In this document: piece after piece, positions 1 to 64,000 of the stretch
How the letters are laid out: every line of letters begins with the position of its first letter
Numbering within the stretch: the stretch's first letter is position 1
From: a virus
Reading direction: 5' to 3' (one strand)
Length of the DNA: 64,000 nucleotides
IMG/VR virus record: IMGVR_UViG_3300047558_000077
Coordinates: 108,365-172,364 of that record
Translations under genes and position numbers: made by a program
Notes under the pieces: generated by a model
What the model was told of the DNA's origin: nothing
Seen by the model: the letters and a program-made list of their open reading frames with translations, nothing else
Databases searched by the model: none

Positions 1-525
1 GCCCTCGAAGGCAAAGACGCTGACTTGGTGGAAGCGTATAAGGGTTGGCGCAAGCCAGTTCTTAAAATCATGGCTCTATTCATCAAGCGTATAATCGACC
101 ATATGGTTGAACTGGACTCCGCTGGGCAGACAGTTCGCAAGCCACGCAAGAAGAAGGTAAAGCCTGCTTCGGTTCTGGTCGCCAAGATGAACTATTGTAA
201 ATCCGCAGATACTCTAACGAGTGTTGATCCGAAGGAGATTATCGGTGCTTCGCAACTTTGGGCATACAATCATAAAACTCGCAATCTTTCTGTGTATAAT
301 GCCGTGGGTCATTCTGGCCTTTCGGTCAGAGGGTCTACGATTACAGGATTTGACGAGACAACTTCGGTTACAAAGAAACTCCGTAAACCAGAAGCAGTAA
401 TCAAGCCGCTGATGGAAGGTAGTAAGGTTTATCTTCGCAAGGTTATGGACAATCTCACAACGACCGAACAGAAAGCAACTGGTCGCATCAATGTGGACAC
501 AATACTACTGAGAGTGGTAAAATGA
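1..525 (+). CDS. Conserved T4-like phage hypothetical protein, probably 5'-truncated by the window
   Basis: Frame 1 is open from base 1 to TGA at 523-525; basic protein with no recognised motif. Confidence 0.6.
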   Translation, partial: ALEGKDADLVEAYKGWRKPVLKIMALFIKRIIDHMVELDSAGQTVRKPRKKKVKPASVLVAKMNYCKSADTLTSVDPKEIIGASQLWAYNHKTRNLSVYNAVGHSGLSVRGSTITGFDETTSVTKKLRKPEAVIKPLMEGSKVYLRKVMDNLTTTEQKATGRINVDTILLRVVK

Positions 526-623
526 CCGTAGAAGCATTCATGTGGGCGTGGATATACATGGGTTATGTAGTGGCAGCACTCTCGGTGTTGACACTACTAC
601 TCATTACAATTTATAAGGACTAA
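522..623 (+). CDS. Small membrane peptide (33 aa)
   Basis: ATG overlaps the upstream stop; MTVEAFMWAWIYMGYVVAALSVLTLLLITIYKD is one hydrophobic helix; not in the ORF track. Confidence 0.55.
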   Translation: MTVEAFMWAWIYMGYVVAALSVLTLLLITIYKD

Positions 624-625
624 CA

Positions 626-1027
626 ATGGCTAATAAAGTAATCGAGTTCCCCAAGAGTAAGGTTGTTCGTGAAATTCCAGAAGAAGTTCATATAGAACGA
701 CAAGCCAAAGCAGACATGAAACAAGCCGATGTTATCGTGGACGAAGTTGCTGGTCTAATGATCACCGAACTTGATAACTACTTTGTCGATGTTACATCCA
801 AACAGTTTAGTAAAGATATTATTCTGGTTGTGGATGCTCTAAAGGCTGCCGTGTATAGATCATACGGAATCGACCATCATCTTCATCCGTTCATTGACGA
901 TAATGTGAAACTGATTGAAGGCGATATCAACGGAATGTCAAAAGAAGAAATCAAGGAAAAGATCGAAAAGATCATGCTGGAACTTTCCGAAGCGAAAGAA
1001 AAGATTGACAGCGAAGAAGAAGAGTGA
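626..1027 (+). CDS. Hypothetical protein (acidic, N-terminal 'NKVIEFP' motif)
   Basis: ORF with AAGGA RBS. Confidence 0.7.
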   Translation: MANKVIEFPKSKVVREIPEEVHIERQAKADMKQADVIVDEVAGLMITELDNYFVDVTSKQFSKDIILVVDALKAAVYRSYGIDHHLHPFIDDNVKLIEGDINGMSKEEIKEKIEKIMLELSEAKEKIDSEEEE

Positions 1028-1033
1028 TATACT
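1005..1033 (+). promoter_or_regulatory. Sigma70-type promoter for rnh
   Basis: TTGACA(1005-1010)-17 bp-TATACT(1028-1033). Confidence 0.7.
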
Positions 1034-1059
1034 TTCTATTCACTCAATAAGGAAATATT

Positions 1060-1920
1060 ATGTCTTACATGCTGATTGACCTCAACCAGGTTCTAATCTC
1101 TAATCTGATGCAACACCTAAAGTTTGTATCAAAGCAGCACGAAATGAGTGAAGACCTTATTCGTCATATGTGCATCAATACAATCCGATCTAACGTAAAG
1201 CAGTTTCGTTCCAAATATCAGAACGTTATTCTTTGCTGCGACTCGAAGCATTATTGGCGGCGTGATTACTTTGCGTTTTACAAGTCGCATCGTAAGCATG
1301 ATCGTGAGGCATCTGGTCTTGATTGGGATATGATCTTCACTGTCCTAAATGGTCTTCGTGATGAGTTGCGTGATAACTTTCCGTATAAGACACTAAATGT
1401 GGAAGGCGCAGAAGCCGACGATGTTATTGCTGTGCTAACTGCTAGACTGGCTCCACATGCTCCTGTTCTTATTCTATCGTCAGATAAAGACTTTGGTCAG
1501 TTGCAGAAGTATCCAAACGTTACACAGTATTCACCTATTCTAAAGCGGTTTATCAAGATTGATGATCCGAAGACTTTCGTTCGGGAGCATATCATCAAGG
1601 GTGATCGTGGCGATGGCATTCCAAACTTTCTTACAAATGACAATGCTCTTGCTGTTGGCGAACGACAGAAGCCTATCAGTAGCAAGAAACTGACCGAATG
1701 GGTTCACAAAGATGCCTCCGAGTTTTGCACTACGGATTGGATGCTTCGTTGTTATAAGCGCAATCAGACTCTTATTGATTTTGACTATATACCTAACGAG
1801 ATCCAGTCTAAAATCGTTGATGCATTTGAAGAGACAAAACCCGCAGACAAACAGAAAATGCTGAACTACTTTATCAACAAAGGACTCAAGGCGATGATTG
1901 AGTCTATTCATGATTTTTGA
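1060..1920 (+). CDS. rnh: T4-type RNase H / 5'-3' flap exonuclease
   Basis: Motifs LIDLNQ, YKSHRK, EADDVIA, SSDKDFGQL, GDRGDGIPN typical of T4 RNase H. Confidence 0.95.
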   Translation: MSYMLIDLNQVLISNLMQHLKFVSKQHEMSEDLIRHMCINTIRSNVKQFRSKYQNVILCCDSKHYWRRDYFAFYKSHRKHDREASGLDWDMIFTVLNGLRDELRDNFPYKTLNVEGAEADDVIAVLTARLAPHAPVLILSSDKDFGQLQKYPNVTQYSPILKRFIKIDDPKTFVREHIIKGDRGDGIPNFLTNDNALAVGERQKPISSKKLTEWVHKDASEFCTTDWMLRCYKRNQTLIDFDYIPNEIQSKIVDAFEETKPADKQKMLNYFINKGLKAMIESIHDF

Positions 1921-1927
1921 GGATAAC

Positions 1928-2365
1928 ATGACAAATAAAAACATATATGAAGTTTTCAATGAGTTTAAAAATGCCAAGACAAAACAAGATCGCTTAGAGG
2001 TTCTAAGACGTAACAACAACTACGCTTTAAAAAATGTTTTGTTAGGTGCATTCAATAACAATATCAAATTCACTGTTAATAAAGTTCCTGACTACAAAAA
2101 GATAGATGTGCCGCCAGGCATGTCATACTCACACATGACCGAGGCATTATCAAAGGTATACCTTTTTGTGGAGGGTAATGCAAAACGACCACAAGGTCTG
2201 ACAGAAAAAAGAGCAACAGAACTTCTGATACAGTTGTTGGAATCTCTTGAACCAAATGAAGCAGAAGTTTTTGCCAACATGATTCAAAAAGATTTAAAAA
2301 TACCATATCTAACAGTCAATCTAATCAATGAAGCATTCCCTGGCCTGTTGCCGGATAAGGAGTAA
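1928..2365 (+). CDS. Conserved T4-like hypothetical protein that usually follows rnh
   Basis: GAGGA RBS before ATG 1928; motif KR..ELLIQLLESL...EAE. Confidence 0.7.
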   Translation: MTNKNIYEVFNEFKNAKTKQDRLEVLRRNNNYALKNVLLGAFNNNIKFTVNKVPDYKKIDVPPGMSYSHMTEALSKVYLFVEGNAKRPQGLTEKRATELLIQLLESLEPNEAEVFANMIQKDLKIPYLTVNLINEAFPGLLPDKE

Positions 2366-2380
2366 TCAAGGCTTAATACC

Positions 2381-2578
2381 ATGAAGAACAAATCACCAAG
2401 TTTGAAACACGATCCTTTATATGCCGAATTATTCGAAGAAGATAGAAAGTATGGTGGCAAACGTTTGGAACTTCCTCAAACCGACTTAAAAAAGAAACGT
2501 CCCATCCAAAATCTAAGGAAAGCATGGATGGAGCACGAGGAAGACTTCGACGAGGTTGATGACTTTTACGAACATTGA
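2381..2578 (+). CDS. Hypothetical protein
   Basis: 65-aa charged ORF in operon context. Confidence 0.6.
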   Translation: MKNKSPSLKHDPLYAELFEEDRKYGGKRLELPQTDLKKKRPIQNLRKAWMEHEEDFDEVDDFYEH

Positions 2579-2596
2579 TTGTAAACAGGATAGTGC

Positions 2597-2664
2597 TTGA
2601 CATTCCTTAAATTTCGAGTAGGATAGGTACCATGCTGATCAATAGTGACAGCAGGTATCTATCC
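2597..2664 (+). promoter_or_regulatory. Promoter plus overlapping long hairpin upstream of the DUF262-HNH gene
   Basis: TTGACA(2597)-16 bp-TAGGAT(2619); inverted repeat GGATAGGTACC..TGCTG...CAGCA GGTATCTATCC (2621-2664). Confidence 0.5.
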
Positions 2665-2684
2665 TTAACAGAAGGAATTATAGA

Positions 2685-4055
2685 ATGTCTAATTGGAAAT
2701 ATGTCACCCGCACAGTTCAGGAATTTGTCAACGAGGCTCAACGTGATAACTGGAATGTTGATCCTGAGTGGCAGCGCCTTGACACAAATTTAAACCTTAA
2801 TGCTAAAGGCTCGAAGCCCTCTAAGGCACAGAGCATCATTGCTTCCATGTTTAATGGCCAAGATATTGGTGAAATTAAACTTTGTGACTATGAAGGTGTT
2901 AAGTCCTCAATTGATGGTGGTAATCGTAAGAGAGCCATTCTAAATTTTTATAATAACAAGTTTGCCCTTCCCAAGGGTAGCAAGTATGCAGGCCTAAAGT
3001 ATAAAGACCTTAGCGAAGATGCGAAAGAACTCTTCCTTAGCTATGTGATCCGTTTCATCGAATACGGTGAAATCACTACACAAGAAATTGGTGAAACTTT
3101 CCGTAACACCAACAATACAACTCCCGTCAATAAGCAGGAAATGCGTAACAGCGAAGGACAGAATCCAGTTGCGGTTCTCGTTCGTCGTACCACACGCAAG
3201 ATTGATGAGGTTGGTAATATCCCTCACATCCTCTTTGATTGGAGAATTAACGCAAAGGGTGATGCGGAATATACTTATCTTACCTTCAATAACAAAGGCC
3301 TGCATCTGGATGAACAGACGGCTCGTTTGCTTTGCCGTGTTTTACAGGGTGAAAAGTCCATTGCCGTGAGCGATGACGACCTTGATAAAATGTATGCAGA
3401 TTATGAGGCGTTTTTGACCGATGAGGAAAACCTCAAGAAGGCTAAGAAGAAGTTGTATGAAGTATTGGACTTTATTGTCAATATTGCCGATACAGCTAGA
3501 AAGTATAAGAATGGTCGTGGTCTTGCCCATAAGCAGTATGAAATGCTGGTTCGCCTGTATTTCTACCTTAAAGAACACCACAAGTCCTTTAAGGTTACCG
3601 ATGCTAGTGAATTTTGGGTTGCGTTCACTACCGCTATGGACTCGGTTCTTTCGTGTGACGATATCACATTTAAGGAGCGTAGCGGTAAGACTCGTGTCGT
3701 TGCAGAAGCCTTCGGTCAGTATCTTAAAAGCGACTTGAACGACCAGTGGAAGTATGATAAGTCCCTCGAACTCTTCCTGAATGAGTTTAATCTTGATAAC
3801 TGCGGTCTAAAGTTGCTTGATCCTAAGCGTTGCTTTAGCCGTGATGAAATCGAGAGTGCCTTGATCAAGCAAGGTTACAAGGACTTTATTGATGGTAAGA
3901 AACTGACCATGAAAGATGCGGTTGGTGCCCATGTTATTGCACATTCTAATGGTGGTAAGACGGAGACCGACAATCTAGTGGTCGTTTCTAAGGCTCATAA
4001 CACGGCGATGGGTACCATGCCCGTTGATGTTTACAAAGCCTCTCTCGGGTATTGA
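2685..4055 (+). CDS. DUF262 (ParB-like) + C-terminal HNH nuclease, GmrSD/SspE-like architecture
   Basis: WQR, IDGGNRKRAI (DGxxR) and FRNTNN motifs at the N-terminus; AHVIAHSNGGKTETDNL...HN HNH motif at the C-terminus. Confidence 0.75.
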   Translation: MSNWKYVTRTVQEFVNEAQRDNWNVDPEWQRLDTNLNLNAKGSKPSKAQSIIASMFNGQDIGEIKLCDYEGVKSSIDGGNRKRAILNFYNNKFALPKGSKYAGLKYKDLSEDAKELFLSYVIRFIEYGEITTQEIGETFRNTNNTTPVNKQEMRNSEGQNPVAVLVRRTTRKIDEVGNIPHILFDWRINAKGDAEYTYLTFNNKGLHLDEQTARLLCRVLQGEKSIAVSDDDLDKMYADYEAFLTDEENLKKAKKKLYEVLDFIVNIADTARKYKNGRGLAHKQYEMLVRLYFYLKEHHKSFKVTDASEFWVAFTTAMDSVLSCDDITFKERSGKTRVVAEAFGQYLKSDLNDQWKYDKSLELFLNEFNLDNCGLKLLDPKRCFSRDEIESALIKQGYKDFIDGKKLTMKDAVGAHVIAHSNGGKTETDNLVVVSKAHNTAMGTMPVDVYKASLGY

Positions 4056-4079
4056 TCTAAGTCAAAGGTAACTTAGGTA

Positions 4080-4179
4080 TGTCAACAGTCTACCTAAAAC
4101 GTAGACTTAGGGTGCGTCACCCTGTCGCACCTGTTGACATACCTTTTTTATTGACTCTTCCGTTCCGCCGTGCTATATT
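4080..4179 (+). promoter_or_regulatory. Repeated early-promoter module, copy 1
   Basis: TGTCAACAGTCTAC..GTAGAC; TGCGTCA-CCC-TGTCGCA(4113-4129); TGTTGACA(4132-4139); TTGACT(4151)-17-TATATT(4174). Confidence 0.8.
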
Positions 4180-4185
4180 AAGTCC

Positions 4186-4506
4186 ATGATCACGAAACGC
4201 AAGAAGCGGTCCGACCGCAATCACATAATCTACAGCTTGACTGTAAAGGGTCAGGAATATATCGGTGTTACCCATGTCGAAAACGGCAAGGTTAACAAGT
4301 CTTTGGACCGTCGCTGGCGCAAGCATGTCGGTCGTGCGATGACCGAAGGTAAACTGTGGAAATTGTGCGTGGCTATTCGTAAGCATGGACCTGACAATTT
4401 CACTGTCGGCGTTCTGGAAATTGTGCGTGGTAAGTCTGCGGCTCATATACGTGAGCGGGAACTTATCCGTGAACGTAAGCCTAAACTTAACTCGGATGTG
4501 CGCTAA
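4186..4506 (+). CDS. Minimal GIY-YIG-family nuclease domain
   Basis: IIY...YIG motif, RWRKH helix, conserved E in ERELI, terminal LN. Confidence 0.7.
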   Translation: MITKRKKRSDRNHIIYSLTVKGQEYIGVTHVENGKVNKSLDRRWRKHVGRAMTEGKLWKLCVAIRKHGPDNFTVGVLEIVRGKSAAHIRERELIRERKPKLNSDVR

Positions 4507-4745
4507 TGTCTACAACCTTCAATGATCTTATTGGTATGCATGACCTTGACCAGAAGGTGATTGTAAAAAAGGCCTTAGAGAGCCTTACGCCCAGAATGCA
4601 ATTTGTCGTCATTCGTCGGTTTTTTCAGAACCAGACCTTGTCGTCAATCGCTGAGGAAATTGGTCTATCTGAGGCTAGACTATATCAAATTGAACGCAAA
4701 GCCCTATGCAGCCTAAAGCGTGGCTTTAGGCGAAACAAAATCTGA
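4506..4745 (+). CDS. Stand-alone sigma-70 region-4 HTH protein
   Basis: ALESLTPR...TLSSIAEEIGLSEARLYQIERKAL matches the sigma r4 pattern. Confidence 0.8.
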   Translation: MSTTFNDLIGMHDLDQKVIVKKALESLTPRMQFVVIRRFFQNQTLSSIAEEIGLSEARLYQIERKALCSLKRGFRRNKI

Positions 4746-4747
4746 GG

Positions 4748-4804
4748 TGCGACAACCTGTCGCATATGTTTACAGTTGACTCTTCCATTCCGCTGTGCTA
4801 ATAT
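4748..4804 (+). promoter_or_regulatory. Repeated early-promoter module, copy 2
   Basis: TGCGACA-ACC-TGTCGCA(4748-4764); TGTTTACA(4767-4774); TTGACT(4776)-17-TAATAT; spacer nearly identical to copy 1. Confidence 0.8.
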
Positions 4805-4831
4805 ATTCCCATAATGATGAAAGGAACAAAT

Positions 4832-5002
4832 ATGTCTAACGCTCGCTTCGCTCCCAAGAACCCCAACGGCAAAGATACTGCTAACATTTTTGCGCTTATT
4901 CGCTGGCACGAAAATGGTGGTAAAATCACCAAAGTGAAATCGTCCAAGCGTCCGAAGCGTGGTTATACTGTCGGTAAATCTGTCAAAACGGGAGATAAGT
5001 GA
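4832..5002 (+). CDS. Small basic hypothetical protein
   Basis: AAGGA RBS before ATG 4832; NGGKITKV motif. Confidence 0.6.
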   Translation: MSNARFAPKNPNGKDTANIFALIRWHENGGKITKVKSSKRPKRGYTVGKSVKTGDK

Positions 5003-5202
5003 TGGAAGTTTTCGTCCTGATGAGCCATATCCTCTATGAATGCGACGAGTTGCTGGGCGTCTACCACAATGAATCGGACGCCGAGTTTGCCCGTGATGAA
5101 TATAAACGAGAAAACGAAGATCATATGTTCGATCAATTTAGCATTGAACGCCGTGTAATCGGTGCTGCGGCTCGGGCAGATTGGGAGACAGATAATGTCT
5201 GA
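4999..5202 (+). CDS. Small acidic phage protein (LLGVY..E..A motif)
   Basis: GGAG RBS; overlaps the previous stop. Confidence 0.6.
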   Translation: MMEVFVLMSHILYECDELLGVYHNESDAEFARDEYKRENEDHMFDQFSIERRVIGAAARADWETDNV

Positions 5203-5275
5203 TATCGTTCTGTTTATTGTGCTATTCGGTATGCCTATATCCCTGGGCCTTATTGCTATTCTCTCGGAGGACTAA
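5195..5275 (+). CDS. Small membrane peptide (26 aa)
   Basis: MSDIVLFIVLFGMPISLGLIAILSED; GGAG RBS. Confidence 0.5.
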   Translation: MSDIVLFIVLFGMPISLGLIAILSED

Positions 5276-5399
5276 TATGACAGAACAGGAAATCACCAAG
5301 CACAATAACCGCAATTCTGAACATCAGCTTATTTGGCATGGTGTTTGCGTTTGGATCTATTCTGAATATCTGAATGGATAACTCGGAGGACTAATATGA
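5263..5399 (+). repeat. 18-bp direct repeat CTCGGAGGACTAATATGA bracketing a mini-ORF
   Basis: Identical copies at 5263-5280 and 5382-5399, each containing RBS + ATG. Confidence 0.8.
5277..5381 (+). CDS. Mini-ORF (34 aa)
   Basis: MTEQEITKHNNRNSEHQLIWHGVCVWIYSEYLNG; strong GGAGG RBS. Confidence 0.5.
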   Translation: MTEQEITKHNNRNSEHQLIWHGVCVWIYSEYLNG

Positions 5400-5581
5400 T
5401 TGATCGTGATGCCTTAATAGCCGCAATATATGATCGTTATCTTGTTATAGGTAACTATTGGTGGTGTATTGATGATGTGCCCGACTTTTTAGATGATGTT
5501 ATGTCCGATGGTCACTATGATAATATATCTTTTGATCAGATAGTTGTCATGGTTTCCGATTATATGTATGATTGCGACTAA
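5396..5581 (+). CDS. Small acidic hypothetical protein
   Basis: GGAGG RBS; 61 aa. Confidence 0.6.
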   Translation: MIDRDALIAAIYDRYLVIGNYWWCIDDVPDFLDDVMSDGHYDNISFDQIVVMVSDYMYDCD

Positions 5582-5591
5582 GGAGAATGAA

Positions 5592-5696
5592 ATGATCGAT
5601 AATTCTAAAACGGTTCAGTTTGTGGCACTAACGGTAATGTCACTAGCATTGGTGTTCGGTGTTTATCTGATTTATCTTCTGGATGGAGGCATCTAA
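5592..5696 (+). CDS. Small membrane peptide (34 aa)
   Basis: MIDNSKTVQFVALTVMSLALVFGVYLIYLLDGGI; AGGAG RBS. Confidence 0.5.
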   Translation: MIDNSKTVQFVALTVMSLALVFGVYLIYLLDGGI

Positions 5697-5887
5697 TGGA
5701 GTTTACTCTCTTCAAGGCTCTAATGATTATTATGTTTATTCTCACGGCTGTTGGCATGGCATATAATGCTAAAATCATGAATGATTGTATTGATAGTGGC
5801 AGTCCAAAAAGCCAGGCGTGTTTCAAGTATAATGTAATCAATAACAACATGCATAATCTCAACCTGAACGTAGATAATGGAGAATGA
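5696..5887 (+). CDS. Small membrane-anchored protein with two Cys
   Basis: N-terminal hydrophobic helix; GGAGG RBS. Confidence 0.6.
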   Translation: MEFTLFKALMIIMFILTAVGMAYNAKIMNDCIDSGSPKSQACFKYNVINNNMHNLNLNVDNGE

Positions 5888-5889
5888 AA

Positions 5890-6042
5890 ATGGCTAATGT
5901 GAAGACCTATAACCTTTCTATTCATCTGAAAGGTAATCGCACTCTCACTTTTCGTGGCATTTCTCGTGTAGCGGTTGAACGATATCGCAAGCACTATGAA
6001 ATCCAAATGGACTATATTTCCGCATCGGTGGAGAATCGTTAA
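5890..6042 (+). CDS. Small hypothetical protein (50 aa)
   Basis: MANVKTYNLSIHLKGNRTLTFRGISRVAVERYRKHYEIQMDYISASVENR; GGAG RBS; stop overlaps the rtcB ATG. Confidence 0.55.
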   Translation: MANVKTYNLSIHLKGNRTLTFRGISRVAVERYRKHYEIQMDYISASVENR

Positions 6043-7265
6043 TGTCTTATCAGTTCGTGCAAGGTCGTGGTGCGCCGCTCAAGATGTGGTGCGAAGGTGT
6101 TGAGGTCGAGGACGATGCTCGTACCCAGTTAGAGAACATAGCGTCCTTGCCGTTCGTGTATAAGCATGTGGCGGTGATGCCGGATGTTCACTTGGGTAAG
6201 GGTGCTACGGTTGGTTCGGTTATCGCTACCAAGGGTGCGGTAGTTCCGGCGGCTGTTGGTGTTGATATCGGTTGCGGTATGATGGCAGTTCGGTTGTCTC
6301 TAAAGGCAAACGACTTGCCGGACAATCTTGCTTCGCTTCGTTCTCATATCGAGTCCGTAGTGCCGCATGGTCGCACGGACAACGGCGGTAAGAACGACAA
6401 GGGAACGTGGCTTGACCGCATTCCGAACTCGGCTTCAAATGCTTGGTTGTCTTTGTGTAGCCGTTATGATGCTATAGTGGCAAAGCACCCGAAGATTGCG
6501 TCTCATAAGACTTTTGAGTTTATGGGCACTCTCGGCACGGGCAACCACTTTATCGAGTTGTGTCTGGACGAGGACGATTATGTGTGGGTAATGCTACACT
6601 CTGGTTCTCGTGGTGTAGGTAACAAGATCGGTCAGTATTTCATCGAGGCTGCTCGCAAGGAGATGGAGCGATATCATATCCTGCCGTATCTGCCGGATAA
6701 GGACTTGTCCTATTTGGTAGAGCATACCACGCTATTCGATGATTATGTTGAAGCAGTATCCTGGGCACAGGAGTTTGCTGCTCTCAACCGTCAGGTGATG
6801 ATGGATGCGGTGCTTGATGTTCTGCGTCAGCGTTTGCCGTCGTTTGTCGTGTCTGATGAAAAGGCTGTGAACTGCCACCACAACTATATCTCCAAGGAAA
6901 ACCACTTTGGAGAAAATGTGTTTGTGACCCGTAAGGGTGCGGTTCGTGCCCGTGAAGGCGATCTTGGTATCATACCGGGTTCTATGGGCACGGGTTCGTT
7001 TATCGTTCGTGGTCTTGGTAATCAGGAGTCGTTTTGTTCGTGTTCTCATGGTGCTGGTCGTCGTATGTCCCGCAATGCGGCTCGTAAGGCTATCACGCTA
7101 GATGATCATATCAAGGCGACCGAGGGTATTGAGTGCCGTAAGGACGTAGATGTGATTGACGAATCGCCGGCTGCTTACAAGGATATCGGTGCGGTCATGG
7201 CTGCACAGGATGACCTTGTTGAGATTGTCCACCGATTGCGTCAGGTTCTAAACGTAAAGGGATAA
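6042..7265 (+). CDS. rtcB: RtcB 3'-phosphate/5'-OH RNA ligase
   Basis: MPDVHLGKGATVG, GVDIGCG, GTLGTGNHFIE, HSGSRG, CHHN, SHGAGR, DESPAAYK motifs. Confidence 0.97.
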   Translation: MSYQFVQGRGAPLKMWCEGVEVEDDARTQLENIASLPFVYKHVAVMPDVHLGKGATVGSVIATKGAVVPAAVGVDIGCGMMAVRLSLKANDLPDNLASLRSHIESVVPHGRTDNGGKNDKGTWLDRIPNSASNAWLSLCSRYDAIVAKHPKIASHKTFEFMGTLGTGNHFIELCLDEDDYVWVMLHSGSRGVGNKIGQYFIEAARKEMERYHILPYLPDKDLSYLVEHTTLFDDYVEAVSWAQEFAALNRQVMMDAVLDVLRQRLPSFVVSDEKAVNCHHNYISKENHFGENVFVTRKGAVRAREGDLGIIPGSMGTGSFIVRGLGNQESFCSCSHGAGRRMSRNAARKAITLDDHIKATEGIECRKDVDVIDESPAAYKDIGAVMAAQDDLVEIVHRLRQVLNVKG

Positions 7266-7267
7266 AA

Positions 7268-7384
7268 ATGAAACGCAAGAATGTAAACCCAGTGGCTAAG
7301 GCGTTACGTCTTGGTGTATGTAAACCTAAGGTGATTGTAGACAGGAAAACTGTATACAATCGCAAAAGGCTACCAAAACTATAG
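7268..7384 (+). CDS. ArfA-like small basic peptide (38 aa)
   Basis: MKRKNVNPVAKALRLGVCKPKVIVDRKTVYNRKRLPKL; aligns by eye to the ArfA core N-x5-L-x5-[KR]-x-[KR]-V-x4-K...Y-x-RK; not in the ORF track. Confidence 0.6.
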   Translation: MKRKNVNPVAKALRLGVCKPKVIVDRKTVYNRKRLPKL

Positions 7385-7540
7385 ACTATAGTGACTTGGT
7401 GTTCTAATATCTCAAAAATACCCCTTCAAGGGCAACCATGCCCTGTCCGAAAAATCGATAGGAAGCACCAGGAGACTTTTCACGGTCTTCTGGTGCTATA
7501 GTCTCTTCCAGACCTCAAAACTCTCCTGGCGTCTCCTGGA
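7383..7540. other. Structured intergenic region (candidate ncRNA / processing element)
   Basis: Hairpins AGGGCA/TGCCCT (7429-7444) and AGCACCAGGAGAC/GTCTTCTGGTGCT (7464-7497); outer AGACTATAG/CTATAGTCT; alternative partner GTCTCCTGG at 7531-7539. Confidence 0.45.
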
Positions 7541-7543
7541 GAT

Positions 7544-7643
7544 TGTAAACAGTCTACCAACTCTATAGACTTTAGGTGCGACATCCTGTCGCACCTGTTG
7601 ACATACGATTTCTCTTGCTTCTTCCGTTCCGTTGTGCTACTAT
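7544..7643 (+). promoter_or_regulatory. Repeated early-promoter module, copy 3
   Basis: TGTAAACAGTCTAC; TGCGACA-TCC-TGTCGCA(7577-7593); TGTTGACA(7596-7603); TTGCTT(7615)-17-TACTAT. Confidence 0.8.
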
Positions 7644-7669
7644 ATCCGCATAATGTTGAAAGGAACAAA

Positions 7670-8311
7670 ATGATCAATCTCTCCAAGGCCTCTAAAATGC
7701 CTGCTAAGTCCTGGTCGCTTCAAGCGGGTTCGACCTGTCCGGGTTCTATCGATCCCGTTACCAAGCAGCCGCTTCCTGTTTGTGCGGGTTGTTATGCAAA
7801 AGATGGCATGTATAATATGCCAAACGTCAAGTCGGTTCGTGACGCTAATCGAGAAGATTGGAAGCGTGCCGAATGGGTCGATGAAATGGTTGCTTTGCTT
7901 AAAAAGCAAAAGTATTTCCGTTGGTTCGACTCGGGAGACGTTTATCATCCGGCTCTTGCTTTCAAAATCTTTCTGGTTATGCAAAAGACTCCGCATGTGA
8001 AGCATTGGCTTCCTACCAAGTCTTATAACATTCCGAAGATCCGTGCTATTCTTGATCAGATGAAAATGCTTCCGAATGCATCTGTTCGATATTCGTCTCC
8101 GTCTATTACGGGTGAATTTAATAGCGAACATGGCTCCACTGTTATCGCATATGCCGATGATGAAACGACCGCTACGGTCTGTGGTGCTTATTCTCGGAAT
8201 GGCAAGTGTGGCGATTGCCGTGCTTGCTGGGATACGAATGTTAAGGTTGTCGCTTATCCCGCACATGGTCGTCGTATGATGTCCAAAGTCCGTAAAATGA
8301 AAGCAGCCTAA
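7670..8311 (+). CDS. GP88-like (radical-SAM-like) Fe-S protein
   Basis: TCPGS..VCAGCYA, FRWFDSGD, HWLPTK, C-terminal C..CGDCRACW; AAGGA RBS before ATG 7670. Confidence 0.7.
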   Translation: MINLSKASKMPAKSWSLQAGSTCPGSIDPVTKQPLPVCAGCYAKDGMYNMPNVKSVRDANREDWKRAEWVDEMVALLKKQKYFRWFDSGDVYHPALAFKIFLVMQKTPHVKHWLPTKSYNIPKIRAILDQMKMLPNASVRYSSPSITGEFNSEHGSTVIAYADDETTATVCGAYSRNGKCGDCRACWDTNVKVVAYPAHGRRMMSKVRKMKAA

Positions 8312-8322
8312 GGAGGATTAAT

Positions 8323-8529
8323 ATGTCACGCATATCTGATCTGATTATTCAAGCAGAGAACCTCGTTATTGAGGCTATGGGCGTTTCGGGTATTATGACC
8401 GACCGTGATGTTCTCGAATATGTAAATGACCGTATGCCTATTTACGTCGATATGCATTTTGTCGAGAGTGTCCTTGACAAGTATTTCGGCGATGACTGGT
8501 ATGGCGGCGATATTCGCTCTTATAATTGA
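8323..8529 (+). CDS. Hypothetical protein
   Basis: AGGAGG RBS. Confidence 0.65.
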   Translation: MSRISDLIIQAENLVIEAMGVSGIMTDRDVLEYVNDRMPIYVDMHFVESVLDKYFGDDWYGGDIRSYN

Positions 8530-8538
8530 GGTGATGAA

Positions 8539-8781
8539 ATGTCGTGTAGATGGCATTCATTCTATGAAAATGGACGCCTAAGGATTTATCTTTCCCATGA
8601 ATCGCTCGAAGACCTGGAAAATAGTCTTTGTCAAGGTTTCTTTGTAGCATACGGCACTTCGCCGAATGGCGGTCCGTCAGATTGTATCTGGTATGTGCCT
8701 AACACCATAATGCAACAGGAAGGAATTTTCGCTTATGAAAACCCGAGAATATACCAACAAGATTATCGAAATGGTCGATGA
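8539..8781 (+). CDS. Hypothetical protein
   Basis: GAGGTG RBS; operon context. Confidence 0.45.
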   Translation: MSCRWHSFYENGRLRIYLSHESLEDLENSLCQGFFVAYGTSPNGGPSDCIWYVPNTIMQQEGIFAYENPRIYQQDYRNGR

Positions 8782-8953
8782 AGGTCTAATCGATCGGGAT
8801 ATTCTTATTCGTGATCTTCTAAACTATATGTCCGAGTCCGATGTTGAAAACTTTTATGACCAGTATTATGGTTATGAGGACGAGGACGATGAATTGGATG
8901 ATGGTCAGCCGTCGGAAATGGACGAATGGCACGACTATGACCCAGGATGCTGA
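8735..8953 (+). CDS. Acidic hypothetical protein (DGQPSE..EWHDYDP.C tail)
   Basis: Very acidic C-terminus typical of small phage early proteins. Confidence 0.65.
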   Translation: MKTREYTNKIIEMVDEGLIDRDILIRDLLNYMSESDVENFYDQYYGYEDEDDELDDGQPSEMDEWHDYDPGC

Positions 8954-8954
8954 C

Positions 8955-9068
8955 TGTAAACGAGAGAATGTCAACAGTCTACCGACTTTATAGAATATGG
9001 ATGCGTCACCCTGTCGCACCTGTTGACATACCTTTTCGCTTGCAATCTGTCCTTACTTGTGTTATCCT
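8955..9068 (+). promoter_or_regulatory. Repeated early-promoter module, copy 4
   Basis: TGTAAAC..TGTCAACAGTCTAC; TGCGTCA-CCC-TGTCGCA(9002-9018); TGTTGACA(9021-9028); TTGCAA(9040)-17-TATCCT(9063). Confidence 0.8.
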
Positions 9069-9098
9069 TAGTCATCAAATCGAAACAGGAGTTTTAAT

Positions 9099-9641
9099 AT
9101 GCCCCGTACCGCTCAATCTAATGGTATCAAACCCTACCTGCGTGCCCTTGCCGTTATCAAGCTCGGTGTTCCTGTGACCCCGACCGAGATTAACGAGCAT
9201 GTTGGCACCGGTGACTATGCTGCAAAGTATATCTCTTTTCTTCGCAATCGCAACGGCTTCGAGTTTACCATTCAGAAAGATGGTCGCAAGGTCGTTTCTT
9301 ATACCTTGATCAAGGAACCGGCTGATGCCGAGGCCTTGCGTAATCTAATGCCAAAGGCCGCTAAGTCTAAGGCGCCTAAGGTTGCTAAGACTTCTGCTCC
9401 CAAGGTCGTGGTTGCTCCTGCTCCTAAGGCTGCTAAGACTAAAGCGCCTAAGAAGGTTGCGGCTAAGAAGTCTGTTGCCGATATCAAGGCAGCTAATCTT
9501 GCTAAACTCAAGGCAGTTGGTCAGCGTTTCAAGGCTGATCAGGTTCAGGTTCTGACCGAAGCGCCTGCGTCCACTTCGTTTAGCATTGACAACGACTGGG
9601 ACTCGGTCGAAGGTCTTGACCTCAAGAACCTCATTGGATAA
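9099..9641 (+). CDS. Putative winged-helix DNA-binding protein with histone H1-like K/A/P tail
   Basis: N-terminal VTPTEI...YISFLRN.GFEF...VVSYTL (wHTH-like); KAPKVAK/KAAKTKAPKK repeats. Confidence 0.6.
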   Translation: MPRTAQSNGIKPYLRALAVIKLGVPVTPTEINEHVGTGDYAAKYISFLRNRNGFEFTIQKDGRKVVSYTLIKEPADAEALRNLMPKAAKSKAPKVAKTSAPKVVVAPAPKAAKTKAPKKVAAKKSVADIKAANLAKLKAVGQRFKADQVQVLTEAPASTSFSIDNDWDSVEGLDLKNLIG

Positions 9642-9652
9642 GGAGTGCTAAT

Positions 9653-9907
9653 ATGGCATATGTTCGTATTGATATGGACGACATTGAAACAGAGGATTTG
9701 GTCGAGGAACTGGAGGATCGTGGTTATACTATGATTGAGCCTGGTGGTGAACATGAAAATGTAGAAACAATCAAGCGCATGGAAGATGATATCTATAATC
9801 TCTATCGTGATTATGTTCAATGGGCAGGTAATAAGTCGTCTTGTAGTTCCTTCGAGAGTGCCATAAAACGCTTCTTTGAGAAGCATACTAATAAGATTGT
9901 ATCCTAA
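9653..9907 (+). CDS. Hypothetical protein (EDLVEELEDRGY motif)
   Basis: AAGGAG RBS. Confidence 0.65.
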   Translation: MAYVRIDMDDIETEDLVEELEDRGYTMIEPGGEHENVETIKRMEDDIYNLYRDYVQWAGNKSSCSSFESAIKRFFEKHTNKIVS

Positions 9908-9917
9908 GGAGAAACAA

Positions 9918-10280
9918 ATGGCCCGTCTCAAAATCAAATATAAAAATACTCTGGTTTTGCGTGGGTCAAATGTTTATGTGCCTGATCATAGCGTATATGT
10001 CGGTCGTGTCGTAAAGCCACGGCCGTCTTGGCTTTCCAAAGACGAATTTCTTTTCACCACTGGTGATATTGACTCGCCTGTCCGTATTCTTGATAAGAAA
10101 AACATTATTGAGGCGTGGGTGTCACATAAGAATGTTGATGATGGTGTGACACTTGTTCCTGGTGAAAAGCGACCGTATGTTGTGACTCGTGGTCCATTCG
10201 GTCGTTATTCGTGTAACTGTACCGCATATGGCTATCGGCAGCGGTGTTCTCATATTGATGGAGTGAAACATGGGTCTTGA
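9918..10280 (+). CDS. SWIM-type zinc-finger protein
   Basis: C-terminal CNCTAYGYRQRCSH (CxCxnCxH); AAGGAG RBS before ATG 9918. Confidence 0.7.
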   Translation: MARLKIKYKNTLVLRGSNVYVPDHSVYVGRVVKPRPSWLSKDEFLFTTGDIDSPVRILDKKNIIEAWVSHKNVDDGVTLVPGEKRPYVVTRGPFGRYSCNCTAYGYRQRCSHIDGVKHGS

Positions 10281-10701
10281 TATGAATCTTTATGGTGAAA
10301 AGATTATTTGTGGTTCGGAGGCGGCCCCGGAGGCAGCCCTCGAAGATGGATTTCCTCTTTCATCTAAAATTCTTGACTTGGGATATTGGCGTAAACATCC
10401 CAATCTTCATGGTTACATCGTTGATACTTTCGCTGATGGTAAAGACGAATGCCAGCGTATTTATTTGGACGAGAATGAACTCCAAAAGATCATAGAAGCA
10501 TTAGAAAACGATGCTATCTATGATGAACCTGTTACGGGTTTCTTCTTCGGCAAATCTTACTTTCCTGGTGAGAAAGATGAATATAGTTCTTATGAAGAAC
10601 AGAAGTCCCGTGATATAGATATCTTCACAAAGGCACTCAATTGGATTCAGAATAATCCTTCTAAAGAGTGGCGAAATCTGTATTATCAGGCATCGTGGTG
10701 A
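10270..10701 (+). CDS. Conserved phage protein (MGLD...YWRK...GFFFG...YQASW family)
   Basis: Characteristic motifs of a widespread phage family of unknown function. Confidence 0.7.
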   Translation: MGLDMNLYGEKIICGSEAAPEAALEDGFPLSSKILDLGYWRKHPNLHGYIVDTFADGKDECQRIYLDENELQKIIEALENDAIYDEPVTGFFFGKSYFPGEKDEYSSYEEQKSRDIDIFTKALNWIQNNPSKEWRNLYYQASW

Positions 10702-10705
10702 TAAT

Positions 10706-10834
10706 ATGTGGGACATTCACTGGATATGGAACCCTCGACATTGGGCGGTTCATAAAGTAACAAGATTCAATGGCGGCCGCCCCTATGAAAGTTATAGATT
10801 CGGTCCACTGTTTATCAGGAGATTTTGGAAATGA
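10706..10834 (+). CDS. Small Trp/Arg-rich peptide (42 aa)
   Basis: MWDIHWIWNPRHWAVHKVTRFNGGRPYESYRFGPLFIRRFWK fills the gap with overlapping stop/start. Confidence 0.45.
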   Translation: MWDIHWIWNPRHWAVHKVTRFNGGRPYESYRFGPLFIRRFWK

Positions 10835-11244
10835 AAATACACAATGAAAGTTCCTGGCTAAACTGTGATGGCATCGCCATGGCAGAAAAGATGTATAATG
10901 CCAAGTATGTGTTCGAGTCCTGCTTAAAGACGAAAGATGGTGGTTGGTGTAATATGCCAGTCGCTATCTTCTATACTGAAAAGGCCCACCCAGAAGGTTC
11001 AAACTATTTTGGATTGTATCGCACAGACTATGGTGATCTAATGATCACAGACGGTATCTCTGCTACCGAACCATTTGATGCTTTACAGGTAGGTGAAGAT
11101 ATTATCTATTCTCGTTATCGTCACGATTGTCGTGAGTTTAATGGTGCGATGGTTGATGGTGGTCGAGATTACTTCAAGACCAATATGAAGGGCACTCCTG
11201 TCAAACTACAGGTTGTTGGTGATCATTTGGAGGTGGTGAAATGA
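10831..11244 (+). CDS. Conserved phage protein (IYSRYRHD...VDGG motif)
   Basis: AGGAG RBS before ATG 10831. Confidence 0.65.
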   Translation: MKIHNESSWLNCDGIAMAEKMYNAKYVFESCLKTKDGGWCNMPVAIFYTEKAHPEGSNYFGLYRTDYGDLMITDGISATEPFDALQVGEDIIYSRYRHDCREFNGAMVDGGRDYFKTNMKGTPVKLQVVGDHLEVVK

Positions 11245-11459
11245 AGATTAAACATTCAGTTGAATTAGACTTCGATTCTGTTAGTGAATTGATTCGTAAA
11301 AGTCTAATGTATGATTATGAAATCAATAGCAAACCTGATAAATTTGATTGTTCAGATGATGTTATTGAACCGGATCATGAGTTTCTAAGATGTTTAGAAG
11401 TTGTGATTCAGTATTATTGTAGTTGTTCTCAGTTCGAAGAATGGAAAAAGAATAGATAA
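11241..11459 (+). CDS. Hypothetical protein
   Basis: GGAGG RBS; overlapping start. Confidence 0.6.
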   Translation: MKIKHSVELDFDSVSELIRKSLMYDYEINSKPDKFDCSDDVIEPDHEFLRCLEVVIQYYCSCSQFEEWKKNR

Positions 11460-11542
11460 CCGATTATCATGGAGCTCCTGAATCATCGCTAATTATTTGG
11501 CTTCATGATGCCCATGATAGAAACCCTTTAAGGAGAAAGTAA

Positions 11543-11686
11543 ATGAAACTGGCATGGCTTTGCTATCATCTAATAGAGAACACTGGAAAACTGGAATACG
11601 ATAAACCTGAAATTCTGTTCTATGAACCAGACCGTTATCTTTATGATAAGGTTGTTCCAATCGTATATGCGGAGATTGTAGAATGA
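11543..11686 (+). CDS. Small hypothetical protein (47 aa)
   Basis: MKLAWLCYHLIENTGKLEYDKPEILFYEPDRYLYDKVVPIVYAEIVE; AAGGAG RBS; stop overlaps the ligase ATG. Confidence 0.55.
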   Translation: MKLAWLCYHLIENTGKLEYDKPEILFYEPDRYLYDKVVPIVYAEIVE

Positions 11687-12813
11687 AAACCACCCAGAAA
11701 CTTTACAAGATTGACTCCAACGGTAATGCTCGTGTCTGGTGGATGGAGTATGACAATACCAAGTATCGCACTCATTCAGGTATCGATGGTGGCAAGATTG
11801 TAGTTTCTGGTTGGAAGTATCCAGAGGCCAAGAATGTCGGTCGTGCTAATGAAACATCTGTGAAGGAGCAGGTTGAGTTAGAGGTTATTTCTCAACTCAC
11901 TAAAAAGTCCGCACAAGGCAAGTATCACGCCAGCAAGAATACTGCCGCTAAGGGTGCCAAGTTCTATGAATGTATGCTGGCATCAAAGTATGATCCCAAG
12001 AAGCATAAGAACTTTCCCTATTACTCGCAGCCTAAACTAGATGGCATTCGCTGTCTGGTTTCAAAGGACGGTATGCAGTCTCGCAATGGCAAGCCTATTC
12101 TTTCTTGCCCGCATATTCTTGAGGCGCTTGAACCGTTCTTTGACAAGTATCCTGATGTTGTGCTTGACGGTGAACTGTATAATCACGACCTGAAAAACGA
12201 CTTTGAAAAGATTGTGTCTCTTGTTCGCAAGACTAAGCCAACCACCCACGATTATATCGAGGCATCTAAACTGGTTCAGTATCATATCTATGACTGTATG
12301 ACAGACTATGATTTTGCTGGTCGTAATCAGATGATAGCGGATATATTCGAGACATTTGATTCAAAGTATAGAAAAGAGAACGATCCTATTGGTAGAGTGA
12401 ATACTACTGTAGTTGAAAATGAACACGACATTGAAACAATGCTTGGTCATTATCTTGAACAAGGTTACGAAGGTCAAATGCTTCGTGTTCCTAACTCTCT
12501 GTATGAAGGCAAGCGTTCAAAAGGACTTATCAAGCATAAAGAGTTTGAGGATGACGAGTTTGAAATCGTCTCTATTGAAGAAGGCAAAGGTAACTGGGCA
12601 GGTGCTGCCAAGCGTGTTGAAATCCGTTTGAAAGACGGAACGACACAGTTTTCGGGAGTGCGTGGCTCGTTTGACTTTCTGAAAGAACTGCTGTATAATG
12701 CTAATGATTATATCGGTACGGATGTTACCGTGAGATATCAGAACAAAACGGACGATAACAAACTCCGTTTCCCTGTGATCGTTACATTCTGGAAAGGTAA
12801 GCGTGATGTCTAA
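11683..12813 (+). CDS. ATP-dependent DNA ligase
   Basis: Motif I QPKLDGIRC, LDGELY, YHIYD, EGQMLR, KHK, LRFPV. Confidence 0.95.
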   Translation: MKTTQKLYKIDSNGNARVWWMEYDNTKYRTHSGIDGGKIVVSGWKYPEAKNVGRANETSVKEQVELEVISQLTKKSAQGKYHASKNTAAKGAKFYECMLASKYDPKKHKNFPYYSQPKLDGIRCLVSKDGMQSRNGKPILSCPHILEALEPFFDKYPDVVLDGELYNHDLKNDFEKIVSLVRKTKPTTHDYIEASKLVQYHIYDCMTDYDFAGRNQMIADIFETFDSKYRKENDPIGRVNTTVVENEHDIETMLGHYLEQGYEGQMLRVPNSLYEGKRSKGLIKHKEFEDDEFEIVSIEEGKGNWAGAAKRVEIRLKDGTTQFSGVRGSFDFLKELLYNANDYIGTDVTVRYQNKTDDNKLRFPVIVTFWKGKRDV

Positions 12814-13009
12814 GGACATTGTTTACTACAAACTGGTAAAAGAAACCATTCCTCATAATCCTAATGCTTTTGTAACTGCTGCTGTTTGGTCGTGTGTCCT
12901 TTGTGACGAAACTATTAGCGGTCACAGTGGACCTGGTTCTGGTGAGATTTGTGTGCAATGTGCCGTTGATATTCGCTCAAATAAACTAAAATATAAGCGT
13001 GACCTATGA
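12806..13009 (+). CDS. Small zinc-binding protein
   Basis: CVLC...CVQC. Confidence 0.55.
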   Translation: MSKDIVYYKLVKETIPHNPNAFVTAAVWSCVLCDETISGHSGPGSGEICVQCAVDIRSNKLKYKRDL

Positions 13010-13227
13010 CCGAGATTAGAAAGATTGACATTGAACTGGATGAACGTGTGGAGACTGGTCCTCTCCAGTTTGGTGATGACTGGCCCGGCTTATTTATTCG
13101 TGGTGATAATGCCGCTTACTATGCCATGGTGCTTCGTTACCATCTTGATGGTGGTCGTGATGATATCTTTGGTAAAATGGCACTAGAAAGACTCTATAAA
13201 GACCTATCAGGGTGTATAGTGAAATGA
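13006..13227 (+). CDS. Hypothetical protein (RVETGP.QFGDDWPG.FIRGDNA motif)
   Basis: ORF in operon with overlapping start/stop. Confidence 0.65.
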   Translation: MTEIRKIDIELDERVETGPLQFGDDWPGLFIRGDNAAYYAMVLRYHLDGGRDDIFGKMALERLYKDLSGCIVK

Positions 13228-13388
13228 TTACCGACTATATGAGACAGATAGCATATAACGAAGGATATAAAGCATACATCGATAACTTTGATTGTAGGGA
13301 TAATCCATATGAAGGTAATAGTGATGAGTTATATTATATGTGGGATGATGGTTGGTGGGATGCTTTTTACGAGGATGAAGCACGATGA
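13224..13388 (+). CDS. RMF/CrpP-like small protein (54 aa)
   Basis: AYNEGYKA...NPY...WDDGWWDA resembles RMF A-x3-GY-x-A...PY...W-x2-GW-x2-A; not in the ORF track. Confidence 0.6.
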   Translation: MITDYMRQIAYNEGYKAYIDNFDCRDNPYEGNSDELYYMWDDGWWDAFYEDEAR

Positions 13389-13927
13389 ACATTTTCTATA
13401 TCCATACTGACCCTAAAATGTGTGCCGAGTGGGCAGTGGATAGCCATTGTGTAAAAATGATTTTAGAGGCGAGCCAGTTGCTGTCTACCGCACATCGTTT
13501 GCTCGACGGTGTAGAGTATACCGATAAGACTAAGACTGGTCGCAATGTAAAGCGTTGGCGTTTGCCTGATTCCAGAGAAACTGTATTATACTCCGCAACT
13601 CATGTGTCGCACCCATCGGCTGTGTGGGCTCGGGAGAATGCCCGCAACTATGGATGGCTATGGTGTTATCTAGATGAACATTGTAAAGAATACACCTATC
13701 GTTATGGTAAGATTCACAAGGTTGAAGAAAGTGGTCTAAAAGGCACACTTGCTCTTACACCGAATAACATTCCTAATAAAGACTTTACACAACCTCCAAG
13801 TGCGATGGATACTAAATACATCATATCAGAAGATGCGGTAAAGAACTATCGCAACTACTACAAGGTTGGCAAAGCGCATCTTCACAAGTGGCGCAATCGA
13901 CAGCCACCAGCATGGATTATGGAGTGA
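13385..13927 (+). CDS. Pyrimidine-dimer DNA glycosylase / endonuclease V-like protein
   Basis: MNIF...HCVKMILEASQLLSTAH, HPSAVWAR, EYTYRYGKIH, YRNYY motifs. Confidence 0.65.
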   Translation: MNIFYIHTDPKMCAEWAVDSHCVKMILEASQLLSTAHRLLDGVEYTDKTKTGRNVKRWRLPDSRETVLYSATHVSHPSAVWARENARNYGWLWCYLDEHCKEYTYRYGKIHKVEESGLKGTLALTPNNIPNKDFTQPPSAMDTKYIISEDAVKNYRNYYKVGKAHLHKWRNRQPPAWIME

Positions 13928-13929
13928 CA

Positions 13930-14121
13930 ATGCCAACATATAGTTTTCACAACAAAGAAACAGGAGAAGAGTTTGACATTTTCATGTCAATCTCCGAATT
14001 AGACAAGTATCTAGAAGACCATCCTGAGCTTGAAAAGCTATTGTCTGCACCTCATTTTTTAGGCGCTCAAATGAATGGCGGTTTGCTAAATAACAGAACA
14101 TATGATCCAAAGGGTAAGTGA
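13930..14121 (+). CDS. FmdB-like small protein (Cys-less), copy 1
   Basis: MPTYSF.NKETGE motif; GGAG RBS. Confidence 0.65.
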   Translation: MPTYSFHNKETGEEFDIFMSISELDKYLEDHPELEKLLSAPHFLGAQMNGGLLNNRTYDPKGK

Positions 14122-14385
14122 ATGCCATATTATACGTTTCGCAATAAAAAGACTAATGAAGAAATGACTGTCCAGATGACTATGGCAGAACATGATACAT
14201 ATCTAAATGACAAGCCTGATTGGGAACAGGTTATTCGTGCTGTCAACTTTGCTGATCCTGTGACCATAGGCGTCACCAAACCTCCGTCCGATTTTCAGAA
14301 GTATGTGCTTGGTCGTGTCAAAGAAAAGATGCCAGGCGCTACTGCTATTGCTAACAAGCGTTGGGACATTCCCAAGGAGATTTAG
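14122..14385 (+). CDS. FmdB-like small protein (Cys-less), copy 2
   Basis: MPYYTF.NKKTNE motif; C-terminal FQKYVLGRVK. Confidence 0.7.
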   Translation: MPYYTFRNKKTNEEMTVQMTMAEHDTYLNDKPDWEQVIRAVNFADPVTIGVTKPPSDFQKYVLGRVKEKMPGATAIANKRWDIPKEI

Positions 14386-14416
14386 CCTGTCAGAAGATCA
14401 ACCTTCCAGAAAGTTT

Positions 14417-14453
14417 AGAGGTCGTGCCCGTAAAAAGGCATCGACCTCTTTTT
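14417..14453 (+). terminator. Intrinsic terminator
   Basis: AGAGGTCG-TGCC...GGCA-T-CGACCTCT followed by a T-run. Confidence 0.7.
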
Positions 14454-14494
14454 GTTATGATGATGTGACTAACAATAACAAAAAAGGTCAATAT

Positions 14495-15211
14495 ATGTCA
14501 CGTAAGAATAGAAGAAATAGCAAGCAACAAAATCAAAATCAAAACTTTGAGGAGAACAATCATTTTGCTTTGCGTCATATCAATCCACTAACAGTAAACC
14601 AGCAAAGAGTGTGGGACGCATACAATAATGAATCTAATCTCATGTTGCATGGCTATGCCGGTACCGGTAAAACCTTTCTATCAATGTATCTTGCACTAAA
14701 GGAGGTCCTAACCAGCGACATATATAAGAGGGTCGTTATCATCCGCTCAGTTGTTCCATCCAGAGACATGGGTTTTCTACCAGGAACAGAGAAACAAAAA
14801 GCGGAAGTATATGAACAACCCTATCAAGAAATCTGTGACAATCTATTTGGTCGTGGAGATGGATGGCGCATATTGAAACTAAAGAGACTTGTTGAGTTTA
14901 CGACAACATCGTTTCTACGTGGCACTACGTTCAACGATTCTATTATCATTGTTGATGAGTGCAACAATATGAACTTTCAAGAGATTGATACAGTTATGAC
15001 TCGTATTGGTAATAACTCTCGTATCATTTTCTGTGGAGACTATCGCCAGGCAGATTTACATAAACCACATGATAAAACAGGTATCAAAGAGTTGATGGCA
15101 GTTACTCGCCGTATGCCATCATTTGAGCATATTGAATTTGGTATTGAGGACATTGTCCGCTCTGGTGTGGTAAAAGAGTATATCATCCAGAAAACTGAAA
15201 TGGGACTGTGA
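14495..15211 (+). CDS. phoH: PhoH-family ATPase
   Basis: GYAGTGKT P-loop, GFLPG, FLRGTTF, IIVDECNN, GDYRQADL, DIVRSG; true start likely ATG 14495. Confidence 0.95.
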   Translation: MSRKNRRNSKQQNQNQNFEENNHFALRHINPLTVNQQRVWDAYNNESNLMLHGYAGTGKTFLSMYLALKEVLTSDIYKRVVIIRSVVPSRDMGFLPGTEKQKAEVYEQPYQEICDNLFGRGDGWRILKLKRLVEFTTTSFLRGTTFNDSIIIVDECNNMNFQEIDTVMTRIGNNSRIIFCGDYRQADLHKPHDKTGIKELMAVTRRMPSFEHIEFGIEDIVRSGVVKEYIIQKTEMGL

Positions 15212-15218
15212 CTAAATA

Positions 15219-15248
15219 GCAGGTGGGAGTGCAATGCTCCCACCTATT
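15219..15248 (+). terminator. Hairpin after phoH
   Basis: AGGTGGGAG...CTCCCACCT inverted repeat around a GCAA loop. Confidence 0.55.
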
Positions 15249-15251
15249 CAC

Positions 15252-15280
15252 TTGACAATTCAGTAAAGGTGATATATAAT
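15252..15280 (+). promoter_or_regulatory. Consensus sigma70 promoter
   Basis: TTGACA(15252)-17-TATAAT(15275). Confidence 0.8.
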
Positions 15281-15291
15281 GAACACATACC

Positions 15292-15969
15292 ATGAAAACT
15301 TTTAGACATTTATACAACGATCCGATTCTATGTGAACTGAAAAGGGAAGAATATAATGGCAAGCGATACTACATATCTCCAACAGGCAAGAGACTTCCCT
15401 CCGTTACTACCTTCTTATCCCATTTTAAAGGGGACGCCATCCTCAAGTGGCGGCAAAAAGTGGGGGAAGAAGAAGCGAATAAAATATCAGCAAGAGCAAG
15501 CCGAAGAGGTACAAAATTTCATTCTCTTATGGAATCTTATCTCGGAAATCAGGAAGGATTCCTAACTCACAAAGATGTTATGCCAGATATGCGACATTCT
15601 TTCAGATTGATGCAGCCTCTGGTTGACAGAATAGACAATATACATTATATTGAGACTATGCTTTATAGCGATGCATTAGGACTCGCTGGACAGGTAGATT
15701 GTATAGCAGAGTTCGATGGTGTTCCTTCCATTATAGATTTCAAAACATCTCTAAAACTGAAAAAAGAGGAATGGATTCTAAACTACTTTGAACAATGCAC
15801 CTGCTATTCTTTGATGTATGAGGAAATGACAGGAGTGAAGTGCAAGCAGATTGTTGTATTGATAGCAGTTGATGGCGAAGACCCGCAATGTTTTGTCAAG
15901 CAACGTAAGGACTACATTCCAGAACTAGCCAATAAGATCAAAACATTTAGACAGGAGTTTGTGTTATGA
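15292..15969 (+). CDS. PD-(D/E)XK exonuclease (T4-like phage family)
   Basis: PSVTT, RGTKFH, IE..LYS, AGQVDC, IIDFKTS, Q...Y. Confidence 0.85.
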   Translation: MKTFRHLYNDPILCELKREEYNGKRYYISPTGKRLPSVTTFLSHFKGDAILKWRQKVGEEEANKISARASRRGTKFHSLMESYLGNQEGFLTHKDVMPDMRHSFRLMQPLVDRIDNIHYIETMLYSDALGLAGQVDCIAEFDGVPSIIDFKTSLKLKKEEWILNYFEQCTCYSLMYEEMTGVKCKQIVVLIAVDGEDPQCFVKQRKDYIPELANKIKTFRQEFVL

Positions 15970-16085
15970 GAAAAGCATATCTAGCAATAGCATTGGTGTT
16001 TCTTAGTTTGGGTTTGTCTGGTTGTGTTTTGGCGACCGTCGGTAAGTGCGTTGTATGGGATGCAACTAGCCGTCCCTGTAACTGA
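15966..16085 (+). CDS. Small lipoprotein (39 aa)
   Basis: MRKAYLAIALVFLSLGLSG-C lipobox; mature CVLATVGKCVVWDATSRPCN; AGGAG RBS; not in the ORF track. Confidence 0.65.
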   Translation: MRKAYLAIALVFLSLGLSGCVLATVGKCVVWDATSRPCN

Positions 16086-16124
16086 ACCAATTATAGAAGA
16101 TTTTGAAAATCAGATACCAGAAGA

Positions 16125-17591
16125 ATGATTATCACTCGTAACTGGATACGTGACGACATACTCATATACACCGAGAAAGCCACTGGCGGTCTTCGTGTGT
16201 ATGGTAAGAAAGACATATGCGAGTTTATCAATTATTGGAAACTGAAACTACTATCACATAATGCAAAGCCTGGTGATAAATTAGGATTTACGTTTGAGAA
16301 CACCGAGATTCATTCTTATGCTCTTATGTTTGCAGCATTTGAACTTGGGTTACGTGTTGTGGTTTTACATCGACCAAGCACAGAGAAGGAATGTTTGGCA
16401 CCAAAAAGCAATGCTCATTTACCTCTAGACTTCTATGTCTATCTCACATCATACCTAAATCGTTCAACTACTGTCACGGGTGTCAATCATTATCGAAAGC
16501 ATTCTAAAGTTTGCATTAGCTATGGTCCTATGGAATGGACCGAGTTTAGTGAAGACTTTAGATCAAATGAAGAAACACCTATAACAGTCAAACCCGACGA
16601 TGTTGCTTTTTGTTGTAACAGTAGCGGTACAACCGGAGATCCTAAACTCATATCATACACACACGAGTTTCTTTACAACCTATGCACACATAACTGGCAA
16701 GACTTAGGTTATAAAGACGATGATACCATTGTGCATCTGTCTTCCCTAAATCACGGTGGAGTCATAACTTTACTATTACCGGCACTAAGAACTTGCAAGA
16801 CACACTTCTTTTATAACTACATCTTTGCAGCATCATATGATCGTCTTCTATCATTCATAGATGTTTGTCTAGATTATAATGTGTCAAAAATATTCTTTGC
16901 AAACGGTGGGGAGCTGAATACGCTCATTGATCACTTAATAGAAACCGATAATAAACTATCCAATGTTAGTGCCTACATTCTTTCGTTTATCAGTCCTAGA
17001 TGGTCAGATACTATTCGTGATCAAAGACTAAAGGAGATTGTTAGCGTTTTTGGTTGTAGTGAGATATGTGGTCCTGTCTTTATGCCTAGACTAGACAATA
17101 GCAATGTTGATGGCTTTGATCCAAAGTTACTAGGCAAGCCAATGACAGGCTTCTATGAAACAAAGATCATTAATAACAGAATACACACGAAACTAAAAGA
17201 CGGAGGAGAGTTTGTCTTTGATGATGTTGTAGAAGATAGAGTAGAAGGCGCTTATTTCATATCAAAGAATAGACTACAGAAGATCAATGATGTGGATATC
17301 AATCCACTGGACATTATAGAGATAGTAGAAAGATATGTATCACGGTATGAGTTTGAGTTATATGTGGACGAAATCTATAACGAGATATACATCATAACTT
17401 CCAATGCCAATCTTGATAGAGGGAAGATAAGACAAGACATATCTGCATTCTATCTGGACAAGATAACTCTAACCGATATCATATACGAAAAGGAACTATA
17501 TGATACTCGGATCACTCACAAAGCGGAAAGAGATAAACTATCACACATAGTTGAAAGATTCCGCTTGACATTTCAGAATAACTCTGTATAA
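16125..17591 (+). CDS. Adenylate-forming (AMP-binding, ANL superfamily) enzyme
   Basis: NSSGTTGDPK P-loop, LNHGG, FGCSE (YGxxE-like), C-terminal K. Confidence 0.75.
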   Translation: MIITRNWIRDDILIYTEKATGGLRVYGKKDICEFINYWKLKLLSHNAKPGDKLGFTFENTEIHSYALMFAAFELGLRVVVLHRPSTEKECLAPKSNAHLPLDFYVYLTSYLNRSTTVTGVNHYRKHSKVCISYGPMEWTEFSEDFRSNEETPITVKPDDVAFCCNSSGTTGDPKLISYTHEFLYNLCTHNWQDLGYKDDDTIVHLSSLNHGGVITLLLPALRTCKTHFFYNYIFAASYDRLLSFIDVCLDYNVSKIFFANGGELNTLIDHLIETDNKLSNVSAYILSFISPRWSDTIRDQRLKEIVSVFGCSEICGPVFMPRLDNSNVDGFDPKLLGKPMTGFYETKIINNRIHTKLKDGGEFVFDDVVEDRVEGAYFISKNRLQKINDVDINPLDIIEIVERYVSRYEFELYVDEIYNEIYIITSNANLDRGKIRQDISAFYLDKITLTDIIYEKELYDTRITHKAERDKLSHIVERFRLTFQNNSV

Positions 17592-17597
17592 TAAATA
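17565..17597 (+). promoter_or_regulatory. Promoter of the tmRNA gene (sigma70-like, with overlapping late-type TAAATA)
   Basis: TTGACA(17565)-16-TATAAT(17587); AATAAATA at 17590-17597. Confidence 0.7.
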
Positions 17598-17884
17598 CTA
17601 TGCCGAGGTCGTTGAGAGGAACGGCATAGACGTTTCGGACGGGAGTTCGACTCTCCCCACCTCCACCATAGGTACACATTTTGAGGTCTTGGTCGTTACC
17701 AGCATGGCAAAAACGGCGACAATGTGTATCTTTGATGGGGGTGTAACGGGTATCGACGGGCGTAGTAAGGGTTCAAGGAGACCAAAGGCAAATTGCAGGT
17801 GCAGCAAACGACAATGTACCATTTGATTACGCTCTAGCAGCATAATCATTGGGGTGGCGACTTCCCTAGAAACAGAAAAGTCGC
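17598..17884 (+). ncRNA. ssrA: Circularly permuted two-piece tmRNA; acceptor piece ~17598-17668, intervening segment 17669-17736, coding piece 17737-~17884
   Basis: T-arm GGGAG-TTCGACT-CTCCC, then CACCTCCA-CCA (ends 17668); 5' end GGGGGTG at 17737 pairs with it including the G3:U70 Ala determinant; D-loop-like GGGTATCGAC; tag ORF GCA AAC GAC AAT...GCA GCA TAA = ANDNVPFDYALAA (17804-17845); 3' hairpin GCGACTT/AAGTCGC. Confidence 0.93.
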
Positions 17885-17906
17885 ATTTTCAAAAAGGATC
17901 TATGTG

Positions 17907-18131
17907 ATGACACCGGATGATATTCAAAAGTTTAGTATGGAGATCGAGGAACTGGTCTATATGAAGGACATTCCTTATATTGATGCTGTTGTGGAATACT
18001 GTGAGATGACCGGGTTTGAAATAGAAACTGCGGCCAAATTAGTCTCCGGCGTTCTCAAATCTAAAATCAAACTCGAAGCAGAAAACCTCCACTACCTCAA
18101 AAAGTCAAACACCTCACAACTTCCTCTCTAA
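17907..18131 (+). CDS. gp33: Late transcription coactivator gp33
   Basis: FSMEIEELV...YIDAVVEYCE...LKSKIKLEAENL pattern; position before gp59. Confidence 0.9.
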   Translation: MTPDDIQKFSMEIEELVYMKDIPYIDAVVEYCEMTGFEIETAAKLVSGVLKSKIKLEAENLHYLKKSNTSQLPL

Positions 18132-18147
18132 AAGGAGAACCTATATT

Positions 18148-18996
18148 ATGTCTGAACCGCATACGATTACTAAATCGGTTTTTGACCGTGAAGAAACAAC
18201 ACACATCGCTAATGTCAAAGCAAAGTTGGAATCAGCACTATCTGGTGCTGGTGTATTTGACTGTATGCAACTCAAAGTCAGCGATGATGGAGATCGTGAA
18301 GCGATAACGCATAAACTTCAACCCGATCAGCGACACAATATTGTGATTGCCGGCGGTGTAATGGCTTCTCTTATCAGCAATGAGCATGTCAATGATATTG
18401 ATGTGTTTATACTCAATTCCAAAGAATCTTTGTTCAATTCTCTTATTCGCTTTAAAAGAGGTAAATGGAATGTTCGTTACCAACTGAATGAGGATGAAAA
18501 CTATTACAATCCTCATATCATCGCTACAGCAACAAACAAAGAATCAAAAGTTCAGTATATTCTAACGGACTTCACTAATCGACAAGATATACTAAAGGAC
18601 TTTGACTTTCTACATTGTACCTGTTCGTATCACAACGATCAGTTGTTTATCAGTCGGGAGACATATGATGCTATCGTCAAAAAGCATTTGATTTGTCAGA
18701 ACAAAAAGAAGAAGCCTAAAAAATGGCGTATAGATAAGTTTCTCGGTCGTGGTTGGTCGGATCACACTAATCCAGACTATAAACTTATCACCATTTTTGA
18801 CAAAGCAATTGAAAGGTCAATGGCCCAAAAGAGTGCGGCAATGCTTGAAAAATATGAGTGGCCAACCACCAGCATGGGCGCTGAATACAATGAAAAGGCA
18901 TGGAAAGAACTATTCGAGAAAGATAAAGAAAAGTGGAGAGTGAAGGAAGAATCTAGTCTTCCTGACTATTGGAAAAACATTGTAAGAGAATTATGA
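18148..18996 (+). CDS. Pol-beta-superfamily nucleotidyltransferase (CCA/poly(A) polymerase head-like)
   Basis: VIAGG...NDIDVF and DFDFLHC motifs; RIDKFLGRGW. Confidence 0.6.
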   Translation: MSEPHTITKSVFDREETTHIANVKAKLESALSGAGVFDCMQLKVSDDGDREAITHKLQPDQRHNIVIAGGVMASLISNEHVNDIDVFILNSKESLFNSLIRFKRGKWNVRYQLNEDENYYNPHIIATATNKESKVQYILTDFTNRQDILKDFDFLHCTCSYHNDQLFISRETYDAIVKKHLICQNKKKKPKKWRIDKFLGRGWSDHTNPDYKLITIFDKAIERSMAQKSAAMLEKYEWPTTSMGAEYNEKAWKELFEKDKEKWRVKEESSLPDYWKNIVREL

Positions 18997-19631
18997 AACA
19001 CTTTTCTGGATATGGAGCATATCTGTTATTCTTGGCCTTGAGGACACATTTCACCAAGGCCAAGTATGACTTCTTTGAAATGAACGGCAAACTCCGTGCT
19101 AACAAAGAGTCATATGAAAAACGCAGAGATAAAATGTTCTTTGTGAAGTTGGCTAAGACATACAATACAGAAGAACTAAAATACTTCTTTGTAGCCAACT
19201 TCCTAGACGACAGACATTACATAACCGACATGTTATCGGAGGAAGCACACGGAGCCTATTATGAATTTGAGAAACGAAGACAATCGCTATCCTATGTCTT
19301 CAAGAATGATATTGAAAAGTTATTTGAGAATGGGTGCCATTCTGCTTTCAAGTCTGATGATGGTGATTATCCTTTGCTTGTCGGCATGGTTCTCAGCCGA
19401 GATGTCTCTTTGGATTCTGCGGTTATTCTGAATGAGTTTGTTCCTTATGTGTCAAAATTTGATAAATATATGGACGACGATTGTATATGGCAAAAAGTAT
19501 CAAGTAAGATCAAAAAGTATAGACCATTTCTAAAGTATGAAAAAGATAAGATGAAGATCATACTGAAAGGTGTAATACATGAACAAAGAGAAAAGACAGA
19601 AGCGTTTTCAGCAAAAACAGCGACACATTGA
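18993..19631 (+). CDS. gp59: Helicase loader gp59
   Basis: YL.FLALRTHFT...YDFF..NGK...SYEKRRDK.FF.KL; KYRPFL. Confidence 0.92.
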   Translation: MKHFSGYGAYLLFLALRTHFTKAKYDFFEMNGKLRANKESYEKRRDKMFFVKLAKTYNTEELKYFFVANFLDDRHYITDMLSEEAHGAYYEFEKRRQSLSYVFKNDIEKLFENGCHSAFKSDDGDYPLLVGMVLSRDVSLDSAVILNEFVPYVSKFDKYMDDDCIWQKVSSKIKKYRPFLKYEKDKMKIILKGVIHEQREKTEAFSAKTATH

Positions 19632-19890
19632 ACGCCAGTTTTCTATTCGAAAGACAAATAACTCATTATGGGATTATAACAACAACGAAGAACAAAAGCA
19701 CCGTTATCACAAGATGAAAGGATGGACTTGCCATTCTGGTTGTGCTTTGTGTGGTAATCCTAGAACATATTGGGGTGCTAAGACGCTTCAAGAAACAAAG
19801 TTTGAATGTTCCGCAGTTGAACAAACTAATCGGGACGCTATTGGTAAACAGGAATGGGAAGATTTGAATGATCCTAGAATGGAGTGGTGA
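19579..19890 (+). CDS. Small basic Cys-containing protein (C...CALCGNPR...TLQE)
   Basis: Motif seen in small phage/bacterial hypothetical proteins. Confidence 0.6.
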   Translation: MNKEKRQKRFQQKQRHIERQFSIRKTNNSLWDYNNNEEQKHRYHKMKGWTCHSGCALCGNPRTYWGAKTLQETKFECSAVEQTNRDAIGKQEWEDLNDPRMEW

Positions 19891-19960
19891 CTAAATACTA
19901 AGAACAGGATTGTTGTTATGGATTTTCCTGTGAGATACATCTATCTTTAAGGAGAAAGGT

Positions 19961-20140
19961 ATGACAAGAGAAGACTTAATCGATTCAATGGAAATCATTA
20001 TCAAGGAACACTCACCTGAAAACGCAGCCGAGTATATCTACCGTCTGTGGACAAATCATAATGACTATGAGATTAAGAAGGGTAAGGTGGTCCATATCAC
20101 CAAGGGTCTTGATATCTCGCAGAAAGTTCCGAGGGATTAA
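19961..20140 (+). CDS. Small hypothetical protein (59 aa)
   Basis: AAGGAG RBS; preceded by ACTAAATA at 19890; not in the ORF track. Confidence 0.55.
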   Translation: MTREDLIDSMEIIIKEHSPENAAEYIYRLWTNHNDYEIKKGKVVHITKGLDISQKVPRD

Positions 20141-20150
20141 TACTATATAC

Positions 20151-20179
20151 TTGACAGGAGCTTCGGCTCCTGTTATAAT
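20151..20179 (+). promoter_or_regulatory. Consensus promoter for gp32 whose spacer is a UUCG hairpin
   Basis: TTGACA(20151)-GGAGCTTCGGCTCCTGT-TATAAT(20174). Confidence 0.8.
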
Positions 20180-20240
20180 ACACTTATTGTTATGATGATG
20201 TGGATAATACGACTATACAACGAACATACGGAGAAATACT

Positions 20241-21164
20241 ATGAACTTTGCAAACCTTAAGAAACAGTCAAAAGATTTCAGCAGCCTTCTCAAGAAGGTT
20301 GATGAACTCAATAAGCCCACCTACGATAGAGACGATTCCACAGACAACTATTGGAAGCCAACGCCCGATAAGGCTGGCAATGCTCTAGCTGTCATTCGCT
20401 TTCTTCCTGGTCCAGCCGTTGATGGCGACGATGCTCTACCATGGGTTCAGTATTGGGATCACGGTTTTCAGAACAAGACAACCGGTAAGTGGTATATTGA
20501 AAAGTCTCTGACTACACTCGGTCAGAAGGATCCTGTTTCTGAATATAACTCCACACTTTGGAACTCTAGCAGCGATGATAATTCGCCGGAGCGCAAGCAG
20601 GCCCGTGACCAGAAGCGTCGCCTGCATTACGTTTCTAACATCTATGTTGTGAGTGATCCTAAGAATCCTCAGAATGAAGGCAAGGTCTTTCTATTCAAGT
20701 ATGGTAAGAAAATCTTTGATAAGCTAACAAAGATGATGAACCCAGACCTTGAGTCCGAAGAAGCTATCAATCCATATGATCTATGGGCTGGTGCTAACTT
20801 CAAGTTGAAGATGGTCCGTCAGTCTGGCTTTCCAAACTATGACGAGTCAACATTCTTGGCTCCTGGTCCATTGTCAAAAGATGACGATGAACTAGAAAAG
20901 ATTTGGAAGAGTGAATATTCACTTGCTGAAATTACCGATCCGAAGAACTTTAAGACATACGATCAGTTGAAGGCACGTTTGGATGAAGTTCTCGGTCTTG
21001 GTGGTTCACCCGCTCGTGCGGCTAAGCCAACAATTGAAGATAGTGAAGAGGTTCCGTTTACGGACTCGAAGCCGGTCGCTAAGACCACAACTAAGGCTCC
21101 CGTTGTCGAAGACGAAGACGAAGACCTTAAGATGTTCCGTGAACTAGCTGATCTAGACGACTAA
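20241..21164 (+). CDS. gp32: Single-stranded DNA-binding protein gp32
   Basis: WKP..DKAGN..AVIRFLP, HGFQ, WYIEKSLTT, FKYGKKIFDK, NYDES; acidic tail. Confidence 0.97.
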   Translation: MNFANLKKQSKDFSSLLKKVDELNKPTYDRDDSTDNYWKPTPDKAGNALAVIRFLPGPAVDGDDALPWVQYWDHGFQNKTTGKWYIEKSLTTLGQKDPVSEYNSTLWNSSSDDNSPERKQARDQKRRLHYVSNIYVVSDPKNPQNEGKVFLFKYGKKIFDKLTKMMNPDLESEEAINPYDLWAGANFKLKMVRQSGFPNYDESTFLAPGPLSKDDDELEKIWKSEYSLAEITDPKNFKTYDQLKARLDEVLGLGGSPARAAKPTIEDSEEVPFTDSKPVAKTTTKAPVVEDEDEDLKMFRELADLDD

Positions 21165-21169
21165 GATTT

Positions 21170-21187
21170 GGGGAGCTTCGGCTCCCC
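21170..21187. terminator. Hairpin terminator between convergent genes
   Basis: GGGGAGC-TTCG-GCTCCCC. Confidence 0.75.
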
Positions 21188-23719
21188 TTATCCTATCTTT
21201 GTCCCACCGAAATGATCATATGCAGCCCCGCTAGGATCATGTGTGTTTCTCATAGCACGTTCTAACGATGGTGTCGGAAACGCTGGGTTGCTTCTTTCCA
21301 AAAATTTATCAATATTTACTGTCTGTTGTGGTTTGGCAGCCGTCGCTGGCTGCATATTGAATGATTGTTTTTGAGGTTCTTTATACATTTGATCTGGTGC
21401 CATCATAGCAGGATCTAAGTTTTTCTTATCCACACCAGGCAATGGTTGACTGTCCTTCGTGAAAGAAGGTGCTAATACACTAGGCGTAAGAGACGGAACA
21501 GCAGGAGGTGTTTGTTTTACTTCTTTAGCTGTGAGAGGCGTCTCCACAAGTGACTCGAAATAATCCTTGGCTTTCTGATAGAAAGACTTTGGTGGCGCTT
21601 TTTCAACTTTAGCAGTTTGTGTCTGAGAGGGTTGTGCAGGTGTTGGCGCAGGTGTTGGTGCCGTAGGCTTTTCTGGCGCTTGAGCTATTCTTGTATCTGT
21701 TGATTTAGCTGCAATTTCCGTTCTAGCAGAAACCAAAGATTCTTTAACTTGCTCTAGTGTATGACTTGCTTTGTTTCCGCCTTTATAATGCGAACGTCCT
21801 GTTTTAGGATCAGGCAAAGATGCCCATTCTTCTGATAAGTCTAATTGAGCAGCATGAAGATCATTCGACTTACCTGTTAGATAAGCGTTTAGATGTGGTC
21901 TATTTTGAATAAGAGCCATTGCTAATCTCTTTTGAGTATCTTCATTGAAAACTTCATCTTTACTGATACCAGCCAACGCCACGGCTCTTTTCATTGTCTG
22001 AGGAATTATTTGAAATCTACCCGCAGCAAAAATCTCTCTTCCCGATCCTCTTGTGCCTTCTTGCTTTTTCATTATTTCAGCAATAGTTAATTCAGACAGA
22101 CTTTTGCCACCAAACTTGGCATCGTGAACGCTTCCAAAACTTTTTCCTGAACCTTTGTTGATTGAATTGTAACCACCCTCACCTTGTCCAATAAGTGATA
22201 GAAGACTGTCTACAGGAGATAGATGATCTTTAACTTCCGATGGCATAACATCAACATCAAAATTAGGTTTTGCATTACCTCGCCCTTTCTTCTTACCTCT
22301 GCTATCACCAAGTCCTTCACCTTGTGTGAAGAATCCTGCTAGATCACCGGCGAAACGCATCATGTCGCCTACTGTTGCTGTTTGAATACTCTTAACTGTT
22401 TCTTGTTGTTGAAGATTTGTTTGTGGACCTGGTGCATTATCTGGAACAGTTGCCTCATCATTTGTTGTGACTGATCCTGTTGCTGTTTCAGGTCCAGAGG
22501 ATCCGCCTTTTAAAATGGCATCATGATGGCCCATGATACTGTTTTTGATTTCATCATTAGGCGCAAGCGCAGCACCATAACGTAATGCTTCGACCGATTG
22601 TTCATTGTGTAGTTTACCATCAGACTGAATGATACCAAACTTTACTGTACCACCCATAGCACCACCATCATATGAGTTAGCATTGACTTGTCTTAGCTGT
22701 GGCTTTTTACCAGAGAATTGTTCAAGCAACCAGAATTTGCCATCTTTATCAGGTGTAGTCATAGCAACACCGGCGTGATAACCTGAACCAGTTCTATCAC
22801 CTCCAGGAAGATTATAGCGCATAGTTGCAACAGTCATACCGGGCTTGATTTCACCATCTACAACTGACCAACTATGAGAACGACCAATATTTGGATTGAA
22901 TGCTTTTGCTAGTGTCGCACACTGTTCTTCGTTCTTTTGATCATAGAGAGACTTATCTTTTGGAACAACATAGCCAGAACTTGATATCTCATAACTACCA
23001 CCTGGTGCGGATTCGTTACCGGCTCTATTGCTCATCTCCGAACCGTAGCCCTCTGCCGTGCCAGCACGATAAGCGGCTGTCGCATCTGTATTAGCTGGTC
23101 TCTCAAAGTCTTTGGTGAATCCCATAGATGCATCACGGCCATTAGCAAAGTTCTTACCGAGATAAGTTTTCATTTCACCTTCTGTTAAAGCAAAGTCGAT
23201 TTGCTTTTTCCAGTTTGTTTTCCAATCATCACCGACATAATTCTTCATGGCTGTGAATCGAGAAGCATGGTGTTGAAACAAACCACCAGATGTTCCGCCA
23301 TCGCCAATAGCACCTGAATTGAAGTTGGATTCATACTTCATATTGTTTACTATACCTACAGCATGATTATGATCTACACCTTTCTGTCTTAGATAATCAT
23401 AAATCTCTCTTGCTCTAACAACATTAGTAACTTTCTCACCTGTAGCAACATTAGCAGTTCCTTGTGCTTCTCCTGCTCTACTTGTCTTTTCACCACCTGA
23501 TGTTCCCTTTGATAATGCTCTTTGGAATCCAGCAACATCAGGCTTCGCTTCTCTATAATAACGAGGAAATAACTCGGCAAATTGCTCAGGTGTCAATAAT
23601 GTGAATGGTGTTCCGCCTTCTTGATACTTTGTCTTATTGAAGAGATCAAGACGCTTTGCCGGAGCCATTGTCTTTAGTTTAGAAAAGATATCTGATTGTT
23701 TACCTACGTTGAAAGCCAT
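21188..23719 (-). CDS. Virion-associated multi-domain peptidoglycan hydrolase (tail lysozyme + Cys/His amidase + lambda-type lysozyme)
   Basis: AVGIVNNMKYESNFN...GLFQH; EQCATLAK...YHAGVAM...LLEQF; LIGQGEG...AAGRFQII...EWASLP. Confidence 0.75.
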   Translation of the reverse strand: MAFNVGKQSDIFSKLKTMAPAKRLDLFNKTKYQEGGTPFTLLTPEQFAELFPRYYREAKPDVAGFQRALSKGTSGGEKTSRAGEAQGTANVATGEKVTNVVRAREIYDYLRQKGVDHNHAVGIVNNMKYESNFNSGAIGDGGTSGGLFQHHASRFTAMKNYVGDDWKTNWKKQIDFALTEGEMKTYLGKNFANGRDASMGFTKDFERPANTDATAAYRAGTAEGYGSEMSNRAGNESAPGGSYEISSSGYVVPKDKSLYDQKNEEQCATLAKAFNPNIGRSHSWSVVDGEIKPGMTVATMRYNLPGGDRTGSGYHAGVAMTTPDKDGKFWLLEQFSGKKPQLRQVNANSYDGGAMGGTVKFGIIQSDGKLHNEQSVEALRYGAALAPNDEIKNSIMGHHDAILKGGSSGPETATGSVTTNDEATVPDNAPGPQTNLQQQETVKSIQTATVGDMMRFAGDLAGFFTQGEGLGDSRGKKKGRGNAKPNFDVDVMPSEVKDHLSPVDSLLSLIGQGEGGYNSINKGSGKSFGSVHDAKFGGKSLSELTIAEIMKKQEGTRGSGREIFAAGRFQIIPQTMKRAVALAGISKDEVFNEDTQKRLAMALIQNRPHLNAYLTGKSNDLHAAQLDLSEEWASLPDPKTGRSHYKGGNKASHTLEQVKESLVSARTEIAAKSTDTRIAQAPEKPTAPTPAPTPAQPSQTQTAKVEKAPPKSFYQKAKDYFESLVETPLTAKEVKQTPPAVPSLTPSVLAPSFTKDSQPLPGVDKKNLDPAMMAPDQMYKEPQKQSFNMQPATAAKPQQTVNIDKFLERSNPAFPTPSLERAMRNTHDPSGAAYDHFGGTKIG

Positions 23720-23937
23720 TACATTCTTCTTCTGTTGATTTGAGACATCATGTTTTTATATTCTTGCTCTTGTTGCTTTGTTAAGTCTTCTTGTTCTCTT
23801 AACCACGCATTTAATAACTCAACATATATGTGTTTCTCCCATGGCATCATTCCGTCTATTTCACCAAGATTCCACTTATGATGATGTATAAGATTGAAGT
23901 TAGATTTGATATGGTTAGATAACGTATCATGACCCAT
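23719..23937 (-). CDS. gp51: Baseplate hub assembly protein gp51-like
   Basis: NF.LIHHHKW.L.EIDGMMPWEK.IYV; follows gp26. Confidence 0.85.
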   Translation of the reverse strand: MGHDTLSNHIKSNFNLIHHHKWNLGEIDGMMPWEKHIYVELLNAWLREQEDLTKQQEQEYKNMMSQINRRRM

Positions 23938-23939
23938 GA

Positions 23940-24662
23940 TTAGGTAAAAAAATCGTAGAACTCTGTATACCTCACATTATGATGAAAACCACATTTTGGG
24001 CAATCTGCTTCGATCTTTCCTGCTATTGTTGGAAACCTATCTACGTATGCTTCCAGCTTCTTATAGTTTTCTTCTGTCAATCCCTCGACAAAATCCTTTA
24101 GTTCATCTTGTGTGTAGTCTTTATATGAGTGCATACCACTCTTGTCGTATATGTAATCGATAGAACTGACGATGATATGCGTCTTCTTATCAATATCAGG
24201 CAGTTCTTCAATCTTTCTCATGATATCATAATTTGGATACCTCATTCTAACACCAGAGGCCGGACCCAATTTGATATCATCAAGCACACCATCAAACTTT
24301 ACGAGTTCAACGTTACCAATATCTACTTCTGTGACAAACTTATGGCCGCATGTGCTGTTATCTTCTAATGTGTTGTTACACGTTAAATTGACCGCAGCCG
24401 ACTCTCCGACAGACTTTGCTCTTAGAAAGATAAAGAGATAGTCGATATCAAAAAACGGTAACTTTTCTACATCAATATCATCTTGCACACAGTTATTAAT
24501 AACTTGTTTAACAGTGGCGATGATATCACTTGCGACTTTCGACTCAATTGCCATCAACAGTAATTTTTCTTCCTTGACTGTAAATGGTCTAACTTTGACT
24601 ACTTTGCCGTTTGATGGAATAGTAAAGTCATATGTTGGCAAATCAATCTTTGGTAAAGGCAT
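23940..24662 (-). CDS. gp26: Baseplate hub subunit gp26
   Basis: MPLPKIDLPTY...RPFTVKEEKLLL, FD.DYLF.FLRAKSVGE, CPKCG. Confidence 0.93.
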   Translation of the reverse strand: MPLPKIDLPTYDFTIPSNGKVVKVRPFTVKEEKLLLMAIESKVASDIIATVKQVINNCVQDDIDVEKLPFFDIDYLFIFLRAKSVGESAAVNLTCNNTLEDNSTCGHKFVTEVDIGNVELVKFDGVLDDIKLGPASGVRMRYPNYDIMRKIEELPDIDKKTHIIVSSIDYIYDKSGMHSYKDYTQDELKDFVEGLTEENYKKLEAYVDRFPTIAGKIEADCPKCGFHHNVRYTEFYDFFT

Positions 24663-24674
24663 AATAATACTCCA

Positions 24675-25268
24675 TTATAATAGTTCTGATCTTTCCCAAT
24701 ACTTATATGCAAATGCGACTTGCAGTCTTAGAACATCTTGATCTGCCCAGTTGACAGGTTGATCATTGATCAATGTTGGCCAGGCTCTAAGTAACTTCCA
24801 GCTATACGAAATAGTTGGAACAGGTCGTGTTGTTGAACCTACGTTTGGATTACCCCATTCTGTATACTGATAAATATTGATTTCACTATGATACGTATTT
24901 GGGTATCTAAAGTTGAAATTGTTAACTGGGTTTATATAATCCATCCAATCGTCAAAGAAACGTCTCTCTTTACTATCAGCACGACATATGAATGTAAGTG
25001 ATAGTGGTTGATACTCAGTATTCGTTGGTATCATTTGAGATGGACCATAATCACGTAACGTTGCTAGACTGAATCCACGGCCTGGCAAATCTGCTGTTTC
25101 GCAAAGATAATGTAAGTCTTTAGGATAGGTTCTTATTGCTTCTGGTGGTCTGATCGATACTATAAATCGACATGCCTTGGACACACTTCCTGCGGCATCT
25201 AGAACAGATTTAAATCTGTTTAAGTTTAAGTCTTTAAGACCATTTTGTTTTACTTGAATCTCTGCCAT
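24675..25268 (-). CDS. gp54: Tail tube initiator gp54-like
   Basis: CETADLPG, ERRFFDDW, AWPT...W, LQV.FAYKYW tube fold. Confidence 0.75.
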   Translation of the reverse strand: MAEIQVKQNGLKDLNLNRFKSVLDAAGSVSKACRFIVSIRPPEAIRTYPKDLHYLCETADLPGRGFSLATLRDYGPSQMIPTNTEYQPLSLTFICRADSKERRFFDDWMDYINPVNNFNFRYPNTYHSEINIYQYTEWGNPNVGSTTRPVPTISYSWKLLRAWPTLINDQPVNWADQDVLRLQVAFAYKYWERSELL

Positions 25269-25270
25269 TG

Positions 25271-26116
25271 TTAGTATCCGCTGTCTATGTCATACTGGCT
25301 AATAACACGCATTTCTCTGAATACCATTGTTAGCTGCATGTTAGTCGGTGCACCATTTTCAAATGTGCTGAAATCGCCTTGTTGTGCTACGTCAATATCA
25401 ATTCTTTCTAGAACACATCTACCAATCTTTGGTAAGTATTGATTTTCAGGAGCATTGCGGCCCTGACCGTTACTTGTGATTGAATGAAATGTAATGATAA
25501 ACTCAGCAGGCGGAATGAACCATAGACCTGATTGCAACTGTGATGCTTGCCCTGATGGGCTTTGAAAAGCACCACCAAACTCTAAAACACTATTCACAAA
25601 TCCTAATCCTGGAGGTACCGCAGAAATCTCAGGTGATGAATACTTTCTTAGCTGCTTTACAATTTCTTTAGCAGTTCTACTTTCTTTCTCTGATTGTGGT
25701 GCAAGAAAGAAAGTGAACGTAAATTTACGTAACTCTGTGTTACCATATAGAACGTCAACCTTGGGGTTAATTGTTCCGTATCCTGCTAGTCTGGCTCCTG
25801 TCAAAGCCGCACTTGATATTTTCTCAGCCGCTGCCGCAATCGCCTCTCCACCCGGAAACATTCTTGTCATGGCACCAACAACACCAACACCTAGCTTTGT
25901 TAACTTAACATCGTCATATTCGTGTGCTGCGGTCCATGTCAGAGGGCCACCATTCGAGTTACCACCTGGTATGAATAGCATGATTGTTGGTGGGTTTTTA
26001 GATGCTGACGCCTTGCTTGGTATAGTTTGTATCTTCATAAAGTGTCCTTGCTGACGAGTAGCAAGATCAGAAGGAAATACGAGTGGGCCAATATTAATGT
26101 CTGGTAACGTTACCAT
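25271..26116 (-). CDS. gp48: Baseplate tail tube cap gp48
   Basis: INP...LY...LRKFTFTF.LAPQSEKE, PPAEF, CVL..I, G.P...LTM.FRE. Confidence 0.85.
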   Translation of the reverse strand: MVTLPDINIGPLVFPSDLATRQQGHFMKIQTIPSKASASKNPPTIMLFIPGGNSNGGPLTWTAAHEYDDVKLTKLGVGVVGAMTRMFPGGEAIAAAAEKISSAALTGARLAGYGTINPKVDVLYGNTELRKFTFTFFLAPQSEKESRTAKEIVKQLRKYSSPEISAVPPGLGFVNSVLEFGGAFQSPSGQASQLQSGLWFIPPAEFIITFHSITSNGQGRNAPENQYLPKIGRCVLERIDIDVAQQGDFSTFENGAPTNMQLTMVFREMRVISQYDIDSGY

Positions 26117-26136
26117 TTATACCTCCGTGCTACATA

Positions 26137-26144
26137 TATTTAGT
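26137..26144 (-). promoter_or_regulatory. T4-type late promoter (ACTAAATA) for the gp48 operon
   Basis: TATTTAGT on the + strand, 20 bp upstream of the gp48 start. Confidence 0.65.
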
Positions 26145-26155
26145 GAGGTATCAGA

Positions 26156-26611
26156 ATGGCAAATAGTTACAAACAAGGTTTTTTTACTCCCAAGTTTCCA
26201 AATAAATATATCGGAGATCATAATAACATCGTCTATCGATCGGGATGGGAAAAAAGGGTTATGATTTCCTTAGATGAAAACGTTAACGTTATTCGATGGT
26301 CGTCAGAGGAAATCATCATACCGTATATCTCTCCTATTGATAATCGTCCGCATAGATACTTTGTTGACTTTTATGTAGAAGCCAAGGCACCAGACGGTTC
26401 AGTTAAGAAGATGTTGTTAGAGGTTAAACCAGCGGCACAGGTTAAACCACCGACTACTTCGAAACGAAAAACAAAACGATACATAACCGAAGTTATGACA
26501 TATGGTGTAAATGAAGCTAAGTGGAAAGCAGCCAGAGAGTTTTGCAAAGATAGAGGATGGGAGTTTCGAATAATAACAGAGGCCGAACTATTCAAAAAGA
26601 AGACTAAATAA
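26156..26611 (+). CDS. gp4: Head completion nuclease gp4 (TnsA-like)
   Basis: P.KY.GD...YRS.WE, W.SEE..IPY, HRYFVDF, EVKP, N.AKW.AA. Confidence 0.93.
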   Translation: MANSYKQGFFTPKFPNKYIGDHNNIVYRSGWEKRVMISLDENVNVIRWSSEEIIIPYISPIDNRPHRYFVDFYVEAKAPDGSVKKMLLEVKPAAQVKPPTTSKRKTKRYITEVMTYGVNEAKWKAAREFCKDRGWEFRIITEAELFKKKTK

Positions 26612-26615
26612 CTAT

Positions 26616-27146
26616 ATGGCAAAAGATTACACAAACGACGAATTAGCCGAATGGTTTAGAGATAAAGCTCTATCCACCAAAAATGCTGGGGTTATTCGTA
26701 ATAGAATATTAGATGCCTCAGAAAGACAAACTGACGTATCCGATAATTTTGTCGGCTCTATGTATTTCTTTCGCTATGATCCAAAGCATAAAGCGACACT
26801 ACCAATGTATGATAAGTATCCGCTTGTTATTGTGATTGATCGTTATAATGACGGTTTTCTAGGTTTGAACCTTCATTATCTGACACGAGGTCAGCGAGGT
26901 TCTATGGTGAGATTGTTTAATGACTTTTACACTAAGAGAAAGTTAGTCAATGGAATCATTTCTGGTTCAGCAAAGTCTAACTGGAACTTGATTCAATCAG
27001 CCACAACCGGTGTAGAAAGCTATTCAAGAGAATGTGTCAAGAGATATTTATACAATCACATTCGTAGTCAAATTATCAGAATAAACAAAGACGAATATGA
27101 TAAAGCAGTCCAGCTACCCATCGATGAATGGGTCATTAAAAGGTAA
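26616..27146 (+). CDS. gp2: DNA end protector gp2
   Basis: MYFFRYDPKHK.TLP.YD.YPL, GLNLHYL, KRYLY.H; late promoter ACTAAATA at 26603-26610. Confidence 0.93.
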   Translation: MAKDYTNDELAEWFRDKALSTKNAGVIRNRILDASERQTDVSDNFVGSMYFFRYDPKHKATLPMYDKYPLVIVIDRYNDGFLGLNLHYLTRGQRGSMVRLFNDFYTKRKLVNGIISGSAKSNWNLIQSATTGVESYSRECVKRYLYNHIRSQIIRINKDEYDKAVQLPIDEWVIKR

Positions 27147-27151
27147 GATTA

Positions 27152-27937
27152 ATGGTAGATGTATCGCCATATTTTGGTAACTTTCCAAAAATACAGTATT
27201 CAATCAGTGACGACAAAAACATTAAAGAGTCCGTAACGGATATCTTCAAACGCTTTGCCATCCTCAGAGAGATTATGAGCAATGCATCTTCTTATGTTCT
27301 ATACGAAGTAGAAGACGGAGAGACGCCAGAGATACTAGCTGAAAAGGTTTATGGTGATGCTGGCGCCGGCTGGATCATTCTATATGCCAATCAGATTATC
27401 GATCCACAGTTTGACTGGCCTCTATCCGAAACAAACTTTAGGAAATATATCATTTCAAAGTATGGTTCACTGTCCACAGCGCAAACCACATATCATCATT
27501 ATGAAAAAATCGTCGAAACGACAGTTGGCGATCAGACTTATACCAGAACTTATCTGATTAACAAAGAAAGACTTACGGAGAATGCTCCTGATGTCCCTTA
27601 TACTTACTTTGAACCATATTCCAATAACTTCTTTCTGACATGCGACACGACTAATGTGACCGCAGATAATGTCTATTTCACCGTAGATCATAACAATCAC
27701 TACTCATGGAATGACACTTCCGTATCTCAGTATTTTTCTTATGAAACCCATGATGTAAATGATAAGACGGTATTTTTAAATACATATGGTAAAGCAGTTA
27801 CTAATTACGACTATGAACTATTACTAAATGACAATAGAAAGTTTATTAAAGTTATTAAAGCAGCATACTATGCACAGATTATGAGTGAGTTTAAAGCACT
27901 AACACTAGGCGATCCAAGATACATAAGGAATTTCTAA
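27152..27937 (+). CDS. gp53: Baseplate wedge gp53
   Basis: YF..FP.I.Y, GETPE.LA.KVYGD, WIIL..N.IIDP.FDWP. Confidence 0.9.
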   Translation: MVDVSPYFGNFPKIQYSISDDKNIKESVTDIFKRFAILREIMSNASSYVLYEVEDGETPEILAEKVYGDAGAGWIILYANQIIDPQFDWPLSETNFRKYIISKYGSLSTAQTTYHHYEKIVETTVGDQTYTRTYLINKERLTENAPDVPYTYFEPYSNNFFLTCDTTNVTADNVYFTVDHNNHYSWNDTSVSQYFSYETHDVNDKTVFLNTYGKAVTNYDYELLLNDNRKFIKVIKAAYYAQIMSEFKALTLGDPRYIRNF

Positions 27938-27940
27938 AGT

Positions 27941-29209
27941 ATGGTTGATGAAAATGTAACAGGTCAAAACAGATTCAATCGAATTGACCTGACACAACAA
28001 AGTAATGATCCCAAATATCAAGTAACAGCGGCTGTCAGCATTGACGGAAGATTATTCCAAGATGTTACTCTTAAGGAAGTTATCATTGGCGAAAGTCTAT
28101 TGAATCCGTCAGCACATGCTGTGGTCACTCTACAGTCCGCTATGTATTTTCGTCCTCAAGATTGGGATTATTTTAGATGTCGTCCTCTTACAATCACAGT
28201 CAGTGATAATAGTAACAATGAAGCCAGGAGAATGACTGTTAATCAGGAGGTCTATCGCTGTGACAATAGAAAATTTACAACAACAAATACTGGTTCAGTC
28301 GAAGAACTAAGTCTTCACACTATCGATAAATCCATTCTTCGTGACGCAGAGACAATCTGGGAAAAGTCATGGAAGTGTTCAACACCAGCGCAAGTTGTTA
28401 AAGAAGCGTTGCAAAAAATCGGCGCAACGAATGTGAGAATAGAAAACAACACAGGACCTGGTCGCCCATACGTAGCAGAATCCATTCATCCATTGCAGGT
28501 CATTCAGCAACAGGCAAACGTTGCATTGCATAACGGAACTGATCCATCTTTTCTACACTACATGACGATTGAGGAACAAACTGGACGCAATGTTCATAAT
28601 TTCTATCCATTAGCAACACTAATGAAGAAAACACCGTATGACATATTTGCAGCGGATACTGCCGTTAGTGGAGGTGTTGGATTCTCGGACTCTTACGCTA
28701 ATTCGTTTGCTCCTAAGGCTCTTAGAACGGCTGTCACATTTAACTTTCCATGTGATTATGATGTCCTATCTGACATTCTGAATGGTATTGATTGCGGTGG
28801 TAAATATCTAAACGATGTTCGAACGTTTAATCTAGCATCTGGTGAGTTTAACTCAGCTAAGGGTGCATTGTCACAAGCAGCTAACATCTTTAAGACTCTT
28901 ACAAATCTAGGCACCGCACAACAGCAAAATAGCTGTGAAACTAATGTTGAAAAATATCTTCAAATGAGACAAGCAAGAATGGGATTGCTTGACAAGAATA
29001 AGATTGCTTTGCGTATTACAGTTCCGTGGTCGCCATGGCTACATGTTGGGCAGACAATTAACTTTATCTGGCAGAATAGATATGATCCAACATACAAACA
29101 ATATGGCTCAGGTAAGTATTTAATTCTACATATGACACATAATATTCAATACGGTGGTTATGCCACAACCACACTCGATTGCATTGCTAATACTTATGGA
29201 GGTCAATGA
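27941..29209 (+). CDS. Baseplate hub protein (gp27-like)
   Basis: Position between gp53 and gp5-like genes; C-terminal L.VG..I...SGKYLI...H hub motif. Confidence 0.55.
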   Translation: MVDENVTGQNRFNRIDLTQQSNDPKYQVTAAVSIDGRLFQDVTLKEVIIGESLLNPSAHAVVTLQSAMYFRPQDWDYFRCRPLTITVSDNSNNEARRMTVNQEVYRCDNRKFTTTNTGSVEELSLHTIDKSILRDAETIWEKSWKCSTPAQVVKEALQKIGATNVRIENNTGPGRPYVAESIHPLQVIQQQANVALHNGTDPSFLHYMTIEEQTGRNVHNFYPLATLMKKTPYDIFAADTAVSGGVGFSDSYANSFAPKALRTAVTFNFPCDYDVLSDILNGIDCGGKYLNDVRTFNLASGEFNSAKGALSQAANIFKTLTNLGTAQQQNSCETNVEKYLQMRQARMGLLDKNKIALRITVPWSPWLHVGQTINFIWQNRYDPTYKQYGSGKYLILHMTHNIQYGGYATTTLDCIANTYGGQ

Positions 29210-30870
29210 TGGCAGGTAAGTTTCCGGGACCAGATTCCAAGTTTCAGGTCTGCGTCGTAACAGATCAAAAGGCAGAAGATCACTCTGGTAATCAGGGCTG
29301 CTATTCACCAATTGATCATGGTGAAGGTGTAGAAATAGATCATCTTGCTCTCAATCCGATGCTTAGTTCACCAGTTGCATTCCTACAGCAAATCTTTCCA
29401 GGTGGACTAGATCCCGGCACATCCGTTGTTACTCTCAAGCAAGCTGGCGAACTTGGTGGTATTATTCTCGGACAATCTAATACTGTTAAAGGTGGCGGGC
29501 AGCCAACATCTGGTAAAAGTCTCGGTTCGGCGCAAAAAGTCTCACAACTTACTAATACAGAGCGTGAGATTAATATCGCTCCTGACGTTAAAGAAGTAGA
29601 AGAAAATGGCGTCAAGATTAGAAAGATCATCGAAAAAGGTATAGGCCATAAGCTAGACTTGCTTGATGGTCTACCTGTTCACGGTGCATTATTTGACATA
29701 GCTGGCTTTAGACTACCAGAAATCAAAAACGTTCCTACTGCTAAACAGACTAATGATGCTATGATGTCTGTTCAAAATCTACAGCAAATGATGGGACAGA
29801 TTATGTCTCTTGGACAAATGATCCAAGGACTAGCTGGTAATAAAGGCGGAGGTGGTGGAGCAGGCGGCTTTGGTGCTGGTTATACTCCGCCAACTACTGG
29901 TGTCTATACACCATATATTCCACCAGGAACCGAAGATGGTGCTGGTGGTGGAGAATATGGCGGTGGACTTGGCCCTAATATTGTTCGTGGCTTTGAAGCT
30001 GATTCGAATACACCACTACATCAAATTAATGAGGGACTAACACCTGCCATGCGCTCGGCAGTTAATAGTCTTAGCGTTCTATTGCAGGGATATGAAGCGC
30101 AAGATGGTGTAGCGTTTGTCACTGGCGATGTTGTTCACGAAGACACATATCTACAAAATGCTCAGGAATTACTAAGTCAAGTCACATCTCTTGATGATCT
30201 AATGTATGTGTTGCATCGTCTACAGTGGGACGATTCACTTAAAGGCACAGAGAAACTAGCCAACGTCAAGAATGAAATACAGACAGCTTGGGGTGTCGCT
30301 CTACAAGAAATTGACGTGGATGGTAATGTCATTATCACTTATGGTGCAGAAGATGCTAATAATGAATTAGACTTTGCCAATACAATGACCAGCAATACGG
30401 GTAGTCCTGCATTGGGCTATTTCGATGGTGATAATACAACCGACGTTTTCTATTCAATTAACTCTACTGGTGCAAGTCTCGGCTTTGATGCTCAGTCTAA
30501 TCTACCTGTTGGTCCCGGTGGCCCATCTGGCTCCGGTTCTGGTAATAACCCTGGTCAAGTCATCGGTCAGGTGCAAGGACTACTAGGCCAAATTCAGGGC
30601 CTAGCCCAAGGCATGAACCAGAATATGTTTGGTGAAGCAGCTGGCACAATGAAAGAAATGTGGAAGCGTATGACACGAGAACAAGAAAATGATGCCAAGA
30701 AAATGCACGAGAAATTAAATCAAGCACAAGACACACAGAAAATGACTCAGATTGTAGAAAAGACCGTCAAAGGCGGTAAGCCACTATCTACAGAACACTT
30801 TGATGAAAGCGCACTGGAAAGTGGTGCTGATATATCTAATTTCGGTGTATCATTTAATCCAAATCCATAA
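29206..30870 (+). CDS. Baseplate central-spike-associated protein (possible gp5 N-terminal OB part + extension)
   Basis: N-terminal PGTSVV...GGIILG resembles the gp5 OB fold; Gly- and Gln/Met-rich segments. Confidence 0.4.
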   Translation: MMAGKFPGPDSKFQVCVVTDQKAEDHSGNQGCYSPIDHGEGVEIDHLALNPMLSSPVAFLQQIFPGGLDPGTSVVTLKQAGELGGIILGQSNTVKGGGQPTSGKSLGSAQKVSQLTNTEREINIAPDVKEVEENGVKIRKIIEKGIGHKLDLLDGLPVHGALFDIAGFRLPEIKNVPTAKQTNDAMMSVQNLQQMMGQIMSLGQMIQGLAGNKGGGGGAGGFGAGYTPPTTGVYTPYIPPGTEDGAGGGEYGGGLGPNIVRGFEADSNTPLHQINEGLTPAMRSAVNSLSVLLQGYEAQDGVAFVTGDVVHEDTYLQNAQELLSQVTSLDDLMYVLHRLQWDDSLKGTEKLANVKNEIQTAWGVALQEIDVDGNVIITYGAEDANNELDFANTMTSNTGSPALGYFDGDNTTDVFYSINSTGASLGFDAQSNLPVGPGGPSGSGSGNNPGQVIGQVQGLLGQIQGLAQGMNQNMFGEAAGTMKEMWKRMTREQENDAKKMHEKLNQAQDTQKMTQIVEKTVKGGKPLSTEHFDESALESGADISNFGVSFNPNP

Positions 30871-30881
30871 GGGAATAGAAT

Positions 30882-32054
30882 ATGTCTAATACTGATGGCT
30901 CACAGGGATCCGGTTCAGTTTCTTTTCTTGAAGAACCTAAGAAGGAAACGCCTAAGAAGTGGAAACAGCCACATAAATCTGATGCACGTAAAGCTAAATC
31001 ATCTGGTAAGTATCCTGACTATTTCTCATGGAAGACTAGATCGGGACATGTATTACAACTAGACGACAGCAAAGGCGGTGAGACAGTCACACTACAGCAT
31101 CGTGGCGGTACAGCTATACAAATGGCACCCGATGGCTCTATGCATGTCACCGCACATAACGGTAAATATGAAATTACATTTGGTGAAGATCGTGTGACCA
31201 TATCCGGCGCACAGGATATCACAGTCAAAGGTGATGCATCGTTTCGTGTCTATGGCGACTATAATGTGACCTGCCAAAAAGATTATAATCTTACCGTGCT
31301 AGGTAATTTCAATCTAATGGCAAAGAACCACAATCGCCATATTCTCGGTAATATCGATACACAGGCCAGAAACGAGAATAAAAAACTTATGGGTTCGTCG
31401 GCCAAGATTGCTCGTGGTGCCATTGCTTATGTGTCGAAAGGTTCTGCAACGATTGCGTCTCAGTCTGATCAAATATTCCTAGGCGGTGCAGCGGGTGCTA
31501 ATCTCTGGGCTAAAAAGGGTAATATCACTCAGAACATCGAGGAACAAGGCAACTTTCATAGTGAAGCAAAAGATGGCGAGTATCATGTCAAAGCAAAGAA
31601 AGCCGTCAATGTCGAGTCGACCGATGAAAATATGAAATTTAAATCTAAGAAAGATATGGGTCTAGAGTCCGCTGATAACAGCATTCAAGTCAAGGCACAG
31701 CAAGATATTGGTCTAAGTTCAACATCCGGTGATATTCAAGCATCCGCAACAGGTGGTAATGTTGAAATGACCGCACAGTCTAAAATGGATCTTAGAGCCA
31801 CTGGAGATGCCTCTCTATCTGGCTCAACTACTCACGTTAGCGGCACAACAGTTCATGTCAAAGGATCGGCCACTACTAACATTGATGGTCCATCGGCACT
31901 TAATTTGAATAGCGGCACAAGTCAGCTAATGTCTGCTCTAGGATTACAGTTAAACTTTGATTTTGGACAAGCACAAGGTGAGACAGGAACATCAAGAGGT
32001 AGTCATGCACCTGATAGACCAGCAGGAAGAAACGAGGCTGACGAATGGGCATAA
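30882..32054 (+). CDS. gp5 C-terminal beta-helix spike protein
   Basis: YP...TRSGH..QLDDS.GGE...L.HRGGT...PDGS followed by V.G repeats. Confidence 0.8.
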   Translation: MSNTDGSQGSGSVSFLEEPKKETPKKWKQPHKSDARKAKSSGKYPDYFSWKTRSGHVLQLDDSKGGETVTLQHRGGTAIQMAPDGSMHVTAHNGKYEITFGEDRVTISGAQDITVKGDASFRVYGDYNVTCQKDYNLTVLGNFNLMAKNHNRHILGNIDTQARNENKKLMGSSAKIARGAIAYVSKGSATIASQSDQIFLGGAAGANLWAKKGNITQNIEEQGNFHSEAKDGEYHVKAKKAVNVESTDENMKFKSKKDMGLESADNSIQVKAQQDIGLSSTSGDIQASATGGNVEMTAQSKMDLRATGDASLSGSTTHVSGTTVHVKGSATTNIDGPSALNLNSGTSQLMSALGLQLNFDFGQAQGETGTSRGSHAPDRPAGRNEADEWA

Positions 32055-32079
32055 ATAATATGGACACCAGGGAACTAAA

Positions 32080-32484
32080 ATGGCACAGGTAAATATCAGC
32101 CGTCAACCAGATTATTCTGATCTTGATCTAGACTTTCAGATCAATCCGATCACCGGAGATATCAATAAAAAGAAAGGTGCGGATGCGGTCAAAAGATCCA
32201 TTCGCAATCTTATCTTTACTAGTTATTATGAGAGACCTTTTAACTCCTCTATTGGATCAGATATTCCTAAATTGCTATTTGACAATGTTGATATCGTCAC
32301 GGCATCATTGATCGAAGACGCTTTACGGAATCTAATAAATACATATGAGCCTAGAGTTCAGGTCAATAATCTGACTGTATATGCCGATGAGGACAATCAC
32401 GGTTTTAGTGTTATACTGGAATATGTCATTTTAAATACAGAAACACCGGCTACCTTTAATCTATTCCTGGAGAGGATTCGTTAA
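32080..32484 (+). CDS. gp25: Baseplate wedge gp25
   Basis: YSDLDL.F..NP.TGD, AVKRSIRNL, ERPF, YEPRV; CATAAATA at 32050. Confidence 0.95.
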   Translation: MAQVNISRQPDYSDLDLDFQINPITGDINKKKGADAVKRSIRNLIFTSYYERPFNSSIGSDIPKLLFDNVDIVTASLIEDALRNLINTYEPRVQVNNLTVYADEDNHGFSVILEYVILNTETPATFNLFLERIR

Positions 32485-32488
32485 TCTA

Positions 32489-34558
32489 ATGTCTAGAGCA
32501 AATACAACCCTAAGAGTAGCGGAACTAGATTTTAATACTATTCGCAATAATCTCAAGACATATCTAAACAGCCAGTCAGAGTTCTCAGACTATAACTTCG
32601 AGGGTTCTGGTCTTTCTGTGCTTTTAGACATTCTAGCCTATAATACATACTATAATGGCTTCTATCTCAATATGGTCGCCAACGAAGCATTTTTGGATAC
32701 TGCACAACTTCGTCAGAGTATTCTATCACAAGCCAAACTAATTAACTATTTTCCATCATCATCTCATGGCTCAGAAGCTATGATCAATATTAGAGTGACG
32801 CCTACTAGTTCTGAAAATCAGACAATTGATTATGTTGTCCTAGACAAATACACACAACTACTAGGTGCTGATATCGAAGGCACATCATATCCTTTTATCA
32901 CGATTAATTCAAATACAGCTTATAAGTCTAATGGGTCATTTTACTTTCCTAATGTTCGTATCAAGCAAGGAGAAGTAATTACGCAGCAGTTTTCTATGAC
33001 TTCTAATAATAAAACTGCCAGATTTGAAATTCCATCAGCCAATATCGACATTAGCACACTGACTGTCACCGTTCAGGAGTCTCCTTCTAACACATACACC
33101 GAAGAGTATTTGCATTCCGCTGATATCACAGAGATAACAGCTAATAGCCGCATTTACTTTATGGAAGAAAATGAAAACCTAAACTATACTCTACAGTTTG
33201 GCGATGGTATTCTAGGATATCGTCCAAAGATCGGCAACATTGTTATAACAACATATGTTGATACTCAAGGCTCAGAAGCCAATGACGTTTCTAAATTCAA
33301 TGTAGTCGATCCTATTGGCGTGTATAGAGGTAATGTAAGAGTTACCACCGTATCCAGTTCAAGATCAGGATCAGATAAAGAGTCGATAGAAACGATTAGA
33401 CTCAGAGCACCACAATATTACACAGCGCAAAATCGCTGCGTCACAACTCGTGACTATGAAGCTATTCTAATGAAGGACTATCCAAACATCGATGCCGTCT
33501 CTATTTGGGGTGGTGAGGATAATGATCCACCAGTTTACGGAAAAGTTTATATCTCTATCAAGACGAAAGGCTTCTATACACTCACAAATCTTGAAAAAGA
33601 GAATATCAAGACCAATCTGATTAAAGACAAGAATGTTGTCACGGTAACTCCTGTTATTGTCGATCCCGATTATATCTTTGTTACAGTTCGTGGTAAGATT
33701 TATTACAATCCATCTCTTACAACAAAGACAGCTAACGAAATCATGGATCTTGTCAAGCAGGCTGCATACAACTATGCCGATGTTGAGTTGAATACATATC
33801 GTTCAACATTTAAAAAGTCACGCCTACAAGGTTATATCGAGAGGGCTGACCCATCTATTACTGGTGCCGATATCGATATCTTTTTGCAGTCTCGTAAGCT
33901 AATCGATAGAACACAGAGTAGAAAATATACTTTCGACTTTAAGACTCCAATCGAAAGAGGCACATTTACAAATAAGCTATACTCTTTCCCACAGATTACT
34001 GTTACGGATAGCAGTCTTATTAATCGTAACGTCTTCTATGAAGAGGTACCAAACTCATTCACAGGTGTTGATGAAATTGAAATCACCAACCCTGGTCGTG
34101 ATTATACCTACGCTAATGTCGCTATTACTGGTGATGGTACTGGTGCCACTGCCGATGTGACCGTGGTCAATGGTAGAATTATCTCAGCCAGAATGACGAA
34201 TAAGGGTATTAATTATTCTCGTGCTATTGCCACGATCTATGGTGACGGTGTTGATGCTCTCGCTACGGTCACACTACAGGCCAGAGTCGGCACACTTAGA
34301 ACTTATTACTATGACAATCTCGGTAATAAGATCATCGTTGACGAAGAGGCAGGAACAATTGACTATAACACCGGTGAGATTGTTCTGGATAGTATCAGGC
34401 CAAGTGCGGTGGTCGCCAATGATTACTATGATACAGATATTCTAACTATCAATGTCGTAGCTGGTGAAGAAATTATTCCGCCATTGAGAAATCGTATTCT
34501 AACCATGGACGATAACAATATCCAGACGGTACAGCTAGAAATGGTAGCGGAAAAGTAA
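32489..34558 (+). CDS. gp6: Baseplate wedge gp6
   Basis: ELDF..I..NLK.YL...F.DYNFEGSGLS.LLD.LAYNTYY; QNR.VT..DY; WGGE.N.PP.YGKV. Confidence 0.96.
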   Translation: MSRANTTLRVAELDFNTIRNNLKTYLNSQSEFSDYNFEGSGLSVLLDILAYNTYYNGFYLNMVANEAFLDTAQLRQSILSQAKLINYFPSSSHGSEAMINIRVTPTSSENQTIDYVVLDKYTQLLGADIEGTSYPFITINSNTAYKSNGSFYFPNVRIKQGEVITQQFSMTSNNKTARFEIPSANIDISTLTVTVQESPSNTYTEEYLHSADITEITANSRIYFMEENENLNYTLQFGDGILGYRPKIGNIVITTYVDTQGSEANDVSKFNVVDPIGVYRGNVRVTTVSSSRSGSDKESIETIRLRAPQYYTAQNRCVTTRDYEAILMKDYPNIDAVSIWGGEDNDPPVYGKVYISIKTKGFYTLTNLEKENIKTNLIKDKNVVTVTPVIVDPDYIFVTVRGKIYYNPSLTTKTANEIMDLVKQAAYNYADVELNTYRSTFKKSRLQGYIERADPSITGADIDIFLQSRKLIDRTQSRKYTFDFKTPIERGTFTNKLYSFPQITVTDSSLINRNVFYEEVPNSFTGVDEIEITNPGRDYTYANVAITGDGTGATADVTVVNGRIISARMTNKGINYSRAIATIYGDGVDALATVTLQARVGTLRTYYYDNLGNKIIVDEEAGTIDYNTGEIVLDSIRPSAVVANDYYDTDILTINVVAGEEIIPPLRNRILTMDDNNIQTVQLEMVAEK

Positions 34559-34561
34559 TTA

Positions 34562-37500
34562 ATGTCCCGATCAAATAACAAAACCTCAATACTTGTCGCT
34601 AGTCAGCTTCCTGCATTTGTCAGGGAAGAACATGAACAATTTGTCAAGTTTCTGGAGTATTACTACAAGCAACAGGAAAGAGAAGGCCAGGCTCTTTATC
34701 TTTCCAAGAATATGCTACGTAATCTGGATATTGACAGACTATACCAGCACGTATTAGATGCTCATACAGATTTACAGGGTCTAAGAACGGATTATGAATA
34801 TCATGCATTTCTTCAAGAGATGTATAATACATTCATTAAATATATTCCTGATACTGTTCTAGCCGATAGAACACTTATTCTAAAACATGCCAAAGAGTTT
34901 TACCAGGCCGCTGGTTCAGAGAAGTCGGTTCGCTTTCTTATTCAGGCTCTATTCAATAAAGAAGCTAGTTTCTATTATCCAAAGACAGACATTCTAAGAG
35001 CGTCGGATGGTAAGTGGTTCATTGAGAAATCTCTAAAGATCAATAGTATTCACGTTAATAATGTTTCAAATACCATAGCAGCATCTCGATTCGCTAATAC
35101 AACAATTAAAGGCCTAAGATCAAACGCCACAGCTATTGTAGAAAAGGTTGATACTTACTTCGATAAAGGTCAGCTAATTAACGAACTGAAACTCTCTAAT
35201 ATCTATAAAGAGTTTTTGAATGATGAAACAATCTTTGCCTACTACACCGAAGAAGGTGTAAATAATTATATCACGGCAAATCTGTTTTCTGGTATTATTA
35301 CCGCCGCTCAAATCATTTCTGGTGGTTCGGGTTATACCGAAGGCGCAACTGTTCCTATTACAAGTAATACGGGTGTAGGTGGTCAGGTTATTATTTCCAG
35401 AGTATCAAAAGGAACAATTCAGGCTGCCGGTGTTGTTAGCGGTGGTGCTGGCTTTAGAGTCGATGATGCTCTACTAATCTTCGGTTCTGGTACAGGTGCC
35501 ACAGGTATCGTAACAGACGTGGATGACAGCGGTTTCTATCATCCCAATAGCTATAACGTTATATGGTCAACTATCAATCTTGAAGCCAATACAACTATCG
35601 GCAATACTCTATACTCAAATCTTAATTCATCAAACGTTAATACGACAATTGCCGACGCTATGTCTTATTTTGTGTTCGCCAACTGCGGTCCAGCGTTTGC
35701 TCTATCTATCACTAACGGTGGTCAGAACTATGTTCCACCTATCACGATTGGTATCTCTGCCAACTCAATCATTTCAAGAATGGGTATTATTGGTAAGATG
35801 CAAATCGTCTCTGGCGGTCTAAATTATACCGCTGGTGATACTATTGAGTTTATCAATCCACCAGGCAGCACAGGCTTTGGTGCAAGAGCTAATGTTACAA
35901 ACGTAGCCGCTAACGGTATGATTACCGAAGTTAAGTTTGAACAAGTTCCTGGACAAATTATTGGTGGTTCTGGATATGACTGGTTCAATCTGCCCACAGC
36001 AAATGTTATCACTAGCACAGGTTCTGGAGCAAATATTGCTGTTACAGCTATCATTGGCCATAACGAAGAAGTTATTCAGTCTGTCTCTAACGTCGGTACA
36101 ATTCAGGCACTAACCGTTATTTCTGGTGGTTCTGGCTATACAGATAATCCAACACTTAGACTTGATACGCTAGGCGATGGCACTGCCAATGCAACACTAT
36201 CAACGGTGTCTGGTGCGTTCTCATATCCTGGTCGTTATATCACAGACGACGGTCACTTGTCTGGTTATAACTTCCTTGAAGATAGAGATTATTATCAAGA
36301 GTTCTCATATGTTGTTAAGGTTGACGAGTCGATCAACAAATATAGATCAGCAATCAAGGATCTAACACATCCCGCAGGCACGAGACTGTTTGGTGAATAT
36401 AACTTCATATTCGATGATGAAACACAAACTAATACAAACGTCGAAATCACGTATGCAAATACCGAGTCAATAACTCTTCCATACAAGACAATGTATCAGG
36501 TTCAGGAATACACATCTGGTGTGTTTACTCCTAACGTTCTGGTCGGTGTAGCAAATGCCGAATTTGTTGTCGGTAGCTATTCTGTCAATACATCTAATCA
36601 TCTATCAAGATATGCGGCACAGAATAACAATATCACTATCGCATATAACTTCCACGGCTTCTTTGTCAATGATTACGTATTCCTACACTTCCAGACAAAT
36701 GCGTGGTCAAATCTAGGTAATACGAACTACGTTGTCACCGATGCTAACGTAACTCACTTTACTGTCTATAACCCACTAACAGAGACCGTAACAGGTAACG
36801 TGGGTAATGTTCGTGTCTATAATCCTGATATTATGGTCAATATGCCATATAGTCGTCCTTCTCTAAATGAGAACGTCTATATCCAGTTCCAGTCTGTTGA
36901 TCCATCTCTAGCTAACGCTTTCTATCAAGTTATTAGCGTCAAAGATGCCAATACGTTTAACGTTCTGCATCCTGACATGACGACCGCTAATGCTCCTACT
37001 GGTGTAGCAAATACGATTACAAAGAAAGTTATCGTGACTGCCGAAGAGCATGGTTTCAGTGTTGGTGATCATACTTACCTACTATTAATCGGAGGTGACT
37101 CTGCCAATACAGACAATGGCTACTATACTGTAACTGGAGTCAATGGAGCTAATTCATTCAATGTAACCGCAGCTAATACACTATTTGATGGTTCTGTTGC
37201 TGTTGTTCACCAGAAGAAGTCACACATTATTGTTCCTTCTCACCCATACGCAAACGGAAATCTTGTTTATATCTCATTTACCAGTGGTGATCAGGCTAAC
37301 GTAACAAATGGTGTATACCAGCCTGTCAATATTGGTTCAGATGTATTCCGTATAAACGTAGCCAAGCCAGCTACAGGCAATAGTAATGTTAGAGTTTGGT
37401 ATCAGTCAAACAACTACTCCAACATCAAGTTTACCACATTGATGACAAATAATGGCCTATCGGCTAATGATAATGTTTATATCGAGTTCTATTCATCGGC

Positions 37501-37732
37501 GACCGATCTTGCCAATGGCATCTATATGATCAAGTCCGACTATAACGGAAATACGTATAACATCATGTATGATGGTAATACATATATTCAGAATGCGTTT
37601 AGCACATATCAGTCACTAGTCTATATTCCAGGTAACACGAATAACACGATCAATATTGTTGCACATTCAGGTCTTGGTGTTGTTTCTAGTTCGCTCATGG
37701 AAGGTATGGCTTTGGTTTCGCCTTATAAATAA
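34562..37732 (+). CDS. gp7: Baseplate wedge initiator gp7-like
   Basis: QLPAFVRE...F.KFLEYYY; LRASDGKW; YYQEFSYV...HPAG. Confidence 0.85.
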   Translation: MSRSNNKTSILVASQLPAFVREEHEQFVKFLEYYYKQQEREGQALYLSKNMLRNLDIDRLYQHVLDAHTDLQGLRTDYEYHAFLQEMYNTFIKYIPDTVLADRTLILKHAKEFYQAAGSEKSVRFLIQALFNKEASFYYPKTDILRASDGKWFIEKSLKINSIHVNNVSNTIAASRFANTTIKGLRSNATAIVEKVDTYFDKGQLINELKLSNIYKEFLNDETIFAYYTEEGVNNYITANLFSGIITAAQIISGGSGYTEGATVPITSNTGVGGQVIISRVSKGTIQAAGVVSGGAGFRVDDALLIFGSGTGATGIVTDVDDSGFYHPNSYNVIWSTINLEANTTIGNTLYSNLNSSNVNTTIADAMSYFVFANCGPAFALSITNGGQNYVPPITIGISANSIISRMGIIGKMQIVSGGLNYTAGDTIEFINPPGSTGFGARANVTNVAANGMITEVKFEQVPGQIIGGSGYDWFNLPTANVITSTGSGANIAVTAIIGHNEEVIQSVSNVGTIQALTVISGGSGYTDNPTLRLDTLGDGTANATLSTVSGAFSYPGRYITDDGHLSGYNFLEDRDYYQEFSYVVKVDESINKYRSAIKDLTHPAGTRLFGEYNFIFDDETQTNTNVEITYANTESITLPYKTMYQVQEYTSGVFTPNVLVGVANAEFVVGSYSVNTSNHLSRYAAQNNNITIAYNFHGFFVNDYVFLHFQTNAWSNLGNTNYVVTDANVTHFTVYNPLTETVTGNVGNVRVYNPDIMVNMPYSRPSLNENVYIQFQSVDPSLANAFYQVISVKDANTFNVLHPDMTTANAPTGVANTITKKVIVTAEEHGFSVGDHTYLLLIGGDSANTDNGYYTVTGVNGANSFNVTAANTLFDGSVAVVHQKKSHIIVPSHPYANGNLVYISFTSGDQANVTNGVYQPVNIGSDVFRINVAKPATGNSNVRVWYQSNNYSNIKFTTLMTNNGLSANDNVYIEFYSSATDLANGIYMIKSDYNGNTYNIMYDGNTYIQNAFSTYQSLVYIPGNTNNTINIVAHSGLGVVSSSLMEGMALVSPYK
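37724..37731 (+). promoter_or_regulatory. T4 late promoter TATAAATA
   Basis: Exact T4 consensus upstream of gp8. Confidence 0.75.
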
Positions 37733-37757
37733 GTAGATAATAAGAGAGGTATATTCC

Positions 37758-39083
37758 TTGGCATCGTCACGCTCTAAAAATCTTGATATCTTTGTCGCAA
37801 AGCAGGTCAAAGAATCCGTATCTGAACCACAATCATCAAATGTGTATCTAACTTTTGGTAAGAGTTCGTCATGGGCCAATGACGCTGCACCACCTCAGGC
37901 AAATACATCTACCGTCGAATACAATGATATTTGGAAGAATATGATTGGTGGTAAGAGAATATCAGGTAACAATATCAGACATGCCATTCCTAGAGTGGAC
38001 TGGACATCTGGTGTTGTATATGAAGCCTATAGTGATACGAACGACTCCCTTGAACAATTAAACATCAATAATCAATTCTATGTTCTAACATCGGAGCATA
38101 ACGTATATAAGTGTCTGTCGAATAATGGCGGTGTACCATCTACAGTTATGCCTAACATTCTAGTTACAACTACACACTTCCAGACTAGCGATGGTTACAT
38201 TTGGAAATATATGTATAGTCTAAATGCCGAAGAGAAGTTGCGCTTTCTCACATCATCATTCATGCCTGTCAAGACTATCTCCGAGAGTGATAACAGTCAG
38301 CAATGGCTAGTTCAAGAAAATTCTATCGACGGTGCTATCCATGTCATCGATGTTCTTAACGGCGGTTCTAATTATTCTGCAAATGATGTGGTTGTTTCTA
38401 TCGTTGGTGATGGTTTTTATGCGAATGCTTTTGCTGTATTAAACACATCATCAAATACCGTTCAGTCAATTGTTGTCGATAATCTAGGGTATGGTTACAC
38501 ACACGCAAACGTATCAATTATTTCTTCATTTGGTGGTGGAGCAACAGCTAGGGCTATCATTAGTCCTCCAGGCGGTCACGGATCAGATCCAATAACAGAA
38601 CTTGGTGGTTCATATCTACTAGTCAATGTTCAAATTAGAGACACTGAAAACGGAGTTCTTTCAACTCACAACGACTATAGACAGATTGCTCTTATAGAAG
38701 ATCCTCGCCTATATGGTACAACTACGGTGTCATCTTTACCCGCAGTTTCACAGCTAACAGTTCTCAATCTAAACGGCACGTCAGTTGAATACAACGAAGA
38801 TGAATGGGTGTATCAGGGTTCATCATTTGCAACGTCATTCTTTAAAGGCTACGTAGTTGAATGGGATACAGGTAACAACATCATTAAACTAGCACAGACA
38901 GAAGGTGTTCCATCAAAGGATCTATTGATCGGTGCTAATACCACCGCTGCTCGCTTCGTTAGTTCTATCACTAATCCAACTCTACAGCCTCGTAGCGGAA
39001 ATCTACTATATACAGATAACATGACTGCAATTCAAAGGGCTGATGACCAAGCCGAAGATTACAAAATTGTCCTGAATTTTTAA
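37758..39083 (+). CDS. gp8: Baseplate wedge gp8
   Basis: PR.DW.SG, FYV.....VYKCL.N, DGY.WKYMY, PPGGHG. Confidence 0.92.
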   Translation: MASSRSKNLDIFVAKQVKESVSEPQSSNVYLTFGKSSSWANDAAPPQANTSTVEYNDIWKNMIGGKRISGNNIRHAIPRVDWTSGVVYEAYSDTNDSLEQLNINNQFYVLTSEHNVYKCLSNNGGVPSTVMPNILVTTTHFQTSDGYIWKYMYSLNAEEKLRFLTSSFMPVKTISESDNSQQWLVQENSIDGAIHVIDVLNGGSNYSANDVVVSIVGDGFYANAFAVLNTSSNTVQSIVVDNLGYGYTHANVSIISSFGGGATARAIISPPGGHGSDPITELGGSYLLVNVQIRDTENGVLSTHNDYRQIALIEDPRLYGTTTVSSLPAVSQLTVLNLNGTSVEYNEDEWVYQGSSFATSFFKGYVVEWDTGNNIIKLAQTEGVPSKDLLIGANTTAARFVSSITNPTLQPRSGNLLYTDNMTAIQRADDQAEDYKIVLNF

Positions 39084-39098
39084 AAGGAAAGAATAAAA

Positions 39099-42000
39099 AT
39101 GGCTTATAACAAAGCAAATAATACATTGACTACAGACTTCAATGTGACTCCTTATTATGACGATTACACCATTGACAGTAATTACTATAGAATCCTATTC
39201 AAGCCAGGCTTTGCAGTTCAGGCCCGTGAACTTACACAGATTCAGTCATCATTGCAGGAACAGATCAATCGCTTTGGTAAGCACGTATTCAAAGAAGGTT
39301 CTATCGTCATTCCTGGTGGCTTCACACTAGAAACACATGGCGGAGCTAATACAGGTTCAGGTATTCGTTATGTTAAGGTAAAAGATTTCGACGCATCTAA
39401 CAATAGTGTTACGATTTCCGATTTCACTGGCTATGACGTTATCGGTGCTACATCAAACATTACCGCAGCGGTTGTTGATGTTCTACCTGGTACTCAGTCA
39501 AGTTCAAACACAAAAACTCTCTATGTTAAGTATAAAACCACGTCAAGTTCAAACAATCGTCAGAAAGTATTCCTTGCTGGTGAAACACTAACTGCAAATG
39601 TCGGTGGTGAAAACAAGACACTAGTTGTTCTTAATACTGACCCAGTTGCTAACGTTGGCTTTGGTTCACGCTTTAAGATCGAAGAAGGTGTTGTGTTCGC
39701 CAAGAATCACTTCATTTCTTTCCCAACACAGACGATCATTCTTGATAGATATAATCCAAACCCATCTTGTAAAGTTGGTTTCTTTATTTCAGAAGATATC
39801 ACCAATGCTTCACAGGACACATCTCTACTAGATCCAGCACTAGAAGCATCTAACTATGCTGCTCCGGGTGCAGATCGTCTAAAGCTAACACCTACTCTAA
39901 CAATTAGACCATATGATGATCCAGTTGGCCCTCCAGACTTCGTTGAACTATTCAGCGTAGAAGGTGGTGTTGTTAAGTCATACTTTGAACGTTCGCAGTA
40001 TAACATCATTCAGGACGAAATGGCCAAGCGTCTATTTGACCAGTCTGGTGACTATGTTGTTCGTGGTCTTGATGTTCAAATTCGTGAGCATGATGATACA
40101 GGATCAAACTTCGGTCGTTATGCTAACGGTAATAATAGCCTACTATTCGTCGGTGTATCATCTGGACTAGCATATGTTCAAGGTTATGAAATCAATAATC
40201 TTGATACCGCAGAACTACAGATCGAAAAAGGTTTAGCAACATCCGAGTTTAGAGAACAGATTTCATCCGCTACACTTGGTTCATACGTTACTGCCAATAA
40301 CGTTGTCGGCTCATGGGCACTTGACAAAGCTATCCCTGTCAACCTCTATGATACTGTCCAGCGTCGTGTTGCTAACAATCTATGGTCAGGCGGCTCGGCT
40401 CCTACAGGTAGAGTTATCGGTACAGCCAACGTAGCATCATTTGAATATGCTACAGGCACACCAAGTTACGATGGACAATACAATCTATACTTGATGGACG
40501 TAAGAATGTTGGGAAGTAACAGCTTCGCCAACGTAAGAAGTGTTTATTACGATAGTGCTGTGTCTGACGGATATGCAGACGTTGTATTAAGTTCAGCCGG
40601 TAATGCTACACTCACCGACGTGAACAACTCACAGTTGCTATATTATGTCGGCGATGATTACGTTAAGAGCGTAAGAGATATTGACGATTCTGGTGTAAAT
40701 GCCACAACGTTCTATTTCAATAAGACAGCATCTATTTCACCAATTGCTGCTAATGGCACATTTACAATTGGTGATGGTAGCACAACCGAAACTCTACCAT
40801 ATGGCACAGCAACACTATCCGCAGCACAGAAGTCAGAACTTGTTCTAACTCTCGATTCATCTGCTAACATTGCAATGACTGGTACAGTTAGCGGATCAGG
40901 ATCATCTCTAACTGGTGTCGGCACATTCTTCACAAGATTGAATGTTGGCGACAAGCTAGAGTTTGCTGGTAACACAAGATCATATTACATTTCATCTATC
41001 ACCAACGACAATGCTCTTACTGTTGTAGGAACACTACCAAGTCTTTCTGGCGCAGCATTCTTCAAGGCATACAAGACTGGTGATATTGTTGATCTAACAG
41101 GTAAAGGATCAGCCGCTGGTGCTACCAGAACTGTAACAGCAACCTCTGGCCCATCAGGATCACTAACATTTGATCTAAAAGAAACATTCCCAACTACACT
41201 AAATGCCACACTAACTTATAAGATGGCTAGAACAACAGCCAAAGAAATCGAAAAGGTTAAGAGAGCCGGTAGATATGTAAGAATTAACTGTTCTACAGCC
41301 GGCACATCTGGACCATTCGATCTAGGTTTCTCTGACGTTTATAAAGTTAAGAGCATTAGACTTGGTTCAGGTTCATATCCTGCATCTAATACGGCAGGCA
41401 CAGACGTTACAACTCTATTCAAGATTGATAATGGTCAGCGTGATGGTTACTATGATCACGGAACAATTACACCTGCCGGTATCGGTCTATCTGCATCTGA
41501 TAGACTACTAGTAGAGCTAGATTACTTTGAACCAAACTTCACATCTCGTGCAGGTTACTTCTCTATTGATTCTTATCCAATCGAAGATGATGACACACTA
41601 TACAATGATTCGTTGGATATTAGAACAGAGAATGTTCCTATCTACAAATCACCTGTAAATGGTAAAGAGCTTAATCTAAGAAATTATCTAGACTTTAGAC
41701 CAGTCAAGACTAACACAGCGACAGATACTACTACACCAGCTTCTGGTACAGAGAATCCTGCTAAGTCATATTCCTATCAGAATAGCACGAATGGTCTAAG
41801 AATACCAGTTCCATCAAGTCAGATCACCTATGATTATACAACATACATGGGTCGTCGTGATCTACTTGTAGTTGACAAGGATAAACGATTCCAGGTTATT
41901 CCTGGTATTCCAAGCAACTTCCCTATCACACCAGAAGCAACACCTGGTACGATGGCAATTGCTGTTCTTAATATTACACCATATCCATCGCTGTCACCGG

Positions 42001-45000
42001 CTTATGCTTCGTCTATCAATAGACCGGATCTATCAACATCTACCAAGAAGATGTCGAACGCCAGGTTTACAATGCGTGATATTGGCACACTAAAACAGCG
42101 TATCGTCAATCTTGAATATTACACATCATTGTCTGTCCTGGAAAAGGCAGCCGCTGATATGCTTATTCTTGATAGTAATGGACTTGATCGCTTCAAGAAT
42201 GGTATCTTCACAGACTCATTCCGTGATCAGTCTCTTGCTGCAACTTATAATGCCGATCATCGTATTACTGTTGACCCAGAAGAAAAAGTTATTCGTCCAC
42301 TCTATACCATGGACTCATTCGGCTATGACTATGTTAGCGGAACAAACGTTGTCAAGAATGACGATCTAGTTACACTAACGTTTACCGAAGAGTTGCTATG
42401 GAATCAGCAATGGGTAACATCTGATAGAAACGTCGAACGCCGTGATTGGCTATTCGTTGGTCAGGTTCGTCTATTCCCAGAGCAAGATGTTTGGGTTGAT
42501 ACGACTACAGCACCTGACGAAGAGATCAATCTAGGCACATGGACACAAACAAACGTTCTAACCAATAAGTCAGTATTGACAAGCACCGAGTGGGGTGCAT
42601 GGAGAAAATACGTAGTTGGTTACCGTGTCTACACTGGCACAGGTTCGGGAAGAACCGCATATAACTACGGCAATCTTTACAGAACATATGACGAAGCCAG
42701 AGACGTTGCTAACTCTCTAAACCCACCAGGTAATGGTCGTGGTGTTTCTGTTGAGACAGTCTATAACAATGTTCGCACAGGCACAGAATATTGGATGTCC
42801 GATCAGACTCAGAAGGCTGAAAGCGGATATAAGATCATCAATACAGAGGTCATTCCATATATTCGTCCTCAGACAATTACTGTTGCTTGTACCTCATTGA
42901 AGCCATTTACAAGAGTTTGGACATTCTTTGATAATGAGCCAATGACACAGTATGCACGCCCAATTACGGCAGAGCAACATGCGGCCATTACGGATGGTGT
43001 TGAAAATACACTACCACAAGGTCCATGGGCAGCCGAAGGTTCTGATCTTGTAACTGACGAAAACGGAACACTATACTTCCAGTTACGTCTACCAAACGAG
43101 AAGAGATTCCGTTGTGGTAATCGTGCGCTAGTGGTTGCAGATACTCTTGTTCCTGTAAACGAAGCATCTGTATCACCACTTGGTGCATCTGACGATCTTT
43201 CAACTGGTGGTCGTGCATTCTTCTATGCATCTGGTACCGCAGTAACAAGACAGAAATCAATCTACTCTTCAAGACGTATCGATTACTATGAAAAAGAACT
43301 TGAAGAGACATACAGTGACAGCGGCTTCCAAGATATCGCTGCTCCACCACCTCCACCACCAGCAGGAAAGCACTGTTCCGCTTATTCATTCTTGGCACAG
43401 GCTCCTGACGGTGAAGAAGGTATGTTCCTAACATCCGTTGATATCTTTATTTCTCGTATCAGAGATAAGGGTGTTTGGTTCGAGGTTCGTGAGATGACCG
43501 CAGGCGGTAACATTACACGTAATCAGGTTCCATTCTCAGAAGTCTGGTACGAAGATGTTTCACAGATTCCAATTTCTACAGACGGCAGAACCAATCCTCT
43601 AAACGTAAAGTTTAAGGCACCAATCTTCTTGTTCCATAATACAATGTATGCGTTTATCGTTCATGCTATCGATGGCAACCCTGATGTTTACTTCTGGACT
43701 GCTAAACTTGGACAGACAGATATTAATGGTAGAGGTCAGTATAATAATCGTCGTAACACTGGTACATTCTATCAGACAAACAATAACATCAACTGGGACG
43801 TTATCGCCGACGTTGATCTAACTTGTAAGTTCTATAGAGCAAACTTCGTTACAAATGTTGAAGGTGAGGCTATTCTTGGTAACAAGCCAGTTGAAAATCT
43901 ACTTCTATCAAGTAGATCAAAAGACCTAAGACCAAGACAGGGTGACGTATTCACTACTGGTGCCAAGCTAGTTCTATCATCAAACGGAACTATTCAGACA
44001 ACAGATATCATCAAGGGTGTAACATCTCTTGCTAACTCTTCTGTTTCTTCTATTGACGGTTCAACATATTCAATGTCCAACACTGGATATGTCGTAGGCG
44101 AAACTGTTAACGTCTTTGCCGCTAACAACGTTTATCGTGGTATCTCAGCAAATGTCACATCGGTATCATATGGTCGTGGTGTTCTAAACAACTATGTTGA
44201 CGGACCATCAACCAACTCTGCTATCACATATAGCATTGCTCAGTTGACCAACTCTGATGGTAACTTCTCTGCTAATGACTATATCTTTAGTGCTACTAAC
44301 CCAGATTACAATGCTGTAATCGGTCAAGTCAAAAACTATAGATATTCAGCTATCTCATTTGAGCCAGGAACAATGAACTTCAAAGATACTGATCTTAAGT
44401 TCGAAATGCGTTCTTACTCAAATACTGGCATTGAAGGTCCATATGTTTCTATTCAGCCATCAGAGACATACTACTACATTGATGAACAGGCTCTACACTC
44501 TAAGAGCAATGAGATTGCAACCCTCGGTGGTGCAAGATCAAATCAGCTTAGAGCTAAGTTTAGAACTGGTAAGATCGGTGTTTCACCTGTCATCGATATG
44601 GCTAGAACACATACGATCTATCTTGACAATATCATTAGTGCCAACTCTGGTGGTGAGACAGCCGCATCTGGTGGTGAGTTAATAAATAGATACATCTCCA
44701 AGACTGTAACACTAGCAGAAGGTCAGGACGCAGAAGACATTCAAGTTGTTCTAACTGCATATCGTCCACCAAACACAGATGTTAAGGTATGGATCAAGAT
44801 CCTACATCGTGAAGATGCTACACTATTCGACAATGCTCCTTGGGTCGAGCTATCAAGAATTAGCGGTGATGTTTATTCATCTCTAGCCCTTAGAACAGAC
44901 TTCAAGGAATACACATACGGATTTAGTAGCTCATACCTAACTGGTCCAAATGGCGAGGTTCAATACACTAATGCTGCCGGAATCAAGTTCACTGGCTATA

Positions 45001-45098
45001 AGTATTTTGCAGTTAAGATTGGTCTAGTAAATACTCAGAACAATACTGCAATCTATCCTCGTGTCGGTGATCTTCGTTGTATCGCACTACAGATATAA
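39099..45098 (+). CDS. Large VrlC/DUF4815-like structural protein
   Basis: PYYDDY...YYRILFKPGFAVQARELTQIQS; APGADRLK; FTMRDIG.L..RI.NLEYYTSL; RFKNG.F.DSF. Confidence 0.85.
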   Translation: MAYNKANNTLTTDFNVTPYYDDYTIDSNYYRILFKPGFAVQARELTQIQSSLQEQINRFGKHVFKEGSIVIPGGFTLETHGGANTGSGIRYVKVKDFDASNNSVTISDFTGYDVIGATSNITAAVVDVLPGTQSSSNTKTLYVKYKTTSSSNNRQKVFLAGETLTANVGGENKTLVVLNTDPVANVGFGSRFKIEEGVVFAKNHFISFPTQTIILDRYNPNPSCKVGFFISEDITNASQDTSLLDPALEASNYAAPGADRLKLTPTLTIRPYDDPVGPPDFVELFSVEGGVVKSYFERSQYNIIQDEMAKRLFDQSGDYVVRGLDVQIREHDDTGSNFGRYANGNNSLLFVGVSSGLAYVQGYEINNLDTAELQIEKGLATSEFREQISSATLGSYVTANNVVGSWALDKAIPVNLYDTVQRRVANNLWSGGSAPTGRVIGTANVASFEYATGTPSYDGQYNLYLMDVRMLGSNSFANVRSVYYDSAVSDGYADVVLSSAGNATLTDVNNSQLLYYVGDDYVKSVRDIDDSGVNATTFYFNKTASISPIAANGTFTIGDGSTTETLPYGTATLSAAQKSELVLTLDSSANIAMTGTVSGSGSSLTGVGTFFTRLNVGDKLEFAGNTRSYYISSITNDNALTVVGTLPSLSGAAFFKAYKTGDIVDLTGKGSAAGATRTVTATSGPSGSLTFDLKETFPTTLNATLTYKMARTTAKEIEKVKRAGRYVRINCSTAGTSGPFDLGFSDVYKVKSIRLGSGSYPASNTAGTDVTTLFKIDNGQRDGYYDHGTITPAGIGLSASDRLLVELDYFEPNFTSRAGYFSIDSYPIEDDDTLYNDSLDIRTENVPIYKSPVNGKELNLRNYLDFRPVKTNTATDTTTPASGTENPAKSYSYQNSTNGLRIPVPSSQITYDYTTYMGRRDLLVVDKDKRFQVIPGIPSNFPITPEATPGTMAIAVLNITPYPSLSPAYASSINRPDLSTSTKKMSNARFTMRDIGTLKQRIVNLEYYTSLSVLEKAAADMLILDSNGLDRFKNGIFTDSFRDQSLAATYNADHRITVDPEEKVIRPLYTMDSFGYDYVSGTNVVKNDDLVTLTFTEELLWNQQWVTSDRNVERRDWLFVGQVRLFPEQDVWVDTTTAPDEEINLGTWTQTNVLTNKSVLTSTEWGAWRKYVVGYRVYTGTGSGRTAYNYGNLYRTYDEARDVANSLNPPGNGRGVSVETVYNNVRTGTEYWMSDQTQKAESGYKIINTEVIPYIRPQTITVACTSLKPFTRVWTFFDNEPMTQYARPITAEQHAAITDGVENTLPQGPWAAEGSDLVTDENGTLYFQLRLPNEKRFRCGNRALVVADTLVPVNEASVSPLGASDDLSTGGRAFFYASGTAVTRQKSIYSSRRIDYYEKELEETYSDSGFQDIAAPPPPPPAGKHCSAYSFLAQAPDGEEGMFLTSVDIFISRIRDKGVWFEVREMTAGGNITRNQVPFSEVWYEDVSQIPISTDGRTNPLNVKFKAPIFLFHNTMYAFIVHAIDGNPDVYFWTAKLGQTDINGRGQYNNRRNTGTFYQTNNNINWDVIADVDLTCKFYRANFVTNVEGEAILGNKPVENLLLSSRSKDLRPRQGDVFTTGAKLVLSSNGTIQTTDIIKGVTSLANSSVSSIDGSTYSMSNTGYVVGETVNVFAANNVYRGISANVTSVSYGRGVLNNYVDGPSTNSAITYSIAQLTNSDGNFSANDYIFSATNPDYNAVIGQVKNYRYSAISFEPGTMNFKDTDLKFEMRSYSNTGIEGPYVSIQPSETYYYIDEQALHSKSNEIATLGGARSNQLRAKFRTGKIGVSPVIDMARTHTIYLDNIISANSGGETAASGGELINRYISKTVTLAEGQDAEDIQVVLTAYRPPNTDVKVWIKILHREDATLFDNAPWVELSRISGDVYSSLALRTDFKEYTYGFSSSYLTGPNGEVQYTNAAGIKFTGYKYFAVKIGLVNTQNNTAIYPRVGDLRCIALQI

Positions 45099-45107
45099 GG
45101 AATTGGT

Positions 45108-45899
45108 ATGGAAATTGAATTTGATCTAAACAATGATTTTAAAGAGATAGAAGAGTATGATTTTGGTAATGGTCCGGTCCCCGCACATCGCCACATTCGT
45201 GGCGGTGGCTGGGTCGCTAACTCAGCCACTGTAGAAGACACATGCTATGTTGGCCCTTATGCCAGAGTGTTTGAAAACGCATTTGTTTCCGGTAATGCTT
45301 TTATCAATGATGCTGCAAGTGTATTTGGTAATGCTTCTGTAACGGGTAATGCCAAAGTCTATGGTGATGCAATGGTCTATGACAATGCATCTATCAGAGA
45401 TCAAGCAAAAGTTAGTGGCTTTAGTAAAATATACGGCAATGCTACTGTCATGAATAACGCACAAGTATACGAAAGTGCGGAAGTTTTCGACAGAGCCGTT
45501 GTTTGTAACAATGCAGAAATCTATGACAATAGTAAAGTATATGGTGATGGTTACGTATTTGAGTGTATTAGACTGTATGGTCATTGTATTGTGACCCGTA
45601 AGCCTATTCTTGGTCTAGGTTTTGAATATCCGGTTACAATCACTGACCATCATGTATTGTTAGGATGCACAGTCATTCCGCCAACCACACTTAAGAAACT
45701 AGGTAGACGTATTATAACTCTTGTTGGTTATGAAAAAGAGCAGGCCGATTTGTGGCTAGAGATTGTCGATAGATTGATACAGGTTCACGGATGCACAGAC
45801 ATACCAGAGGATCTAACACCAGAGAACGAAAGACGGGTTATACTCAATCTTATAACCGAAAGAAATGCAGGTAGTGATAGAGATGTCCGCACAAGATAG
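45108..45899 (+). CDS. Left-handed beta-helix (hexapeptide repeat) protein
   Basis: Repeats of A.V.GN/A.V.DN hexapeptides. Confidence 0.75.
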   Translation: MEIEFDLNNDFKEIEEYDFGNGPVPAHRHIRGGGWVANSATVEDTCYVGPYARVFENAFVSGNAFINDAASVFGNASVTGNAKVYGDAMVYDNASIRDQAKVSGFSKIYGNATVMNNAQVYESAEVFDRAVVCNNAEIYDNSKVYGDGYVFECIRLYGHCIVTRKPILGLGFEYPVTITDHHVLLGCTVIPPTTLKKLGRRIITLVGYEKEQADLWLEIVDRLIQVHGCTDIPEDLTPENERRVILNLITERNAGSDRDVRTR

Positions 45900-46089
45900 C
45901 AAAACCGATAGACCTGGAATTTATAAGTCGTCTGACGGATATCTTATAAATAAAGATAATGAGGCTCTAGCAGCTTATAAGAAGCGTAAAAGAAAAGAAC
46001 AGGTTGTTGATAGAATGCAAGAGCAATTGGACGAGTTAAGATCCGATATCAGCGAGATCAAAGACATACTTAGAGGATTAGCAAAGTAA
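45883..46089 (+). CDS. Small coiled-coil protein
   Basis: LINKD...Y.KRK...L.SDISEIK.IL pattern common after VrlC-like genes; TATAAATA at 45945-45952 lies within it. Confidence 0.7.
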   Translation: MSAQDSKTDRPGIYKSSDGYLINKDNEALAAYKKRKRKEQVVDRMQEQLDELRSDISEIKDILRGLAK

Positions 46090-46090
46090 A

Positions 46091-47149
46091 ATGTCATTAG
46101 CAAACGTAGCACTCACAGATACATTTGACTATTGGAGAACGGTAACTAACTCGCTGGTTGTTGCTCTAAACGACACGCTGGTTTTCTGTAATACTTCCAA
46201 TGCCAACGCAGTATCGATTCCATCATCTATTTCAAGAACCAGTAATCTATACGTAAACATTCTCACATCATCATCTGTTAATGACGCAGCGCCAGGTAAC
46301 GTAGCTTCGGCACTGGTCGTTAATACTGTTCACGGATTGGCTCTATCTTACGTAGCGGCAGCCAATAGTAACGCCGGAATTTCGGTCGCTAGTGCTAATG
46401 CATGGAGTAATAGTGTAGCAGCTTCTGCTAACAATTGGGCAAATACGAAACTTGCAAACACATCGGGAATGTCGTTTGCTGGTAGTCTTTCGATACCTGG
46501 TACACTAACAATCTCTACAAATAACGTTATTGATACCAATGGCGGTAGATTTAGAACTGGCGCTGGTAACTTTGGTGTAAGAATTTTCCCTGGTGGTGGA
46601 ACAGATACATCCGCCAGTATTCTACAGTTCACTAATGCCGCACAAGACACACAATGGGGTTCTGTTGTTGCTAACGGACAGTTTATGTATGTCGGCACAC
46701 AACCTGGTGCAGGACCTCTATGGTTTGGTACAGTAGGCACAACTGGTCTTGCAATTGATACATCGAATAGAGTTGGTATTGGTACAGTTAGCCCCGCAGC
46801 AACACTGGATGTTGTTGGCACAGTTAGCATCGCTAAAGCGAGCGTTCTATCACAAACACTAACAGATGGTGCCACCATCAACTGGGACACATCTCTCGGT
46901 CAAGTTGCGACAATTACTCTTGGTGGTGCTAGAACAATGGCAGCACCAACCAATCTTAAAGTAGGCACATATATACTTCATGTGGTACAAGATGGTGTTG
47001 GAGGCAGAACGATAACTTGGAACTCAGTGTTCAAATGGCCGGCAGGCGTAGCACCAACACTTACGACAACAGCCAATAGAAGAGATTTGTTTTCGTTTGT
47101 TTGTGATGGTACAAATCTCTACGGATCATATCTACCGGATGTAAGGTAA
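46091..47149 (+). CDS. Tail fibre-like protein
   Basis: LTDTFDYWR..TN N-terminus; RVGIGT.SP...LDV.G; C-terminal LTDGATINWD...QDG.GGRTITW...WP.G.APTLTT. Confidence 0.75.
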   Translation: MSLANVALTDTFDYWRTVTNSLVVALNDTLVFCNTSNANAVSIPSSISRTSNLYVNILTSSSVNDAAPGNVASALVVNTVHGLALSYVAAANSNAGISVASANAWSNSVAASANNWANTKLANTSGMSFAGSLSIPGTLTISTNNVIDTNGGRFRTGAGNFGVRIFPGGGTDTSASILQFTNAAQDTQWGSVVANGQFMYVGTQPGAGPLWFGTVGTTGLAIDTSNRVGIGTVSPAATLDVVGTVSIAKASVLSQTLTDGATINWDTSLGQVATITLGGARTMAAPTNLKVGTYILHVVQDGVGGRTITWNSVFKWPAGVAPTLTTTANRRDLFSFVCDGTNLYGSYLPDVR

Positions 47150-47152
47150 TAA

Positions 47153-48349
47153 ATGTTCTTAGCACCTATTGTAAGACCGACTAGAATTGTAAATATCGAT
47201 TCATCAACAAACAATGTTGATCTATATGCACAGGCAGGCAATCCAGCTTATCCTGTCAATGTCCTTTGCTTTGTTAATGCGGCTGTTACTGCAACGTCAC
47301 CTTCGACACCAGCTTTCAGAACTGGTGGTTCATGGATGGGTGGCTCATGGATCTATATCGAAAATAACTCCACTATCACTGGACGTATTGGAAATACAGG
47401 TTCTCAAGGAGCTACAGGATCAACAGGCGCCACTGGAGCACATGGTCATCAAGGCTCTGAAGGTGCATATGGCGCAGGTGGTCACGGTGGTCATGGTGCT
47501 CATTCTTCCGCCGGCAGCACTTCTGGTGCTGGTCACGGCGGCGGCGGCGGTCCAGGAGCTACTGGAGGAACAGGAAATCAAGGTGGCACAGGAGCAACAG
47601 GTGGGCCTGGAGGAACAGGCGCAACTGGAGGCACTGGCGGTATTTCGTTTCAAGCAGATACAGCTACACTTGCCGCTCTTATCGTAAATAACAAAAACGC
47701 AATCATCGGCGGCACAGGCGGTCCTGGTGGTGCGGGTGGTATCGGTGGTCCTGGTGGTCCTGGCGGACCCGGAGGCGCAGGTGGCCATGGCGGCTGGGGC
47801 GGCGGAGGCGGCGGTGGCGGTGGCGGTGCAGCGCACGGTTACGGACAACATCAACATTGCGTTCCTTACGGTTGTCACGCACACGGCGGTCACGCTAACG
47901 GTGGTGGCGGCGGCGGTGGCGGTGGCGCTGGTCATGCAGGACATGGTGCTCCCGGCGGTGCAGTTCACTCAACGACTCATGGTCATGGCGGCGGTCATGG
48001 TGGAAATCATTATGGTGGCGGCGGTGCTCCTGGTGCAGGACATTACGACGGCAATCAACATCATGCTCACGTTCACGGTGGACATGGTGGACATGGTGGT
48101 CACTGGAATGCTGCGGGCGCTCATGGCGGTGCTGGTCACGGCGGCGGCAATCATGGCGGCCACGGCGGTGCACCAGGTGGCGGTGCTGGTGGTCATGGTG
48201 CTCAAGGTGCTACGGGTGCAACCGGGCCAACAGGAGCCCAAGGCGTTACAGGACCTACAGGTGCTCAAGGCGCTCAAGGAAATGCTATCGTAGGCAACTC
48301 AAACATTAGATACATTAATAACGGACACACATCCGGACCAATTTCATAA
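47153..48349 (+). CDS. gp38-like polyglycine adhesin, His/Gly-rich
   Basis: IENNSTITG, IVNN..AIIGG, poly-G runs, C-terminal GNAIVGNSNIRYINNG.TSG; G-X-Y triplets; about 30+ His. Confidence 0.65.
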   Translation: MFLAPIVRPTRIVNIDSSTNNVDLYAQAGNPAYPVNVLCFVNAAVTATSPSTPAFRTGGSWMGGSWIYIENNSTITGRIGNTGSQGATGSTGATGAHGHQGSEGAYGAGGHGGHGAHSSAGSTSGAGHGGGGGPGATGGTGNQGGTGATGGPGGTGATGGTGGISFQADTATLAALIVNNKNAIIGGTGGPGGAGGIGGPGGPGGPGGAGGHGGWGGGGGGGGGGAAHGYGQHQHCVPYGCHAHGGHANGGGGGGGGGAGHAGHGAPGGAVHSTTHGHGGGHGGNHYGGGGAPGAGHYDGNQHHAHVHGGHGGHGGHWNAAGAHGGAGHGGGNHGGHGGAPGGGAGGHGAQGATGATGPTGAQGVTGPTGAQGAQGNAIVGNSNIRYINNGHTSGPIS

Positions 48350-48364
48350 GAGGCTCAAAAAGAG

Positions 48365-48892
48365 ATGAACATTCATTACAGAGTAGTCAAAGTAGATCCT
48401 TCCGCACACGGTCTTGTCATTCGTTACTATACAGACAAAGTAACTGAAATGGATCTTGCCAATTCATTCAATGAAGATGGTTCAGTGAAGATGAATGCAG
48501 ATGGTTATCCAATTAGCACAAGAACCGATGTCTTCATGAGCATTTACGATATACCTGCACCAGATCAGCAAGAGATTGATAGACGTATCAAGCTAAATGC
48601 TCCTGTTGATTGGCTAAAGCTACAAGAAGATATCAAAGATCCAAACGTCAATACAAAGATGACCGAGTTGAGAAATCTAACGGGCGAAGAACAGACTTTT
48701 ACGACCCAAGATATTGATAATCTAAAAGTTAGCCTTGTTCCAAATACACCCATTGATGAGGCAGACGCAGCACAAAGTAACACACAAAGAGCATATGAGA
48801 CTGTGGTTAACTTCCTAGACTCAATCAAGGTGTTAGCTGAAAAAGATCCATCAATTGTTGAGGAACTAAAGAAAACCCTTAATACTATGTAA
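48365..48892 (+). CDS. Hypothetical protein (possible fibre chaperone)
   Basis: Directly downstream of the adhesin; GAGG RBS. Confidence 0.55.
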   Translation: MNIHYRVVKVDPSAHGLVIRYYTDKVTEMDLANSFNEDGSVKMNADGYPISTRTDVFMSIYDIPAPDQQEIDRRIKLNAPVDWLKLQEDIKDPNVNTKMTELRNLTGEEQTFTTQDIDNLKVSLVPNTPIDEADAAQSNTQRAYETVVNFLDSIKVLAEKDPSIVEELKKTLNTM

Positions 48893-48911
48893 TTCATACT
48901 TTGGATATATT

Positions 48912-49550
48912 ATGAGATATAAAAAAGTTAGCAATGACATTATGATGAGAAGAAGGATCACTCCTTCAAGTCTTGTCATAACAGAAGTTTTTGATAGTAA
49001 TGATATAAACCTTATAGAGTATTACTGTTCTCGAAAAGAAGGTGATCTAGCACAAGCAAAAGTTGCTAGTGACACAAATGATCTTAGAAAAGATATTAGA
49101 GAATCCAAGATAAAGTTCATCAAACGTGACGATGAGAATAGTTGGATTTTTCAAAGATTGAACGATTCCATAGATCAGTATAATGAAGATTTTTACGGTT
49201 TTGATCTATTTGGATATGACTATTTTCAATACACTGTATATGAAGGTGAGAAGAAAGGTCAATACAACTGGCATAGTGATCTTCTTTATGGCAGTGAATT
49301 AGGCGATACACTACACAATTCTATCACGAGAAAACTCACACTCGTTATGTTATTAAATGAGCCTGGTGTAGACTTTACAGGCGGTGAGTTTCAATTGAAT
49401 ACTGGTAAAGAGGACTCAGCAATAACTATAGACTTGAAAAGAGGTTCAATAGTTATGTTTCCTTCTTTTGTGCTACATAGGGTGAAACCTGTTCTTTCTG
49501 GAGTAAGAAAGTCTATCGTTATTTGGGTGGAAGGTCCTAAGTTTAGATAA
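48912..49550 (+). CDS. 2OG-Fe(II) oxygenase (prolyl-hydroxylase-like)
   Basis: FQYT.Y, WHSD, RKLT, F.GGEF, FPSF..H.V.PV..G.R.S.V.W..GP. Confidence 0.92.
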   Translation: MRYKKVSNDIMMRRRITPSSLVITEVFDSNDINLIEYYCSRKEGDLAQAKVASDTNDLRKDIRESKIKFIKRDDENSWIFQRLNDSIDQYNEDFYGFDLFGYDYFQYTVYEGEKKGQYNWHSDLLYGSELGDTLHNSITRKLTLVMLLNEPGVDFTGGEFQLNTGKEDSAITIDLKRGSIVMFPSFVLHRVKPVLSGVRKSIVIWVEGPKFR

Positions 49551-49551
49551 A

Positions 49552-49559
49552 TATAAATA
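49552..49559 (+). promoter_or_regulatory. T4 late promoter TATAAATA
   Basis: Exact consensus upstream of the 49584 ORF. Confidence 0.75.
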
Positions 49560-49583
49560 GTAAAAAGACGGAAAGAACCACCA

Positions 49584-49922
49584 ATGGCTGAATACGTAGA
49601 ACTTTTCATAGATCAAGGAAGCGACTTCTCTACCACTATCAATCTTAATGATGATAATACAAATCTTCCCCAAAACGTATATGGCTACTCAGTTTCAAGT
49701 TCTCTGAGAAGATCGCTGTTATCTCCAAACGCATCGGCATATCTATCGGCTTCCGTGTTCGATGCTGCAAATGGTGAGTTTCTACTTACAATGAACTCCT
49801 CAAACACTGCTAATCTACGAGCAGGTTCATACTTTTTTGATGTTAAGGTGACCGATACATCTAGCACTGTAACTAGACTTATTGAAGGTGTGATCTATGT
49901 TACTCCATCAATAACAAGGTAA
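49584..49922 (+). CDS. Small Ig-like/BppU-like structural protein
   Basis: L.IDQGSDF...T..L.AG.Y.FDV....RLIEG...VTP. Confidence 0.7.
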   Translation: MAEYVELFIDQGSDFSTTINLNDDNTNLPQNVYGYSVSSSLRRSLLSPNASAYLSASVFDAANGEFLLTMNSSNTANLRAGSYFFDVKVTDTSSTVTRLIEGVIYVTPSITR

Positions 49923-49930
49923 CCTAATTA

Positions 49931-52900
49931 ATGTCAATCAAGATTACAACTGGCGGCGATAACAAAGTCAACGTAGTAACCACACCAAAGAATAGAGTCC
50001 AGGTCACCAATGGTGGTTCTGGATCAATGGCGGGTGTAGCTCTCGCTACCGATTTACCACCAATTTTCATTCATGCTAACTCAGCTTTCAATACAGCTAA
50101 TGCTGCATATGGTTCAGTAAACTCTAACTGGACGGTGATGAATGTTGTCTATCAGACGACTAATGCTAACTACACTATGGGCAATGCAGCTTATATTGCT
50201 CTCAACTCAGCATATAACACCGTCAACGCTGTATATGCATCCGCTAATTCTAACTGGACAGTCCAGAACCTAGTCTATGCCACGGTCAATGCCAACTACG
50301 TTATGGCTAACGCTGGCTATGTAACACTAAACGCAGCATATGATACTATCAATGCGGTCTATGTTTCAAGTAACTCTAATTGGGTAGTCCAGAACGTTGT
50401 TTACGCAACGGTAAATGCCAATTACATAATGTCAAATGCGTCGTTTGTTGCTCTCAATTCAGCATATGACACTGTAAATGCCGTATATGCTTCAAGCAAC
50501 TCTAACTGGGTTGTGCAAAATGCGGTCTATGATCTGGCCAATACAATCTATGCTTCCGCCAATTCTAACTGGGAAGTCCAGAACCTAGTCTATGCTACAG
50601 TAAATGCCGCTTACGATTCTTCTAATTCGAACTGGGCGGTTCAGAACGCTGTTTATGACCTAGCAAACACAATTTATGCTTCGGCCAATTCAAACTGGGA
50701 AGTTCAAAATCTAGTTTACGCTACGGTAAACTCCAGCTATGTTATGGGTAACGCATCTTACGTTACCTTGAATGCTGCTTACGATACCGTCAATTCTGTT
50801 TATGATGTATCAAATAGCAACTATACTATGGCAAATGCCAGTTATGTTGCGCTAAACGCAGCATATGATACCGTAAACGCAGTTTTTGCTTCGTCCAATT
50901 CTAATTGGGTCATCCAAAACGTAATCTATCACACTGTAAACGCCGACTACACAATGTCGAATGCCGCTTACAGAACGTTGAACGTGGCATTTGACACAGC
51001 TAATGCATCGTATGACTCTGCAAACTCAAATTGGACAGTTCAAAACACACTATACGAAACTACAAATGCTTCGTATGTTATGGGCAATGCTGCATATCAC
51101 ACAATCAATGCTGCATATGCTTCTATCAATTCAAACTGGACCGTTCAAAACGCTCTTTATAAAGTAGCCAACACTGCATATGATTCCGTCAACTCTAATT
51201 GGACGGTACAAAACCTTGTATATGCTACAGTAAATTCTAGCTATGTTATGGGTAATGCCGCTTATGTGGCATTGAACTCTGCTTACGATACTGTAAACGC
51301 TGTATATGCTTCTTCAAATTCTAACTGGGTTGTCCAAAACCTAGTTTATGCGACCGTTAATGCTGCTTATACACTATCAAACGCAGCATACGCTAATGCT
51401 AACTCACTAGCAATCGGTGCCAACAACTGGACAAACACTGTAGGTATGTCAGCAAACTCATATGCTGGCTTCATGGCAAACTCTGCCAATATCTACACAG
51501 AAGCAACTTATGTAAAGCTATCTTCTCCATCACTACAGCTAATCACTAGCGATCTAGGAATTGCTGGTAATCTATTCGTTGTCGGCGAAGTAACTTACGC
51601 TAACACAAGACAGCTACAGGTTGGTGATAACATTATCACCCTAAATGCTGATCTACCTCTAACAGTACCACCAATCGAAAACGCTGGTATCGAAGTCAAT
51701 AGAGGTAATAAGGATTCTAATGCTGCCTTACTCTGGATCGAGTCATCGGAAAAGTGGGGCTTTACAGGTAACGTTGCTCAGTCAATCTCCACCTTTATTG
51801 CTTCTAACACCGATCTAGGCAAAGTTCATGATCTAACTAATGCTGTTTATGCCTCTGCAAATTCCAATTGGGTAGTGCAGAACCTTGTATATGCAACTGT
51901 AAATGCCAACTATACTATGGCAAATGCAGGCTATACAACTCTCAATGCAGCCTACGATACTGTCAATACTGTTTACGCTTCTGCAAACTCAAATTGGACA
52001 GTTCAAAATATTGTATATGCAACAGTCAACGCCAATTACACAATGGCGAACGCTGGTTACAATACGCTAAATGCTGCATATGATACTGTCAATGCTGTTT
52101 ACGCATCGGCCAATTCTAACTGGGCAGTCCAGAACTTAGTCTATGCGACTGTCAATACAAACTATACAATGAGCAATGCCTCATATGAGGCGCTAAATGC
52201 TGCATACGATACAGCAAACGCAATCTATGCTTCAAGCAACTCCAACTGGGTTGTTCAAAATCTAGTTTACGCTACGGTAAATGCCAATTATGTTATGGCT
52301 AATGCAGGCTATGAGACACTAAACGCAGCATATGCCACTCTAAATGCTGCATATGATACGGTCAATGCCGACTATGCATTTACTAACTCAGCATATGCTT
52401 CTATCAATTCCAACTGGGAAGTCCAGAACCTAATCTATGCAACTACTAATGCTGCATATGTTATGGGTAATGCTAACTATGAAACAACTAATGCGGCTTA
52501 TGACACCGTAAATGCTGTTTACGCATCAGCCAACTCAAACTGGACGGTACAGAACCTAGTTTATGCTACAGTAAACGCTAACTACGTAATGTCTAATGCT
52601 GGTTACGAAACACTAAACGCAGCATACGACACAACTAATGCAGTCTATGCTTCTGCAAACTCCAATTGGGTTGTTCAAAACCTTGTATATGAGACTGTCA
52701 ATGCATCTTATACGCTAGCCAACGCTGCCTATGCAAATGCTAACTCACTTGCAATTGGTGCAAACAACTGGGCAAATACAAAACTAGCAAACACAAACAA
52801 CATTTGGTTTGATGGTTCGCTAAACATTCCACAAGACTTGTTCATTGGTAGAAACATCACCAATGTTACACAGGTAATCTTCAACACAGGAACAAACATC

Positions 52901-55900
52901 AATCCTAATGTTCCTGGCGCTATGACATGGTCGCAAGATGAATTGACATTGCGTTTTGATATGGATACACCAGGCAATGTCATTCAACACATTGGTCAGG
53001 ATCTATTCTATCTTGTCAAGAACCAGACTGGCGAAACTATTCCAAAAGGCACTGCCGTTAGATACGCTGGCACCCTGGGTGCTTCTGGTAGACTACTGAT
53101 TGCTAAGGCTACTGCTAACAATGCGTATCCATCAAGATACTTTATGGGTCTTACCGCAGCCGCTATTAATAATGGCGACGATGGATTTGTTCTAGCAAGA
53201 GGTAAACTAAAGCAACTTAATACTAACGGTTTTAGTGAAGGTGATATTCTGTATCTTTCTCCAACTGTTATTGGTGGTCTACAGAATACAATGCCATTGG
53301 CACCAAACAATAAGATCACTGTTGCTGCTGTTATCAACAAAGGTACCAATAACGGTTCTATCGAAATTAGACCTGCATTTGGTTCACAACTTGGTGAAGA
53401 TGAACTAGTTGAACTAAATGCTCTCGCTAATGGCGATTTCATTAGATATAACTCTGCAACACTTCGCTTTGAAAACTTCAATGAGAATGACACTGGCCCA
53501 GCCATCAATGCTGTTGCGGCATTTGCTCATTCAAACTCTGTGGCGATTGCTGCCAATGCGTGGTCAAACACAGTAGGCACCGCTGGTAATAACTATACCG
53601 ATCACGTTGGACTATCTGCCAATAGCTATGCTGGCCATATGGTCAATAGTTCTAACTCATATGCTAACTCTACATATGTCAAGCTGATAGATGGTCTGCA
53701 AACGATTACTGGCAATATTGATATCACTGGTAACGTTAGCATTGAGAAAAATCTATATGTAACAGGTAATGTTTTCTTCACCGATTCGACTACACTACGA
53801 ATTGGTGATCCACTAATCTATCTCGCTGCCAATAACTATGCTACCGATCTTGTAGATATCGGCTTCATCGCTAACTACGTAAACACTGGCGGCGCAAACG
53901 TTCACACCGGTCTATACCGTGAGCATATAACAAAAGAATACTTCCTATTCCAAGAGTATTCATCGGAACCAATCGGTAATCATATTGATCCGTATGGTAA
54001 CAACTTTACACTAGCAGTTCTAAATGCTGATCTAATCACAAACAATCTTGCTCTTGCTGGTGCGAATGCTATCAACTGGATTTCCAGTGCATTTGATAAA
54101 GCTAACGCAGCATATGTAAATGCTAATGCAGTATCAATCGGCGCTAACACATGGGCTAATACAGTAGGTATTGCTGGCAACAACTATACTGATCATGTCG
54201 GTGTATCTGCCAACGCATACATGCTATATTCAACCACATCAGCCAATACATACGCTGGTCATATGGCAAATAGTGCCAATATCTATGCTTACGATGTTGG
54301 CGTTGCTGGTAACTCATTCACCGTTTCTATTGGACTAGCTGGTAATTCATATACACAGCAAGTCGGTACTGCCGGTAACAACTATACTGATCATGTAGGA
54401 CTTTCCGTAAACACATATGCATCAATCCTTGCTGCTAACAATGCAGTCGGAGCAAATGCATGGTCAAACCTAGTCGGTCTATCAGTCAATACATATGCTT
54501 CTATTCTAGTAGCTAACAATTCCGCTGGTGCTAACGACTGGTCAAATACAGTTGGGCTATCTGCTAATAGCTACGCTGGCTTCATGGCCAATAGTGTCAA
54601 TGACTGGATTAGCATTGTATCACTAGCAGGTAACAATTATGCATCCGTTCTAGCAGCAAATAACGCTGTTGGTGCTAATGCATGGGCTAACACAGTCGGT
54701 GTTTCAGGTAATGCGTATACCGACTTTGTTGGTCTTTCAGTAAATACCTATACATCAATTCTAGCCGCTAATAATGCAGTAGGCGCAAACAACTGGGCCA
54801 ATACTGTTGGTGTAGCAGGTAATAACTATACTGATCACGTTGGTCTTTCTGTCAATACTTACGCATCTATCTTGGCTGCTAACAATGCTGTTGCTGCTAA
54901 TGGATGGGCAAATACAGTAGGTATTGCGGGAAATAATTACACTGATTATGTTGGTCTATCAGTTAACACCTATGCATCGATACTTGCAGCAAATAACGCT
55001 GTCGGAGCAAACAACTGGGCTAACACTGTTGGCACATCTGGAAATGCTTATGCAGACTTTGTTGGTGCCTCAGGCAATTCTTATATGCTTGCTGTCACAA
55101 CCGCAGGCAATAACTATGCATCTATCTTGGCTGCTAACAATGCAGTCGGTGCAAATGCATGGGCAAATACTGTTGGTGTAGCTGGTAACAATTATACCGA
55201 CTATGTTGGCGCTTCTGGTAACAACTATACTAACGCAGTAGGTATCGCTGGTAACAACTATACAGATTATGTTGGTACATCTGCCAATACATTTGCCGAT
55301 GCGACATACTACAAGAAGACTGGCGGTCTAATTAGCGGTGATGTTGCAATCACCGGTAACCTAACAATCTCTGGTGAAACAACCTATGCTAATACACAAC
55401 AGCTACAGGTTGGTGACAACATTATCACTCTTAATGCCGATCTACCACTTTCTGTCACACCTATCGACGATGCTGGTATTGAAGTAAATCGTGGTGATAA
55501 GAACTCTAATGCAGCCTTGCTATGGATTGAAACAACAGAACAGTGGGGCTTCACTGGTAACGCTGCACAGTCTATTTCGACATTCATTGCATCAAACACA
55601 CTAGTTGAGACATATGCTGTAGCAGGTAACAACTATACCTTTAACACAGGTATTGCCGGTAACGCTTATGCTAACTATGTTGGATCATCTACAAATGCAT
55701 ATGCTACCGCTACATACGCAACACTATCAAATGTAGCGATTGTCTATAACACATCTAACGTTGCGTTCGATACTGCTAACGCAGCATTCGCTGTGGCCAA
55801 TAATGTTGCACCTCAGATTGCGCCATCATATGGAACAGCTAACAACGCATATGATACTGCTAACGCATCATACACACTAGGCAATGCTGCATACGCCACT

Positions 55901-58000
55901 ATCAATGCCGCCTATACAATGGGCAATGCGAACTATGATACAACTAATGCTGCATTTACGGTTGCTAACAATGCTCTACCAAACACAACTGGTGCAGTAT
56001 TCGCAGGCAATCTAACAATCTCTGGTTCGTCAACCAGCAACAATGGCTTCTACTCAGTTCATGACTATAGAGGTCCATTTACCGATGGTATTGTTGTCGA
56101 TTATGTCAACGGTATTGGTCGTATCAGTGTTGGCGCTAACGATGCTCTAACATTCTACAATCATGGTGTTGGTAACATTCCAATTTTAACATTGACCGAG
56201 TATGGCTTTGTTGGTATCGGAACAACTAACCCAATCTATCCCGTTTCGATCATTGCCAATGGTGCAACAACCACAACTCTTGCCGGCGCTATCTTTGATG
56301 CAGAAGGTTCAGAGAATGGTTATGTCCAGCTAAACATTCGTAACGCTAACAACGGCTCCGATGCTTCTGGTGACTTTATTGCTACAGCCGACGATGGTAA
56401 TGATACAAGCAACTATATCGATCTTGGTATCAACAGTTCGCAGTATGCAAGTCCTGGATTTACTATCGCTGGCGCTCATGATGGATATCTCTATACATCA
56501 AATAGCAATCTAGCAATCGGTACCGCTAACACCACAGCATACAAGCATATCTCATTCTTCACTGGCGGCACACTAGCTGGCAATGAAGTTCTACGCATTC
56601 AAGACAGTGCTGCCGGTGGCAACATTGGTATCGGTAGAACCGATCCGCAACATAAGATCGATGTTGTCGGTTCGATCAATGCTTCTAACATTCTTATCAA
56701 TGGCATTCCACTTGGCACAGCATCTGTCAAGGTAAGCAACACTGCACCTTCACTACCTGCCGGTGGTAACATGTGGTGGGATACAGAAACTGGTAAGCTC
56801 TACATCTACTATATCGATGTGGATTCAGCACAGTGGGTTGAAGCATTCCCAGCCGAAGGTATCGACACTAGCTTTATTATTCCTGTTTATGAAACGGCAA
56901 ACGTTGGCACAATAGTTGCTAATGCTGCTTTTGCTACACTAAACGTCGCTTACGGTTCAATCAATTCCAATTGGACTGTAACAAATGCAATTTACAGTGT
57001 TTCAAACACAGCTTTTGCTTCTATCAACTCTAACTGGGTAGTAACTAATACAGTTTATGATGTTGCTAATGCAGCATTCAACTCTGCAAATAACGTTGCA
57101 CCACAAGTAGAGCCAGCATTTAGAACCGCTAACAATGCATACTTCAATAGTAATGCAGCGTTCATACATGCTAATGCTGCATTCGACTCGGCTAACAATG
57201 TTGCTCCGCAGGTAGAACCATCTTATAGAACAGCGAATAACGCTTACTTCAATAGTAACGCAGCATTTGATACTGCCAATGCGGCTTTCGCTGTAGCTAA
57301 CAATGTTGCACCTCAGGTCGAGCCAGCATTTAGAACTGCTAATAACGCATATCTAACTGCTAACGCTGCCTTTGATAGAGCAAATGCTGGCGGAGCTAAC
57401 GTCGGTCAGACTGCTCCTGCTGGTGCTACATCTGGTAGACTTTGGTGGAACAGTGATCTCGGTAAGATGTTCATCTACTATACAGATCCTGCTAACACTA
57501 GTGCATGGGTTGAAACATCACCATCTGCTTCTGTAATCGAAGGCAACATTGTCACTGGTTATCTTGATCCATTTGGTGCATTGGTCAACGCATCGTTCAA
57601 TGCTGCCAACTCATCATTCAATGCTGCAAACACAGCACTACAGAACACAACTACAACATACACTGGTACACTAACTGTTTCCGGTAATGTTTCATTCATT
57701 GCCAATAACAACTTTACTCTACCAACTGGTCCAACTGCCGGCAGACCGAGTCTCGCAAACTCTGGTATGCTTCGTTACAATACGACACTAAATAAGTTTG
57801 AGGGTTATACTACATCATGGGGTTCACTCGGTGGTGCTACAGGTGGAGGATCAGACGATGCATTCTATGAGAACACATCAACTATCAATAGCGACTACAC
57901 AATCAGCACAGGTAAGAATGCTATGACTGCCGGACCAGTTACAGTCAACACAGGTGTAACGATTACTGTTCCCGCTGGTTCAACTTGGACAGTAGTATAA
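49931..58000 (+). CDS. Giant (2689 aa) trimeric coiled-coil tail fibre
   Basis: Long N-x-x-aromatic heptad and 11/15-residue repeat blocks, duplicated DNIITLNAD modules, WW..D.GK.YIYY.D...W modules, C-terminal AGPVTV..GVT.TVP.GS.W.VV. Confidence 0.8.
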   Translation: MSIKITTGGDNKVNVVTTPKNRVQVTNGGSGSMAGVALATDLPPIFIHANSAFNTANAAYGSVNSNWTVMNVVYQTTNANYTMGNAAYIALNSAYNTVNAVYASANSNWTVQNLVYATVNANYVMANAGYVTLNAAYDTINAVYVSSNSNWVVQNVVYATVNANYIMSNASFVALNSAYDTVNAVYASSNSNWVVQNAVYDLANTIYASANSNWEVQNLVYATVNAAYDSSNSNWAVQNAVYDLANTIYASANSNWEVQNLVYATVNSSYVMGNASYVTLNAAYDTVNSVYDVSNSNYTMANASYVALNAAYDTVNAVFASSNSNWVIQNVIYHTVNADYTMSNAAYRTLNVAFDTANASYDSANSNWTVQNTLYETTNASYVMGNAAYHTINAAYASINSNWTVQNALYKVANTAYDSVNSNWTVQNLVYATVNSSYVMGNAAYVALNSAYDTVNAVYASSNSNWVVQNLVYATVNAAYTLSNAAYANANSLAIGANNWTNTVGMSANSYAGFMANSANIYTEATYVKLSSPSLQLITSDLGIAGNLFVVGEVTYANTRQLQVGDNIITLNADLPLTVPPIENAGIEVNRGNKDSNAALLWIESSEKWGFTGNVAQSISTFIASNTDLGKVHDLTNAVYASANSNWVVQNLVYATVNANYTMANAGYTTLNAAYDTVNTVYASANSNWTVQNIVYATVNANYTMANAGYNTLNAAYDTVNAVYASANSNWAVQNLVYATVNTNYTMSNASYEALNAAYDTANAIYASSNSNWVVQNLVYATVNANYVMANAGYETLNAAYATLNAAYDTVNADYAFTNSAYASINSNWEVQNLIYATTNAAYVMGNANYETTNAAYDTVNAVYASANSNWTVQNLVYATVNANYVMSNAGYETLNAAYDTTNAVYASANSNWVVQNLVYETVNASYTLANAAYANANSLAIGANNWANTKLANTNNIWFDGSLNIPQDLFIGRNITNVTQVIFNTGTNINPNVPGAMTWSQDELTLRFDMDTPGNVIQHIGQDLFYLVKNQTGETIPKGTAVRYAGTLGASGRLLIAKATANNAYPSRYFMGLTAAAINNGDDGFVLARGKLKQLNTNGFSEGDILYLSPTVIGGLQNTMPLAPNNKITVAAVINKGTNNGSIEIRPAFGSQLGEDELVELNALANGDFIRYNSATLRFENFNENDTGPAINAVAAFAHSNSVAIAANAWSNTVGTAGNNYTDHVGLSANSYAGHMVNSSNSYANSTYVKLIDGLQTITGNIDITGNVSIEKNLYVTGNVFFTDSTTLRIGDPLIYLAANNYATDLVDIGFIANYVNTGGANVHTGLYREHITKEYFLFQEYSSEPIGNHIDPYGNNFTLAVLNADLITNNLALAGANAINWISSAFDKANAAYVNANAVSIGANTWANTVGIAGNNYTDHVGVSANAYMLYSTTSANTYAGHMANSANIYAYDVGVAGNSFTVSIGLAGNSYTQQVGTAGNNYTDHVGLSVNTYASILAANNAVGANAWSNLVGLSVNTYASILVANNSAGANDWSNTVGLSANSYAGFMANSVNDWISIVSLAGNNYASVLAANNAVGANAWANTVGVSGNAYTDFVGLSVNTYTSILAANNAVGANNWANTVGVAGNNYTDHVGLSVNTYASILAANNAVAANGWANTVGIAGNNYTDYVGLSVNTYASILAANNAVGANNWANTVGTSGNAYADFVGASGNSYMLAVTTAGNNYASILAANNAVGANAWANTVGVAGNNYTDYVGASGNNYTNAVGIAGNNYTDYVGTSANTFADATYYKKTGGLISGDVAITGNLTISGETTYANTQQLQVGDNIITLNADLPLSVTPIDDAGIEVNRGDKNSNAALLWIETTEQWGFTGNAAQSISTFIASNTLVETYAVAGNNYTFNTGIAGNAYANYVGSSTNAYATATYATLSNVAIVYNTSNVAFDTANAAFAVANNVAPQIAPSYGTANNAYDTANASYTLGNAAYATINAAYTMGNANYDTTNAAFTVANNALPNTTGAVFAGNLTISGSSTSNNGFYSVHDYRGPFTDGIVVDYVNGIGRISVGANDALTFYNHGVGNIPILTLTEYGFVGIGTTNPIYPVSIIANGATTTTLAGAIFDAEGSENGYVQLNIRNANNGSDASGDFIATADDGNDTSNYIDLGINSSQYASPGFTIAGAHDGYLYTSNSNLAIGTANTTAYKHISFFTGGTLAGNEVLRIQDSAAGGNIGIGRTDPQHKIDVVGSINASNILINGIPLGTASVKVSNTAPSLPAGGNMWWDTETGKLYIYYIDVDSAQWVEAFPAEGIDTSFIIPVYETANVGTIVANAAFATLNVAYGSINSNWTVTNAIYSVSNTAFASINSNWVVTNTVYDVANAAFNSANNVAPQVEPAFRTANNAYFNSNAAFIHANAAFDSANNVAPQVEPSYRTANNAYFNSNAAFDTANAAFAVANNVAPQVEPAFRTANNAYLTANAAFDRANAGGANVGQTAPAGATSGRLWWNSDLGKMFIYYTDPANTSAWVETSPSASVIEGNIVTGYLDPFGALVNASFNAANSSFNAANTALQNTTTTYTGTLTVSGNVSFIANNNFTLPTGPTAGRPSLANSGMLRYNTTLNKFEGYTTSWGSLGGATGGGSDDAFYENTSTINSDYTISTGKNAMTAGPVTVNTGVTITVPAGSTWTVV
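50080..52740 (+). repeat. Degenerate 21-nt (heptad)/126-nt tandem coding repeats in the giant fibre
   Basis: NSNWxVQ-NLVYATV-NANYxMx-NAxYxTL-NAAYDTV-NAVYASx repeated in two blocks. Confidence 0.8.
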
Positions 58001-58009
58001 GGAAGTAAT

Positions 58010-58819
58010 ATGTCAGTAGTTATTAATGGCACAACAGGTATCTCTGGTGTTGATGGAACAGCGGCTGCTCCTGCCGTTCAAGGCAATGACACGAATACTG
58101 GCATCTTCTTTCCTGCAAACGATACGATTGCTTTTGCTGAAGGTGGCACCGAGGTTATGCGTATTGATCCTAATGGTAGATTGGGAATAGGTACAACTAC
58201 TCCATCTACTAAGTTACATATTAGCACAGGTACTACTGGAGGCATAGCACTTCTTCAAAGTTCTTCTAGAACAATATATTTTGAGGATGATGGTTCCAGT
58301 GCAAGATTATCTACAGAAGGTACAGGTCAATTTGCTATTCGTGCATCTTCATCTGGTGGTAGTCATCTTATCATTGATACCTCGGGTCGTATCACTAAGC
58401 CAAGTCAACCAGCGTTTCATGCGTTTTTGACAAACACAACATCTTTTGCCGCTGGTATATCCGCAAGGACTTTAGATAATGTTCAATTTAATATTGGTAA
58501 TCATTTCAATACATCAACAGGCAGATTCACGGCTCCGGTGTTAGGAACTTATGTGTTTTATTGTAATATATCACTAAATTCTTCAACACAAACTCAAGCA
58601 TATATATCGGCAGAGCTATATCTTAATGGCAATAGACAATATGTTGGTGGATGGGTAAATAGAGTCACAGCCAGTAACAGTTATTTAAAAGTAGGAACAA
58701 GTTATATGATTAGATTGAATCCCGGGGATTATGTTCAGCTTGGGTGTGAAATACATCAAACAGAAAATGTAATTGGTGGCTCAGGACACACCTATATGAC
58801 CGGATACTTGATAGGATAA
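58010..58819 (+). CDS. Fibre protein with C-terminal C1q/TNF-like domain
   Basis: GRITKPSQPAF...NIGNHFNTSTGRFTAPV.G.Y.F...GYLIG. Confidence 0.8.
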   Translation: MSVVINGTTGISGVDGTAAAPAVQGNDTNTGIFFPANDTIAFAEGGTEVMRIDPNGRLGIGTTTPSTKLHISTGTTGGIALLQSSSRTIYFEDDGSSARLSTEGTGQFAIRASSSGGSHLIIDTSGRITKPSQPAFHAFLTNTTSFAAGISARTLDNVQFNIGNHFNTSTGRFTAPVLGTYVFYCNISLNSSTQTQAYISAELYLNGNRQYVGGWVNRVTASNSYLKVGTSYMIRLNPGDYVQLGCEIHQTENVIGGSGHTYMTGYLIG

Positions 58820-58822
58820 ACA

Positions 58823-59449
58823 ATGCCAATTAAGATCAAATCAACAGGTGGTGGTTCAGTATCAATCGATGTTCCTAACACGGGTTCAGATTTCGCACTA
58901 ACTGCACCAGCGATATCAGGCAATATCATTACGAGCGGCGACACTGCCACTATTACTCAGGCTATGTTAGGCGCTAATTCTGTAATACAGAGCAAACTAG
59001 CTAATGGCATAGCATCTACAGGTCCCGCTTTTTCCGTTTATAGAAATACAACACAAACAATTCCACACAACACTTTTACTAGGGTAAACTTTGAAATAGA
59101 AGAATTTGACACCGCTAACTGTTATGACAATACCACTAACTTTAGATTTACACCTAATGTTGCTGGTTACTATCAGATTTCTTTGCACTTATCTATAAGT
59201 CTATCTGGAACAAATGCTTCCACATTCATTGCGGCGATCGCAAAAAATGGTAGCGTTACTTCTCAAAACTATATAACATATAGAGACATTACTAATACAT
59301 ATTCGGCTCATACTACTAAGTTGATTTATATGAATGGCACAACAGATTATATTGATGGTCAGATATATCATAATCAGGGCGCCGATCGAGTATTAGCGGT
59401 AAATCAGACTTTTTGTTATATGTCAGGTTTTCTAGCGAGGGCAGCGTAA
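58823..59449 (+). CDS. Fibre protein with C1q-like domain
   Basis: GPAFSVY...EEFDT...YD...FRFTP.VAGYY...MNGTTDY. Confidence 0.75.
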   Translation: MPIKIKSTGGGSVSIDVPNTGSDFALTAPAISGNIITSGDTATITQAMLGANSVIQSKLANGIASTGPAFSVYRNTTQTIPHNTFTRVNFEIEEFDTANCYDNTTNFRFTPNVAGYYQISLHLSISLSGTNASTFIAAIAKNGSVTSQNYITYRDITNTYSAHTTKLIYMNGTTDYIDGQIYHNQGADRVLAVNQTFCYMSGFLARAA

Positions 59450-60207
59450 TGTCGACCATTAGAGTCAATAGTATTCAACATTCAGGTGCAGCTAATGCTT
59501 CTATAGAATTAAGTTCTAATGGTAGAGTTACTTTTTCTAATACAGTAGCTTTTACAAGCAATGTCGGTATTGGCACAACATCGCCCGACACCAAACTAGT
59601 GATTGAAGGTGGCACATCTGAGGACCAATTCAGACTAGGGACAGGAACAAACTATTATAGAATAGGTCGTGAGTCGATTTCTACCGGTTCACTAACGTTT
59701 TATGGAACACAGTCCGGCGCTACAGGATATGTGTTTAGCGGCATAAATGGCGAACGTATGCGTATTGATAGTGCTGGTCGTATTACTATGCCGTTTCAAC
59801 CAGCGTTTGCTGCCTGGGGAGGAACAACTCAATCATGGTCTGGAACAGCGAACTATCAAGTTTTGCAATTAAACACTACTGGAACATCAAATAATTCTAG
59901 AAACTCTGGCTATAGCACCTCAACATATCGCTATACTGCACCGGTTTCAGGTATGTATATGTTTTTTGGTAAAATTACACAAACAACCGCTGTGACTGGT
60001 CCAGCGTTAATATTGACTGTCAATGGATCAACTGTCATGACGGAAATGGCAATTGGTTATAGTGTCGCTTATATGTCTACATCTGGTATGTGGCCAGTTT
60101 ATATGAATGCTGGAGATTTTGCTGATCTTAGAGTTGCAAATTTTAACAATGTCAACTTGACACTCGATTTGGGTAGATGTAATTTTGTAGGATGGTTATT
60201 AGGCTAA
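59449..60207 (+). CDS. Fibre protein with C1q-like domain
   Basis: ERMRIDSAGRITMPFQPAF...YTAPVSG.Y.F...GWLLG. Confidence 0.8.
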   Translation: MSTIRVNSIQHSGAANASIELSSNGRVTFSNTVAFTSNVGIGTTSPDTKLVIEGGTSEDQFRLGTGTNYYRIGRESISTGSLTFYGTQSGATGYVFSGINGERMRIDSAGRITMPFQPAFAAWGGTTQSWSGTANYQVLQLNTTGTSNNSRNSGYSTSTYRYTAPVSGMYMFFGKITQTTAVTGPALILTVNGSTVMTEMAIGYSVAYMSTSGMWPVYMNAGDFADLRVANFNNVNLTLDLGRCNFVGWLLG

Positions 60208-60223
60208 ACATAAATAGGAAGAC

Positions 60224-61384
60224 ATGGCATTAACATTTCCATCATCACCGATTGACGGGCAGGTCTTTACAGACACAGAAACTGGCAATAGATATCTCTA
60301 TGATGCCACTCGTGGTCTATGGAAATTTGCTGCTAACAATGTAGGCATGACCGTCTCGTCTATACCGCCAGTAGCACCAGCACAAGGTGCCATGTGGTAT
60401 CACAGAGATATTGGTAGAACATTCGTCTATTATGACGATGGTGACTCCAAGCAATGGGTCGAAGTTGTTCCTGCACCCGGTTCATTTGATAGTGCGACAG
60501 TTGCCGGCTTTGCTAATGCTGCGGCACAGATTTACGTTATACCAGTTTATACCAACGCTAATGCTGCATTTAGACACGCTAATGCCGGATTTACAAGGGC
60601 TAATACAGCATTACAGAACACAAGTGGAACATTTGCTGGTGATTTGAGTATTACAGGTAATGTTGGTATCGGAACCAATTTTTCTAGTAAATTTTTTGAG
60701 ATTAGAAAAGATCAAAACTCCGAAACGTCGTTATGGATTACTAATAATAATAGTATTGCTCCCGGCACGAACAATTCAATCATATTCGGCGGTTACCGTG
60801 ATGTTGAATTTAATTATCAGGTAGCTAAAATTTCAGCTATTCATGGAACAGGATCATCAGCAAACTTAAATCATTCTGGAGCATTAGCATTTTTTACACA
60901 ACAAGCAAGTGGTTTATTGAATCCTGATTTACCTATAGAACGTATGCGTATTGATAGTTCTGGACGTGTAACTAAGCCATATCAACCCGCATTTCGAGTA
61001 ACTACTACAGATAATGGTAGTTTTACTACTGGAACGATTCCATGGAATACTAGTATATTTAATAATGGTGGACACTTTTCAACTTCAACGTATAGATTTA
61101 CTGCGCCAGTGGCGGGATTCTACTTTTTTGAAGCGCATACACTTTCAAATCGTAATACAAACACCGGTGATCATGGATTTGATTTCTTTGTCAATGGTTC
61201 TGCGGTTAAGAGAATTTACTCTGGCATTTCTGGTTCGGCGAGCGTTCACTCGGAAGCCAGAGGTTTTGTGTTGCTACAATTAAATGTCAATGATTATGTT
61301 ACCACTGAAATGTATGGTAATGCTAAAACTGGTATAGTTGGTACACCAAATCATGATCAGTTTGTCGGATACTTTCTAGGCTAA
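60224..61384 (+). CDS. Fibre protein with C1q-like domain
   Basis: MALTFPSSP.DGQ N-terminus; ERMRIDSSGRVTKPYQPAF; FTAPVAG; GYFLG; CATAAATA upstream. Confidence 0.8.
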   Translation: MALTFPSSPIDGQVFTDTETGNRYLYDATRGLWKFAANNVGMTVSSIPPVAPAQGAMWYHRDIGRTFVYYDDGDSKQWVEVVPAPGSFDSATVAGFANAAAQIYVIPVYTNANAAFRHANAGFTRANTALQNTSGTFAGDLSITGNVGIGTNFSSKFFEIRKDQNSETSLWITNNNSIAPGTNNSIIFGGYRDVEFNYQVAKISAIHGTGSSANLNHSGALAFFTQQASGLLNPDLPIERMRIDSSGRVTKPYQPAFRVTTTDNGSFTTGTIPWNTSIFNNGGHFSTSTYRFTAPVAGFYFFEAHTLSNRNTNTGDHGFDFFVNGSAVKRIYSGISGSASVHSEARGFVLLQLNVNDYVTTEMYGNAKTGIVGTPNHDQFVGYFLG

Positions 61385-61410
61385 ACATAAATAACAATAA
61401 ATAGGATACA

Positions 61411-62445
61411 ATGGCATTAAACTTTCCTAACTCACCAACTGATGGTCAGATATACACAGATACCTCTACTGGCTATCGCTGGGTGTGGGACTCTGGCAAT
61501 ACGACATGGAAATCAACCTCAACGTATGCTCAGACGATTACTGTGTCATCTACACAACCAGGCTCACCAGTCATTGGTCAGCTATGGTGGAATAATGATT
61601 ACGGTCGCTTGTTTGTCTATTATAGCGATGGCGACTCTTCACAGTGGGTCGATGCTTCACCAAATGACTTCAATGCTGTTGCTGCATTTAGACATGCTAA
61701 TGCTGGATTTACAAGGGCTAATACAGCTTTACAGAATACAACAGGCACGTTTGCTGGAACATTATCCACTTCTGGTGGCATAAGCGTTACTGGCAACATG
61801 GCATCAATCTCACCATCGTCTATTGGTGTTTATTTGGGCCGTGATTCTGGCGCCGCTAACAATGCAGGTATCGATATCTCTTGTAGTCCAACTGGCTATG
61901 GTTGGTTAGATTTTAACAATTCATCTAGTATAGACTATAAAGGTCGAATCGGTTACGATATTGGTAATGATATCATGCATTTAGTTACCAATGGTATCAT
62001 TAGACAACAGATTGATAGTGTTGGTCGTGTCACAAAACCATATCAGCCGGCCTTTTGGATTGAAGATTTTGATTGGTCTAGTTCAACACAAAGACCACAC
62101 AATGGATATGTAAGATACAATATAGGTAACCATTACAACAACACTAATGGATATTTCACCGCACCAATTACTGGTCGATATATGTTCATCTGCACTGTTC
62201 AAGGTCATGCTCCAAATGAAACTTCAGGTAGAAATGCGACATACTATAATCTAAAGGTTAATATTAATGGTGTTGATATTGGAAACGAGATTGTGGCTAC
62301 TTGTCAGGACTCAGTGTATGGTAAGCATAGTCAAATCACATACCCAGCCTTAGTAGTCCTAAATGCCAACGATGTGTTTTATTTTAACAGTAATTATGGT
62401 TTCAGAGTTGTTCAAAACAGTTATGTCGGTTATCTATTAGGATAA
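61411..62445 (+). CDS. Fibre protein with C1q-like domain
   Basis: MALNFPNSP.DGQ; GRVTKPYQPAF; FTAPITG; GYLLG. Confidence 0.8.
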   Translation: MALNFPNSPTDGQIYTDTSTGYRWVWDSGNTTWKSTSTYAQTITVSSTQPGSPVIGQLWWNNDYGRLFVYYSDGDSSQWVDASPNDFNAVAAFRHANAGFTRANTALQNTTGTFAGTLSTSGGISVTGNMASISPSSIGVYLGRDSGAANNAGIDISCSPTGYGWLDFNNSSSIDYKGRIGYDIGNDIMHLVTNGIIRQQIDSVGRVTKPYQPAFWIEDFDWSSSTQRPHNGYVRYNIGNHYNNTNGYFTAPITGRYMFICTVQGHAPNETSGRNATYYNLKVNINGVDIGNEIVATCQDSVYGKHSQITYPALVVLNANDVFYFNSNYGFRVVQNSYVGYLLG

Positions 62446-62459
62446 AAAAGGAGTAAACA

Positions 62460-62744
62460 ATGACAACTTACACAGTAGAATACACAAACACAGAAGACCT
62501 TGCAATGCAGTATGCAGCGGCATCCGTTGACGACTGGATTCAAAACGCAGCACATGAACGTGCCAGAATTGCTATTGATGAAATCGTAGCACTTGCCGTT
62601 CAGAAATTTCTAGATGCTGGACAGTCTATTCCAGGTTCAAAGGATGAAATCGTTGCCGCTGCTTTTGCTAACGGTTGGGTCAAGACCGCAGCACAACGTA
62701 ACAAGGAATCTGCAAGTCAAATTCCAGTAGCACCTGAAGCCTAA
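62460..62744 (+). CDS. Small fibre-associated protein (possible chaperone)
   Basis: DWIQNAAHERARIAIDEIV...GWVKTAA; AAGGAG RBS. Confidence 0.7.
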   Translation: MTTYTVEYTNTEDLAMQYAAASVDDWIQNAAHERARIAIDEIVALAVQKFLDAGQSIPGSKDEIVAAAFANGWVKTAAQRNKESASQIPVAPEA

Positions 62745-63604
62745 TGCCATCATTAGACTTTCCATCGAATCCTACTGATCAACAGACATACACACTAAAC
62801 GGCATTACGTATCAGTATAATGCTTCTATAGGTGCATGGCTAACCGTTGTGGTTGGTAGTCAGCCAGTTACATTAGCTAACAACAAACAAGTTTTGTATA
62901 GTAATAATGGATTGATTAGCGGAACAAATGGATTAGTCTACGATAACTCAGCAAATACGCTTCATGCAAATACGGTTATAGTTGCTGGGTCGGCTATTCC
63001 GAGTGGTAATGTCTTCAATTTAGCTTATGCTACTGCAAATGCAGGATTTGCTAAGGCCAATGCAGCATTGGCCAACACAAGTGGTACATTTGCTGGTAAT
63101 CTTGGTGTTACTGGTTCAGCCACTGTCGGTTCTTTTTGCTACATGGATGTTAATGGTATAGTAGTTAGAACGGGCGGCGGCAACTACGGACTAAGAATAT
63201 ATCCAGGCGGTGGTACTGATACCTCAGCTTCAATACTTCAATTTACAAATGCCGCTCAGAATGCTCAGTGGGGTTCGTTATATCAAAGTAACACCTCTAT
63301 GGGTATTGGAACAGATTTATCAGTGCCTTTGTATTTTAGAACTGGCGGCACAAATAGACTCTATGTCGATTCAACAGGTCATGTATTACCGGCGGCAACC
63401 AACACTTATGATCTTGGTTCATCATCCGCCAGATGGCGAAACATTTTTACACAAGATTTGCATCTTTCCAACGGAATAGGTGATTACACTATTGTTGAAG
63501 GTGAAGAAGAACTATTTCTATATAATAACAAAACACAAAAAGTGTTTAAGTTTGCGTTGATAGAAGTTGATCCATCTACAGCGCCGAAGAAAATGGATCA
63601 ATAA
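62744..63604 (+). CDS. Tail fibre-like protein
   Basis: LDFPSNP N-terminus; P..TNTYDLGSSS.RW.NIF..DLHLSN...YTI.EGEE.LFL.N. Confidence 0.75.
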   Translation: MPSLDFPSNPTDQQTYTLNGITYQYNASIGAWLTVVVGSQPVTLANNKQVLYSNNGLISGTNGLVYDNSANTLHANTVIVAGSAIPSGNVFNLAYATANAGFAKANAALANTSGTFAGNLGVTGSATVGSFCYMDVNGIVVRTGGGNYGLRIYPGGGTDTSASILQFTNAAQNAQWGSLYQSNTSMGIGTDLSVPLYFRTGGTNRLYVDSTGHVLPAATNTYDLGSSSARWRNIFTQDLHLSNGIGDYTIVEGEEELFLYNNKTQKVFKFALIEVDPSTAPKKMDQ

Positions 63605-64000
63605 ATGCCTATCAATACTGCTAATGGCATTTTAGCATCTCGACCACCTAGAACTGTTGTAAGTCTCGACAGTAGGTCAGGGTGTCCTGGTGCTGATGCG
63701 GCAGGACCATATAGCACCAATAACAACTTATTAACTCAAACTATAGTCTTATCATCTTCCTCTGTTGTGTGGATACAGGGCAGAATGATTTATAACAATC
63801 TAGGTCGTTGTGATATGCAACTATTCATCAACAATGTTGCTTATTGCAATGGACTACAAAGCGTTCAAACCACTGCCAATTGGGAAGAAGAAAATGTTTC
63901 TTGGGCGCTAGTATTAGCAGCGGGAACCTACAATATAGAATTGAGAAGATCAACTTGTCCTGGTAGATGGGGATGTGGAGCAGATTGGGGTGAGATAGTA
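63605..64000 (+). CDS. Fibre-region protein, 3'-truncated by the window
   Basis: ATG 63605, open to the end (MPINTANGILASRPPRTVV...LAAGTYNIELR...). Confidence 0.6.
   Translation, partial: MPINTANGILASRPPRTVVSLDSRSGCPGADAAGPYSTNNNLLTQTIVLSSSSVVWIQGRMIYNNLGRCDMQLFINNVAYCNGLQSVQTTANWEEENVSWALVLAAGTYNIELRRSTCPGRWGCGADWGEIV

Follow-up and report, generated by a model that had tools for sequence, protein, structure and literature searches.

Promoters of T4-like cyanophages carry sites for host regulators (NtcA and PhoB boxes), and at class I activator-dependent promoters CRP is positioned at -61.5, -71.5, or -82.5. Arbiol et al. reportedly described PeSL (promoter-early stem-loop) cassettes in T4-like phages in 2010. 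In these cassettes, a stem-loop immediately precedes a sigma-70-like promoter, which leads into a Shine-Dalgarno (SD) sequence and a start codon (Comeau et al. 2014, PMC4122927); the published stems are variable (GN-loop-CN, A3-4G3-loop-C3T3-4) and are interpreted as terminators (PMC4122927), and that paper describes neither a spacing constraint nor a host look-alike for PeSLs. For the RegA/PrrA/RegR regulators, which mostly bind upstream of the -35 element, consensus strings of PrrA and RegR are quoted in PMC5506826; listed putative RegR boxes begin TGCGACA and TGCGTCA (PMC4064962), and PrrA ChIP-seq yielded no strong motif (PMC4263372).

The window analyzed here, a 64-kb stretch of DNA, is part of a 172-kb T4-like phage genome carrying pmoC, whose baseplate wedge protein is 37% identical to those of T4-like phages. 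Phages with pmoC are believed to affect lake methane oxidation, and their founding paper is silent on gene control, the word "promoter" being absent from it. The phage PmoC is 85 to 92% identical to Methylocystis PmoC and the phage tmRNA is of the alpha type, indicating that the host is very probably Methylocystis. This genus belongs to the Alphaproteobacteria, the class presupposed by the original prediction.

The 17-bp palindrome TGCGWCANNNTGTCGCA matches exactly at four sites in the window (Table 1), against a chance expectation of 0.64 +/- 0.99; none of 100 shuffles reached the 8 strand-hits, and the window contains no further site when up to two mismatches are allowed. A TGTTKACA box (TGTTGACA or TGTTTACA) begins 2 bp past each palindrome, and in all four cases it is followed by a promoter with 17 bp between the -35 and an extended -10, TGn directly preceding each -10. 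The promoters of cassettes 1 and 2 were also called independently by a separate scan. Cassettes 1 to 3 have the spacer CTTCC(G/A)TTCCG(C/T)(C/T)GTGC in common, which is absent from cassette 4. The distance from palindrome start to -35 is 38, 28, 38, and 38 bp in cassettes 1 to 4, and alignment shows that cassette 2 lacks 10 bp. The positions, the spacer common to three promoters, and these distances, including the 10-bp shortening, were all re-found as originally predicted. Two further features had gone unremarked: cassettes 1, 3, and 4 contain another small inverted repeat, GTCTAC..GTAGAC, and related copies of the palindrome exist elsewhere in the phage genome, at genome positions 62718, 75553, and 75660. 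An inverted TGTTKACA box upstream of the palindrome (TGTCAACAG at 4080, TGTAAACAG at 7544, TGTCAACAG at 8969) is likewise a new observation. The four cassettes are packed within 5 kb among open reading frames (ORFs) of 50 to 100 amino acids (aa), and the GIY-YIG start codon lies only 6 nt past the -10 of cassette 1, so that its mRNA is apparently leaderless.

Table 1. Cassettes and neighboring genes in the window (positions are those of the 64-kb stretch)
Feature	Position	Strand	Details
Cassette 1, full	4076..4186	+	Heads GIY-YIG ORF
Cassette 1 left box GGTATGTCAACAG	4076-4088	+	
Cassette 1 small inverted repeat GTCTAC/GTAGAC	4088-4106	+	
Cassette 1 palindrome TGCGTCA-CCC-TGTCGCA	4113-4129	+	
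Cassette 1 right box TGTTGACA	4132-4139	+	T-run 4144-4149
Cassette 1 promoter TTGACT-17-TATATT	4151-4179	+	-35 4151-4156; -10 4174-4179
GIY-YIG homing-endonuclease-like ORF	4186..4506	+	Headed by cassette 1; ATG 4186
Sigma-70 region-4-like (sigma-r4) HTH ORF (79 aa)	4506..4745	+	Between cassettes 1 and 2
Cassette 2, short form	4748..4834	+	Starts 3 nt past sigma-r4 ORF stop
Cassette 2 palindrome TGCGACA-ACC-TGTCGCA	4748-4764	+	TGTTTACA 4767-4774
Cassette 2 promoter TTGACT-17-TAATAT	4776-4804	+	-35 4776-4781; -10 4799-4804
Cassette 2 SD AAAGGAA		+	Probable start ATG 4832
Cassette 3	7544..7672	+	TGTAAACAG 7544-7552, then GTCTA..TAGAC
Cassette 3 palindrome TGCGACA-TCC-TGTCGCA	7577-7593	+	TGTTGACA 7596-7603
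Cassette 3 promoter TTGCTT-17-TACTAT	7615-7643	+	-35 7615-7620; -10 7638-7643
Cassette 3 downstream gene, GP88 family (PF17338)		+	ATG 7670
Cassette 4	8969..9101	+	TGTCAACAG 8969-8977
Cassette 4 palindrome TGCGTCA-CCC-TGTCGCA	9002-9018	+	TGTTGACA 9021-9028
Cassette 4 promoter TTGCAA-17-TATCCT	9040-9068	+	-35 9040-9045; -10 9063-9068
Cassette 4 downstream gene, winged-helix protein (ORF 9099; P0001, 180 aa)	9099..9641	+	Behind cassette 4; ATG 9099

More than 60 contigs of uncultured freshwater phages contain the cassette. Two scans of IMG/VR yielded 63 loci, in which nhmmer plus a position weight matrix identified 88 unique palindrome-promoter units. The palindrome starts exactly 38 bp before the -35 in 82 of the 88 unique units, many of which are kin by descent, so that independent spacing events are few, about 4 to 5 in phages and 2 to 3 in hosts. 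The exceptions, at 17 bp (three distinct units, L022, L052, and L045), 28 bp (window cassette 2), 37 bp, and 48 bp (L028), step by roughly one turn of the helix, and the additional copies in the phage genome have spacings of 27 bp (62718), 37 bp (75553), and 38 bp (75660). Two unlike intervening sequences both yield 38 bp: type I, NN-TGTTKACA-WACSWTTT-NNN, and type II, CCCTTTCNCTGCCAGTTTACA. In L052, the loss of 1 bp beside the palindrome is offset by one extra T. The whole cassette is conserved, the -35/-10 spacer included, and gene conversion between copies could therefore explain part of the sequence constancy.

Similar sites occur in host genomes. The core GCGWCA-N3-TGWCGC has 43 matches in five Methylocystaceae genomes, as opposed to 10 for a control read backwards, and is about 3-fold over control (177 versus 60) in a 61-genome sample of Alphaproteobacteria. 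In an alignment of six orthologous Methylocystaceae promoters of a gene for a 58-aa peptide, GCGACA-N3-TGTCGC is invariant, and its distances to the -35 (45, 45, 35, 35, 35, and 24) differ through indels of exactly 10 and 21 bp; in a paralogue of this gene the distance is 25. With these relatives and host promoters added, the case for helical phasing is much stronger than when it was predicted from four copies. The host sites at the peptide genes are located in promoters rather than at gene ends, and no T-runs follow them. If the -10 is taken as the reference point, the host series (24/35/45; 16-bp spacer) lies about 4 to 6 bp out of register with the phage series (17/28/38/48; 17-bp spacer). 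The geometry is therefore not identical, and the mode, activation or repression, may differ. The exact 17-mer is absent from four of five Methylocystis genomes. In a sample of about 25 host matches that were inspected, the conserved ones head the lineage-specific small-peptide gene, the rest are in coding sequence or beside unrelated genes, and none is at a cytochrome-oxidase, redox, or respiration gene.

These features are best explained, with a probability that we put at roughly 60%, by a phased DNA operator within a PeSL-like portable promoter cassette, probably serving a host factor. Each element would be one copy of an approximately 110-bp portable cassette comprising the inverted repeat, a sigma-70-type promoter, a ribosome-binding site, and a start codon, and such cassettes would head gene modules in the plastic part of the genome of this T4-like pmoC phage, which infects Methylocystis in this reading. 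TGCGWCA-N3-TGWCGCA would be the operator for a dimeric DNA-binding protein held on a fixed helix face relative to RNA polymerase and centered at about -65 or, in the variant cassettes, at about -44, -55, or -75. The weak -35 (TTGMYT) and extended -10 make recruitment or activation of the class I type the likeliest mode. The TGTTKACA/WACSWTTT segment between operator and -35 may be an UP-like element or a second site. A host-encoded factor is probable, since Methylocystaceae promoters contain this palindrome as well, and there, too, its spacing varies turn by turn.

The repeats might instead be classical PeSLs and nothing else, that is, RNA hairpins acting as terminators or 3'-end stabilizers, their constancy stemming from concerted evolution and their spacing being meaningless. 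The setting fits, since this phage is T4-like and its composite layout of stem-loop, sigma-70 promoter, SD, and ATG recurs among small ORFs just as PeSLs do (PMC4122927). T-runs directly follow the hairpin in type II cassettes and at genome positions 62718 (14 nt past the pmoC stop), 75553, and 75660, and the fold of cassette 1, a strong three-way structure (-36.2 kcal/mol, z = -8.2), ends in U6. Moreover, GG..CC flanks accompany 12 of 13 unique units with a T/T-centered palindrome but only 12 of 48 with a perfect palindrome, a pattern that resembles compensation for hairpin stability and speaks for a structural role of some kind. Against a pure hairpin, covariation is lacking in all three helices: in 18 cassettes no palindrome stem pair is changed on both sides, the center pair is unpaired in 10 of the 18, and covariation over the whole structure is no better than in shuffles (0.050 versus 0.039; 65/500). 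The palindrome variants are single transitions producing G.U on either strand, without strand preference. No Rfam match at gathering scores was found in 4000-9100, a terminator scan left all four window palindromes uncalled, and in 50 type I units the stem is never abutted by a T-run; in the window cassettes 12 to 14 nt separate the stem from any T-run, unlike an intrinsic terminator. The distance to the -35 is also kept through unlike intervening sequences and shifts only by whole turns, and the host copies lie in promoters without T-runs, making a hairpin-only function improbable. A minority of cassettes have a palindrome lengthened to GGG..CCC with a T-run behind it, and there the proposed operator could also terminate upstream transcription.

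As to what might bind the operator, a phage protein is somewhat less improbable than a hairpin-only function, though still unlikely. The best candidate is ORF 9099, which would autoregulate and switch the promoter class after the first minutes of infection. Its N-terminal winged-helix domain is confidently predicted (pLDDT about 90) and is followed by a Lys/Ala/Pro-rich linker and a conserved C-terminal DWDS..GLDL..L motif; the family numbers 436 metagenomic proteins, and the gene occurs in four of five relatives tested, both near-complete genomes included, each time directly behind a cassette. However, host promoters conserve the same palindrome with phased spacing, and the N-domain, used as query, found no homologue in five host genomes. 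Promoters firing before phage proteins exist, as these putatively early ones may do, cannot need a phage activator unless it is injected.

Binding by the host redox regulator RegA/ActR/PrrA, through which the promoter class would read the host respiratory state, is possible but doubtful, and ActR/RegA is the best named candidate for the factor. The palindrome fits the PrrA string YSCGGC(5)GWCRMA at 11 of 12 specified positions and the RegR string GNGRCRTTNNGNCGC at all positions but TT; the fit to such loose strings is weak evidence, and half-site position 5 is A/T in the palindrome but G in the PrrA consensus. Fis-type HTH regulators such as NtrC typically have sites with a 7-3-7 TGC...GCA layout. 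The listed RegR boxes (PMC4064962) have left halves identical to the half-site, the location upstream of the -35 is usual for the RegA family (PMC5506826), and the enrichment of the core in Alphaproteobacteria points the same way. Methylocystis parvus encodes ActR/PrrA/RegA (NF033791, 316 bits, cutoff 250) adjoining the kinase ActS/RegB (NF033792, 555 bits; pair at G001:C1:3253-5265). The RegA-type link of the original prediction thus retains its consensus fit and a host with both regulator and kinase, but the site is strict, the clearly conserved host sites head a small-peptide gene rather than respiratory genes, and the exact 17-mer is missing from four of the five Methylocystis genomes. That a freshwater clade of T4-like pmoC phages drives one promoter class via host RegB/RegA (ActS/ActR) can be proposed only tentatively, with the odds clearly against it; were it true, an idealized, helically phased RegA box would ride on a mobile promoter cassette, and phage expression would track respiration or oxygen status in the infected methanotroph.

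The sigma-r4 protein, also originally proposed as a binder, was rejected: its gene is missing from two relatives at least 94% complete that have five palindromes each. Judging by this distribution, it is an accessory gene and not a general binder of the palindrome. The suggestion that the repeats serve as shuffling points fits one clear case: in L036 a cassette directly follows the GIY-YIG gene, whereas in the window and G009 the sigma-r4 gene lies in between, so that a cassette borders a gene indel between relatives, which also fits the PeSL concept. The N terminus of the GIY-YIG ORF (M-I/M-K-x-K-R-K...) recurs behind more than 20 cassettes in relatives.

A compact cis-element links about 100 phage promoters to a site also used by the host. 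The 17-bp palindrome offers a bait for finding the regulator and makes it possible to ask whether infection is adjusted to host physiology. For T4-like phages generally, these results suggest that operators, and not terminators alone, may be part of repeated promoter-stem-loop cassettes.

Like PeSLs, the cassettes occur in a T4-like myovirus, place an inverted repeat before a sigma-70-like promoter, SD, and start codon, and occur in numerous copies in plastic regions, interspersed with small ORFs and homing-endonuclease genes; in one clear case, that of the sigma-r4 gene, a cassette also adjoins an indel between relatives. Unlike PeSLs, their stem is one fixed 7-3-7 sequence, often mismatched centrally and usually without an abutting T-run, which keeps helical phase to the -35 and recurs in host promoters. 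RegA/PrrA/RegR boxes are likewise GCG...CGC inverted repeats upstream of the -35, with 5 bp between GCGNC cores, but they are degenerate and variably spaced, and the inspected host sites of the palindrome type are not at known RegA-regulon genes. With class I promoters, the cassettes have in common a weak -35 core promoter and an operator center that moves only by about helical turns (here -44, -55, -65, and -75), a geometry from which activation of the cassettes would follow. As with the NtcA and PhoB sites of cyanophages, a lytic T4-like phage would place sites for a host global regulator before its own genes, but here host clade and motif are different, and the site rides on a repeated mobile cassette and is strictly phased.

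A pattern search of the window recovered the four exact TGCGWCA-N3-TGTCGCA palindromes named in the original prediction (Table), and allowing up to two mismatches added no other site in the 64 kb (chance expectation for palindrome matches in the window, 0.64). Two base pairs after each palindrome lies the claimed TGTTKACA box, as TGTTGACA or TGTTTACA, followed by a promoter with a 17-bp spacer, in which TGn precedes the -10 in all four copies. Distances from the palindrome start to the -35 likewise agree with those claimed, 10 bp being missing in copy 2 relative to the others, and all figures for the four copies were reproduced. Because copies 1, 3, and 4 extend upstream through an inverted version of the box (TGTCAACAG or TGTAAACAG) and an additional short inverted repeat (GTCTAC..GTAGAC), neither of which figures in the original prediction, the full cassette amounts to ~110 bp.

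Features of the phage record (C1, whole record; window, its last 64 kb) and of the host peptide locus
Feature	Position	Palindrome start to -35 (bp)	Gene headed by cassette
Cassette copy 1	window 4113	38	GIY-YIG homing-endonuclease-like ORF
Cassette copy 2	window 4748	28	small ORF
Cassette copy 3	window 7577	38	GP88-family gene
Cassette copy 4	window 9002	38	winged-helix protein
GIY-YIG ORF, start region	window 4174-4188		
Sigma-r4 ORF	window 4506-4745		
Small basic ORF after rtcB	window 7269-7384		
Folded noncoding stretch	window 7385-7545		
ORF 9099	window 9099-9641		
tmRNA	window 17561-17936		
pmoC	C1:61931-62704		
pmoC with hairpin and promoter	C1:61931-62790		
Related hairpins	C1:62718, 75553, 75660		
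Tandem promoter units	C1:75400-75760		
Host peptide gene	L152 1530-1920		

Across the genome the TGTTKACA box is no commoner than chance predicts (18 observed versus ~20 expected), 10 of the 18 lying inside cassettes, and its variable base shows no covariation with the upstream inverted copy in the cassette alignment. Many relatives (loci L028, L017, L041, L043, and L062) carry TGTAAAC-N1-GTTTACA upstream of the palindrome, a 7-1-7 palindromic form of the box that is too tight to fold, which suggests that the box is a protein site in its own right. The ATG of the GIY-YIG ORF sits just 6 nt past the -10 hexamer, without a Shine-Dalgarno (SD) sequence, and upwards of 20 cassettes from relatives (e.g., L009, L001, L036, and L045) share this geometry (-10, 6 nt, ATG-AT[CG/A]-AAA...), so that the homing-endonuclease mRNAs look leaderless. 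Cassette and endonuclease gene may travel as a pair, and a role for cassettes as shuffling units is plausible.

The phage record (172,364 bp, 40.8% G+C) is that of a T4-like myovirus, as shown by a baseplate wedge protein 37% identical to counterparts in Pelagibacter phage HTVC008M and cyanomyoviruses. Its PmoC is 85 to 92% identical to that of Methylocystis, and it encodes a permuted (two-piece) alpha-type tmRNA with the tag AANDNVPFDYALAA (ARAGORN; Rfam RF04321, 95 bits, and RF01849, 56 bits); both support the alphaproteobacterial host proposed originally. By these three features the phage belongs among the pmoC phages described by Chen et al. (2020), whose members of 159 to 168 kb are predicted to infect Methylocystis (PMC7674155); the word "promoter" is absent from the text of that paper (PMC7674155). 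No deposited or cultured phage matched the cassette by megablast or blastn. Between rtcB with its trailing small ORF and cassette 3, a 161-nt noncoding stretch folds strongly (-52.1 kcal/mol, z = -4.3, including a 14-bp hairpin); it has no Rfam match and may be a structured RNA.

Two IMG/VR pattern scans returned 63 loci, all in uncultured freshwater viral contigs, and a profile search combined with a promoter weight matrix yielded 88 unique palindrome-plus-promoter units among relatives. In 82 of the 88 the distance from palindrome start to -35 is exactly 38 bp; three different units have 17 bp instead, window copy 2 has 28 bp, and the others have 37 and 48 bp. The 38 bp are kept across two unrelated intervening sequences, type I (NN-TGTTKACA-WACSWTTT-NNN) and type II (CCCTTTCNCTGCCAGTTTACA), and at locus L052 the loss of 1 bp beside the palindrome is compensated by one additional T further on. 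Outside the window, three related hairpins in the phage's own genome, each with a T-run directly after it and then a TTGACW-N17-TATAAT promoter, start 27, 37, and 38 bp from the -35. Taken together, these values show that the spacing changes only by whole helical turns.

One of these hairpins, GGGGTGCGAC-GCAA-TGTCGCACCC plus TTTT, begins 14 nt past the pmoC stop, and from the start of its palindrome it is 27 bp to the consensus TTGACA-17-TATAAT promoter that follows. Three tandem promoter units, ~105 bp apart, lie 33 kb before the window; from units 1 and 2, transcripts of ~60 nt are predicted, with the same 5' leader as that of unit 3 and with a palindrome-like hairpin plus T-run at their ends. 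They may represent small RNAs or copies of the leader that resemble attenuators.

The palindrome also occurs in host promoters. The exact 17-mer was absent from four of five Methylocystis genomes searched and present at two sites in a Lake Mendota Methylocystis MAG, one of them an A+T-rich promoter upstream of a gene for a 58-amino-acid glycine-rich hydrophobic peptide adjoining an MsbA-like ABC transporter gene. In an alignment of the orthologous promoters from six Methylocystaceae genomes, GCGACA-N3-TGTCGC is invariant and the loop variable, the gaps are exactly 10 and 21 bp, and the palindrome lies 45, 45, 35, 35, 35, and 24 bp from a -35 of TGGACA or TTGACT, which is followed by a 16-bp spacer, a -10 region of TGnGCTAC, and, close to +1, another palindrome that is likewise invariant, TGCGTCGAAWTGACGCG. 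In a paralogue that neighbours a tRNA and an integrase, the corresponding distance is 25 bp. When the -10 is taken as the reference point, an offset of ~4 to 6 bp separates the phage and host spacing series. By rough arithmetic, ~0.29 of random indels would land no more than 1 bp away from a multiple of 10.5; six events (four phage, two host) taken as independent give ~6 × 10^-4 by chance, a figure that is indicative only, the units being related by descent. Whole-turn spacing in both relatives and host promoters thus supports the helically phased protein site of the original prediction.

Enrichment in host genomes was confined to the 15-nt core GCGWCA-N3-TGWCGC, which has 43 matches in five Methylocystaceae genomes versus 10 for a backwards-read control, and 177 versus 60 in 61 Alphaproteobacteria. 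Because the palindrome is conserved in host promoters and its core is overrepresented, it is very probable that the host has a factor for it, one which the phage cassette seems to exploit. Upstream of host pmoC copies, matches fell only in coding sequence adjoining pmoC, several inside an ftsH-like gene. The peptide gene is lineage specific, encoding 55 to 58 amino acids in Methylocystaceae (L152, L153, L171, L177, L179, L155, and L202), repeated in tandem by some genomes and with the conserved two-palindrome promoter in front. The peptide has no family match, a search of 150 further genomes from the order recovered no member of its family, and no regulator gene lies within ~6 kb of its locus in one host genome (G016).

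Whether the palindrome acts as DNA or as an RNA hairpin can be weighed from its variants. A search that fixed the downstream portion of the cassette and left the palindrome free to vary gave 43 unique hits: 2 chance matches and 41 true cassettes, 29 with an exact palindrome and 12 with a variant. All 12 variants are single changes, none compensated: plus-strand G.U transitions (L007, L017, L021, L062, and L025), minus-strand G.U transitions (L011, L023, and L051), A.A (L010 and L061), and an opened loop-closing pair (L052 and L063). Across 18 aligned full cassettes, five stem pairs never vary, two have substitutions confined to one side, and no pair is altered on both; pairing at the centre is lost in 10 of the 18, and covariation in a three-helix model did not exceed that of shuffles. 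A consensus terminator scan did not call the window copies, no T-run abuts the stem in type I units, the host peptide-promoter palindromes are likewise without T-runs, and the cassette region has no Rfam match. Since variants are uncompensated and covariation, terminator calls, abutting T-runs, and Rfam matches are all missing, we favour selection for a recognised DNA sequence over an RNA fold; a structured-RNA reading of the cassette was dropped for want of an Rfam match and of covariation. Against a DNA-only reading, however, GG..CC flanks accompany 12 of 13 units with a T/T-centre palindrome versus 12 of 48 perfect ones, and in type II units and the three genome copies the hairpin is GGG..CCC followed by a T-run, so a secondary terminator role is likely in these latter two groups. 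A hairpin promoter of the N4 type, served by a virion RNA polymerase and brought to mind by the 7-bp stem, 3-nt loop, and giant ORFs, was discarded in view of the T4-like myovirus, the conserved sigma-70-type promoter at a fixed distance, and the use of the same palindrome by the host.

As to the protein that would bind this DNA site, we put the chance that it is the host's RegA/ActR at about one in four. The host clade encodes RegA/ActR with its kinase, and the palindrome agrees with 11 of the 12 positions that the PrrA consensus specifies and with the RegR box save for its TT, listed RegR boxes beginning TGCGACA and TGCGTCA; however, known RegA-family sites are degenerate GCG repeats of variable spacing, ChIP-seq of PrrA did not obtain a strong motif, and the host sites inspected are not located at respiratory genes. 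The sigma-r4 protein, also proposed originally, is rejected as cognate factor because two relatives at least 94% complete, with five palindromes each, lack its gene; of the original interpretation, the phased protein site and the alphaproteobacterial host are supported. At L036 the next cassette comes immediately after the GIY-YIG gene, and in the window and the phage relative G009 the sigma-r4 gene lies in between; gene order marks this ORF as a cassette passenger. ORF 9099, which has a confident winged-helix domain of the MarR/ArsR/PadR type, is a candidate phage-side regulator of the palindrome: it belongs to a family of 436 metagenomic proteins, in the window and in four of five relatives compared it directly follows a cassette, and this query found no homologue in five host genomes. 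In the alignment, a Lys/Ala/Pro-rich linker joins the winged helix to a C-terminal invariant W-D-S..D within DWDSxEGLDLxxL, a tail that we take to be reminiscent of the clamp-binding ends of T4 gp33, gp55, and gp43.

In layout and genomic behaviour the phage cassette is the same as the promoter-early stem-loop (PeSL) cassettes of T4-like phages (PMC4122927), and on these grounds we count it among them. It differs from the PeSLs described there in a new feature, a palindrome of fixed sequence that tolerates mismatches, is helically phased, and has a counterpart in host promoters, for which reasons the "stem-loop" of this PeSL family is probably an operator.

Follow-up and report, generated by a model that had tools for sequence, protein, structure and literature searches.

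A T4-like phage with probable translation-maintenance genes: RtcB, a tmRNA and a short relative of ArfA, separately inherited

ArfA (YhdL, PF03889), found in E. coli and other beta- and gammaproteobacteria, is a small, very basic protein of 55–72 residues. On the ribosome, only residues 1 to 46–48 are ordered, and a fragment comprising residues 1–40 is inactive (PMC8012679). A phage ArfA has been annotated in Citromicrobium phage RXM (g10; PMC8953757). An annotated ArfA gene is also present in Pseudoalteromonas phage J2-1. Bacteria possess a ribosome rescue-and-repair operon, PrfH-RtcB2 (PMC9304027, PMC9223846), in which the gene for an RtcB ligase adjoins that for a stalled-ribosome release factor. 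Sphingobium phage Lacusarx carries 24 tRNAs, a tmRNA, rtcB and tadA (PMC5648845). Two further proteins provide points of comparison: RMF (PF04957), a basic rRNA binder with a two-helix fold, and Gad2 of Bacillus phage SPbetaL7 (bioRxiv 10.1101/2023.05.01.538930), of about 400 residues and with a predicted nucleotidyltransferase fold, which is named for inhibiting the DNA-targeting defence Gabija and not for tRNA repair.

The window analysed here is a 64,000-nucleotide stretch (positions 108,365 to 172,364) of the viral record IMGVR_UViG_3300047558_000077. Within 13 kb holding about 35 ORFs, a sequence-only reading had picked out an RtcB, an ArfA-like peptide, an RMF-like protein, a two-piece tmRNA and a nucleotidyltransferase, and had joined them functionally as a toolkit against host RNase-based defences; all five are present where it placed them. 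Our preferred reading, to which we give a joint probability of about 0.6, is that the 172-kb record is a T4-like phage, that the stretch lies within its early/middle gene region, and that RtcB, the tmRNA and the peptide are accessory genes which plausibly maintain translation during infection, the other two genes acting elsewhere and all being inherited separately. Among cultured phages, Sinorhizobium phages phiM12 and phiN3 and Caulobacter phage Cr30, whose hosts are Alphaproteobacteria, are the nearest by comparison of the DNA ligase. Between the core genes (ATP-dependent DNA ligase, PhoH, gp33 and gp59) lie accessory genes, each gained and lost individually. The genome has 24 tRNA genes, and its tRNA block is approximately 30 kb from the rtcB/tmRNA region.

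The rtcB gene (6042–7265, plus strand) is intact and encodes a 3′-phosphate/5′-OH RNA ligase of 407 residues. PF01139 matches with 428 bits over the whole model (positions 1–426), PHROG 1075 ('tRNA splicing ligase') matches with an E-value of 1e-150, and the identity to E. coli RtcB is 59% across 407 residues. Every active-site motif inspected is retained (DIGCGM, GTGNHF, HSGSRG, NCHHNY and CSHGAGR). The enzyme would be predicted to reseal RNAs with 2′,3′-cyclic or 3′-phosphate ends and a 5′-OH. T4-type Rnl1 and Rnl2 ligases were sought in the phage genome and not found; RtcB is thus the sole RNA ligase detected. The RtcB2 subfamily was considered and ruled out (TIGR03073 score 129.5, cut-off 271.8), the protein being of the housekeeping E. 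coli type.

Two nucleotides past the rtcB stop codon starts an ORF for a basic peptide of 38 residues (7268–7384, plus strand), with the ribosome-binding site AAGGGA and an ordinary TAG stop. Lysine and arginine make up 13 of the 38 residues (pI 11.5). Synonymous codon differences among its close relatives (10) exceed nonsynonymous ones (7–8), which argues for purifying selection and a real gene. The peptide belongs to Pfam DUF7230 (31.2 bits, cut-off 27); the ArfA HMM gives no direct match even at E ≤ 10. When the two families are compared profile to profile (HHalign), the probability is 85%, 95.8% and 97.0% with growing alignment diversity (E-values 6.5e-6, 6.7e-9 and 1e-10, respectively). 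Bridging sequences match both models: the ArfA of phage J2-1 scores 41 bits with ArfA and 28.6 bits with DUF7230, both above cut-off, and nine of the 149 sequences in an alignment of the window peptide with the 148 best small DUF7230-profile matches also match ArfA. Our by-eye predecessor's ArfA-like call is therefore borne out at the profile–profile level (96–97% probability), while of the two HMMs only that of DUF7230 recognises the peptide itself. Relatives of the peptide occur at 51 viral loci, and the family, with 615 cluster representatives, is common in phages; among 401 Pseudomonadota genomes, 2 have DUF7230 and 36 have ArfA.

The comparison newly supports a relationship, at the level of sequence, between this peptide and ArfA. 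The aligned part, ArfA residues 10–47, falls within the portion with an ordered structure on the ribosome. The peptide retains the N-P/A-hydrophobic-A...L helix, the (F/C)-R/K-Q/P-K/R-V strand corresponding to the RF2 contact, and the Y-x-R-K tail. There are also differences: the first approximately nine residues of ArfA, the KGKGS motif (a three-residue deletion) and the hydrophobic C-terminal extension are absent, a lysine occupies the position of A18, where the A18T change inactivates E. coli ArfA, and Pfam files the peptide in DUF7230 rather than in PF03889. Unlike arfA, the gene has no hairpin or terminator before its stop codon and so shows no sign of arfA-style non-stop, tmRNA-dependent control. 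With a stop codon of its own and an end near ArfA residue 47, the peptide would be produced whatever the state of the tmRNA, in contrast to E. coli ArfA. As a minimal ArfA homologue, it would insert its Lys/Arg-rich tail into the empty channel for mRNA, recruiting host RF2 for peptide release.

The third component is a circularly permuted (two-piece) tmRNA gene of the alpha type (17576–17936, plus strand), identified by ARAGORN and by Rfam (RF04321, 95 bits, 17607–17845; RF01849, 56 bits, 17561–17887). ARAGORN gives the tag as AANDNVPFDYALAA, ending YALAA, and the acceptor piece includes an encoded CCA. The gene has a sigma-70-type promoter (17565–17592, plus strand) in which TTGACA and TATAAT, separated by a 16-nt spacer, match the consensus at 12 of 12 positions. 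Together with host SmpB, AlaRS and EF-Tu, the tmRNA would rescue ribosomes on stop-less mRNAs and tag the rescued peptides for proteolysis; a search of the phage genome for SmpB and for an RF-1 domain found neither. The earlier identification of this two-piece tmRNA stands on the ARAGORN and Rfam matches, as that of RtcB does on the PF01139 score and the intact motifs. RtcB, the tmRNA and the ArfA relative thus all belong, judged by sequence, to families known for RNA repair or ribosome rescue.

The inheritance of these genes was compared across about 50 related phage loci and five larger genomes. Among the relatives, RtcB, the DUF7230 peptide and the RMF-like gene occur in all combinations of presence and absence. 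RtcB and the peptide are found together in seven related loci, RtcB alone in two, the peptide alone in five and neither in three, the absences in these loci coming from fragments searched with tblastn and ARAGORN (the latter missed at least one real tmRNA). A 100% complete record has RtcB and lacks the peptide, a second (94%) has the peptide and a tmRNA and lacks RtcB, and a third (82%) has only the tmRNA. This independent assortment largely undoes the toolkit link, and the five genes are a theme, not one co-inherited system. There are hints of more linkage than independent accessory genes would imply in three unrelated cultured phages, Mesorhizobium phage Cp1R7A-A1, Lacusarx and Erythrobacter phage XM05, where RtcB (64–71% identical to the window RtcB) lies 1.3–5 kb from an alpha-type tmRNA. 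These phages likewise have many tRNA genes, although they are not close relatives of the T4-like window phage, in which the tRNA block is distant and a rescue peptide of the DUF7230 form directly follows rtcB.

The same data bear on the proposal that RtcB, the peptide, the tmRNA and perhaps the nucleotidyltransferase jointly oppose host RNase-type defences (anticodon nucleases, mRNA interferases, ribotoxins or Cas13) by repairing cut tRNA and rRNA and freeing ribosomes stalled on cut mRNAs, the rtcB–peptide pair being a possible phage analogue of PrfH-RtcB2. The 2-nt gap makes the pair look co-transcribed, in relatives with both genes RtcB invariably comes immediately before the peptide, an ArfA gene accompanies RtcB in XM05 and Pseudomonas phage pf16, and the documented PrfH-RtcB2 pair, the recurrence of RtcB by the tmRNA and the role of RtcB as the only RNA ligase detected also fit. 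However, the pairing is not conserved among close relatives, and in those lacking RtcB, two loci among them, the peptide gene stays in place ahead of a GP88-like gene. The ligase falls outside RtcB2, no RF-like partner was found in the genome, and PrfH is a release-factor homologue whereas the peptide would need host RF2. The sequence itself does not show any of the five genes to counter an RNase-based defence, and freeing ribosomes from host mRNAs degraded by the phage itself is an equally good rationale. We therefore consider a joint counter-defence role doubtful and favour the maintenance of translation by separately inherited genes.

The remaining two genes probably have roles other than RNA repair or rescue. 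The first (13224–13388, plus strand), whose ATG start overlaps the upstream ORF in the sequence ATGA, encodes an acidic protein of 54 residues with the RMF fold. The AF2 model (pLDDT 96) has as its best two PDB matches the RMF proteins of E. coli (9iot chain y, TM 0.78) and Vibrio (2jrm, TM 0.69), sharing the two-helix fold, and the signature G-Y/x-x-A ... (C/N)-P-Y ... W-x-x-G-W is also present. Pfam RMF gives 23.9 bits (E 4e-5), below its cut-off of 27.9, and matches 13 of 16 family members. The charge is opposite to that of RMF: 14 Asp/Glu against four Lys/Arg (pI 4.05), an acidity equalled in 15/15 distinct RMF-like relatives from related loci. Thus, the fold of the earlier RMF-like call is upheld, but, given the charge and the sub-threshold score, a role in hibernation or rRNA binding as in RMF is unlikely.

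The second (18148–18996, plus strand) encodes a Pol-beta-type nucleotidyltransferase of 282 residues, flanked by gp33 and gp59. The motif GG...S...DxD is invariant across 23 homologues, as are residues G69, G70, D83, D85 and D153. By precomputed Pfam 38.1 matches, Gad2 (PF26128) is present in 59/59 homologues, and Atlas labels the clusters 'Gabija anti-defense 2'. The protein thus probably belongs with the anti-Gabija Gad2 family by sequence, although it is shorter than Gad2 and BLAST reveals no similarity to cultured Bacillus phages. The alternative, an RNA 3′-end enzyme (CCA repair or tailing) acting on the adjacent tmRNA or phage tRNAs, we regard as unlikely. The best solved folds for the AF2 model (pLDDT 81) are indeed class II CCA-adding enzyme heads (Foldseek E 1.3e-4), as the sequence-only reading had proposed, and a KDFDFLH stretch resembles, by eye, motif B of CCA enzymes; PF26128 and PolyA_pol are mixed in one Atlas cluster, and the sole cultured-phage match is annotated 'polyA polymerase'. 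However, only about 135 residues are alignable, the neck, body and tail domains for tRNA holding and nucleotide selection are missing, and the PolyA_pol HMM gives no match at E ≤ 1. CCA is already encoded in 24/24 tRNA genes and the tmRNA, making its addition unneeded for maturation, which tells against the tRNA-repair role, while the CCA-head-like fold stands. The tmRNA precedes the nucleotidyltransferase gene in eight related loci with an ARAGORN-found tmRNA and, on Rfam rescanning, in one ARAGORN-negative locus, but the adjacency is interrupted by the core gene for a gp33-like late-transcription coactivator (17904–18131, plus strand; PF16805, 72 bits), which is context outside the proposed kit, and likely reflects conserved T4-type gene order.

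We think it very improbable that the peptide is a ribosome-directed takeover factor or inhibitor, its tail filling the mRNA channel in host ribosomes that are vacant or stalled, without activation of RF2, or else blocking host ArfA or tmRNA–SmpB: the absent KGKGS and N-terminal residues and the lysine at A18, where even threonine blocks RF2 activation, mean that it could bind ribosomes without activating RF2, and the family is rare in cells yet common in phages, but the segment matching the RF2 contact Q27–E30 is conserved as a hydrophobic/basic strand, phage peptides passing the ArfA HMM also have K or G at A18, and the phage's own tmRNA argues for promoting rescue. Downstream of the peptide gene is a hairpin (7465–7496, plus strand) with a perfect 12-bp stem and a 7-nt loop, in which RNAfold closes two further, weaker pairs in the MFE fold; it is not followed by a T-run and is a possible end of the rtcB–peptide transcript.

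RtcB is encoded at 6042–7265 (+ strand) and the gene of a small basic peptide lies directly behind it, with a tmRNA in the same genome. RtcB was assigned by PF01139 and PHROG 1075; the PF01139 match (428 bits, cut-off 27) runs from end to end of the model (positions 1–426), and pairwise alignment gives 59% identity with E. coli RtcB. The motifs DIGCGM (Cys), GTGNHF (NH), HSGSRG (H), NCHHNY (HH) and CSHGAGR (H), whose residues are involved in metal binding and guanylylation in the E. coli and Pyrococcus enzymes, are all identical to those of E. coli RtcB. The full-length match and the unchanged active-site motifs that were inspected bear out the ligase. The protein does not fall into the RtcB2 ('release_rtcB') subfamily, with a TIGR03073 score of 129.5 bits (cut-off 271.8). 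No T4-type Rnl1 or Rnl2 RNA ligase was found in the genome, the search for Rnl1 being made without a positive control.

The peptide (38 aa, pI 11.5; 7268–7384, + strand) has its start 2 nt past the rtcB stop and a ribosome-binding site, AAGGGA. It matches DUF7230 (PF23876), which is listed in Pfam as an 'unknown function' family of basic peptides of 35–75 residues, with 31.2 bits (cut-off 27) and with 29.8 bits when the genome was searched in six frames. Close relatives are located on 51 viral contigs, and synonymous codon differences among the relatives exceed nonsynonymous ones, which places the gene under purifying selection. No match was obtained by tblastn against cultured phages, and no bacterial relatives of the peptide were confirmed when 185,579 species genomes were scanned with a pattern. 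A DUF7230 profile search of 1.84 billion proteins gave 615 cluster representatives, and the family is common in phages; among 401 sampled Pseudomonadota genomes, DUF7230 was present in 2 and ArfA in 36. One bacterial copy (L254:1480–1710, from bacterial genome G181) is a 76-aa ORF with a Fic-like gene on one side and an Mrr-like restriction gene on the other, and sits in a defence or mobile island. Within 7375–7575 of the window, the motif CTATAGACTA overlaps the TAG stop of the peptide gene, eight relatives share it without variation, and CTATAG(A/T)C-like copies recur at about 7388, 7496 and 7564; the motif might serve in processing or regulation. The peptide gene is followed by a GP88/DUF7227-like gene (7598–8311), also in relatives without rtcB. 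The TTG start listed for this gene falls on the −35 box of a promoter located behind a TGCGAC-N5-GTCGCA palindrome, so that its true start is probably further downstream.

The sequence-only reading had called the peptide ArfA-like. Direct searches with the ArfA HMM (PF03889) gave nothing at E ≤ 1 with hmmscan or at E ≤ 10 in the six-frame genome search; the call proved good by profile–profile comparison and intermediate sequences. With E. coli ArfA and five phage ArfA genes aligned as the target, the HHalign probability for DUF7230 went from 85% to 95.8% (E 6.7e-9) and 97.0% (E 1e-10) as the DUF7230 side was diversified. The protein annotated as ArfA in Pseudoalteromonas phage J2-1 is above threshold with both the ArfA and the DUF7230 HMMs, an ORF of Roseobacter phage CRP-212 is above the ArfA HMM threshold with a weak DUF7230 match, and E. 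coli ArfA itself matches DUF7230 weakly. In a set of 149 sequences (A7, the window peptide and the 148 best small DUF7230-profile hits), 95 matched DUF7230 and 9 matched ArfA. As a sequence-based assignment, the placement of DUF7230 as one branch within the ArfA family of ribosome-rescue factors holds up. The CRP-212 ORF (L015:1489–1611) is located in another frame within the 3′ end of the long hypothetical CDS CRP212_gp38; it is either an unannotated ArfA-like gene or CRP212_gp38 is over-extended.

The peptide aligns to residues 10–47 of ArfA. On the ribosome, only residues 1 to 46–48 of ArfA are ordered, a 1–40 fragment is inactive, and Q27–E30 touches RF2 (PMC8012679). As compared to ArfA, the first ~9 residues are absent from the peptide, a lysine occupies the position of A18, and KGKGS is missing, the aligned segment being D-R-K-T-V with a 3-residue gap. 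The gene ends in an ordinary TAG stop (7382–7384), unlike arfA, and its sole strong hairpin is located 80 nt downstream; arfA-type non-stop control is thus not evident. A hairpin inside the gene (codons 21–32) was unsupported, as its covariation term is positive. Prediction of a complex between E. coli RF2 and the peptide alignment gave 0.39, 0.00 and 0.00 in three runs, which we regard as evidence neither way. Recruitment of RF2 by the peptide would mean that phages supply a stripped-down, unregulated rescue factor; the minimum length of a functional ArfA and the dispensability of KGKGS would then become testable, as would a limiting effect of ribosome rescue on phage yield or an action of rescue against RNA-cutting defences. 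Longer forms of DUF7230 peptides (about 55 aa; L107:1602–1763 and similar viral loci) carry a conserved C-terminal W-T-P-K-T-G-L-L-Q-M-L, an extension reminiscent of the hydrophobic tail of ArfA. Retention of the RNase III control of arfA by these long-form genes was considered and dropped, as they contain no arfA-like strong hairpin.

The five features lie where they had been placed from the sequence, in a stretch that reads on the + strand. The virus record (172,364 bp) is rated complete by CheckV, and the window is its final 64 kb. The genome contains 24 tRNA genes and one tmRNA, with the tRNA block ~30 kb upstream of the window (75119–83779 of the whole phage genome, C1); the 3′ CCA is encoded by 24 of 24 tRNA genes and by the tmRNA. 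Other + strand genes are an ATP-dependent DNA ligase (11683–12813), PhoH (14303–15211), a PD-(D/E)XK nuclease within the five-feature stretch, T4 gp33 (17904–18131) and T4 gp59 (18969–19631). By the ligase, the nearest cultured relatives are T4-like phages of Sinorhizobium (phiN3, phiM12 and phiM7) and Caulobacter phage Cr30, with 44–45% identity; megablast gave no close relative among cultured phages. From these relatives and the gene content, which includes gp33 and gp59, the phage is taken to be T4-like and the stretch to be part of its early/middle region. The host is probably an alphaproteobacterium, as suggested by the ligase relatives and the alpha-type tmRNA. The acceptor/T-arm pattern of the tmRNA matched many phyla and is too generic as a host marker.

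The tmRNA (17576–17936, + strand) is a permuted, two-piece molecule of alpha type. The ARAGORN permuted call ('tmRNA*') and two Rfam models above their gathering scores, RF04321 (tmRNA_permuted, 95 bits against 47) and RF01849 (alpha_tmRNA, 56 bits against 50), leave the original identification intact. The acceptor 3′ piece precedes the 5′ coding piece; the acceptor end carries CCACCTCCACCA, with the CCA encoded on this piece. The tag identified by ARAGORN is AANDNVPFDYALAA, followed by a stop, and the frame ends in a protease-recognition tail. A perfect promoter, TTGACA-16-TATAAT (17565–17592), ends 15 nt ahead of the Rfam match. A search of the phage genome for SmpB gave nothing at E ≤ 0.1, and the tmRNA must therefore rely on host factors, including host SmpB. 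An AMP-binding (adenylate-forming) enzyme of 488 aa (16125–17591) stops 8 nt ahead of the Rfam tmRNA_permuted match; its gene overlaps the tmRNA promoter and is found in just some tmRNA-bearing relatives. In the related phage genome G001, the permuted tmRNA (L031:16305–16967) spans ~660 nt compared with ~240 nt, so that either the intervening segment is much larger or there is an insertion; it scores 62.5 bits with Rfam and was missed by ARAGORN. Absences called by ARAGORN are hence unreliable and no tmRNA loss is inferred; within the clade, the tmRNA seems to be almost universal.

Co-occurrence was determined in 63 related viral loci fetched with the ligase as anchor, a pair being counted only where both positions were covered. 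RtcB and DUF7230 were found together in 7 loci, RtcB without DUF7230 in 2, DUF7230 without RtcB in 5 and neither in 3. For RtcB and the RMF-like protein, the corresponding counts were 6, 2, 3 and 3, and for DUF7230 and the RMF-like protein 5, 4, 4 and 1. The three genes were thus seen in all pairwise combinations of presence and absence, and the co-occurrence expected of a joint system was not borne out. Whole-record searches agree with these counts. G001 (100% complete) has RtcB and no DUF7230, a second related genome (G002, 94% complete) lacks RtcB but carries both DUF7230 and the tmRNA, and a third (G003, 82% complete) has the tmRNA only. When RtcB is missing, the peptide gene retains its position ahead of the GP88-like gene. 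Among cultured phages, those whose RtcB is most similar have an alpha-type tmRNA 1.3–5 kb from rtcB; this proximity is seen in Mesorhizobium phage Cp1R7A-A1, Sphingobium phage Lacusarx and Erythrobacter phage XM05. An ArfA gene is also present, at a separate place in the genome, in XM05 and in Pseudomonas phage pf16. Such a region had been described as a "translation takeover" region by the authors of the Lacusarx study (PMC5648845). The proposal that RtcB, the ArfA-like peptide, the RMF-like protein, the tmRNA and the nucleotidyltransferase form one toolkit against host RNase-based defences is only partly supported. Three of the genes make up a translation-maintenance theme that recurs in phages; they are individually mobile accessory genes, and two of the five features point elsewhere.

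Annotations of tmRNAs and RtcB ligases in phages go back years, and to our knowledge neither has a tested role there. The rtcB–DUF7230 pair might represent a phage 'rescue then repair' unit working like PrfH–RtcB2, a reading to which we assign roughly one chance in eight. The minimal ArfA-like peptide would be made constitutively and, with host RF2, would free ribosomes that nuclease damage to mRNA, tRNA or rRNA had stalled; RtcB would then reseal the cut RNAs, the tmRNA would provide a second arm, and RNA-targeting abortive infection would be outrun. PrfH–RtcB2 is the closest documented rescue-plus-repair module (PMC9304027), and the resemblance is an analogy, not a match. In contrast to that module, the phage RtcB is below the TIGR03073 cut-off and the phage genome contains no RF-1 domain.

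The RMF-like ORF (13224–13388, + strand) was assigned by fold and by a sub-threshold match to Pfam RMF (PF04957; 23.9 bits, cut-off 27.9). Within its family, 13 of 16 relatives match the RMF HMM at E ≤ 0.01 (best E 8.7e-8). The AF2 model is a two-helix hairpin (pLDDT 96), and the top two PDB structures in the fold search are E. coli RMF in the hibernating ribosome (TM 0.78) and Vibrio RMF (TM 0.69); given the small size of the protein, the Foldseek E-values are not significant. In an HHalign comparison with E. coli RMF as a single sequence, the family reached just 2.4% probability; the Pfam HMM and the fold search are more informative. RMF is a basic rRNA binder. The phage protein is strongly acidic (pI 4.05, 14 D/E vs 4 K/R), as are 15 of 15 distinct relatives from the related loci (pI 4.1–4.4), and the basic surface for 16S rRNA binding is absent. 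The fold part of the RMF call therefore stands, whereas the HMM score and the charge do not fit it, and we read the ORF as an RMF-fold protein with a function other than hibernation. A role as decoy or antagonist would be speculation. The acidic RMF-fold reading averts a wrong annotation and flags a possible RMF mimic.

The nucleotidyltransferase (282 aa; 18148–18996, + strand) was assigned by a Pol-beta signature (G69, G70, S74, D83, D85 and D153, with G69, G70, D83 and D85 invariant) and by fold. In the AF2 model (pLDDT 81), the C-terminal third consists of low-confidence helices. The best Foldseek matches are the heads of class II CCA-adding enzymes (5hc9, 3h37 and 1miv; E 1–3e-4 over about 130–140 columns, the best with E 1.3e-4 over about 135), followed by FAM46/TENT5. 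Of its earlier description as a CCA/poly(A)-polymerase-head-like enzyme, the head fold and the GG...DxD motif remain, but the PolyA_pol head HMM (PF01743) gave no match at E ≤ 1 and the relatives carry PF26128. In comparison with class II CCA-adding enzymes (~400 residues), only ~135 of the 282 residues align, and the neck, body and tail domains are missing. As these domains hold the tRNA and select the nucleotides, and as CCA is already encoded in the 24 tRNAs and the tmRNA, a CCA-adding role is unneeded and less likely. The sole cultured-phage match is weak. A precomputed PF26128 match is present in 59 of 59 homologues, one of which is 92% identical to the phage protein, and the nearest Atlas clusters are 86–96% Gad2, the Atlas name for PF26128 being Gad2, Gabija anti-defence 2. 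Placement through these homologues is indirect and suggests a putative Gad2-family protein, a re-reading that averts a wrong annotation. In SPbetaL7, the phage protein Gad2, which has a nucleotidyltransferase fold, is required for escape from Gabija (bioRxiv 10.1101/2023.05.01.538930). The nucleotidyltransferase gene is an insert between the core genes gp33 and gp59, which explains its position after the tmRNA in related loci.

Follow-up and report, generated by a model that had tools for sequence, protein, structure and literature searches.

A 38-codon open reading frame (ORF) in a phage genome encodes a small basic peptide of the Pfam family DUF7230. Conservation of the ORF indicates that it is a genuine gene, and profile comparisons indicate that the resemblance of the family to ArfA is homology, not chance. 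ArfA is a peptide by which bacteria release ribosomes that have stalled on broken mRNAs. On the same comparisons, we class DUF7230 as a sister branch of ArfA without the loop, distinct from canonical ArfA. We lean, with no great confidence, to reading the peptide as an early, constitutive, release-factor-dependent rescue factor whose basic tail would sense the empty mRNA channel. Other readings have to be weighed, as we discuss below.

A 38-codon gene of the DUF7230 family

The window, by which we mean the whole 64-kb stretch of DNA analysed, is the last part of a virus record of 172,364 bp that CheckV rates as complete (GC content 40.8%). The first-pass annotation of the window had quoted a 38-residue peptide at 7268-7384, and the start, stop and translation are confirmed: the ORF, as read from the sequence, opens with an ATG at 7268 and closes with an ordinary stop, TAG, at 7382-7384 on the + strand (Table 1). 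The product has a net charge of +12, with 13 K/R residues and one D. A Shine-Dalgarno (SD)-like site lies within the end of the preceding gene, rtcB, through which translation of the ORF is possibly coupled to that of rtcB; purine-rich sites precede the ATG in relatives too.

The peptide matches DUF7230 (Pfam PF23876) over residues 7-34 with 31.2 bits (E 2.3e-7), above the Pfam gathering cut-off of 27 bits, and a six-frame search of the genome with PF23876 gave 29.8 bits. Among viral contigs with an RtcB at least 88% identical, all 20 have a homolog 3' of rtcB. Pairwise dN/dS among six relatives is 0.05-0.32, with dS up to ~1.9. A profile built from eight phage copies, led by a 58-residue relative, retrieved 155 proteins of 35-86 residues at E <=1 from 5.8e9 proteins. 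Their common core consists of N-P-V-A-K-A-L, followed by a K/R-x-K/R-I/V-V strand and then by K-x-x-Y-x-R-K. Near-identical ORFs have also been called by gene callers in other assemblies (P0001). The ORF is taken to be a real gene because of the dN/dS values, its presence in 20/20 relatives, the 155 family members and the match to PF23876 above the cut-off. The ORF has only 38 codons, which is under many gene-caller limits, and could for that reason be suspected of being a chance ORF; purifying selection, the match to a curated Pfam family and hundreds of homologs rule this out on sequence grounds and leave it a negligible probability.

Other searches say little about function. A single-sequence phmmer search of 1.84e9 representatives, for which the query is very short, returned a 95%-identical copy, a spurious match to a repeat protein and nothing else. 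Megablast of the window region and tblastn of the peptide against deposited phages gave no matches, and NCBIfam has no match for the peptide. PHROG matches are to families of unknown function only, and an ESM Atlas feature search gave only hypothetical or DUF7230 clusters. No paper naming DUF7230 was found in the searchable literature. The cultured Puniceispirillum phage HMO-2011 (SAR116) carries a 69%-identical homolog of the marine DUF7230 subgroup at 1290-1445 of GU557055.1 / NC_021864.1, with no annotated feature over it.

Table 1. Positions of the features discussed (window coordinates unless another source is given)
Feature	Position	Strand	Remarks
Sigma-70-like promoter, TTGACT, 17 nt, TAATAT	4776..4804	+	behind palindrome 4747-4765
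rtcB (3'-phosphate/5'-OH RNA ligase), full length	6042..7265	+	Pfam RtcB 6.1e-128, profile positions 1-426/426
SD-like AAAGGGA	7256..7262	+	5 nt 5' of ATG; overlaps rtcB end
ArfA-like gene (Pfam DUF7230), TAG stop	7268..7384	+	ORF, PF23876, dN/dS, hhalign to ArfA
Structured 3' untranslated stretch	7385..7575	+	fold z-score -6.9; 0/200 shuffles as good
19-nt palindrome/hairpin closing the unit	7576..7594	+	conserved; sister-phage ArfA-like ORFs run into/through it
Palindrome copies	window 4112, 4747, 7576, 9001; genome 62717, 75552, 75659		
Promoter TTGCTT, 17 nt, TACTAT	7615..7643	+	drives GP88-family gene, as read from sequence
GP88/DUF7227-family gene	7670..8311	+	Pfam GP88 3e-30; Cys-rich motifs
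Permuted two-piece tmRNA	17561..17936	+	Rfam RF04321 95 bits, RF01849 56 bits
Rhizobiales DUF7230-like loci	L183-L190		genomes G153, G160, G108, G090, G067, G119, G142, G156

Relationship to ArfA

The first-pass annotation had aligned the peptide with the ArfA core by eye, and had staked its claim on a profile search against ArfA. That search returned homology. When 38 family members, none of which contains KGKGS, were aligned by hhalign to 15 enterobacterial ArfA sequences, the score was 31.6 (probability 84.7%, E 6.7e-6). Column shuffling was used as a control because both families are K/R-rich. The best of 200 column-shuffled ArfA alignments scored 18.1 (probability 8.3%), and a reversed-alignment control scored 10.6. 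The real signal is far above both controls, and similarity of composition only is thereby ruled out.

In the profile alignment, residues 4-38 of the window peptide correspond to residues 12-47 of ArfA, with one inserted residue and a three-residue gap at G35-K36-G37. The alignment drawn by eye is thus reproduced, except that its gap had two residues instead of three. The earlier remark that most of the KGKGS segment is missing also held: the window peptide reads R-K-T-V-Y at this position, and GKG is deleted. Conserved counterparts in the peptide or its family are found for ArfA N14, L20, R26/R28 (as K/R), V29, Lys33/34, Y39, R41 and K42, and the invariant Asn lies exactly as far from the R-x-R-V strand as it does in ArfA.

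The family and ArfA are also linked by intermediates. The phage-only profile recovers short proteins that are labelled PF03889 (Pfam ArfA) and contain KGKGSY, at E 6e-5 to 2e-2. They include P0061 (E 6e-5), P0063 (3e-4), P0089 and P0114, the last of which is named 'stalled ribosome alternative rescue factor ArfA' by one source. P0063, a Pfam ArfA protein, and P0046, a DUF7230 protein, are nearly identical in their N-terminal halves, the loop being the main difference between them, and the two Pfam families therefore form a continuum. Among 177,635 PDB sequences, the best profile matches were two ArfA chains, with non-significant E values of 0.38-0.47.

A peptide that is very short, carries a net charge of +12, finds no match in NCBIfam and falls into PHROG families of unknown function might be a generic polybasic binder of nucleic acid, such as an RNA chaperone or a ribosomal-protein mimic, whose likeness to ArfA is convergent. 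This is very unlikely, given that the profile-profile signal survives composition-preserving column shuffling, that the KGKGSY intermediates link both families and that the spacing from the Asn to R-x-R-V is the same as in ArfA.

Departures from canonical ArfA are, at the same time, substantial. Neither the peptide and eight relatives nor the whole phage genome gave a match to Pfam ArfA at E <=10 (the Pfam cut-off for ArfA is 25.5 bits). The K44-H45 pair of ArfA is replaced by L-P in the window peptide. Six residues precede the conserved Asn, as against 13 in ArfA, and N-termini range from 1 to 24 residues across the family. In ArfA, folding of an N-terminal minidomain (residues 2-16) activates RF2 (PMC5378476). 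Judged from the alignment, a minidomain of this type cannot form in the same way in the peptide. ArfA Phe25 fills a pocket of RF2 (PMC6299226), and the hydrophobic patch of Leu19, Leu24 and Phe25 contacts RF2 Trp319, Val198 and Phe217 (PMC5378476). The counterparts of the patch in the peptide are Ala12, Val17 and Cys18; at the Phe25 position the family as a whole has F, C, L, Y or R, with Arg in the marine subgroup. At the other end of the molecule, the shortest active ArfA truncation reported ends at Asn47 (PMC5378476), with which the last residue of the peptide, Leu38, is aligned. K/R make up six of the last 14 residues. The basic tail reaches Asn47 by alignment only, its path being two residues shorter than that of ArfA.

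A probable role in ribosome rescue and the design of related genes

The phage carries several genes related to translation. Its tmRNA, a second component for ribosome rescue in this genome, is of the alpha type and lies 10 kb 3' of the ArfA-like gene, with a tag peptide that ARAGORN gives as 14 residues ending in YALAA. The genome has 24 tRNA genes. SmpB was not found in the genome, nor was an RF-1 domain (PF00472) found anywhere in it. The phage also has pmoC (genome C1:61952-62677; L102), and its PmoC shares 90-93% identity with PmoC from Methylocystis and from related Beijerinckiaceae, among them metagenome-assembled genomes (MAGs) from Lake Mendota. Because of the pmoC identity and the alpha-type tmRNA, the host of this large lake phage is probably a Methylocystis-like, methane-oxidising alphaproteobacterium. 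One of the best PmoC matches (L103), a 4.6-kb contig assigned to a MAG, could itself be phage DNA binned together with its host.

ArfA has been described as restricted to some beta- and gamma-proteobacteria (PMC8012679), and an alphaproteobacterial host therefore lies outside its reported range. Pfam ArfA was found in none of 121 genomes sampled from the Rhizobiales, the probable host order. The DUF7230 profile matches 12 of these 121 genomes (~10%), in ordinary chromosomal neighbourhoods that contain a DctM transporter, LemA, an S49 peptidase, MoaA and an acyl-CoA-type ligase. Within the ORF, four of the six Rhizobiales homologs examined (L183, L184, L185, and L188) have a hairpin that is rich in GC and leads into a U-tract. 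In L184 this element is ~140 nt before the stop, and transcripts terminated at it would encode ~51 residues, with R-K-I-K-H-R-K-G as the tail. Related designs are seen in phages. In the sister phages L014, L015, L017, and L020, the ORF (58-59 residues) passes through a 19-nt hairpin and a T-rich tail before it reaches its stop, and many database members terminate in translated hairpin sequence.

A terminator within the ORF makes arfA and brfA mRNAs non-stop, which places both genes under tmRNA control (PMC8012679). The same design in the Rhizobiales genes is hard to explain unless they back up trans-translation, and it is the strongest indirect argument for a role of DUF7230 in ribosome rescue. 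By their sequence, these chromosomal genes are candidate ArfA-type rescue factors of the Alphaproteobacteria. The window copy does not have the non-stop design: its TAG is ~80 nt before the first strong hairpin and ~190 nt before the palindrome that closes the unit. It stops ahead of the hairpins, and therefore should be made whenever the operon is transcribed.

From these comparisons we infer the ribosome binding, release-factor recruitment, expression timing and biological purpose of the peptide. Its basic C-terminal half (~residues 23-38, with the invariant Y-x-R-K) would thread into the mRNA channel, which is vacant only when the ribosome has run to the 3' end of a truncated mRNA and stalled. 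The N-terminal half, formed by the NPVAKAL helix and the V-C-K-P-K-V strand region, would recruit a class-I release factor of the host, probably RF2. The recruited factor would then hydrolyse peptidyl-tRNA, allowing the ribosome to be recycled. With its normal stop codon, the peptide would be constitutive in early infection, whereas bacterial arfA is made only when trans-translation fails. Together with the phage tmRNA, the 24 tRNAs and RtcB, it could keep host ribosomes usable while RNA is being cut, either by defence nucleases of the host or by mRNA decay that the phage itself induces.

The peptide might instead bind the mRNA channel and fail to activate a release factor, blocking rescue by the host (tmRNA-SmpB or ArfB) or parking ribosomes. 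The part best conserved in common with ArfA is indeed the basic tail (Y-x-R-K and flanking K/R), RF2 activation is less plausible for a peptide with a short and variable N-terminus and no aromatic residue at the Phe25 position, and the A18T variant of ArfA binds the ribosome and RF2 and does not trigger release (PMC5378476). However, NPVAKAL, which aligns to the part of ArfA that faces RF2, is the most conserved stretch of the family, with the N invariant and the P nearly so, and a pure plug is not expected to keep it. The tmRNA of the phage itself also depends on that empty channel. Cellular homologs whose ORF contains a terminator look like backup factors repressed by tmRNA, not like inhibitors; the non-stop design in relatives therefore favours a rescue factor over a dominant-negative binder. 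We regard a channel binder of this kind as unlikely, and continue with the rescue factor.

Known systems bear on the rescue reading in different ways. ArfA (YhdL; PF03889; PDB 5MGP, 7OJ0 and others) is the RF2-dependent rescue factor of E. coli and of beta- and gamma-proteobacteria. The peptide resembles it in being small and basic, in a core that can be aligned from Asn14 to Asn47, in the Y-x-R-K tail and, through its relatives, in the hairpin-in-ORF design. It differs in having no Pfam ArfA match, no GKG and no K-H, with 6 residues before the Asn and Cys at the Phe25 position, and also in being phage-borne, in its ordinary stop and in its probable alphaproteobacterial host. Several of these differences count against a rescue role, the points being the PF03889 miss, the GKG deletion, the missing K-H, the short N-terminus, the Cys at Phe25, the alphaproteobacterial host and the lack of a non-stop design. 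A complex prediction for the peptide (with a family alignment) and E. coli RF2, run without controls, scored 0.02 against a mark of 0.32, and counts neither for nor against a rescue role.

Phage ArfA proteins with KGKGSY (P0061, P0063, P0089 and P0114), and gp30 of the pelagiphage HTVC027P (PMC12753301), share with the peptide its size class, phage context and NPVAKAL half. The KGKGSY homologs keep the loop and pass Pfam ArfA, whereas the window peptide is placed in the loop-less DUF7230 branch. HTVC027P gp30 is annotated as ArfA and has been reported to be expressed during infection (PMC12753301); this was the one paper found in the searchable literature with an annotation of a phage ArfA. 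ArfT of Francisella and BrfA of Bacillus are release-factor-dependent rescue peptides of 40-70 residues in which a basic tail senses the empty channel (PMC6299226, PMC8012679), and BrfA is likewise made from a terminator-truncated mRNA (PMC8012679). ArfT can use RF1 or RF2. No sequence relationship of either to the peptide was detected, and both are regarded as independently evolved.

The rtcB neighbour and the probable early unit

The ArfA-like gene directly follows rtcB, as the first-pass annotation had said: the TAA stop of rtcB is at 7263-7265, and the ATG is 2 nt on. The rtcB product also matches the PHROG 'tRNA splicing ligase' at 1e-150. From this position, paired RNA repair and ribosome rescue had been proposed. 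The adjacency itself is real and is kept in 20/20 close relatives; as a sign of pairing it did not extend beyond the lineage. A DUF7230 ORF was found within 2.5 kb of rtcB in none of 60 loci whose RtcB is 60-72% identical, and a search through 42 whole records of more distant phages with RtcB, 23 of them at least 90% complete, found no DUF7230 gene adjoining rtcB. Two weak DUF7230 matches turned up in these 42 records, neither near rtcB and one ~20 kb away. Conversely, none of five other DUF7230 or ArfA-like phage contexts has rtcB within 4-5 kb. Among relatives, 80-690 nt are often inserted between the two genes, with one or two small ORFs in the longer inserts. A general pair of RtcB and an ArfA-like gene is rejected on the 0/42 result. 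The rtcB adjacency is due to the shared ancestry of one phage clade; on these gene-order comparisons, the pairing is synteny within that clade.

The precedent for a functional pair is the PrfH-RtcB2 operon, in which the gene for a rescue factor likewise adjoins an RtcB ligase gene (PMC9304027), and which performs rescue and repair one after the other (PMC9304027, PMC9223846). PrfH is homologous to release factors and has a catalytic (GGQ) domain of its own, whereas no RF-1 domain is present in the phage; PrfH and RtcB2 are widely paired, and the pairing in the window is confined to one phage clade. By analogy with this operon, RtcB and the peptide could form a dedicated two-step module in which ribosome rescue is followed by RNA re-ligation, countering a ribotoxin or an anticodon nuclease. 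The 2-nt gap with the SD within the end of rtcB, the gene order kept in 20/20 close relatives and the PrfH-RtcB2 precedent (PMC9304027, PMC9223846) would fit such a module. It is nevertheless quite unlikely in view of the 80-690 nt inserts in relatives, some with other ORFs, of the 0/42 distant RtcB phages with DUF7230 near rtcB and of the five other contexts without rtcB within 4-5 kb, and common ancestry of one clade explains the adjacency. Paired rescue and repair is possible, and is unsupported by gene-neighbourhood statistics.

A broader reading, which we hold to be rather unlikely, is that DUF7230 is a distinct, widespread and overlooked release-factor-dependent rescue branch, of which the Methylocystis phage has a constitutively expressed copy wired to RtcB and to its tmRNA against RNA-cutting defences. 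The branch would then occur in many phages, and on the chromosomes of some Alphaproteobacteria that lack canonical ArfA, and the phage copy would belong to an early 'keep translation alive' toolkit, with ribosome rescue followed by RNA re-ligation. If this were true, a loop-less branch of 35-60 residues in phages and Rhizobiales would widen the range of release-factor-dependent rescue, phages would bring their own rescue factor, and the peptide would be a minimal natural scaffold for asking which parts of ArfA serve channel sensing and which serve release-factor activation. Evidence for a specific coupling to rtcB is weak. The analysis contributes a negative answer to the question of whether the rtcB pairing is general; a DUF7230 peptide carried alongside a tmRNA by a phage that probably infects Methylocystis; and chromosomal DUF7230-like genes with internal terminators in the order of the host, where canonical ArfA was not found. 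A phage with a tmRNA, 24 tRNAs, RtcB and pmoC suggests heavy investment in sustaining translation in a slow-growing methanotroph.

Same-strand ORFs are tightly packed from 4814 to 7384, behind a module at 4747-4804 that consists of a palindrome and a promoter. This promoter is likely the start of an early unit whose last gene is the ArfA-like gene, as inferred from its sequence and position. The preceding early unit contains a gene for a small GIY-YIG protein (4186-4506, +) and one for a 79-residue protein that comprises sigma-70 region 4 only (4506-4745, +; Pfam 1e-11). The latter could be an anti-sigma or appropriator-like early regulator.

The palindrome is of the type GTGCGACA-n3-TGTCGCAC, is 19 nt long and lies just 5' of sigma-70-like promoters. 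In related phages T-runs follow it and the ArfA-like ORF overlaps it. Its role may accordingly be that of an RNA hairpin, either a terminator or a processing site, instead of or besides that of a site for protein binding. Between the stop of the ArfA-like gene and the palindrome, the structured stretch folds into two long hairpins, one with a perfect stem of 14 bp at ~7463-7494. By blastn, it has no copy in the genome or in the fetched loci of relatives, except for its last ~30 nt; the part without a copy is the middle ~150 nt. The stretch may serve as a small RNA or as a 3' UTR with a stabilising role.

Beyond the palindrome, the promoter module of the GP88-family gene is also found at three other sites. 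A GP88/DUF7227 gene lies within ~1-2 kb of the DUF7230 gene in four of the five phage contexts examined, the window included; contexts of this kind (L082-L086, L092-L095) include those of T7-like marine phages. The AlphaFold model of the GP88-family protein encoded in the window has a mean pLDDT of 33.

Follow-up and report, generated by a model that had tools for sequence, protein, structure and literature searches.

A chromosomal two-piece tmRNA of Caulobacter was reportedly described by Keiler et al. in 2000, and two-piece tmRNA also occurs in marine cyanobacteria. A phage two-piece tmRNA upstream of gp33-gp59 has already been published: Buchholz et al. (2022) described alpha-type two-piece tmRNAs at this position in Melnitz, a Methylophilales/OM43 phage, and in pelagimyophages, annotated the Melnitz tmRNA after an early promoter, counted 53 two-piece tmRNAs in 18,146 phage genomes, and found a glutamine (glnA) riboswitch to be common 3' of such phage tmRNAs (PMC9004378). 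One-piece phage tmRNAs are known from the mycobacteriophage Bxz1 group and Bacillus phage G, with a TLD-only form in DS6A (PMC4131195), and a 2025 tmRNA database holds 79 phage sequences (PMC11915505). Like the element described here, those of the Bxz1 group, phage G and DS6A are phage-carried ssrA genes with a presumed use in lytic growth, but they have the standard order or are tagless, and they belong to other host phyla and other genomic contexts. We know of no phage smpB accompanying them.

The founding paper on freshwater pmoC phages makes no mention of tmRNA (PMC7674155). Here, we analysed a window of 64,000 nt, the whole stretch of DNA under study, from a pmoC-carrying, T4-like lake (freshwater) phage with a 172-kb genome that is complete according to CheckV. 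As phage two-piece tmRNA is established, its tmRNA adds a member and not a concept. What is new is a freshwater clade without room for PK1, with a helix, P2d, in PK1's place; the phage studied here also has a canonical T-loop and no glutamine riboswitch. The element, known from marine SAR11/OM43 phages, is thereby found in freshwater pmoC phages as well, whose hosts are probably methanotrophs.

Identification of the Permuted tmRNA

ARAGORN called a permuted tmRNA at 17576-17936 with the tag AANDNVPFDYALAA. Two Rfam covariance models, tmRNA_permuted (RF04321; 95 bits, E 3.9e-17, cut-off 47) and alpha_tmRNA (RF01849; 56.2 bits, E 7.3e-13, cut-off 50), exceeded their gathering scores, and the beta_tmRNA model scored 59.9 bits, under its cut-off of 84. 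A first-pass annotation, made from the sequence alone, had proposed a permuted tmRNA here and had named ARAGORN and the Rfam alpha_tmRNA model as checks. Both were positive and, together with the covariation described below, they bear the proposal out; every coordinate that the annotation gave agrees with the sequence. A nucleotide search with the tmRNA region returned zero matches among deposited phages. Pairwise identities to the host and Melnitz tmRNAs were set aside, as they are inflated by free gaps. The features of the locus are as follows.

17565..17592, plus strand: early sigma70-type promoter (TTGACA 17565-17570, 16-nt spacer, TATAAT 17587-17592)
17590..17597, plus strand: late-promoter-type motif, T4-like (NATAAATA), here AATAAATA, overlapping the -10 box
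17599..17668, plus strand: acceptor piece, ~70 nt, from the Rfam alignment and the pair counts, its 5' end inferred from the promoter
17601-17605 (P2d), 17607-17610 (P2c), 17619-17622 (P2b) and 17631-17637 (P2a), plus strand: 5' strands of helix P2
17637-17640, plus strand: GGAC element within the acceptor piece
17641-17657, plus strand: T-arm GGGAG/TTCGACT/CTCCC, read in the sequence
17658-17664, plus strand: acceptor 3' strand CACCTCC, then the encoded ACCA (17665-17668)
17669..17736, plus strand: intervening segment, 68 nt, without an ORF, proposed to be removed on maturation
17737..17889, plus strand: coding piece, ~150 nt (acceptor strand, D-arm analogue with TCGAC, P2, linker, tag, pseudoknot)
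17737-17743, plus strand: acceptor 5' strand GGGGGTG, forming a 7-bp stem in which G3:U70 is 17739:17662
17757-17762, 17771-17774, 17780-17783 and 17786-17790, plus strand: 3' strands of helix P2, then a 10-nt linker to the tag
17801..17845, plus strand: tag frame, resume codon GCA at 17801, 14 codons AANDNVPFDYALAA, stop TAA 17843-17845
17849..17884, plus strand: 3'-terminal H-type pseudoknot, S1 being TTGGGG (17849-17854) with CCCTAG (17864-17869)
17857-17863 with 17878-17884, plus strand: pseudoknot S2, GCGACTT with AAGTCGC, compensated among relatives
17904..18131, plus strand: gp33-like late-transcription coactivator (phrog_254, E 4.6e-21)
between gp33 and gp59: 282-aa ORF with weak PHROG matches
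18969-19631: gp59 (Pfam)
20241-21164: gp32 (phrog_224)

The T-arm, the 3' acceptor strand and the CCA, which ends at 17668, lie upstream of G1 (17737), so that the gene order is permuted. The division into an acceptor piece, a 68-nt intervening segment and a compact coding piece of ~150 nt reads as first claimed. The tRNA-Ala-like domain is complete (7-bp acceptor stem, G3:U70, discriminator A, CCA and T-arm), and its alanine identity pair, G3:U70, which had also been noticed earlier, is invariant in 9/9 relatives. The 3' end of the coding piece is a predicted one; relatives do not retain the U-run that follows 17884. A 57-nt G3:U70 mini-tRNA without an anticodon arm is present in the same phage genome.

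The intervening segment folds on itself, as had been proposed, with a fold of -18.3 kcal/mol (z -1.95, which is modest). Its basal stem (GGTACACATT/AATGTGTATC, 10 bp, 17671-17680 with 17721-17730) extends the acceptor stem, and 6/10 of the basal-stem pairs changed on both sides among relatives. This stem is better supported by covariation than by folding energy. The length of the segment ranges from 44 to 126 nt within the clade, and a conserved leader, CTTTGAT, precedes G1 and places U at -1.

Conservation of the Helices and of the Tag Frame

Pair counts were based on an alignment of nine related phage loci (alignment A1), in which 91.1% of the cells were paired and 17 pairs had changed on both sides, compared with 37-50% paired and 1-4 pairs changed on both sides in slid controls. 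The observed pairing was reached by 0/500 shuffles on four of five measures, and by 5/500 on the fifth. Changes on both sides were found in 4/5 pairs of the T-stem and in 4/4 pairs of P2b, which switched from GAAC:GUUC to ACGA:UCGU, and P2c switched from GGUC:GACC to GAUC:GAUC among relatives. The outer half of P2a aligned poorly and was left open in the analysis of P2. In P2d, the pair 17604:17787 was U:A in 19, C:G in 9, U:G in 1 and C:A in 1 of 30 distinct clade sequences, and each Watson-Crick type occurred in both P2b backgrounds. Taken together, these comparisons of related sequences show that the acceptor stem and a segmented helix P2 (P2a-d) join the two predicted pieces.

Pairing in trans between the pieces had been suggested in the first-pass annotation for three short motifs. 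Two of the pairings, GGUC:GACC and GAAC:GUUC, covary as parts of helix P2, and the third, UUGA:UCAA, is unused. The placement of GGTC/TTGA/GAAC in a loop did not hold. The hairpin in question (17598-17605/17622-17629), whose 5' nucleotides are also those used by P2d, is 8/8 paired in the source phage and 85.7% paired in nine sequences, but many of 24 distinct clade variants disrupt it. It was rejected as not conserved, and P2d was preferred. Thermodynamic folding of the cofolded pieces and of the precursor recovered the T-arm, the acceptor stem and the intervening hairpin; the P2 that it gave was not used, because it differs from the comparative P2 and is non-conserved. In the 3' pseudoknot, S2 is compensated in every subgroup (GCCACCA/TGGTGGC, GCCGGA/TCCGGC and TGGGCTC/GGGCCCA), and the loop holds GAAACAGAA, which is invariant in nine clade sequences.

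The tag frame, read previously as (A)...ALAA-stop, was confirmed by ARAGORN. It opens with the Ala resume codon GCA, closes with ALAA-TAA, and comprises exactly 15 codons in all nine relatives, among which differences within subgroups are synonymous only. ANDN and ALAA are retained through GAC/GAT, AAC/AAT and GCA/GCG changes, and 11 clade contigs carry the tag AANDNVPF[DE][YF]ALAA. Either 17801 or 17804 had been considered as the resume codon. We assign it to 17801 and not to 17804, because 17801 retains the 15-codon frame common to the nine relatives and has A at position -4. An A at -4 from the resume codon is important in E. coli tmRNA.

The compensatory changes in the helices, the retained 15-codon tag frame and the synonymous-only differences within subgroups indicate a selected gene and no att-site remnant. 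We consider it highly probable, on this comparative evidence, that the element is a functional phage ssrA gene for an alpha-type circularly permuted two-piece tmRNA. Since tmRNA genes often serve as integration sites, and ssrA fragments are frequent in prophages (PMC9004378, PMC4131195), a non-functional leftover, namely an excised fragment of host ssrA, an attP site or an assembly chimera, was also weighed. This reading is extremely improbable and is already contradicted: the gene is complete, with both pieces, tag and promoter, in a T4-like, CheckV-complete genome in which no integrase was found; it is flanked by the same phage genes in contigs that are independent of one another, and it shows compensatory evolution; and the RNA is distant from the host gene, with 56 versus 305 bits on alpha_tmRNA.

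Minimised Architecture

The distance from G1 to the resume codon is 64 nt in the source phage and 62-65 nt across the clade, whereas it is 84-85 nt in Methylocystis and, across 86 permuted tmRNAs, has a median of 85. Between P2c and the resume codon there are only 17 nt (17784-17800), 5 of which are used by P2d, and the positions of the PK1 hairpin are deleted or unpaired in the Rfam alignment. As judged from these lengths and alignments, the clade is without room for the pseudoknot PK1. At the place expected for PK1 there is P2d, a covarying helix of 4-5 bp formed by the 5' end of the acceptor piece and the linker upstream of the resume codon. By reading and by length, no helix 5 of the host type and no central stem-loops were found in the phage tmRNA. 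The earlier description of this RNA as minimised is thus justified by its short G1-to-resume distance and by the lack of room for PK1. The clade represents a naturally minimised tmRNA, consisting of the TLD, P2, a 10-nt linker, the tag and one pseudoknot, and it bears on which parts of tmRNA resuming translation requires.

For comparison, we used the sequences of Buchholz et al. 2022 (GenBank MZ577095-MZ577098). Melnitz is, like the source phage, an aquatic T4-like myovirus with a permuted alpha-type tmRNA (106.7 bits on alpha_tmRNA). The two share the locus (PD-(D/E)XK nuclease, tmRNA, gp33 coactivator and gp59 loader), a TTGACA-N17-TATAAATA type promoter upstream, as read in the Melnitz sequence, and a 14-codon tag, ANDNYVPVDYALAA in Melnitz and AANDNVPFDYALAA here, both of which end in DYALAA. 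However, the G1-to-resume distance of Melnitz is 82 nt, where PK1 fits, and not 64 nt; its T-loop is GGCAGTA, whereas that of the source phage is the canonical TTCGACT; and its gene is followed by a glutamine riboswitch (RF01739, 52.8 bits), of which the source phage gave no match in 17300-18200 at E up to 10. Melnitz and the pelagimyophages are marine, with OM43 or SAR11 hosts, whereas the source phage is from freshwater, with Methylocystis as its probable host.

The tmRNA of Methylocystis (L215-L219) resembles that of the phage in its permuted order, GGAC, T-arm, G3:U70, encoded CCA, ANDN tag and a 3' pseudoknot of the same design, whose CAACAGAA loop shares ACAGAA. In contrast to the phage RNA, it scores 304.6 and not 56.2 bits on alpha_tmRNA. 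By reading, its acceptor piece carries a 5' hairpin, and PK1, a helix 5 surrounding the stop codon and additional stem-loops are present. The host coding piece is longer, at ~210 nt compared with ~150 nt, the host intervening segment is 27-52 nt compared with 68 nt, and the host tag is ANDNYAPVAVAA instead of AANDNVPFDYALAA.

PK1 matters for tagging in E. coli. Because it is important there and near-general among tmRNAs, a PK1-less tmRNA might rescue poorly or differently. Compatibility with host factors is likewise an assumption, as the tag differs from that of the host and the T-loop is of the canonical and not the alpha type. With few exceptions, known tag-encoding tmRNAs have a well-supported PK1 (PMC1168896).

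The conserved frame also bears on whether the RNA could be a decoy that titrates SmpB, i.e., a charged RNA that competes for SmpB and ribosomes and thereby damps host trans-translation. A decoy needs no frame, whereas here the frame length, the resume context, ANDN and ALAA-stop are conserved with synonymous-only differences within subgroups, and the linker and 3' pseudoknot flanking the frame are under structural selection as well. We therefore regard a decoy as unlikely, even though PK1 is absent from the phage tmRNA, the phage is without SmpB, and the 57-nt G3:U70 mini-tRNA without an anticodon arm is in the same genome. Also in line with a decoy, Hudson et al. (2014) reported that the DS6A sequence has little beyond the TLD, and that a molecule of this sort is a strong inhibitor of tmRNA, which may act through titration of SmpB (PMC4131195).

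Promoters and Genomic Context

The TTGACA-16-TATAAT box matches 12/12 consensus positions, and the transcription start predicted from it is near 17599-17600. The window holds 4 TTGAC-N17-19-TATAAT sites versus 0.28 expected, all on the plus strand at 12.6-20.2 kb; exact TATAAATA shows no enrichment there (4 copies versus 4.67 expected). Across the nine-sequence alignment the TTGAC box does not vary, and in the wider clade TTGAC precedes the tmRNA in 23/48 members only. ATAAATA is invariant in the same alignment, and the late-type motif matched by AATAAATA is found upstream of 47/48 clade tmRNAs. It also precedes the tmRNAs of the distant L006, L026, L028 and L095, upstream of which no -35 box was seen by reading. 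ATAAATA is enriched in front of genes in the phage genome: 18/39 copies are intergenic, and 18 are located 0-80 nt upstream of a same-strand ORF. With a perfect sigma70 box and a late motif kept in nearly all clade members, the combination of sigma70-like and late-type promoters put forward in the first-pass annotation is plausible. A start from the late promoter near 17603 would cut off part of P2d.

In both the source phage and Melnitz, the tmRNA lies behind an early promoter and upstream of the gp33-gp59 module. A pattern search for the coding piece of the freshwater clade gave 55 contigs; in all, the piece is carried by no fewer than 56 viral contigs, which come from many metagenomes. In 34/56 of these contigs gp33 is downstream of the tmRNA, the same adjacency is seen in 14 other phage loci and in Melnitz, and the order AMP-binding ORF, tmRNA, gp33 is kept in all complete relatives. 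The probable start of gp33 in the source phage, by reading, is ATG 17907 after AAGGA, ~20 nt past the tmRNA. A 488-aa ORF upstream of the tmRNA had no phage-database match. The 282-aa ORF was considered as a CCA-adding-like nucleotidyltransferase and rejected, as its PHROG matches are weak and nothing was found in Pfam, NCBIfam or PDB; no link to tmRNA is claimed. RtcB and a 38-aa DUF7230 peptide are encoded in the same phage genome.

The recurrent adjacency to gp33, and the short distance to it, would fit a main role in cis, in which the tRNA-like precursor, placed in the leader of the gp33-gp59-gp32 mRNA, signals for the processing or the stability of that mRNA, with tagging secondary or lost. 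Moreover, the U-run past the last stem is not conserved, so read-through into gp33 is likely. However, the L123 group and L128 have an additional ~200-250 nt between tmRNA and gp33, the two genes are separated in Melnitz by a riboswitch and a small reverse-strand ORF, and a processing signal requires neither a conserved tag frame nor G3:U70. A main role in cis is thus very unlikely.

Proposed Mechanism

In the preferred reading, that of a tagging tmRNA, a single precursor would be transcribed from the early sigma70-type promoter, and probably also from the overlapping late-type NATAAATA promoter, and transcription may continue into gp33. The 68-nt intervening hairpin would be released by host enzymes: RNase P, cleaving on the 5' side of G17737, and nucleases that remove the nucleotides following the encoded CCA at 17668. 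The ~70-nt acceptor piece and the ~150-nt coding piece, held together by the 7-bp acceptor stem and P2a-d, would then be charged by host AlaRS through G3:U70 and brought by host SmpB to ribosomes that have stalled on broken mRNAs. There, translation would restart at GCA 17801 and append AANDNVPFDYALAA, an ANDN...LAA-type degron, and the ribosome would become available again. The phage would likely benefit from a ribosome pool that stays free, and from recycled amino acids, while it degrades host mRNA or while host defences cleave RNA.

That the window contains no smpB had been noted before, and no SmpB was found when the search was extended to the entire 172-kb genome. SmpB and permuted tmRNA are present in 5/5 Methylocystis genomes; judging by gene content, a Methylocystis host can supply the SmpB partner.

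We put forward, as a tentative and rather doubtful proposal, that the natural tag-encoding tmRNA of this freshwater clade works without PK1 and, as read, without helix 5, with PK1 replaced by an intermolecular helix of 4-5 bp from the acceptor piece's 5' end, and that it is one arm of a phage ribosome-rescue/RNA-repair kit against phage- or defence-induced RNA cleavage. RtcB, the 38-aa DUF7230 peptide and the TLD-like mini-tRNA-Ala are candidates for other parts of such a kit.

Host and Lineage

The PmoC of the phage is 85-92% identical to Methylocystis/Methylocystaceae PmoC, and the host is probably a methane-oxidising Methylocystis. As this identity supports an alphaproteobacterial host independently of the tmRNA, and as clade relatives score 85-108 bits on the alpha_tmRNA model, the alphaproteobacterial host that had been predicted from the tmRNA type gains support. 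Melnitz, with its alpha-type tmRNA and yet an OM43 host, is a published caution (PMC9004378), owing to which tmRNA type alone is insufficient for a host call. Marine and freshwater phages share the locus upstream of gp33 and have similar tags, suggesting a phage lineage of ssrA that has persisted for long rather than repeated capture from hosts, which matters where tmRNA type serves to predict hosts. A cyanophage origin, considered because the closest similarity of the phage gp33 is to cyanophage gp33 and because two-piece tmRNA is present in marine cyanobacteria, was rejected in view of the alpha-type covariance model scores, the tag type and the Methylocystis-like pmoC.

The two-piece tmRNA gene and its relatives

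Reading of the window from 17400 to 18050 found every tmRNA part where the first-pass annotation had placed it:

17641–17657, plus strand: T-arm, GGGAG-TTCGACT-CTCCC
17658–17664, plus strand: 3′ acceptor strand CACCTCC, followed by ACCA, with the last nucleotide at 17668
17669–17736, plus strand: intervening segment of 68 nt
17737–17743, plus strand: 5′ acceptor strand GGGGGTG, forming seven pairs with the 3′ strand, including G3:U70 (17739:17662)
17801 (GCA) to 17843–17845 (TAA), plus strand: tag frame

ARAGORN called a single permuted tmRNA in the window, with the tag AANDNVPFDYALAA, and in covariance-model searches the Rfam models tmRNA_permuted (RF04321; 95 bits, cut-off 47) and alpha_tmRNA (RF01849; 56.2 bits, cut-off 50) both scored above their cut-offs, in line with that annotation. 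The beta_tmRNA model gave 59.9 bits under laxer filters, below its cut-off of 84.

Directly 5′ of the tmRNA lies an ORF for a 488-aa stand-alone AMP-binding (adenylate-forming) enzyme (window 16125–17591); tblastn against 50,697 deposited phage genomes gave no match. Used as a query, the ORF retrieved 12 related viral contigs, in which it is kept at this place with 49–59% amino-acid identity; the gene order ORF, tmRNA, gp33 is kept in every complete relative among them.

Selection on structure and tag frame

Pairs were counted on an alignment of nine related phage loci (A1; ~71–79% nucleotide identity). In the comparative structure, 91.1% of cells were paired and 17 of 43 pairs were changed on both sides, as against 37–50% and 1–4 pairs in slid controls; on four of five measures, no shuffle out of 500 came up to the observed value, and on the fifth, five did. 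The T-stem occurs as GGGAG/CTCCC, GGCGG/CCGCC, CCGGG/CCCGG and GTGGG/CCCAC. Within helix P2, GAAC:GUUC of segment P2b is wholly replaced by ACGA:UCGU, and GGUC:GACC of P2c becomes GAUC:GAUC. Six pairs in the basal stem of the intervening segment are changed on both sides, and G3:U70 is invariant in all nine loci. In L123–L126, L131, L132 and L128, which are related contigs, ~200–250 nt of extra sequence lies between the tmRNA and gp33 (A1 columns ~390–626); this stretch, absent from our phage, looks coding, with an ATG after AAAGGA.

The stop codon is followed by an H-type pseudoknot:

17849–17854 with 17864–17869, plus strand: stem S1
17857–17863 with 17878–17884, plus strand: stem S2

S2 is fully compensated within each subgroup, and the loop, GAAACAGAA, does not vary among the nine loci aligned from the clade, the freshwater phage tmRNA group to which this phage belongs. 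The Methylocystis tmRNA has the same 3′ pseudoknot design, but its loop is CAACAGAA.

The tag frame is exactly 15 codons long in 9/9 loci, and all its differences within subgroups are synonymous (GAC/GAT, AAC/AAT, GCC/GCA). In E. coli, an A at position −4 from the resume codon is important. Because the 15-codon frame is conserved and an A stands at −4, we place the resume codon at 17801 and discard 17804, which had been proposed as its alternative. The conserved tag frame also makes it unlikely that the RNA is a decoy that titrates SmpB. That the locus acts in cis as a signal for processing of the gp33 mRNA is more improbable still, as this would leave the selection on the tag unexplained, though such a signal may coexist with tagging. 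Taken together, these results demonstrate that the phage locus is a complete tmRNA gene under structural and translational selection; an att-site remnant or a chimera is excluded. They confirm the earlier observation and, as far as sequence comparison goes, support its interpretation.

The helix segment P2d in the place of PK1

From G1, the first nucleotide of the 5′ acceptor strand, to the resume codon there are 64 nt in this phage (62–65 nt across the clade), in contrast to 84–85 nt in Methylocystis and 82 nt in the phage Melnitz; the median of the 86 permuted tmRNAs collected is 85 nt. Since the gap between P2c and the resume codon is only 17 nt, PK1, the pseudoknot between P2 and that codon, cannot form, and its positions are deleted in the Rfam alignment of the phage tmRNA. 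Of the 274 tmRNAs of Burks et al. 2005 (PMC1168896), most had good support for PK1 and few were exceptions. The Methylocystis tmRNA has a helix 5 around the stop codon, whereas none of this host type was found in the phage by reading; the central stem-loops of Methylocystis, judged on length alone, are missing as well.

The usual place of PK1 is occupied by P2d, in which UGCCG at the acceptor piece's 5′ end (17601–17605) pairs with the linker AGGCA (17786–17790), leaving 10 nt to the resume codon. A clade-specific sequence pattern retrieved 55 further viral contigs. Among 30 distinct clade sequences, the pair 17604:17787 was U:A in 19, C:G in nine, U:G in one and C:A in one, and both Watson–Crick types were found in each P2b background. 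The rival hairpin noted earlier (17598–17605/17622–17629) does pair perfectly in this phage, but it is broken in many relatives and was rejected.

Comparison with known phage tmRNAs

A two-piece, alpha-type tmRNA was described in the OM43 phage Melnitz by Buchholz et al. 2022, who found one in 17 of 47 Melnitz-like contigs and counted 53 two-piece tmRNAs across 18,146 phage genomes (PMC9004378), and the 2025 tmRNA database holds 79 unique phage sequences (PMC11915505). Because such RNAs have been published and catalogued, the basic finding is already known in kind; a phage two-piece tmRNA is not itself new, and the novelty is modest. What appears to be new is the predicted design, which has P2d but no PK1, together with its setting in freshwater methanotroph phages and the variety of its T-loops. 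A pattern scan of IMG/VR found at least 72 permuted tmRNAs in at least 120 loci, at least 14 of them with gp33 downstream.

The clade has T-arms of seven versions, with loops that range from the alpha-type GGCNGTN to the canonical TTCGANT (GGCAGTT, GGCGGTA, TGCGACT, TGCGATT, TTCAAAT, TTCGACT and TTCGATT in L222–L276 and L122–L133), and tags that include ANDNNAYEAFALAA, ANDNFASFDLALAA, ANDNVSPFEMALAA and AANDNVPFDFALAA. The contigs L122 and L128 are near-identical except for the entire T-arm, a pattern suggestive of recombinational T-arm swapping. Relatives with an alpha-type T-loop score 85–108 bits with alpha_tmRNA, and L122, with a canonical loop, scores 56; the canonical loop probably explains the similarly low score (56 bits) of this phage.

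In the GenBank annotation of Melnitz, the tmRNA lies between a PDDEXK nuclease and gp33–gp59, the same place as here, but the glutamine riboswitch of Melnitz was not found in our phage. The Melnitz tag ANDNYVPVDYALAA (MZ577098.1, 45984–46436) and that of this phage, both of 14 codons, have VP[VF]DYALAA in common, even though Melnitz is a marine phage of OM43 and this phage comes from fresh water and probably infects Methylocystis. This likeness hints at a common phage lineage of ssrA.

Predicted promoters and likely read-through

The following promoter elements were found:

17565–17592, plus strand: promoter TTGACA-16-TATAAT, matching at 12/12 positions
17590–17597, plus strand: late-type element AATAAATA
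12671, 15252, 17565 and 20151, plus strand: TTGAC-N17–19-TATAAT sites, among early and DNA-metabolism genes (12.6–20.2 kb)

These four sites in the window compare with 0.28 expected; the spacer of the one at 20151, just 5′ of gene 32, contains the GC-rich palindrome GGAGCTTCGGCTCC. ATAAATA does not vary among the nine loci of A1 and occurs upstream of 47/48 clade tmRNAs, whereas only 23/48 have a TTGAC −35 box. ATAAATA also precedes the distant PK1-less tmRNAs L006, L026, L028 and L095, at which no −35 box was seen by reading. In this genome, of which only ~10% is non-coding, ATAAATA has 39 copies, 18 of them intergenic; 18 are placed 0–80 nt 5′ of an ORF on the same strand, and several of these belong to the structural-gene region. 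An enriched, conserved ATAAATA together with a sigma70-type box makes early as well as late expression from these predicted promoters plausible, as the first-pass annotation had suggested. Read-through into gp33 is likely, since the relatives in A1 do not keep the run of U that follows the last stem.

Phage genome, host and predicted action of the tmRNA

The window is the final 64 kb of a 172,364-bp IMG/VR record with a CheckV completeness of 100%. The phage is a T4-like myovirus, with gp33 directly 3′ of the tmRNA, followed by gp59 and gp32, and with PhoH, a PD-(D/E)XK exonuclease and a baseplate gp6 that is only ~37% identical to gp6 of Pelagibacter phage HTVC008M and cyanophages. ARAGORN found 24 tRNA genes. 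An integrase was not found in the phage genome, and neither was SmpB, extending to the genome what had been noted for the window. The proposed alphaproteobacterial host is independently supported by pmoC (G000:C1:61931–62704 on the whole record; L134:1480–2253), with 85–92% identity to Methylocystis/Methylocystaceae PmoC. Its top match (92%) is a 4.6-kb Lake Mendota scaffold, binned as Beijerinckiaceae, which may be phage DNA itself. As it carries a Methylocystis-like pmoC, the phage is a ‘pmoC-phage’ of Chen et al. 2020, the main text of which never mentions tmRNA (PMC7674155). SmpB and a permuted tmRNA, the latter with the tag ANDNYAPVAVAA, were both found in each of five Methylocystis genomes.

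From established tmRNA biology, we infer that RNase P would cut 5′ of G17737, where a U is conserved at −1, that nucleases would trim the precursor back to the encoded CCA, and that the two pieces would assemble via the acceptor stem and P2. AlaRS would charge the phage tmRNA via G3:U70, and host SmpB and EF-Tu would bring it to stalled ribosomes, where translation would resume at 17801 and the tagged products would be degraded. The purpose may be to keep ribosomes free during host mRNA destruction or attack by defence nucleases.

Other candidate rescue or repair genes

A 57-nt tRNA-like gene (G000:C1 ~80734–80790), which was not called by ARAGORN, lies inside the tRNA array, ~27.6 kb before the window start. 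By reading, its acceptor stem, GGGCGAG/CTCGTCC, contains G3:U70; it also has a T-arm and ACCA, and one short hairpin replaces the D and anticodon arms; in sequence, it resembles a TLD-only tmRNA. The window also encodes an RtcB RNA ligase (6042–7384; Pfam E = 6e-128), immediately followed by a very basic 38-aa ORF that matched Pfam DUF7230 (E = 2.3e-7) and had no direct match to ArfA. Alongside the tmRNA, RtcB and this ORF may give the phage a second function in ribosome rescue or RNA repair.
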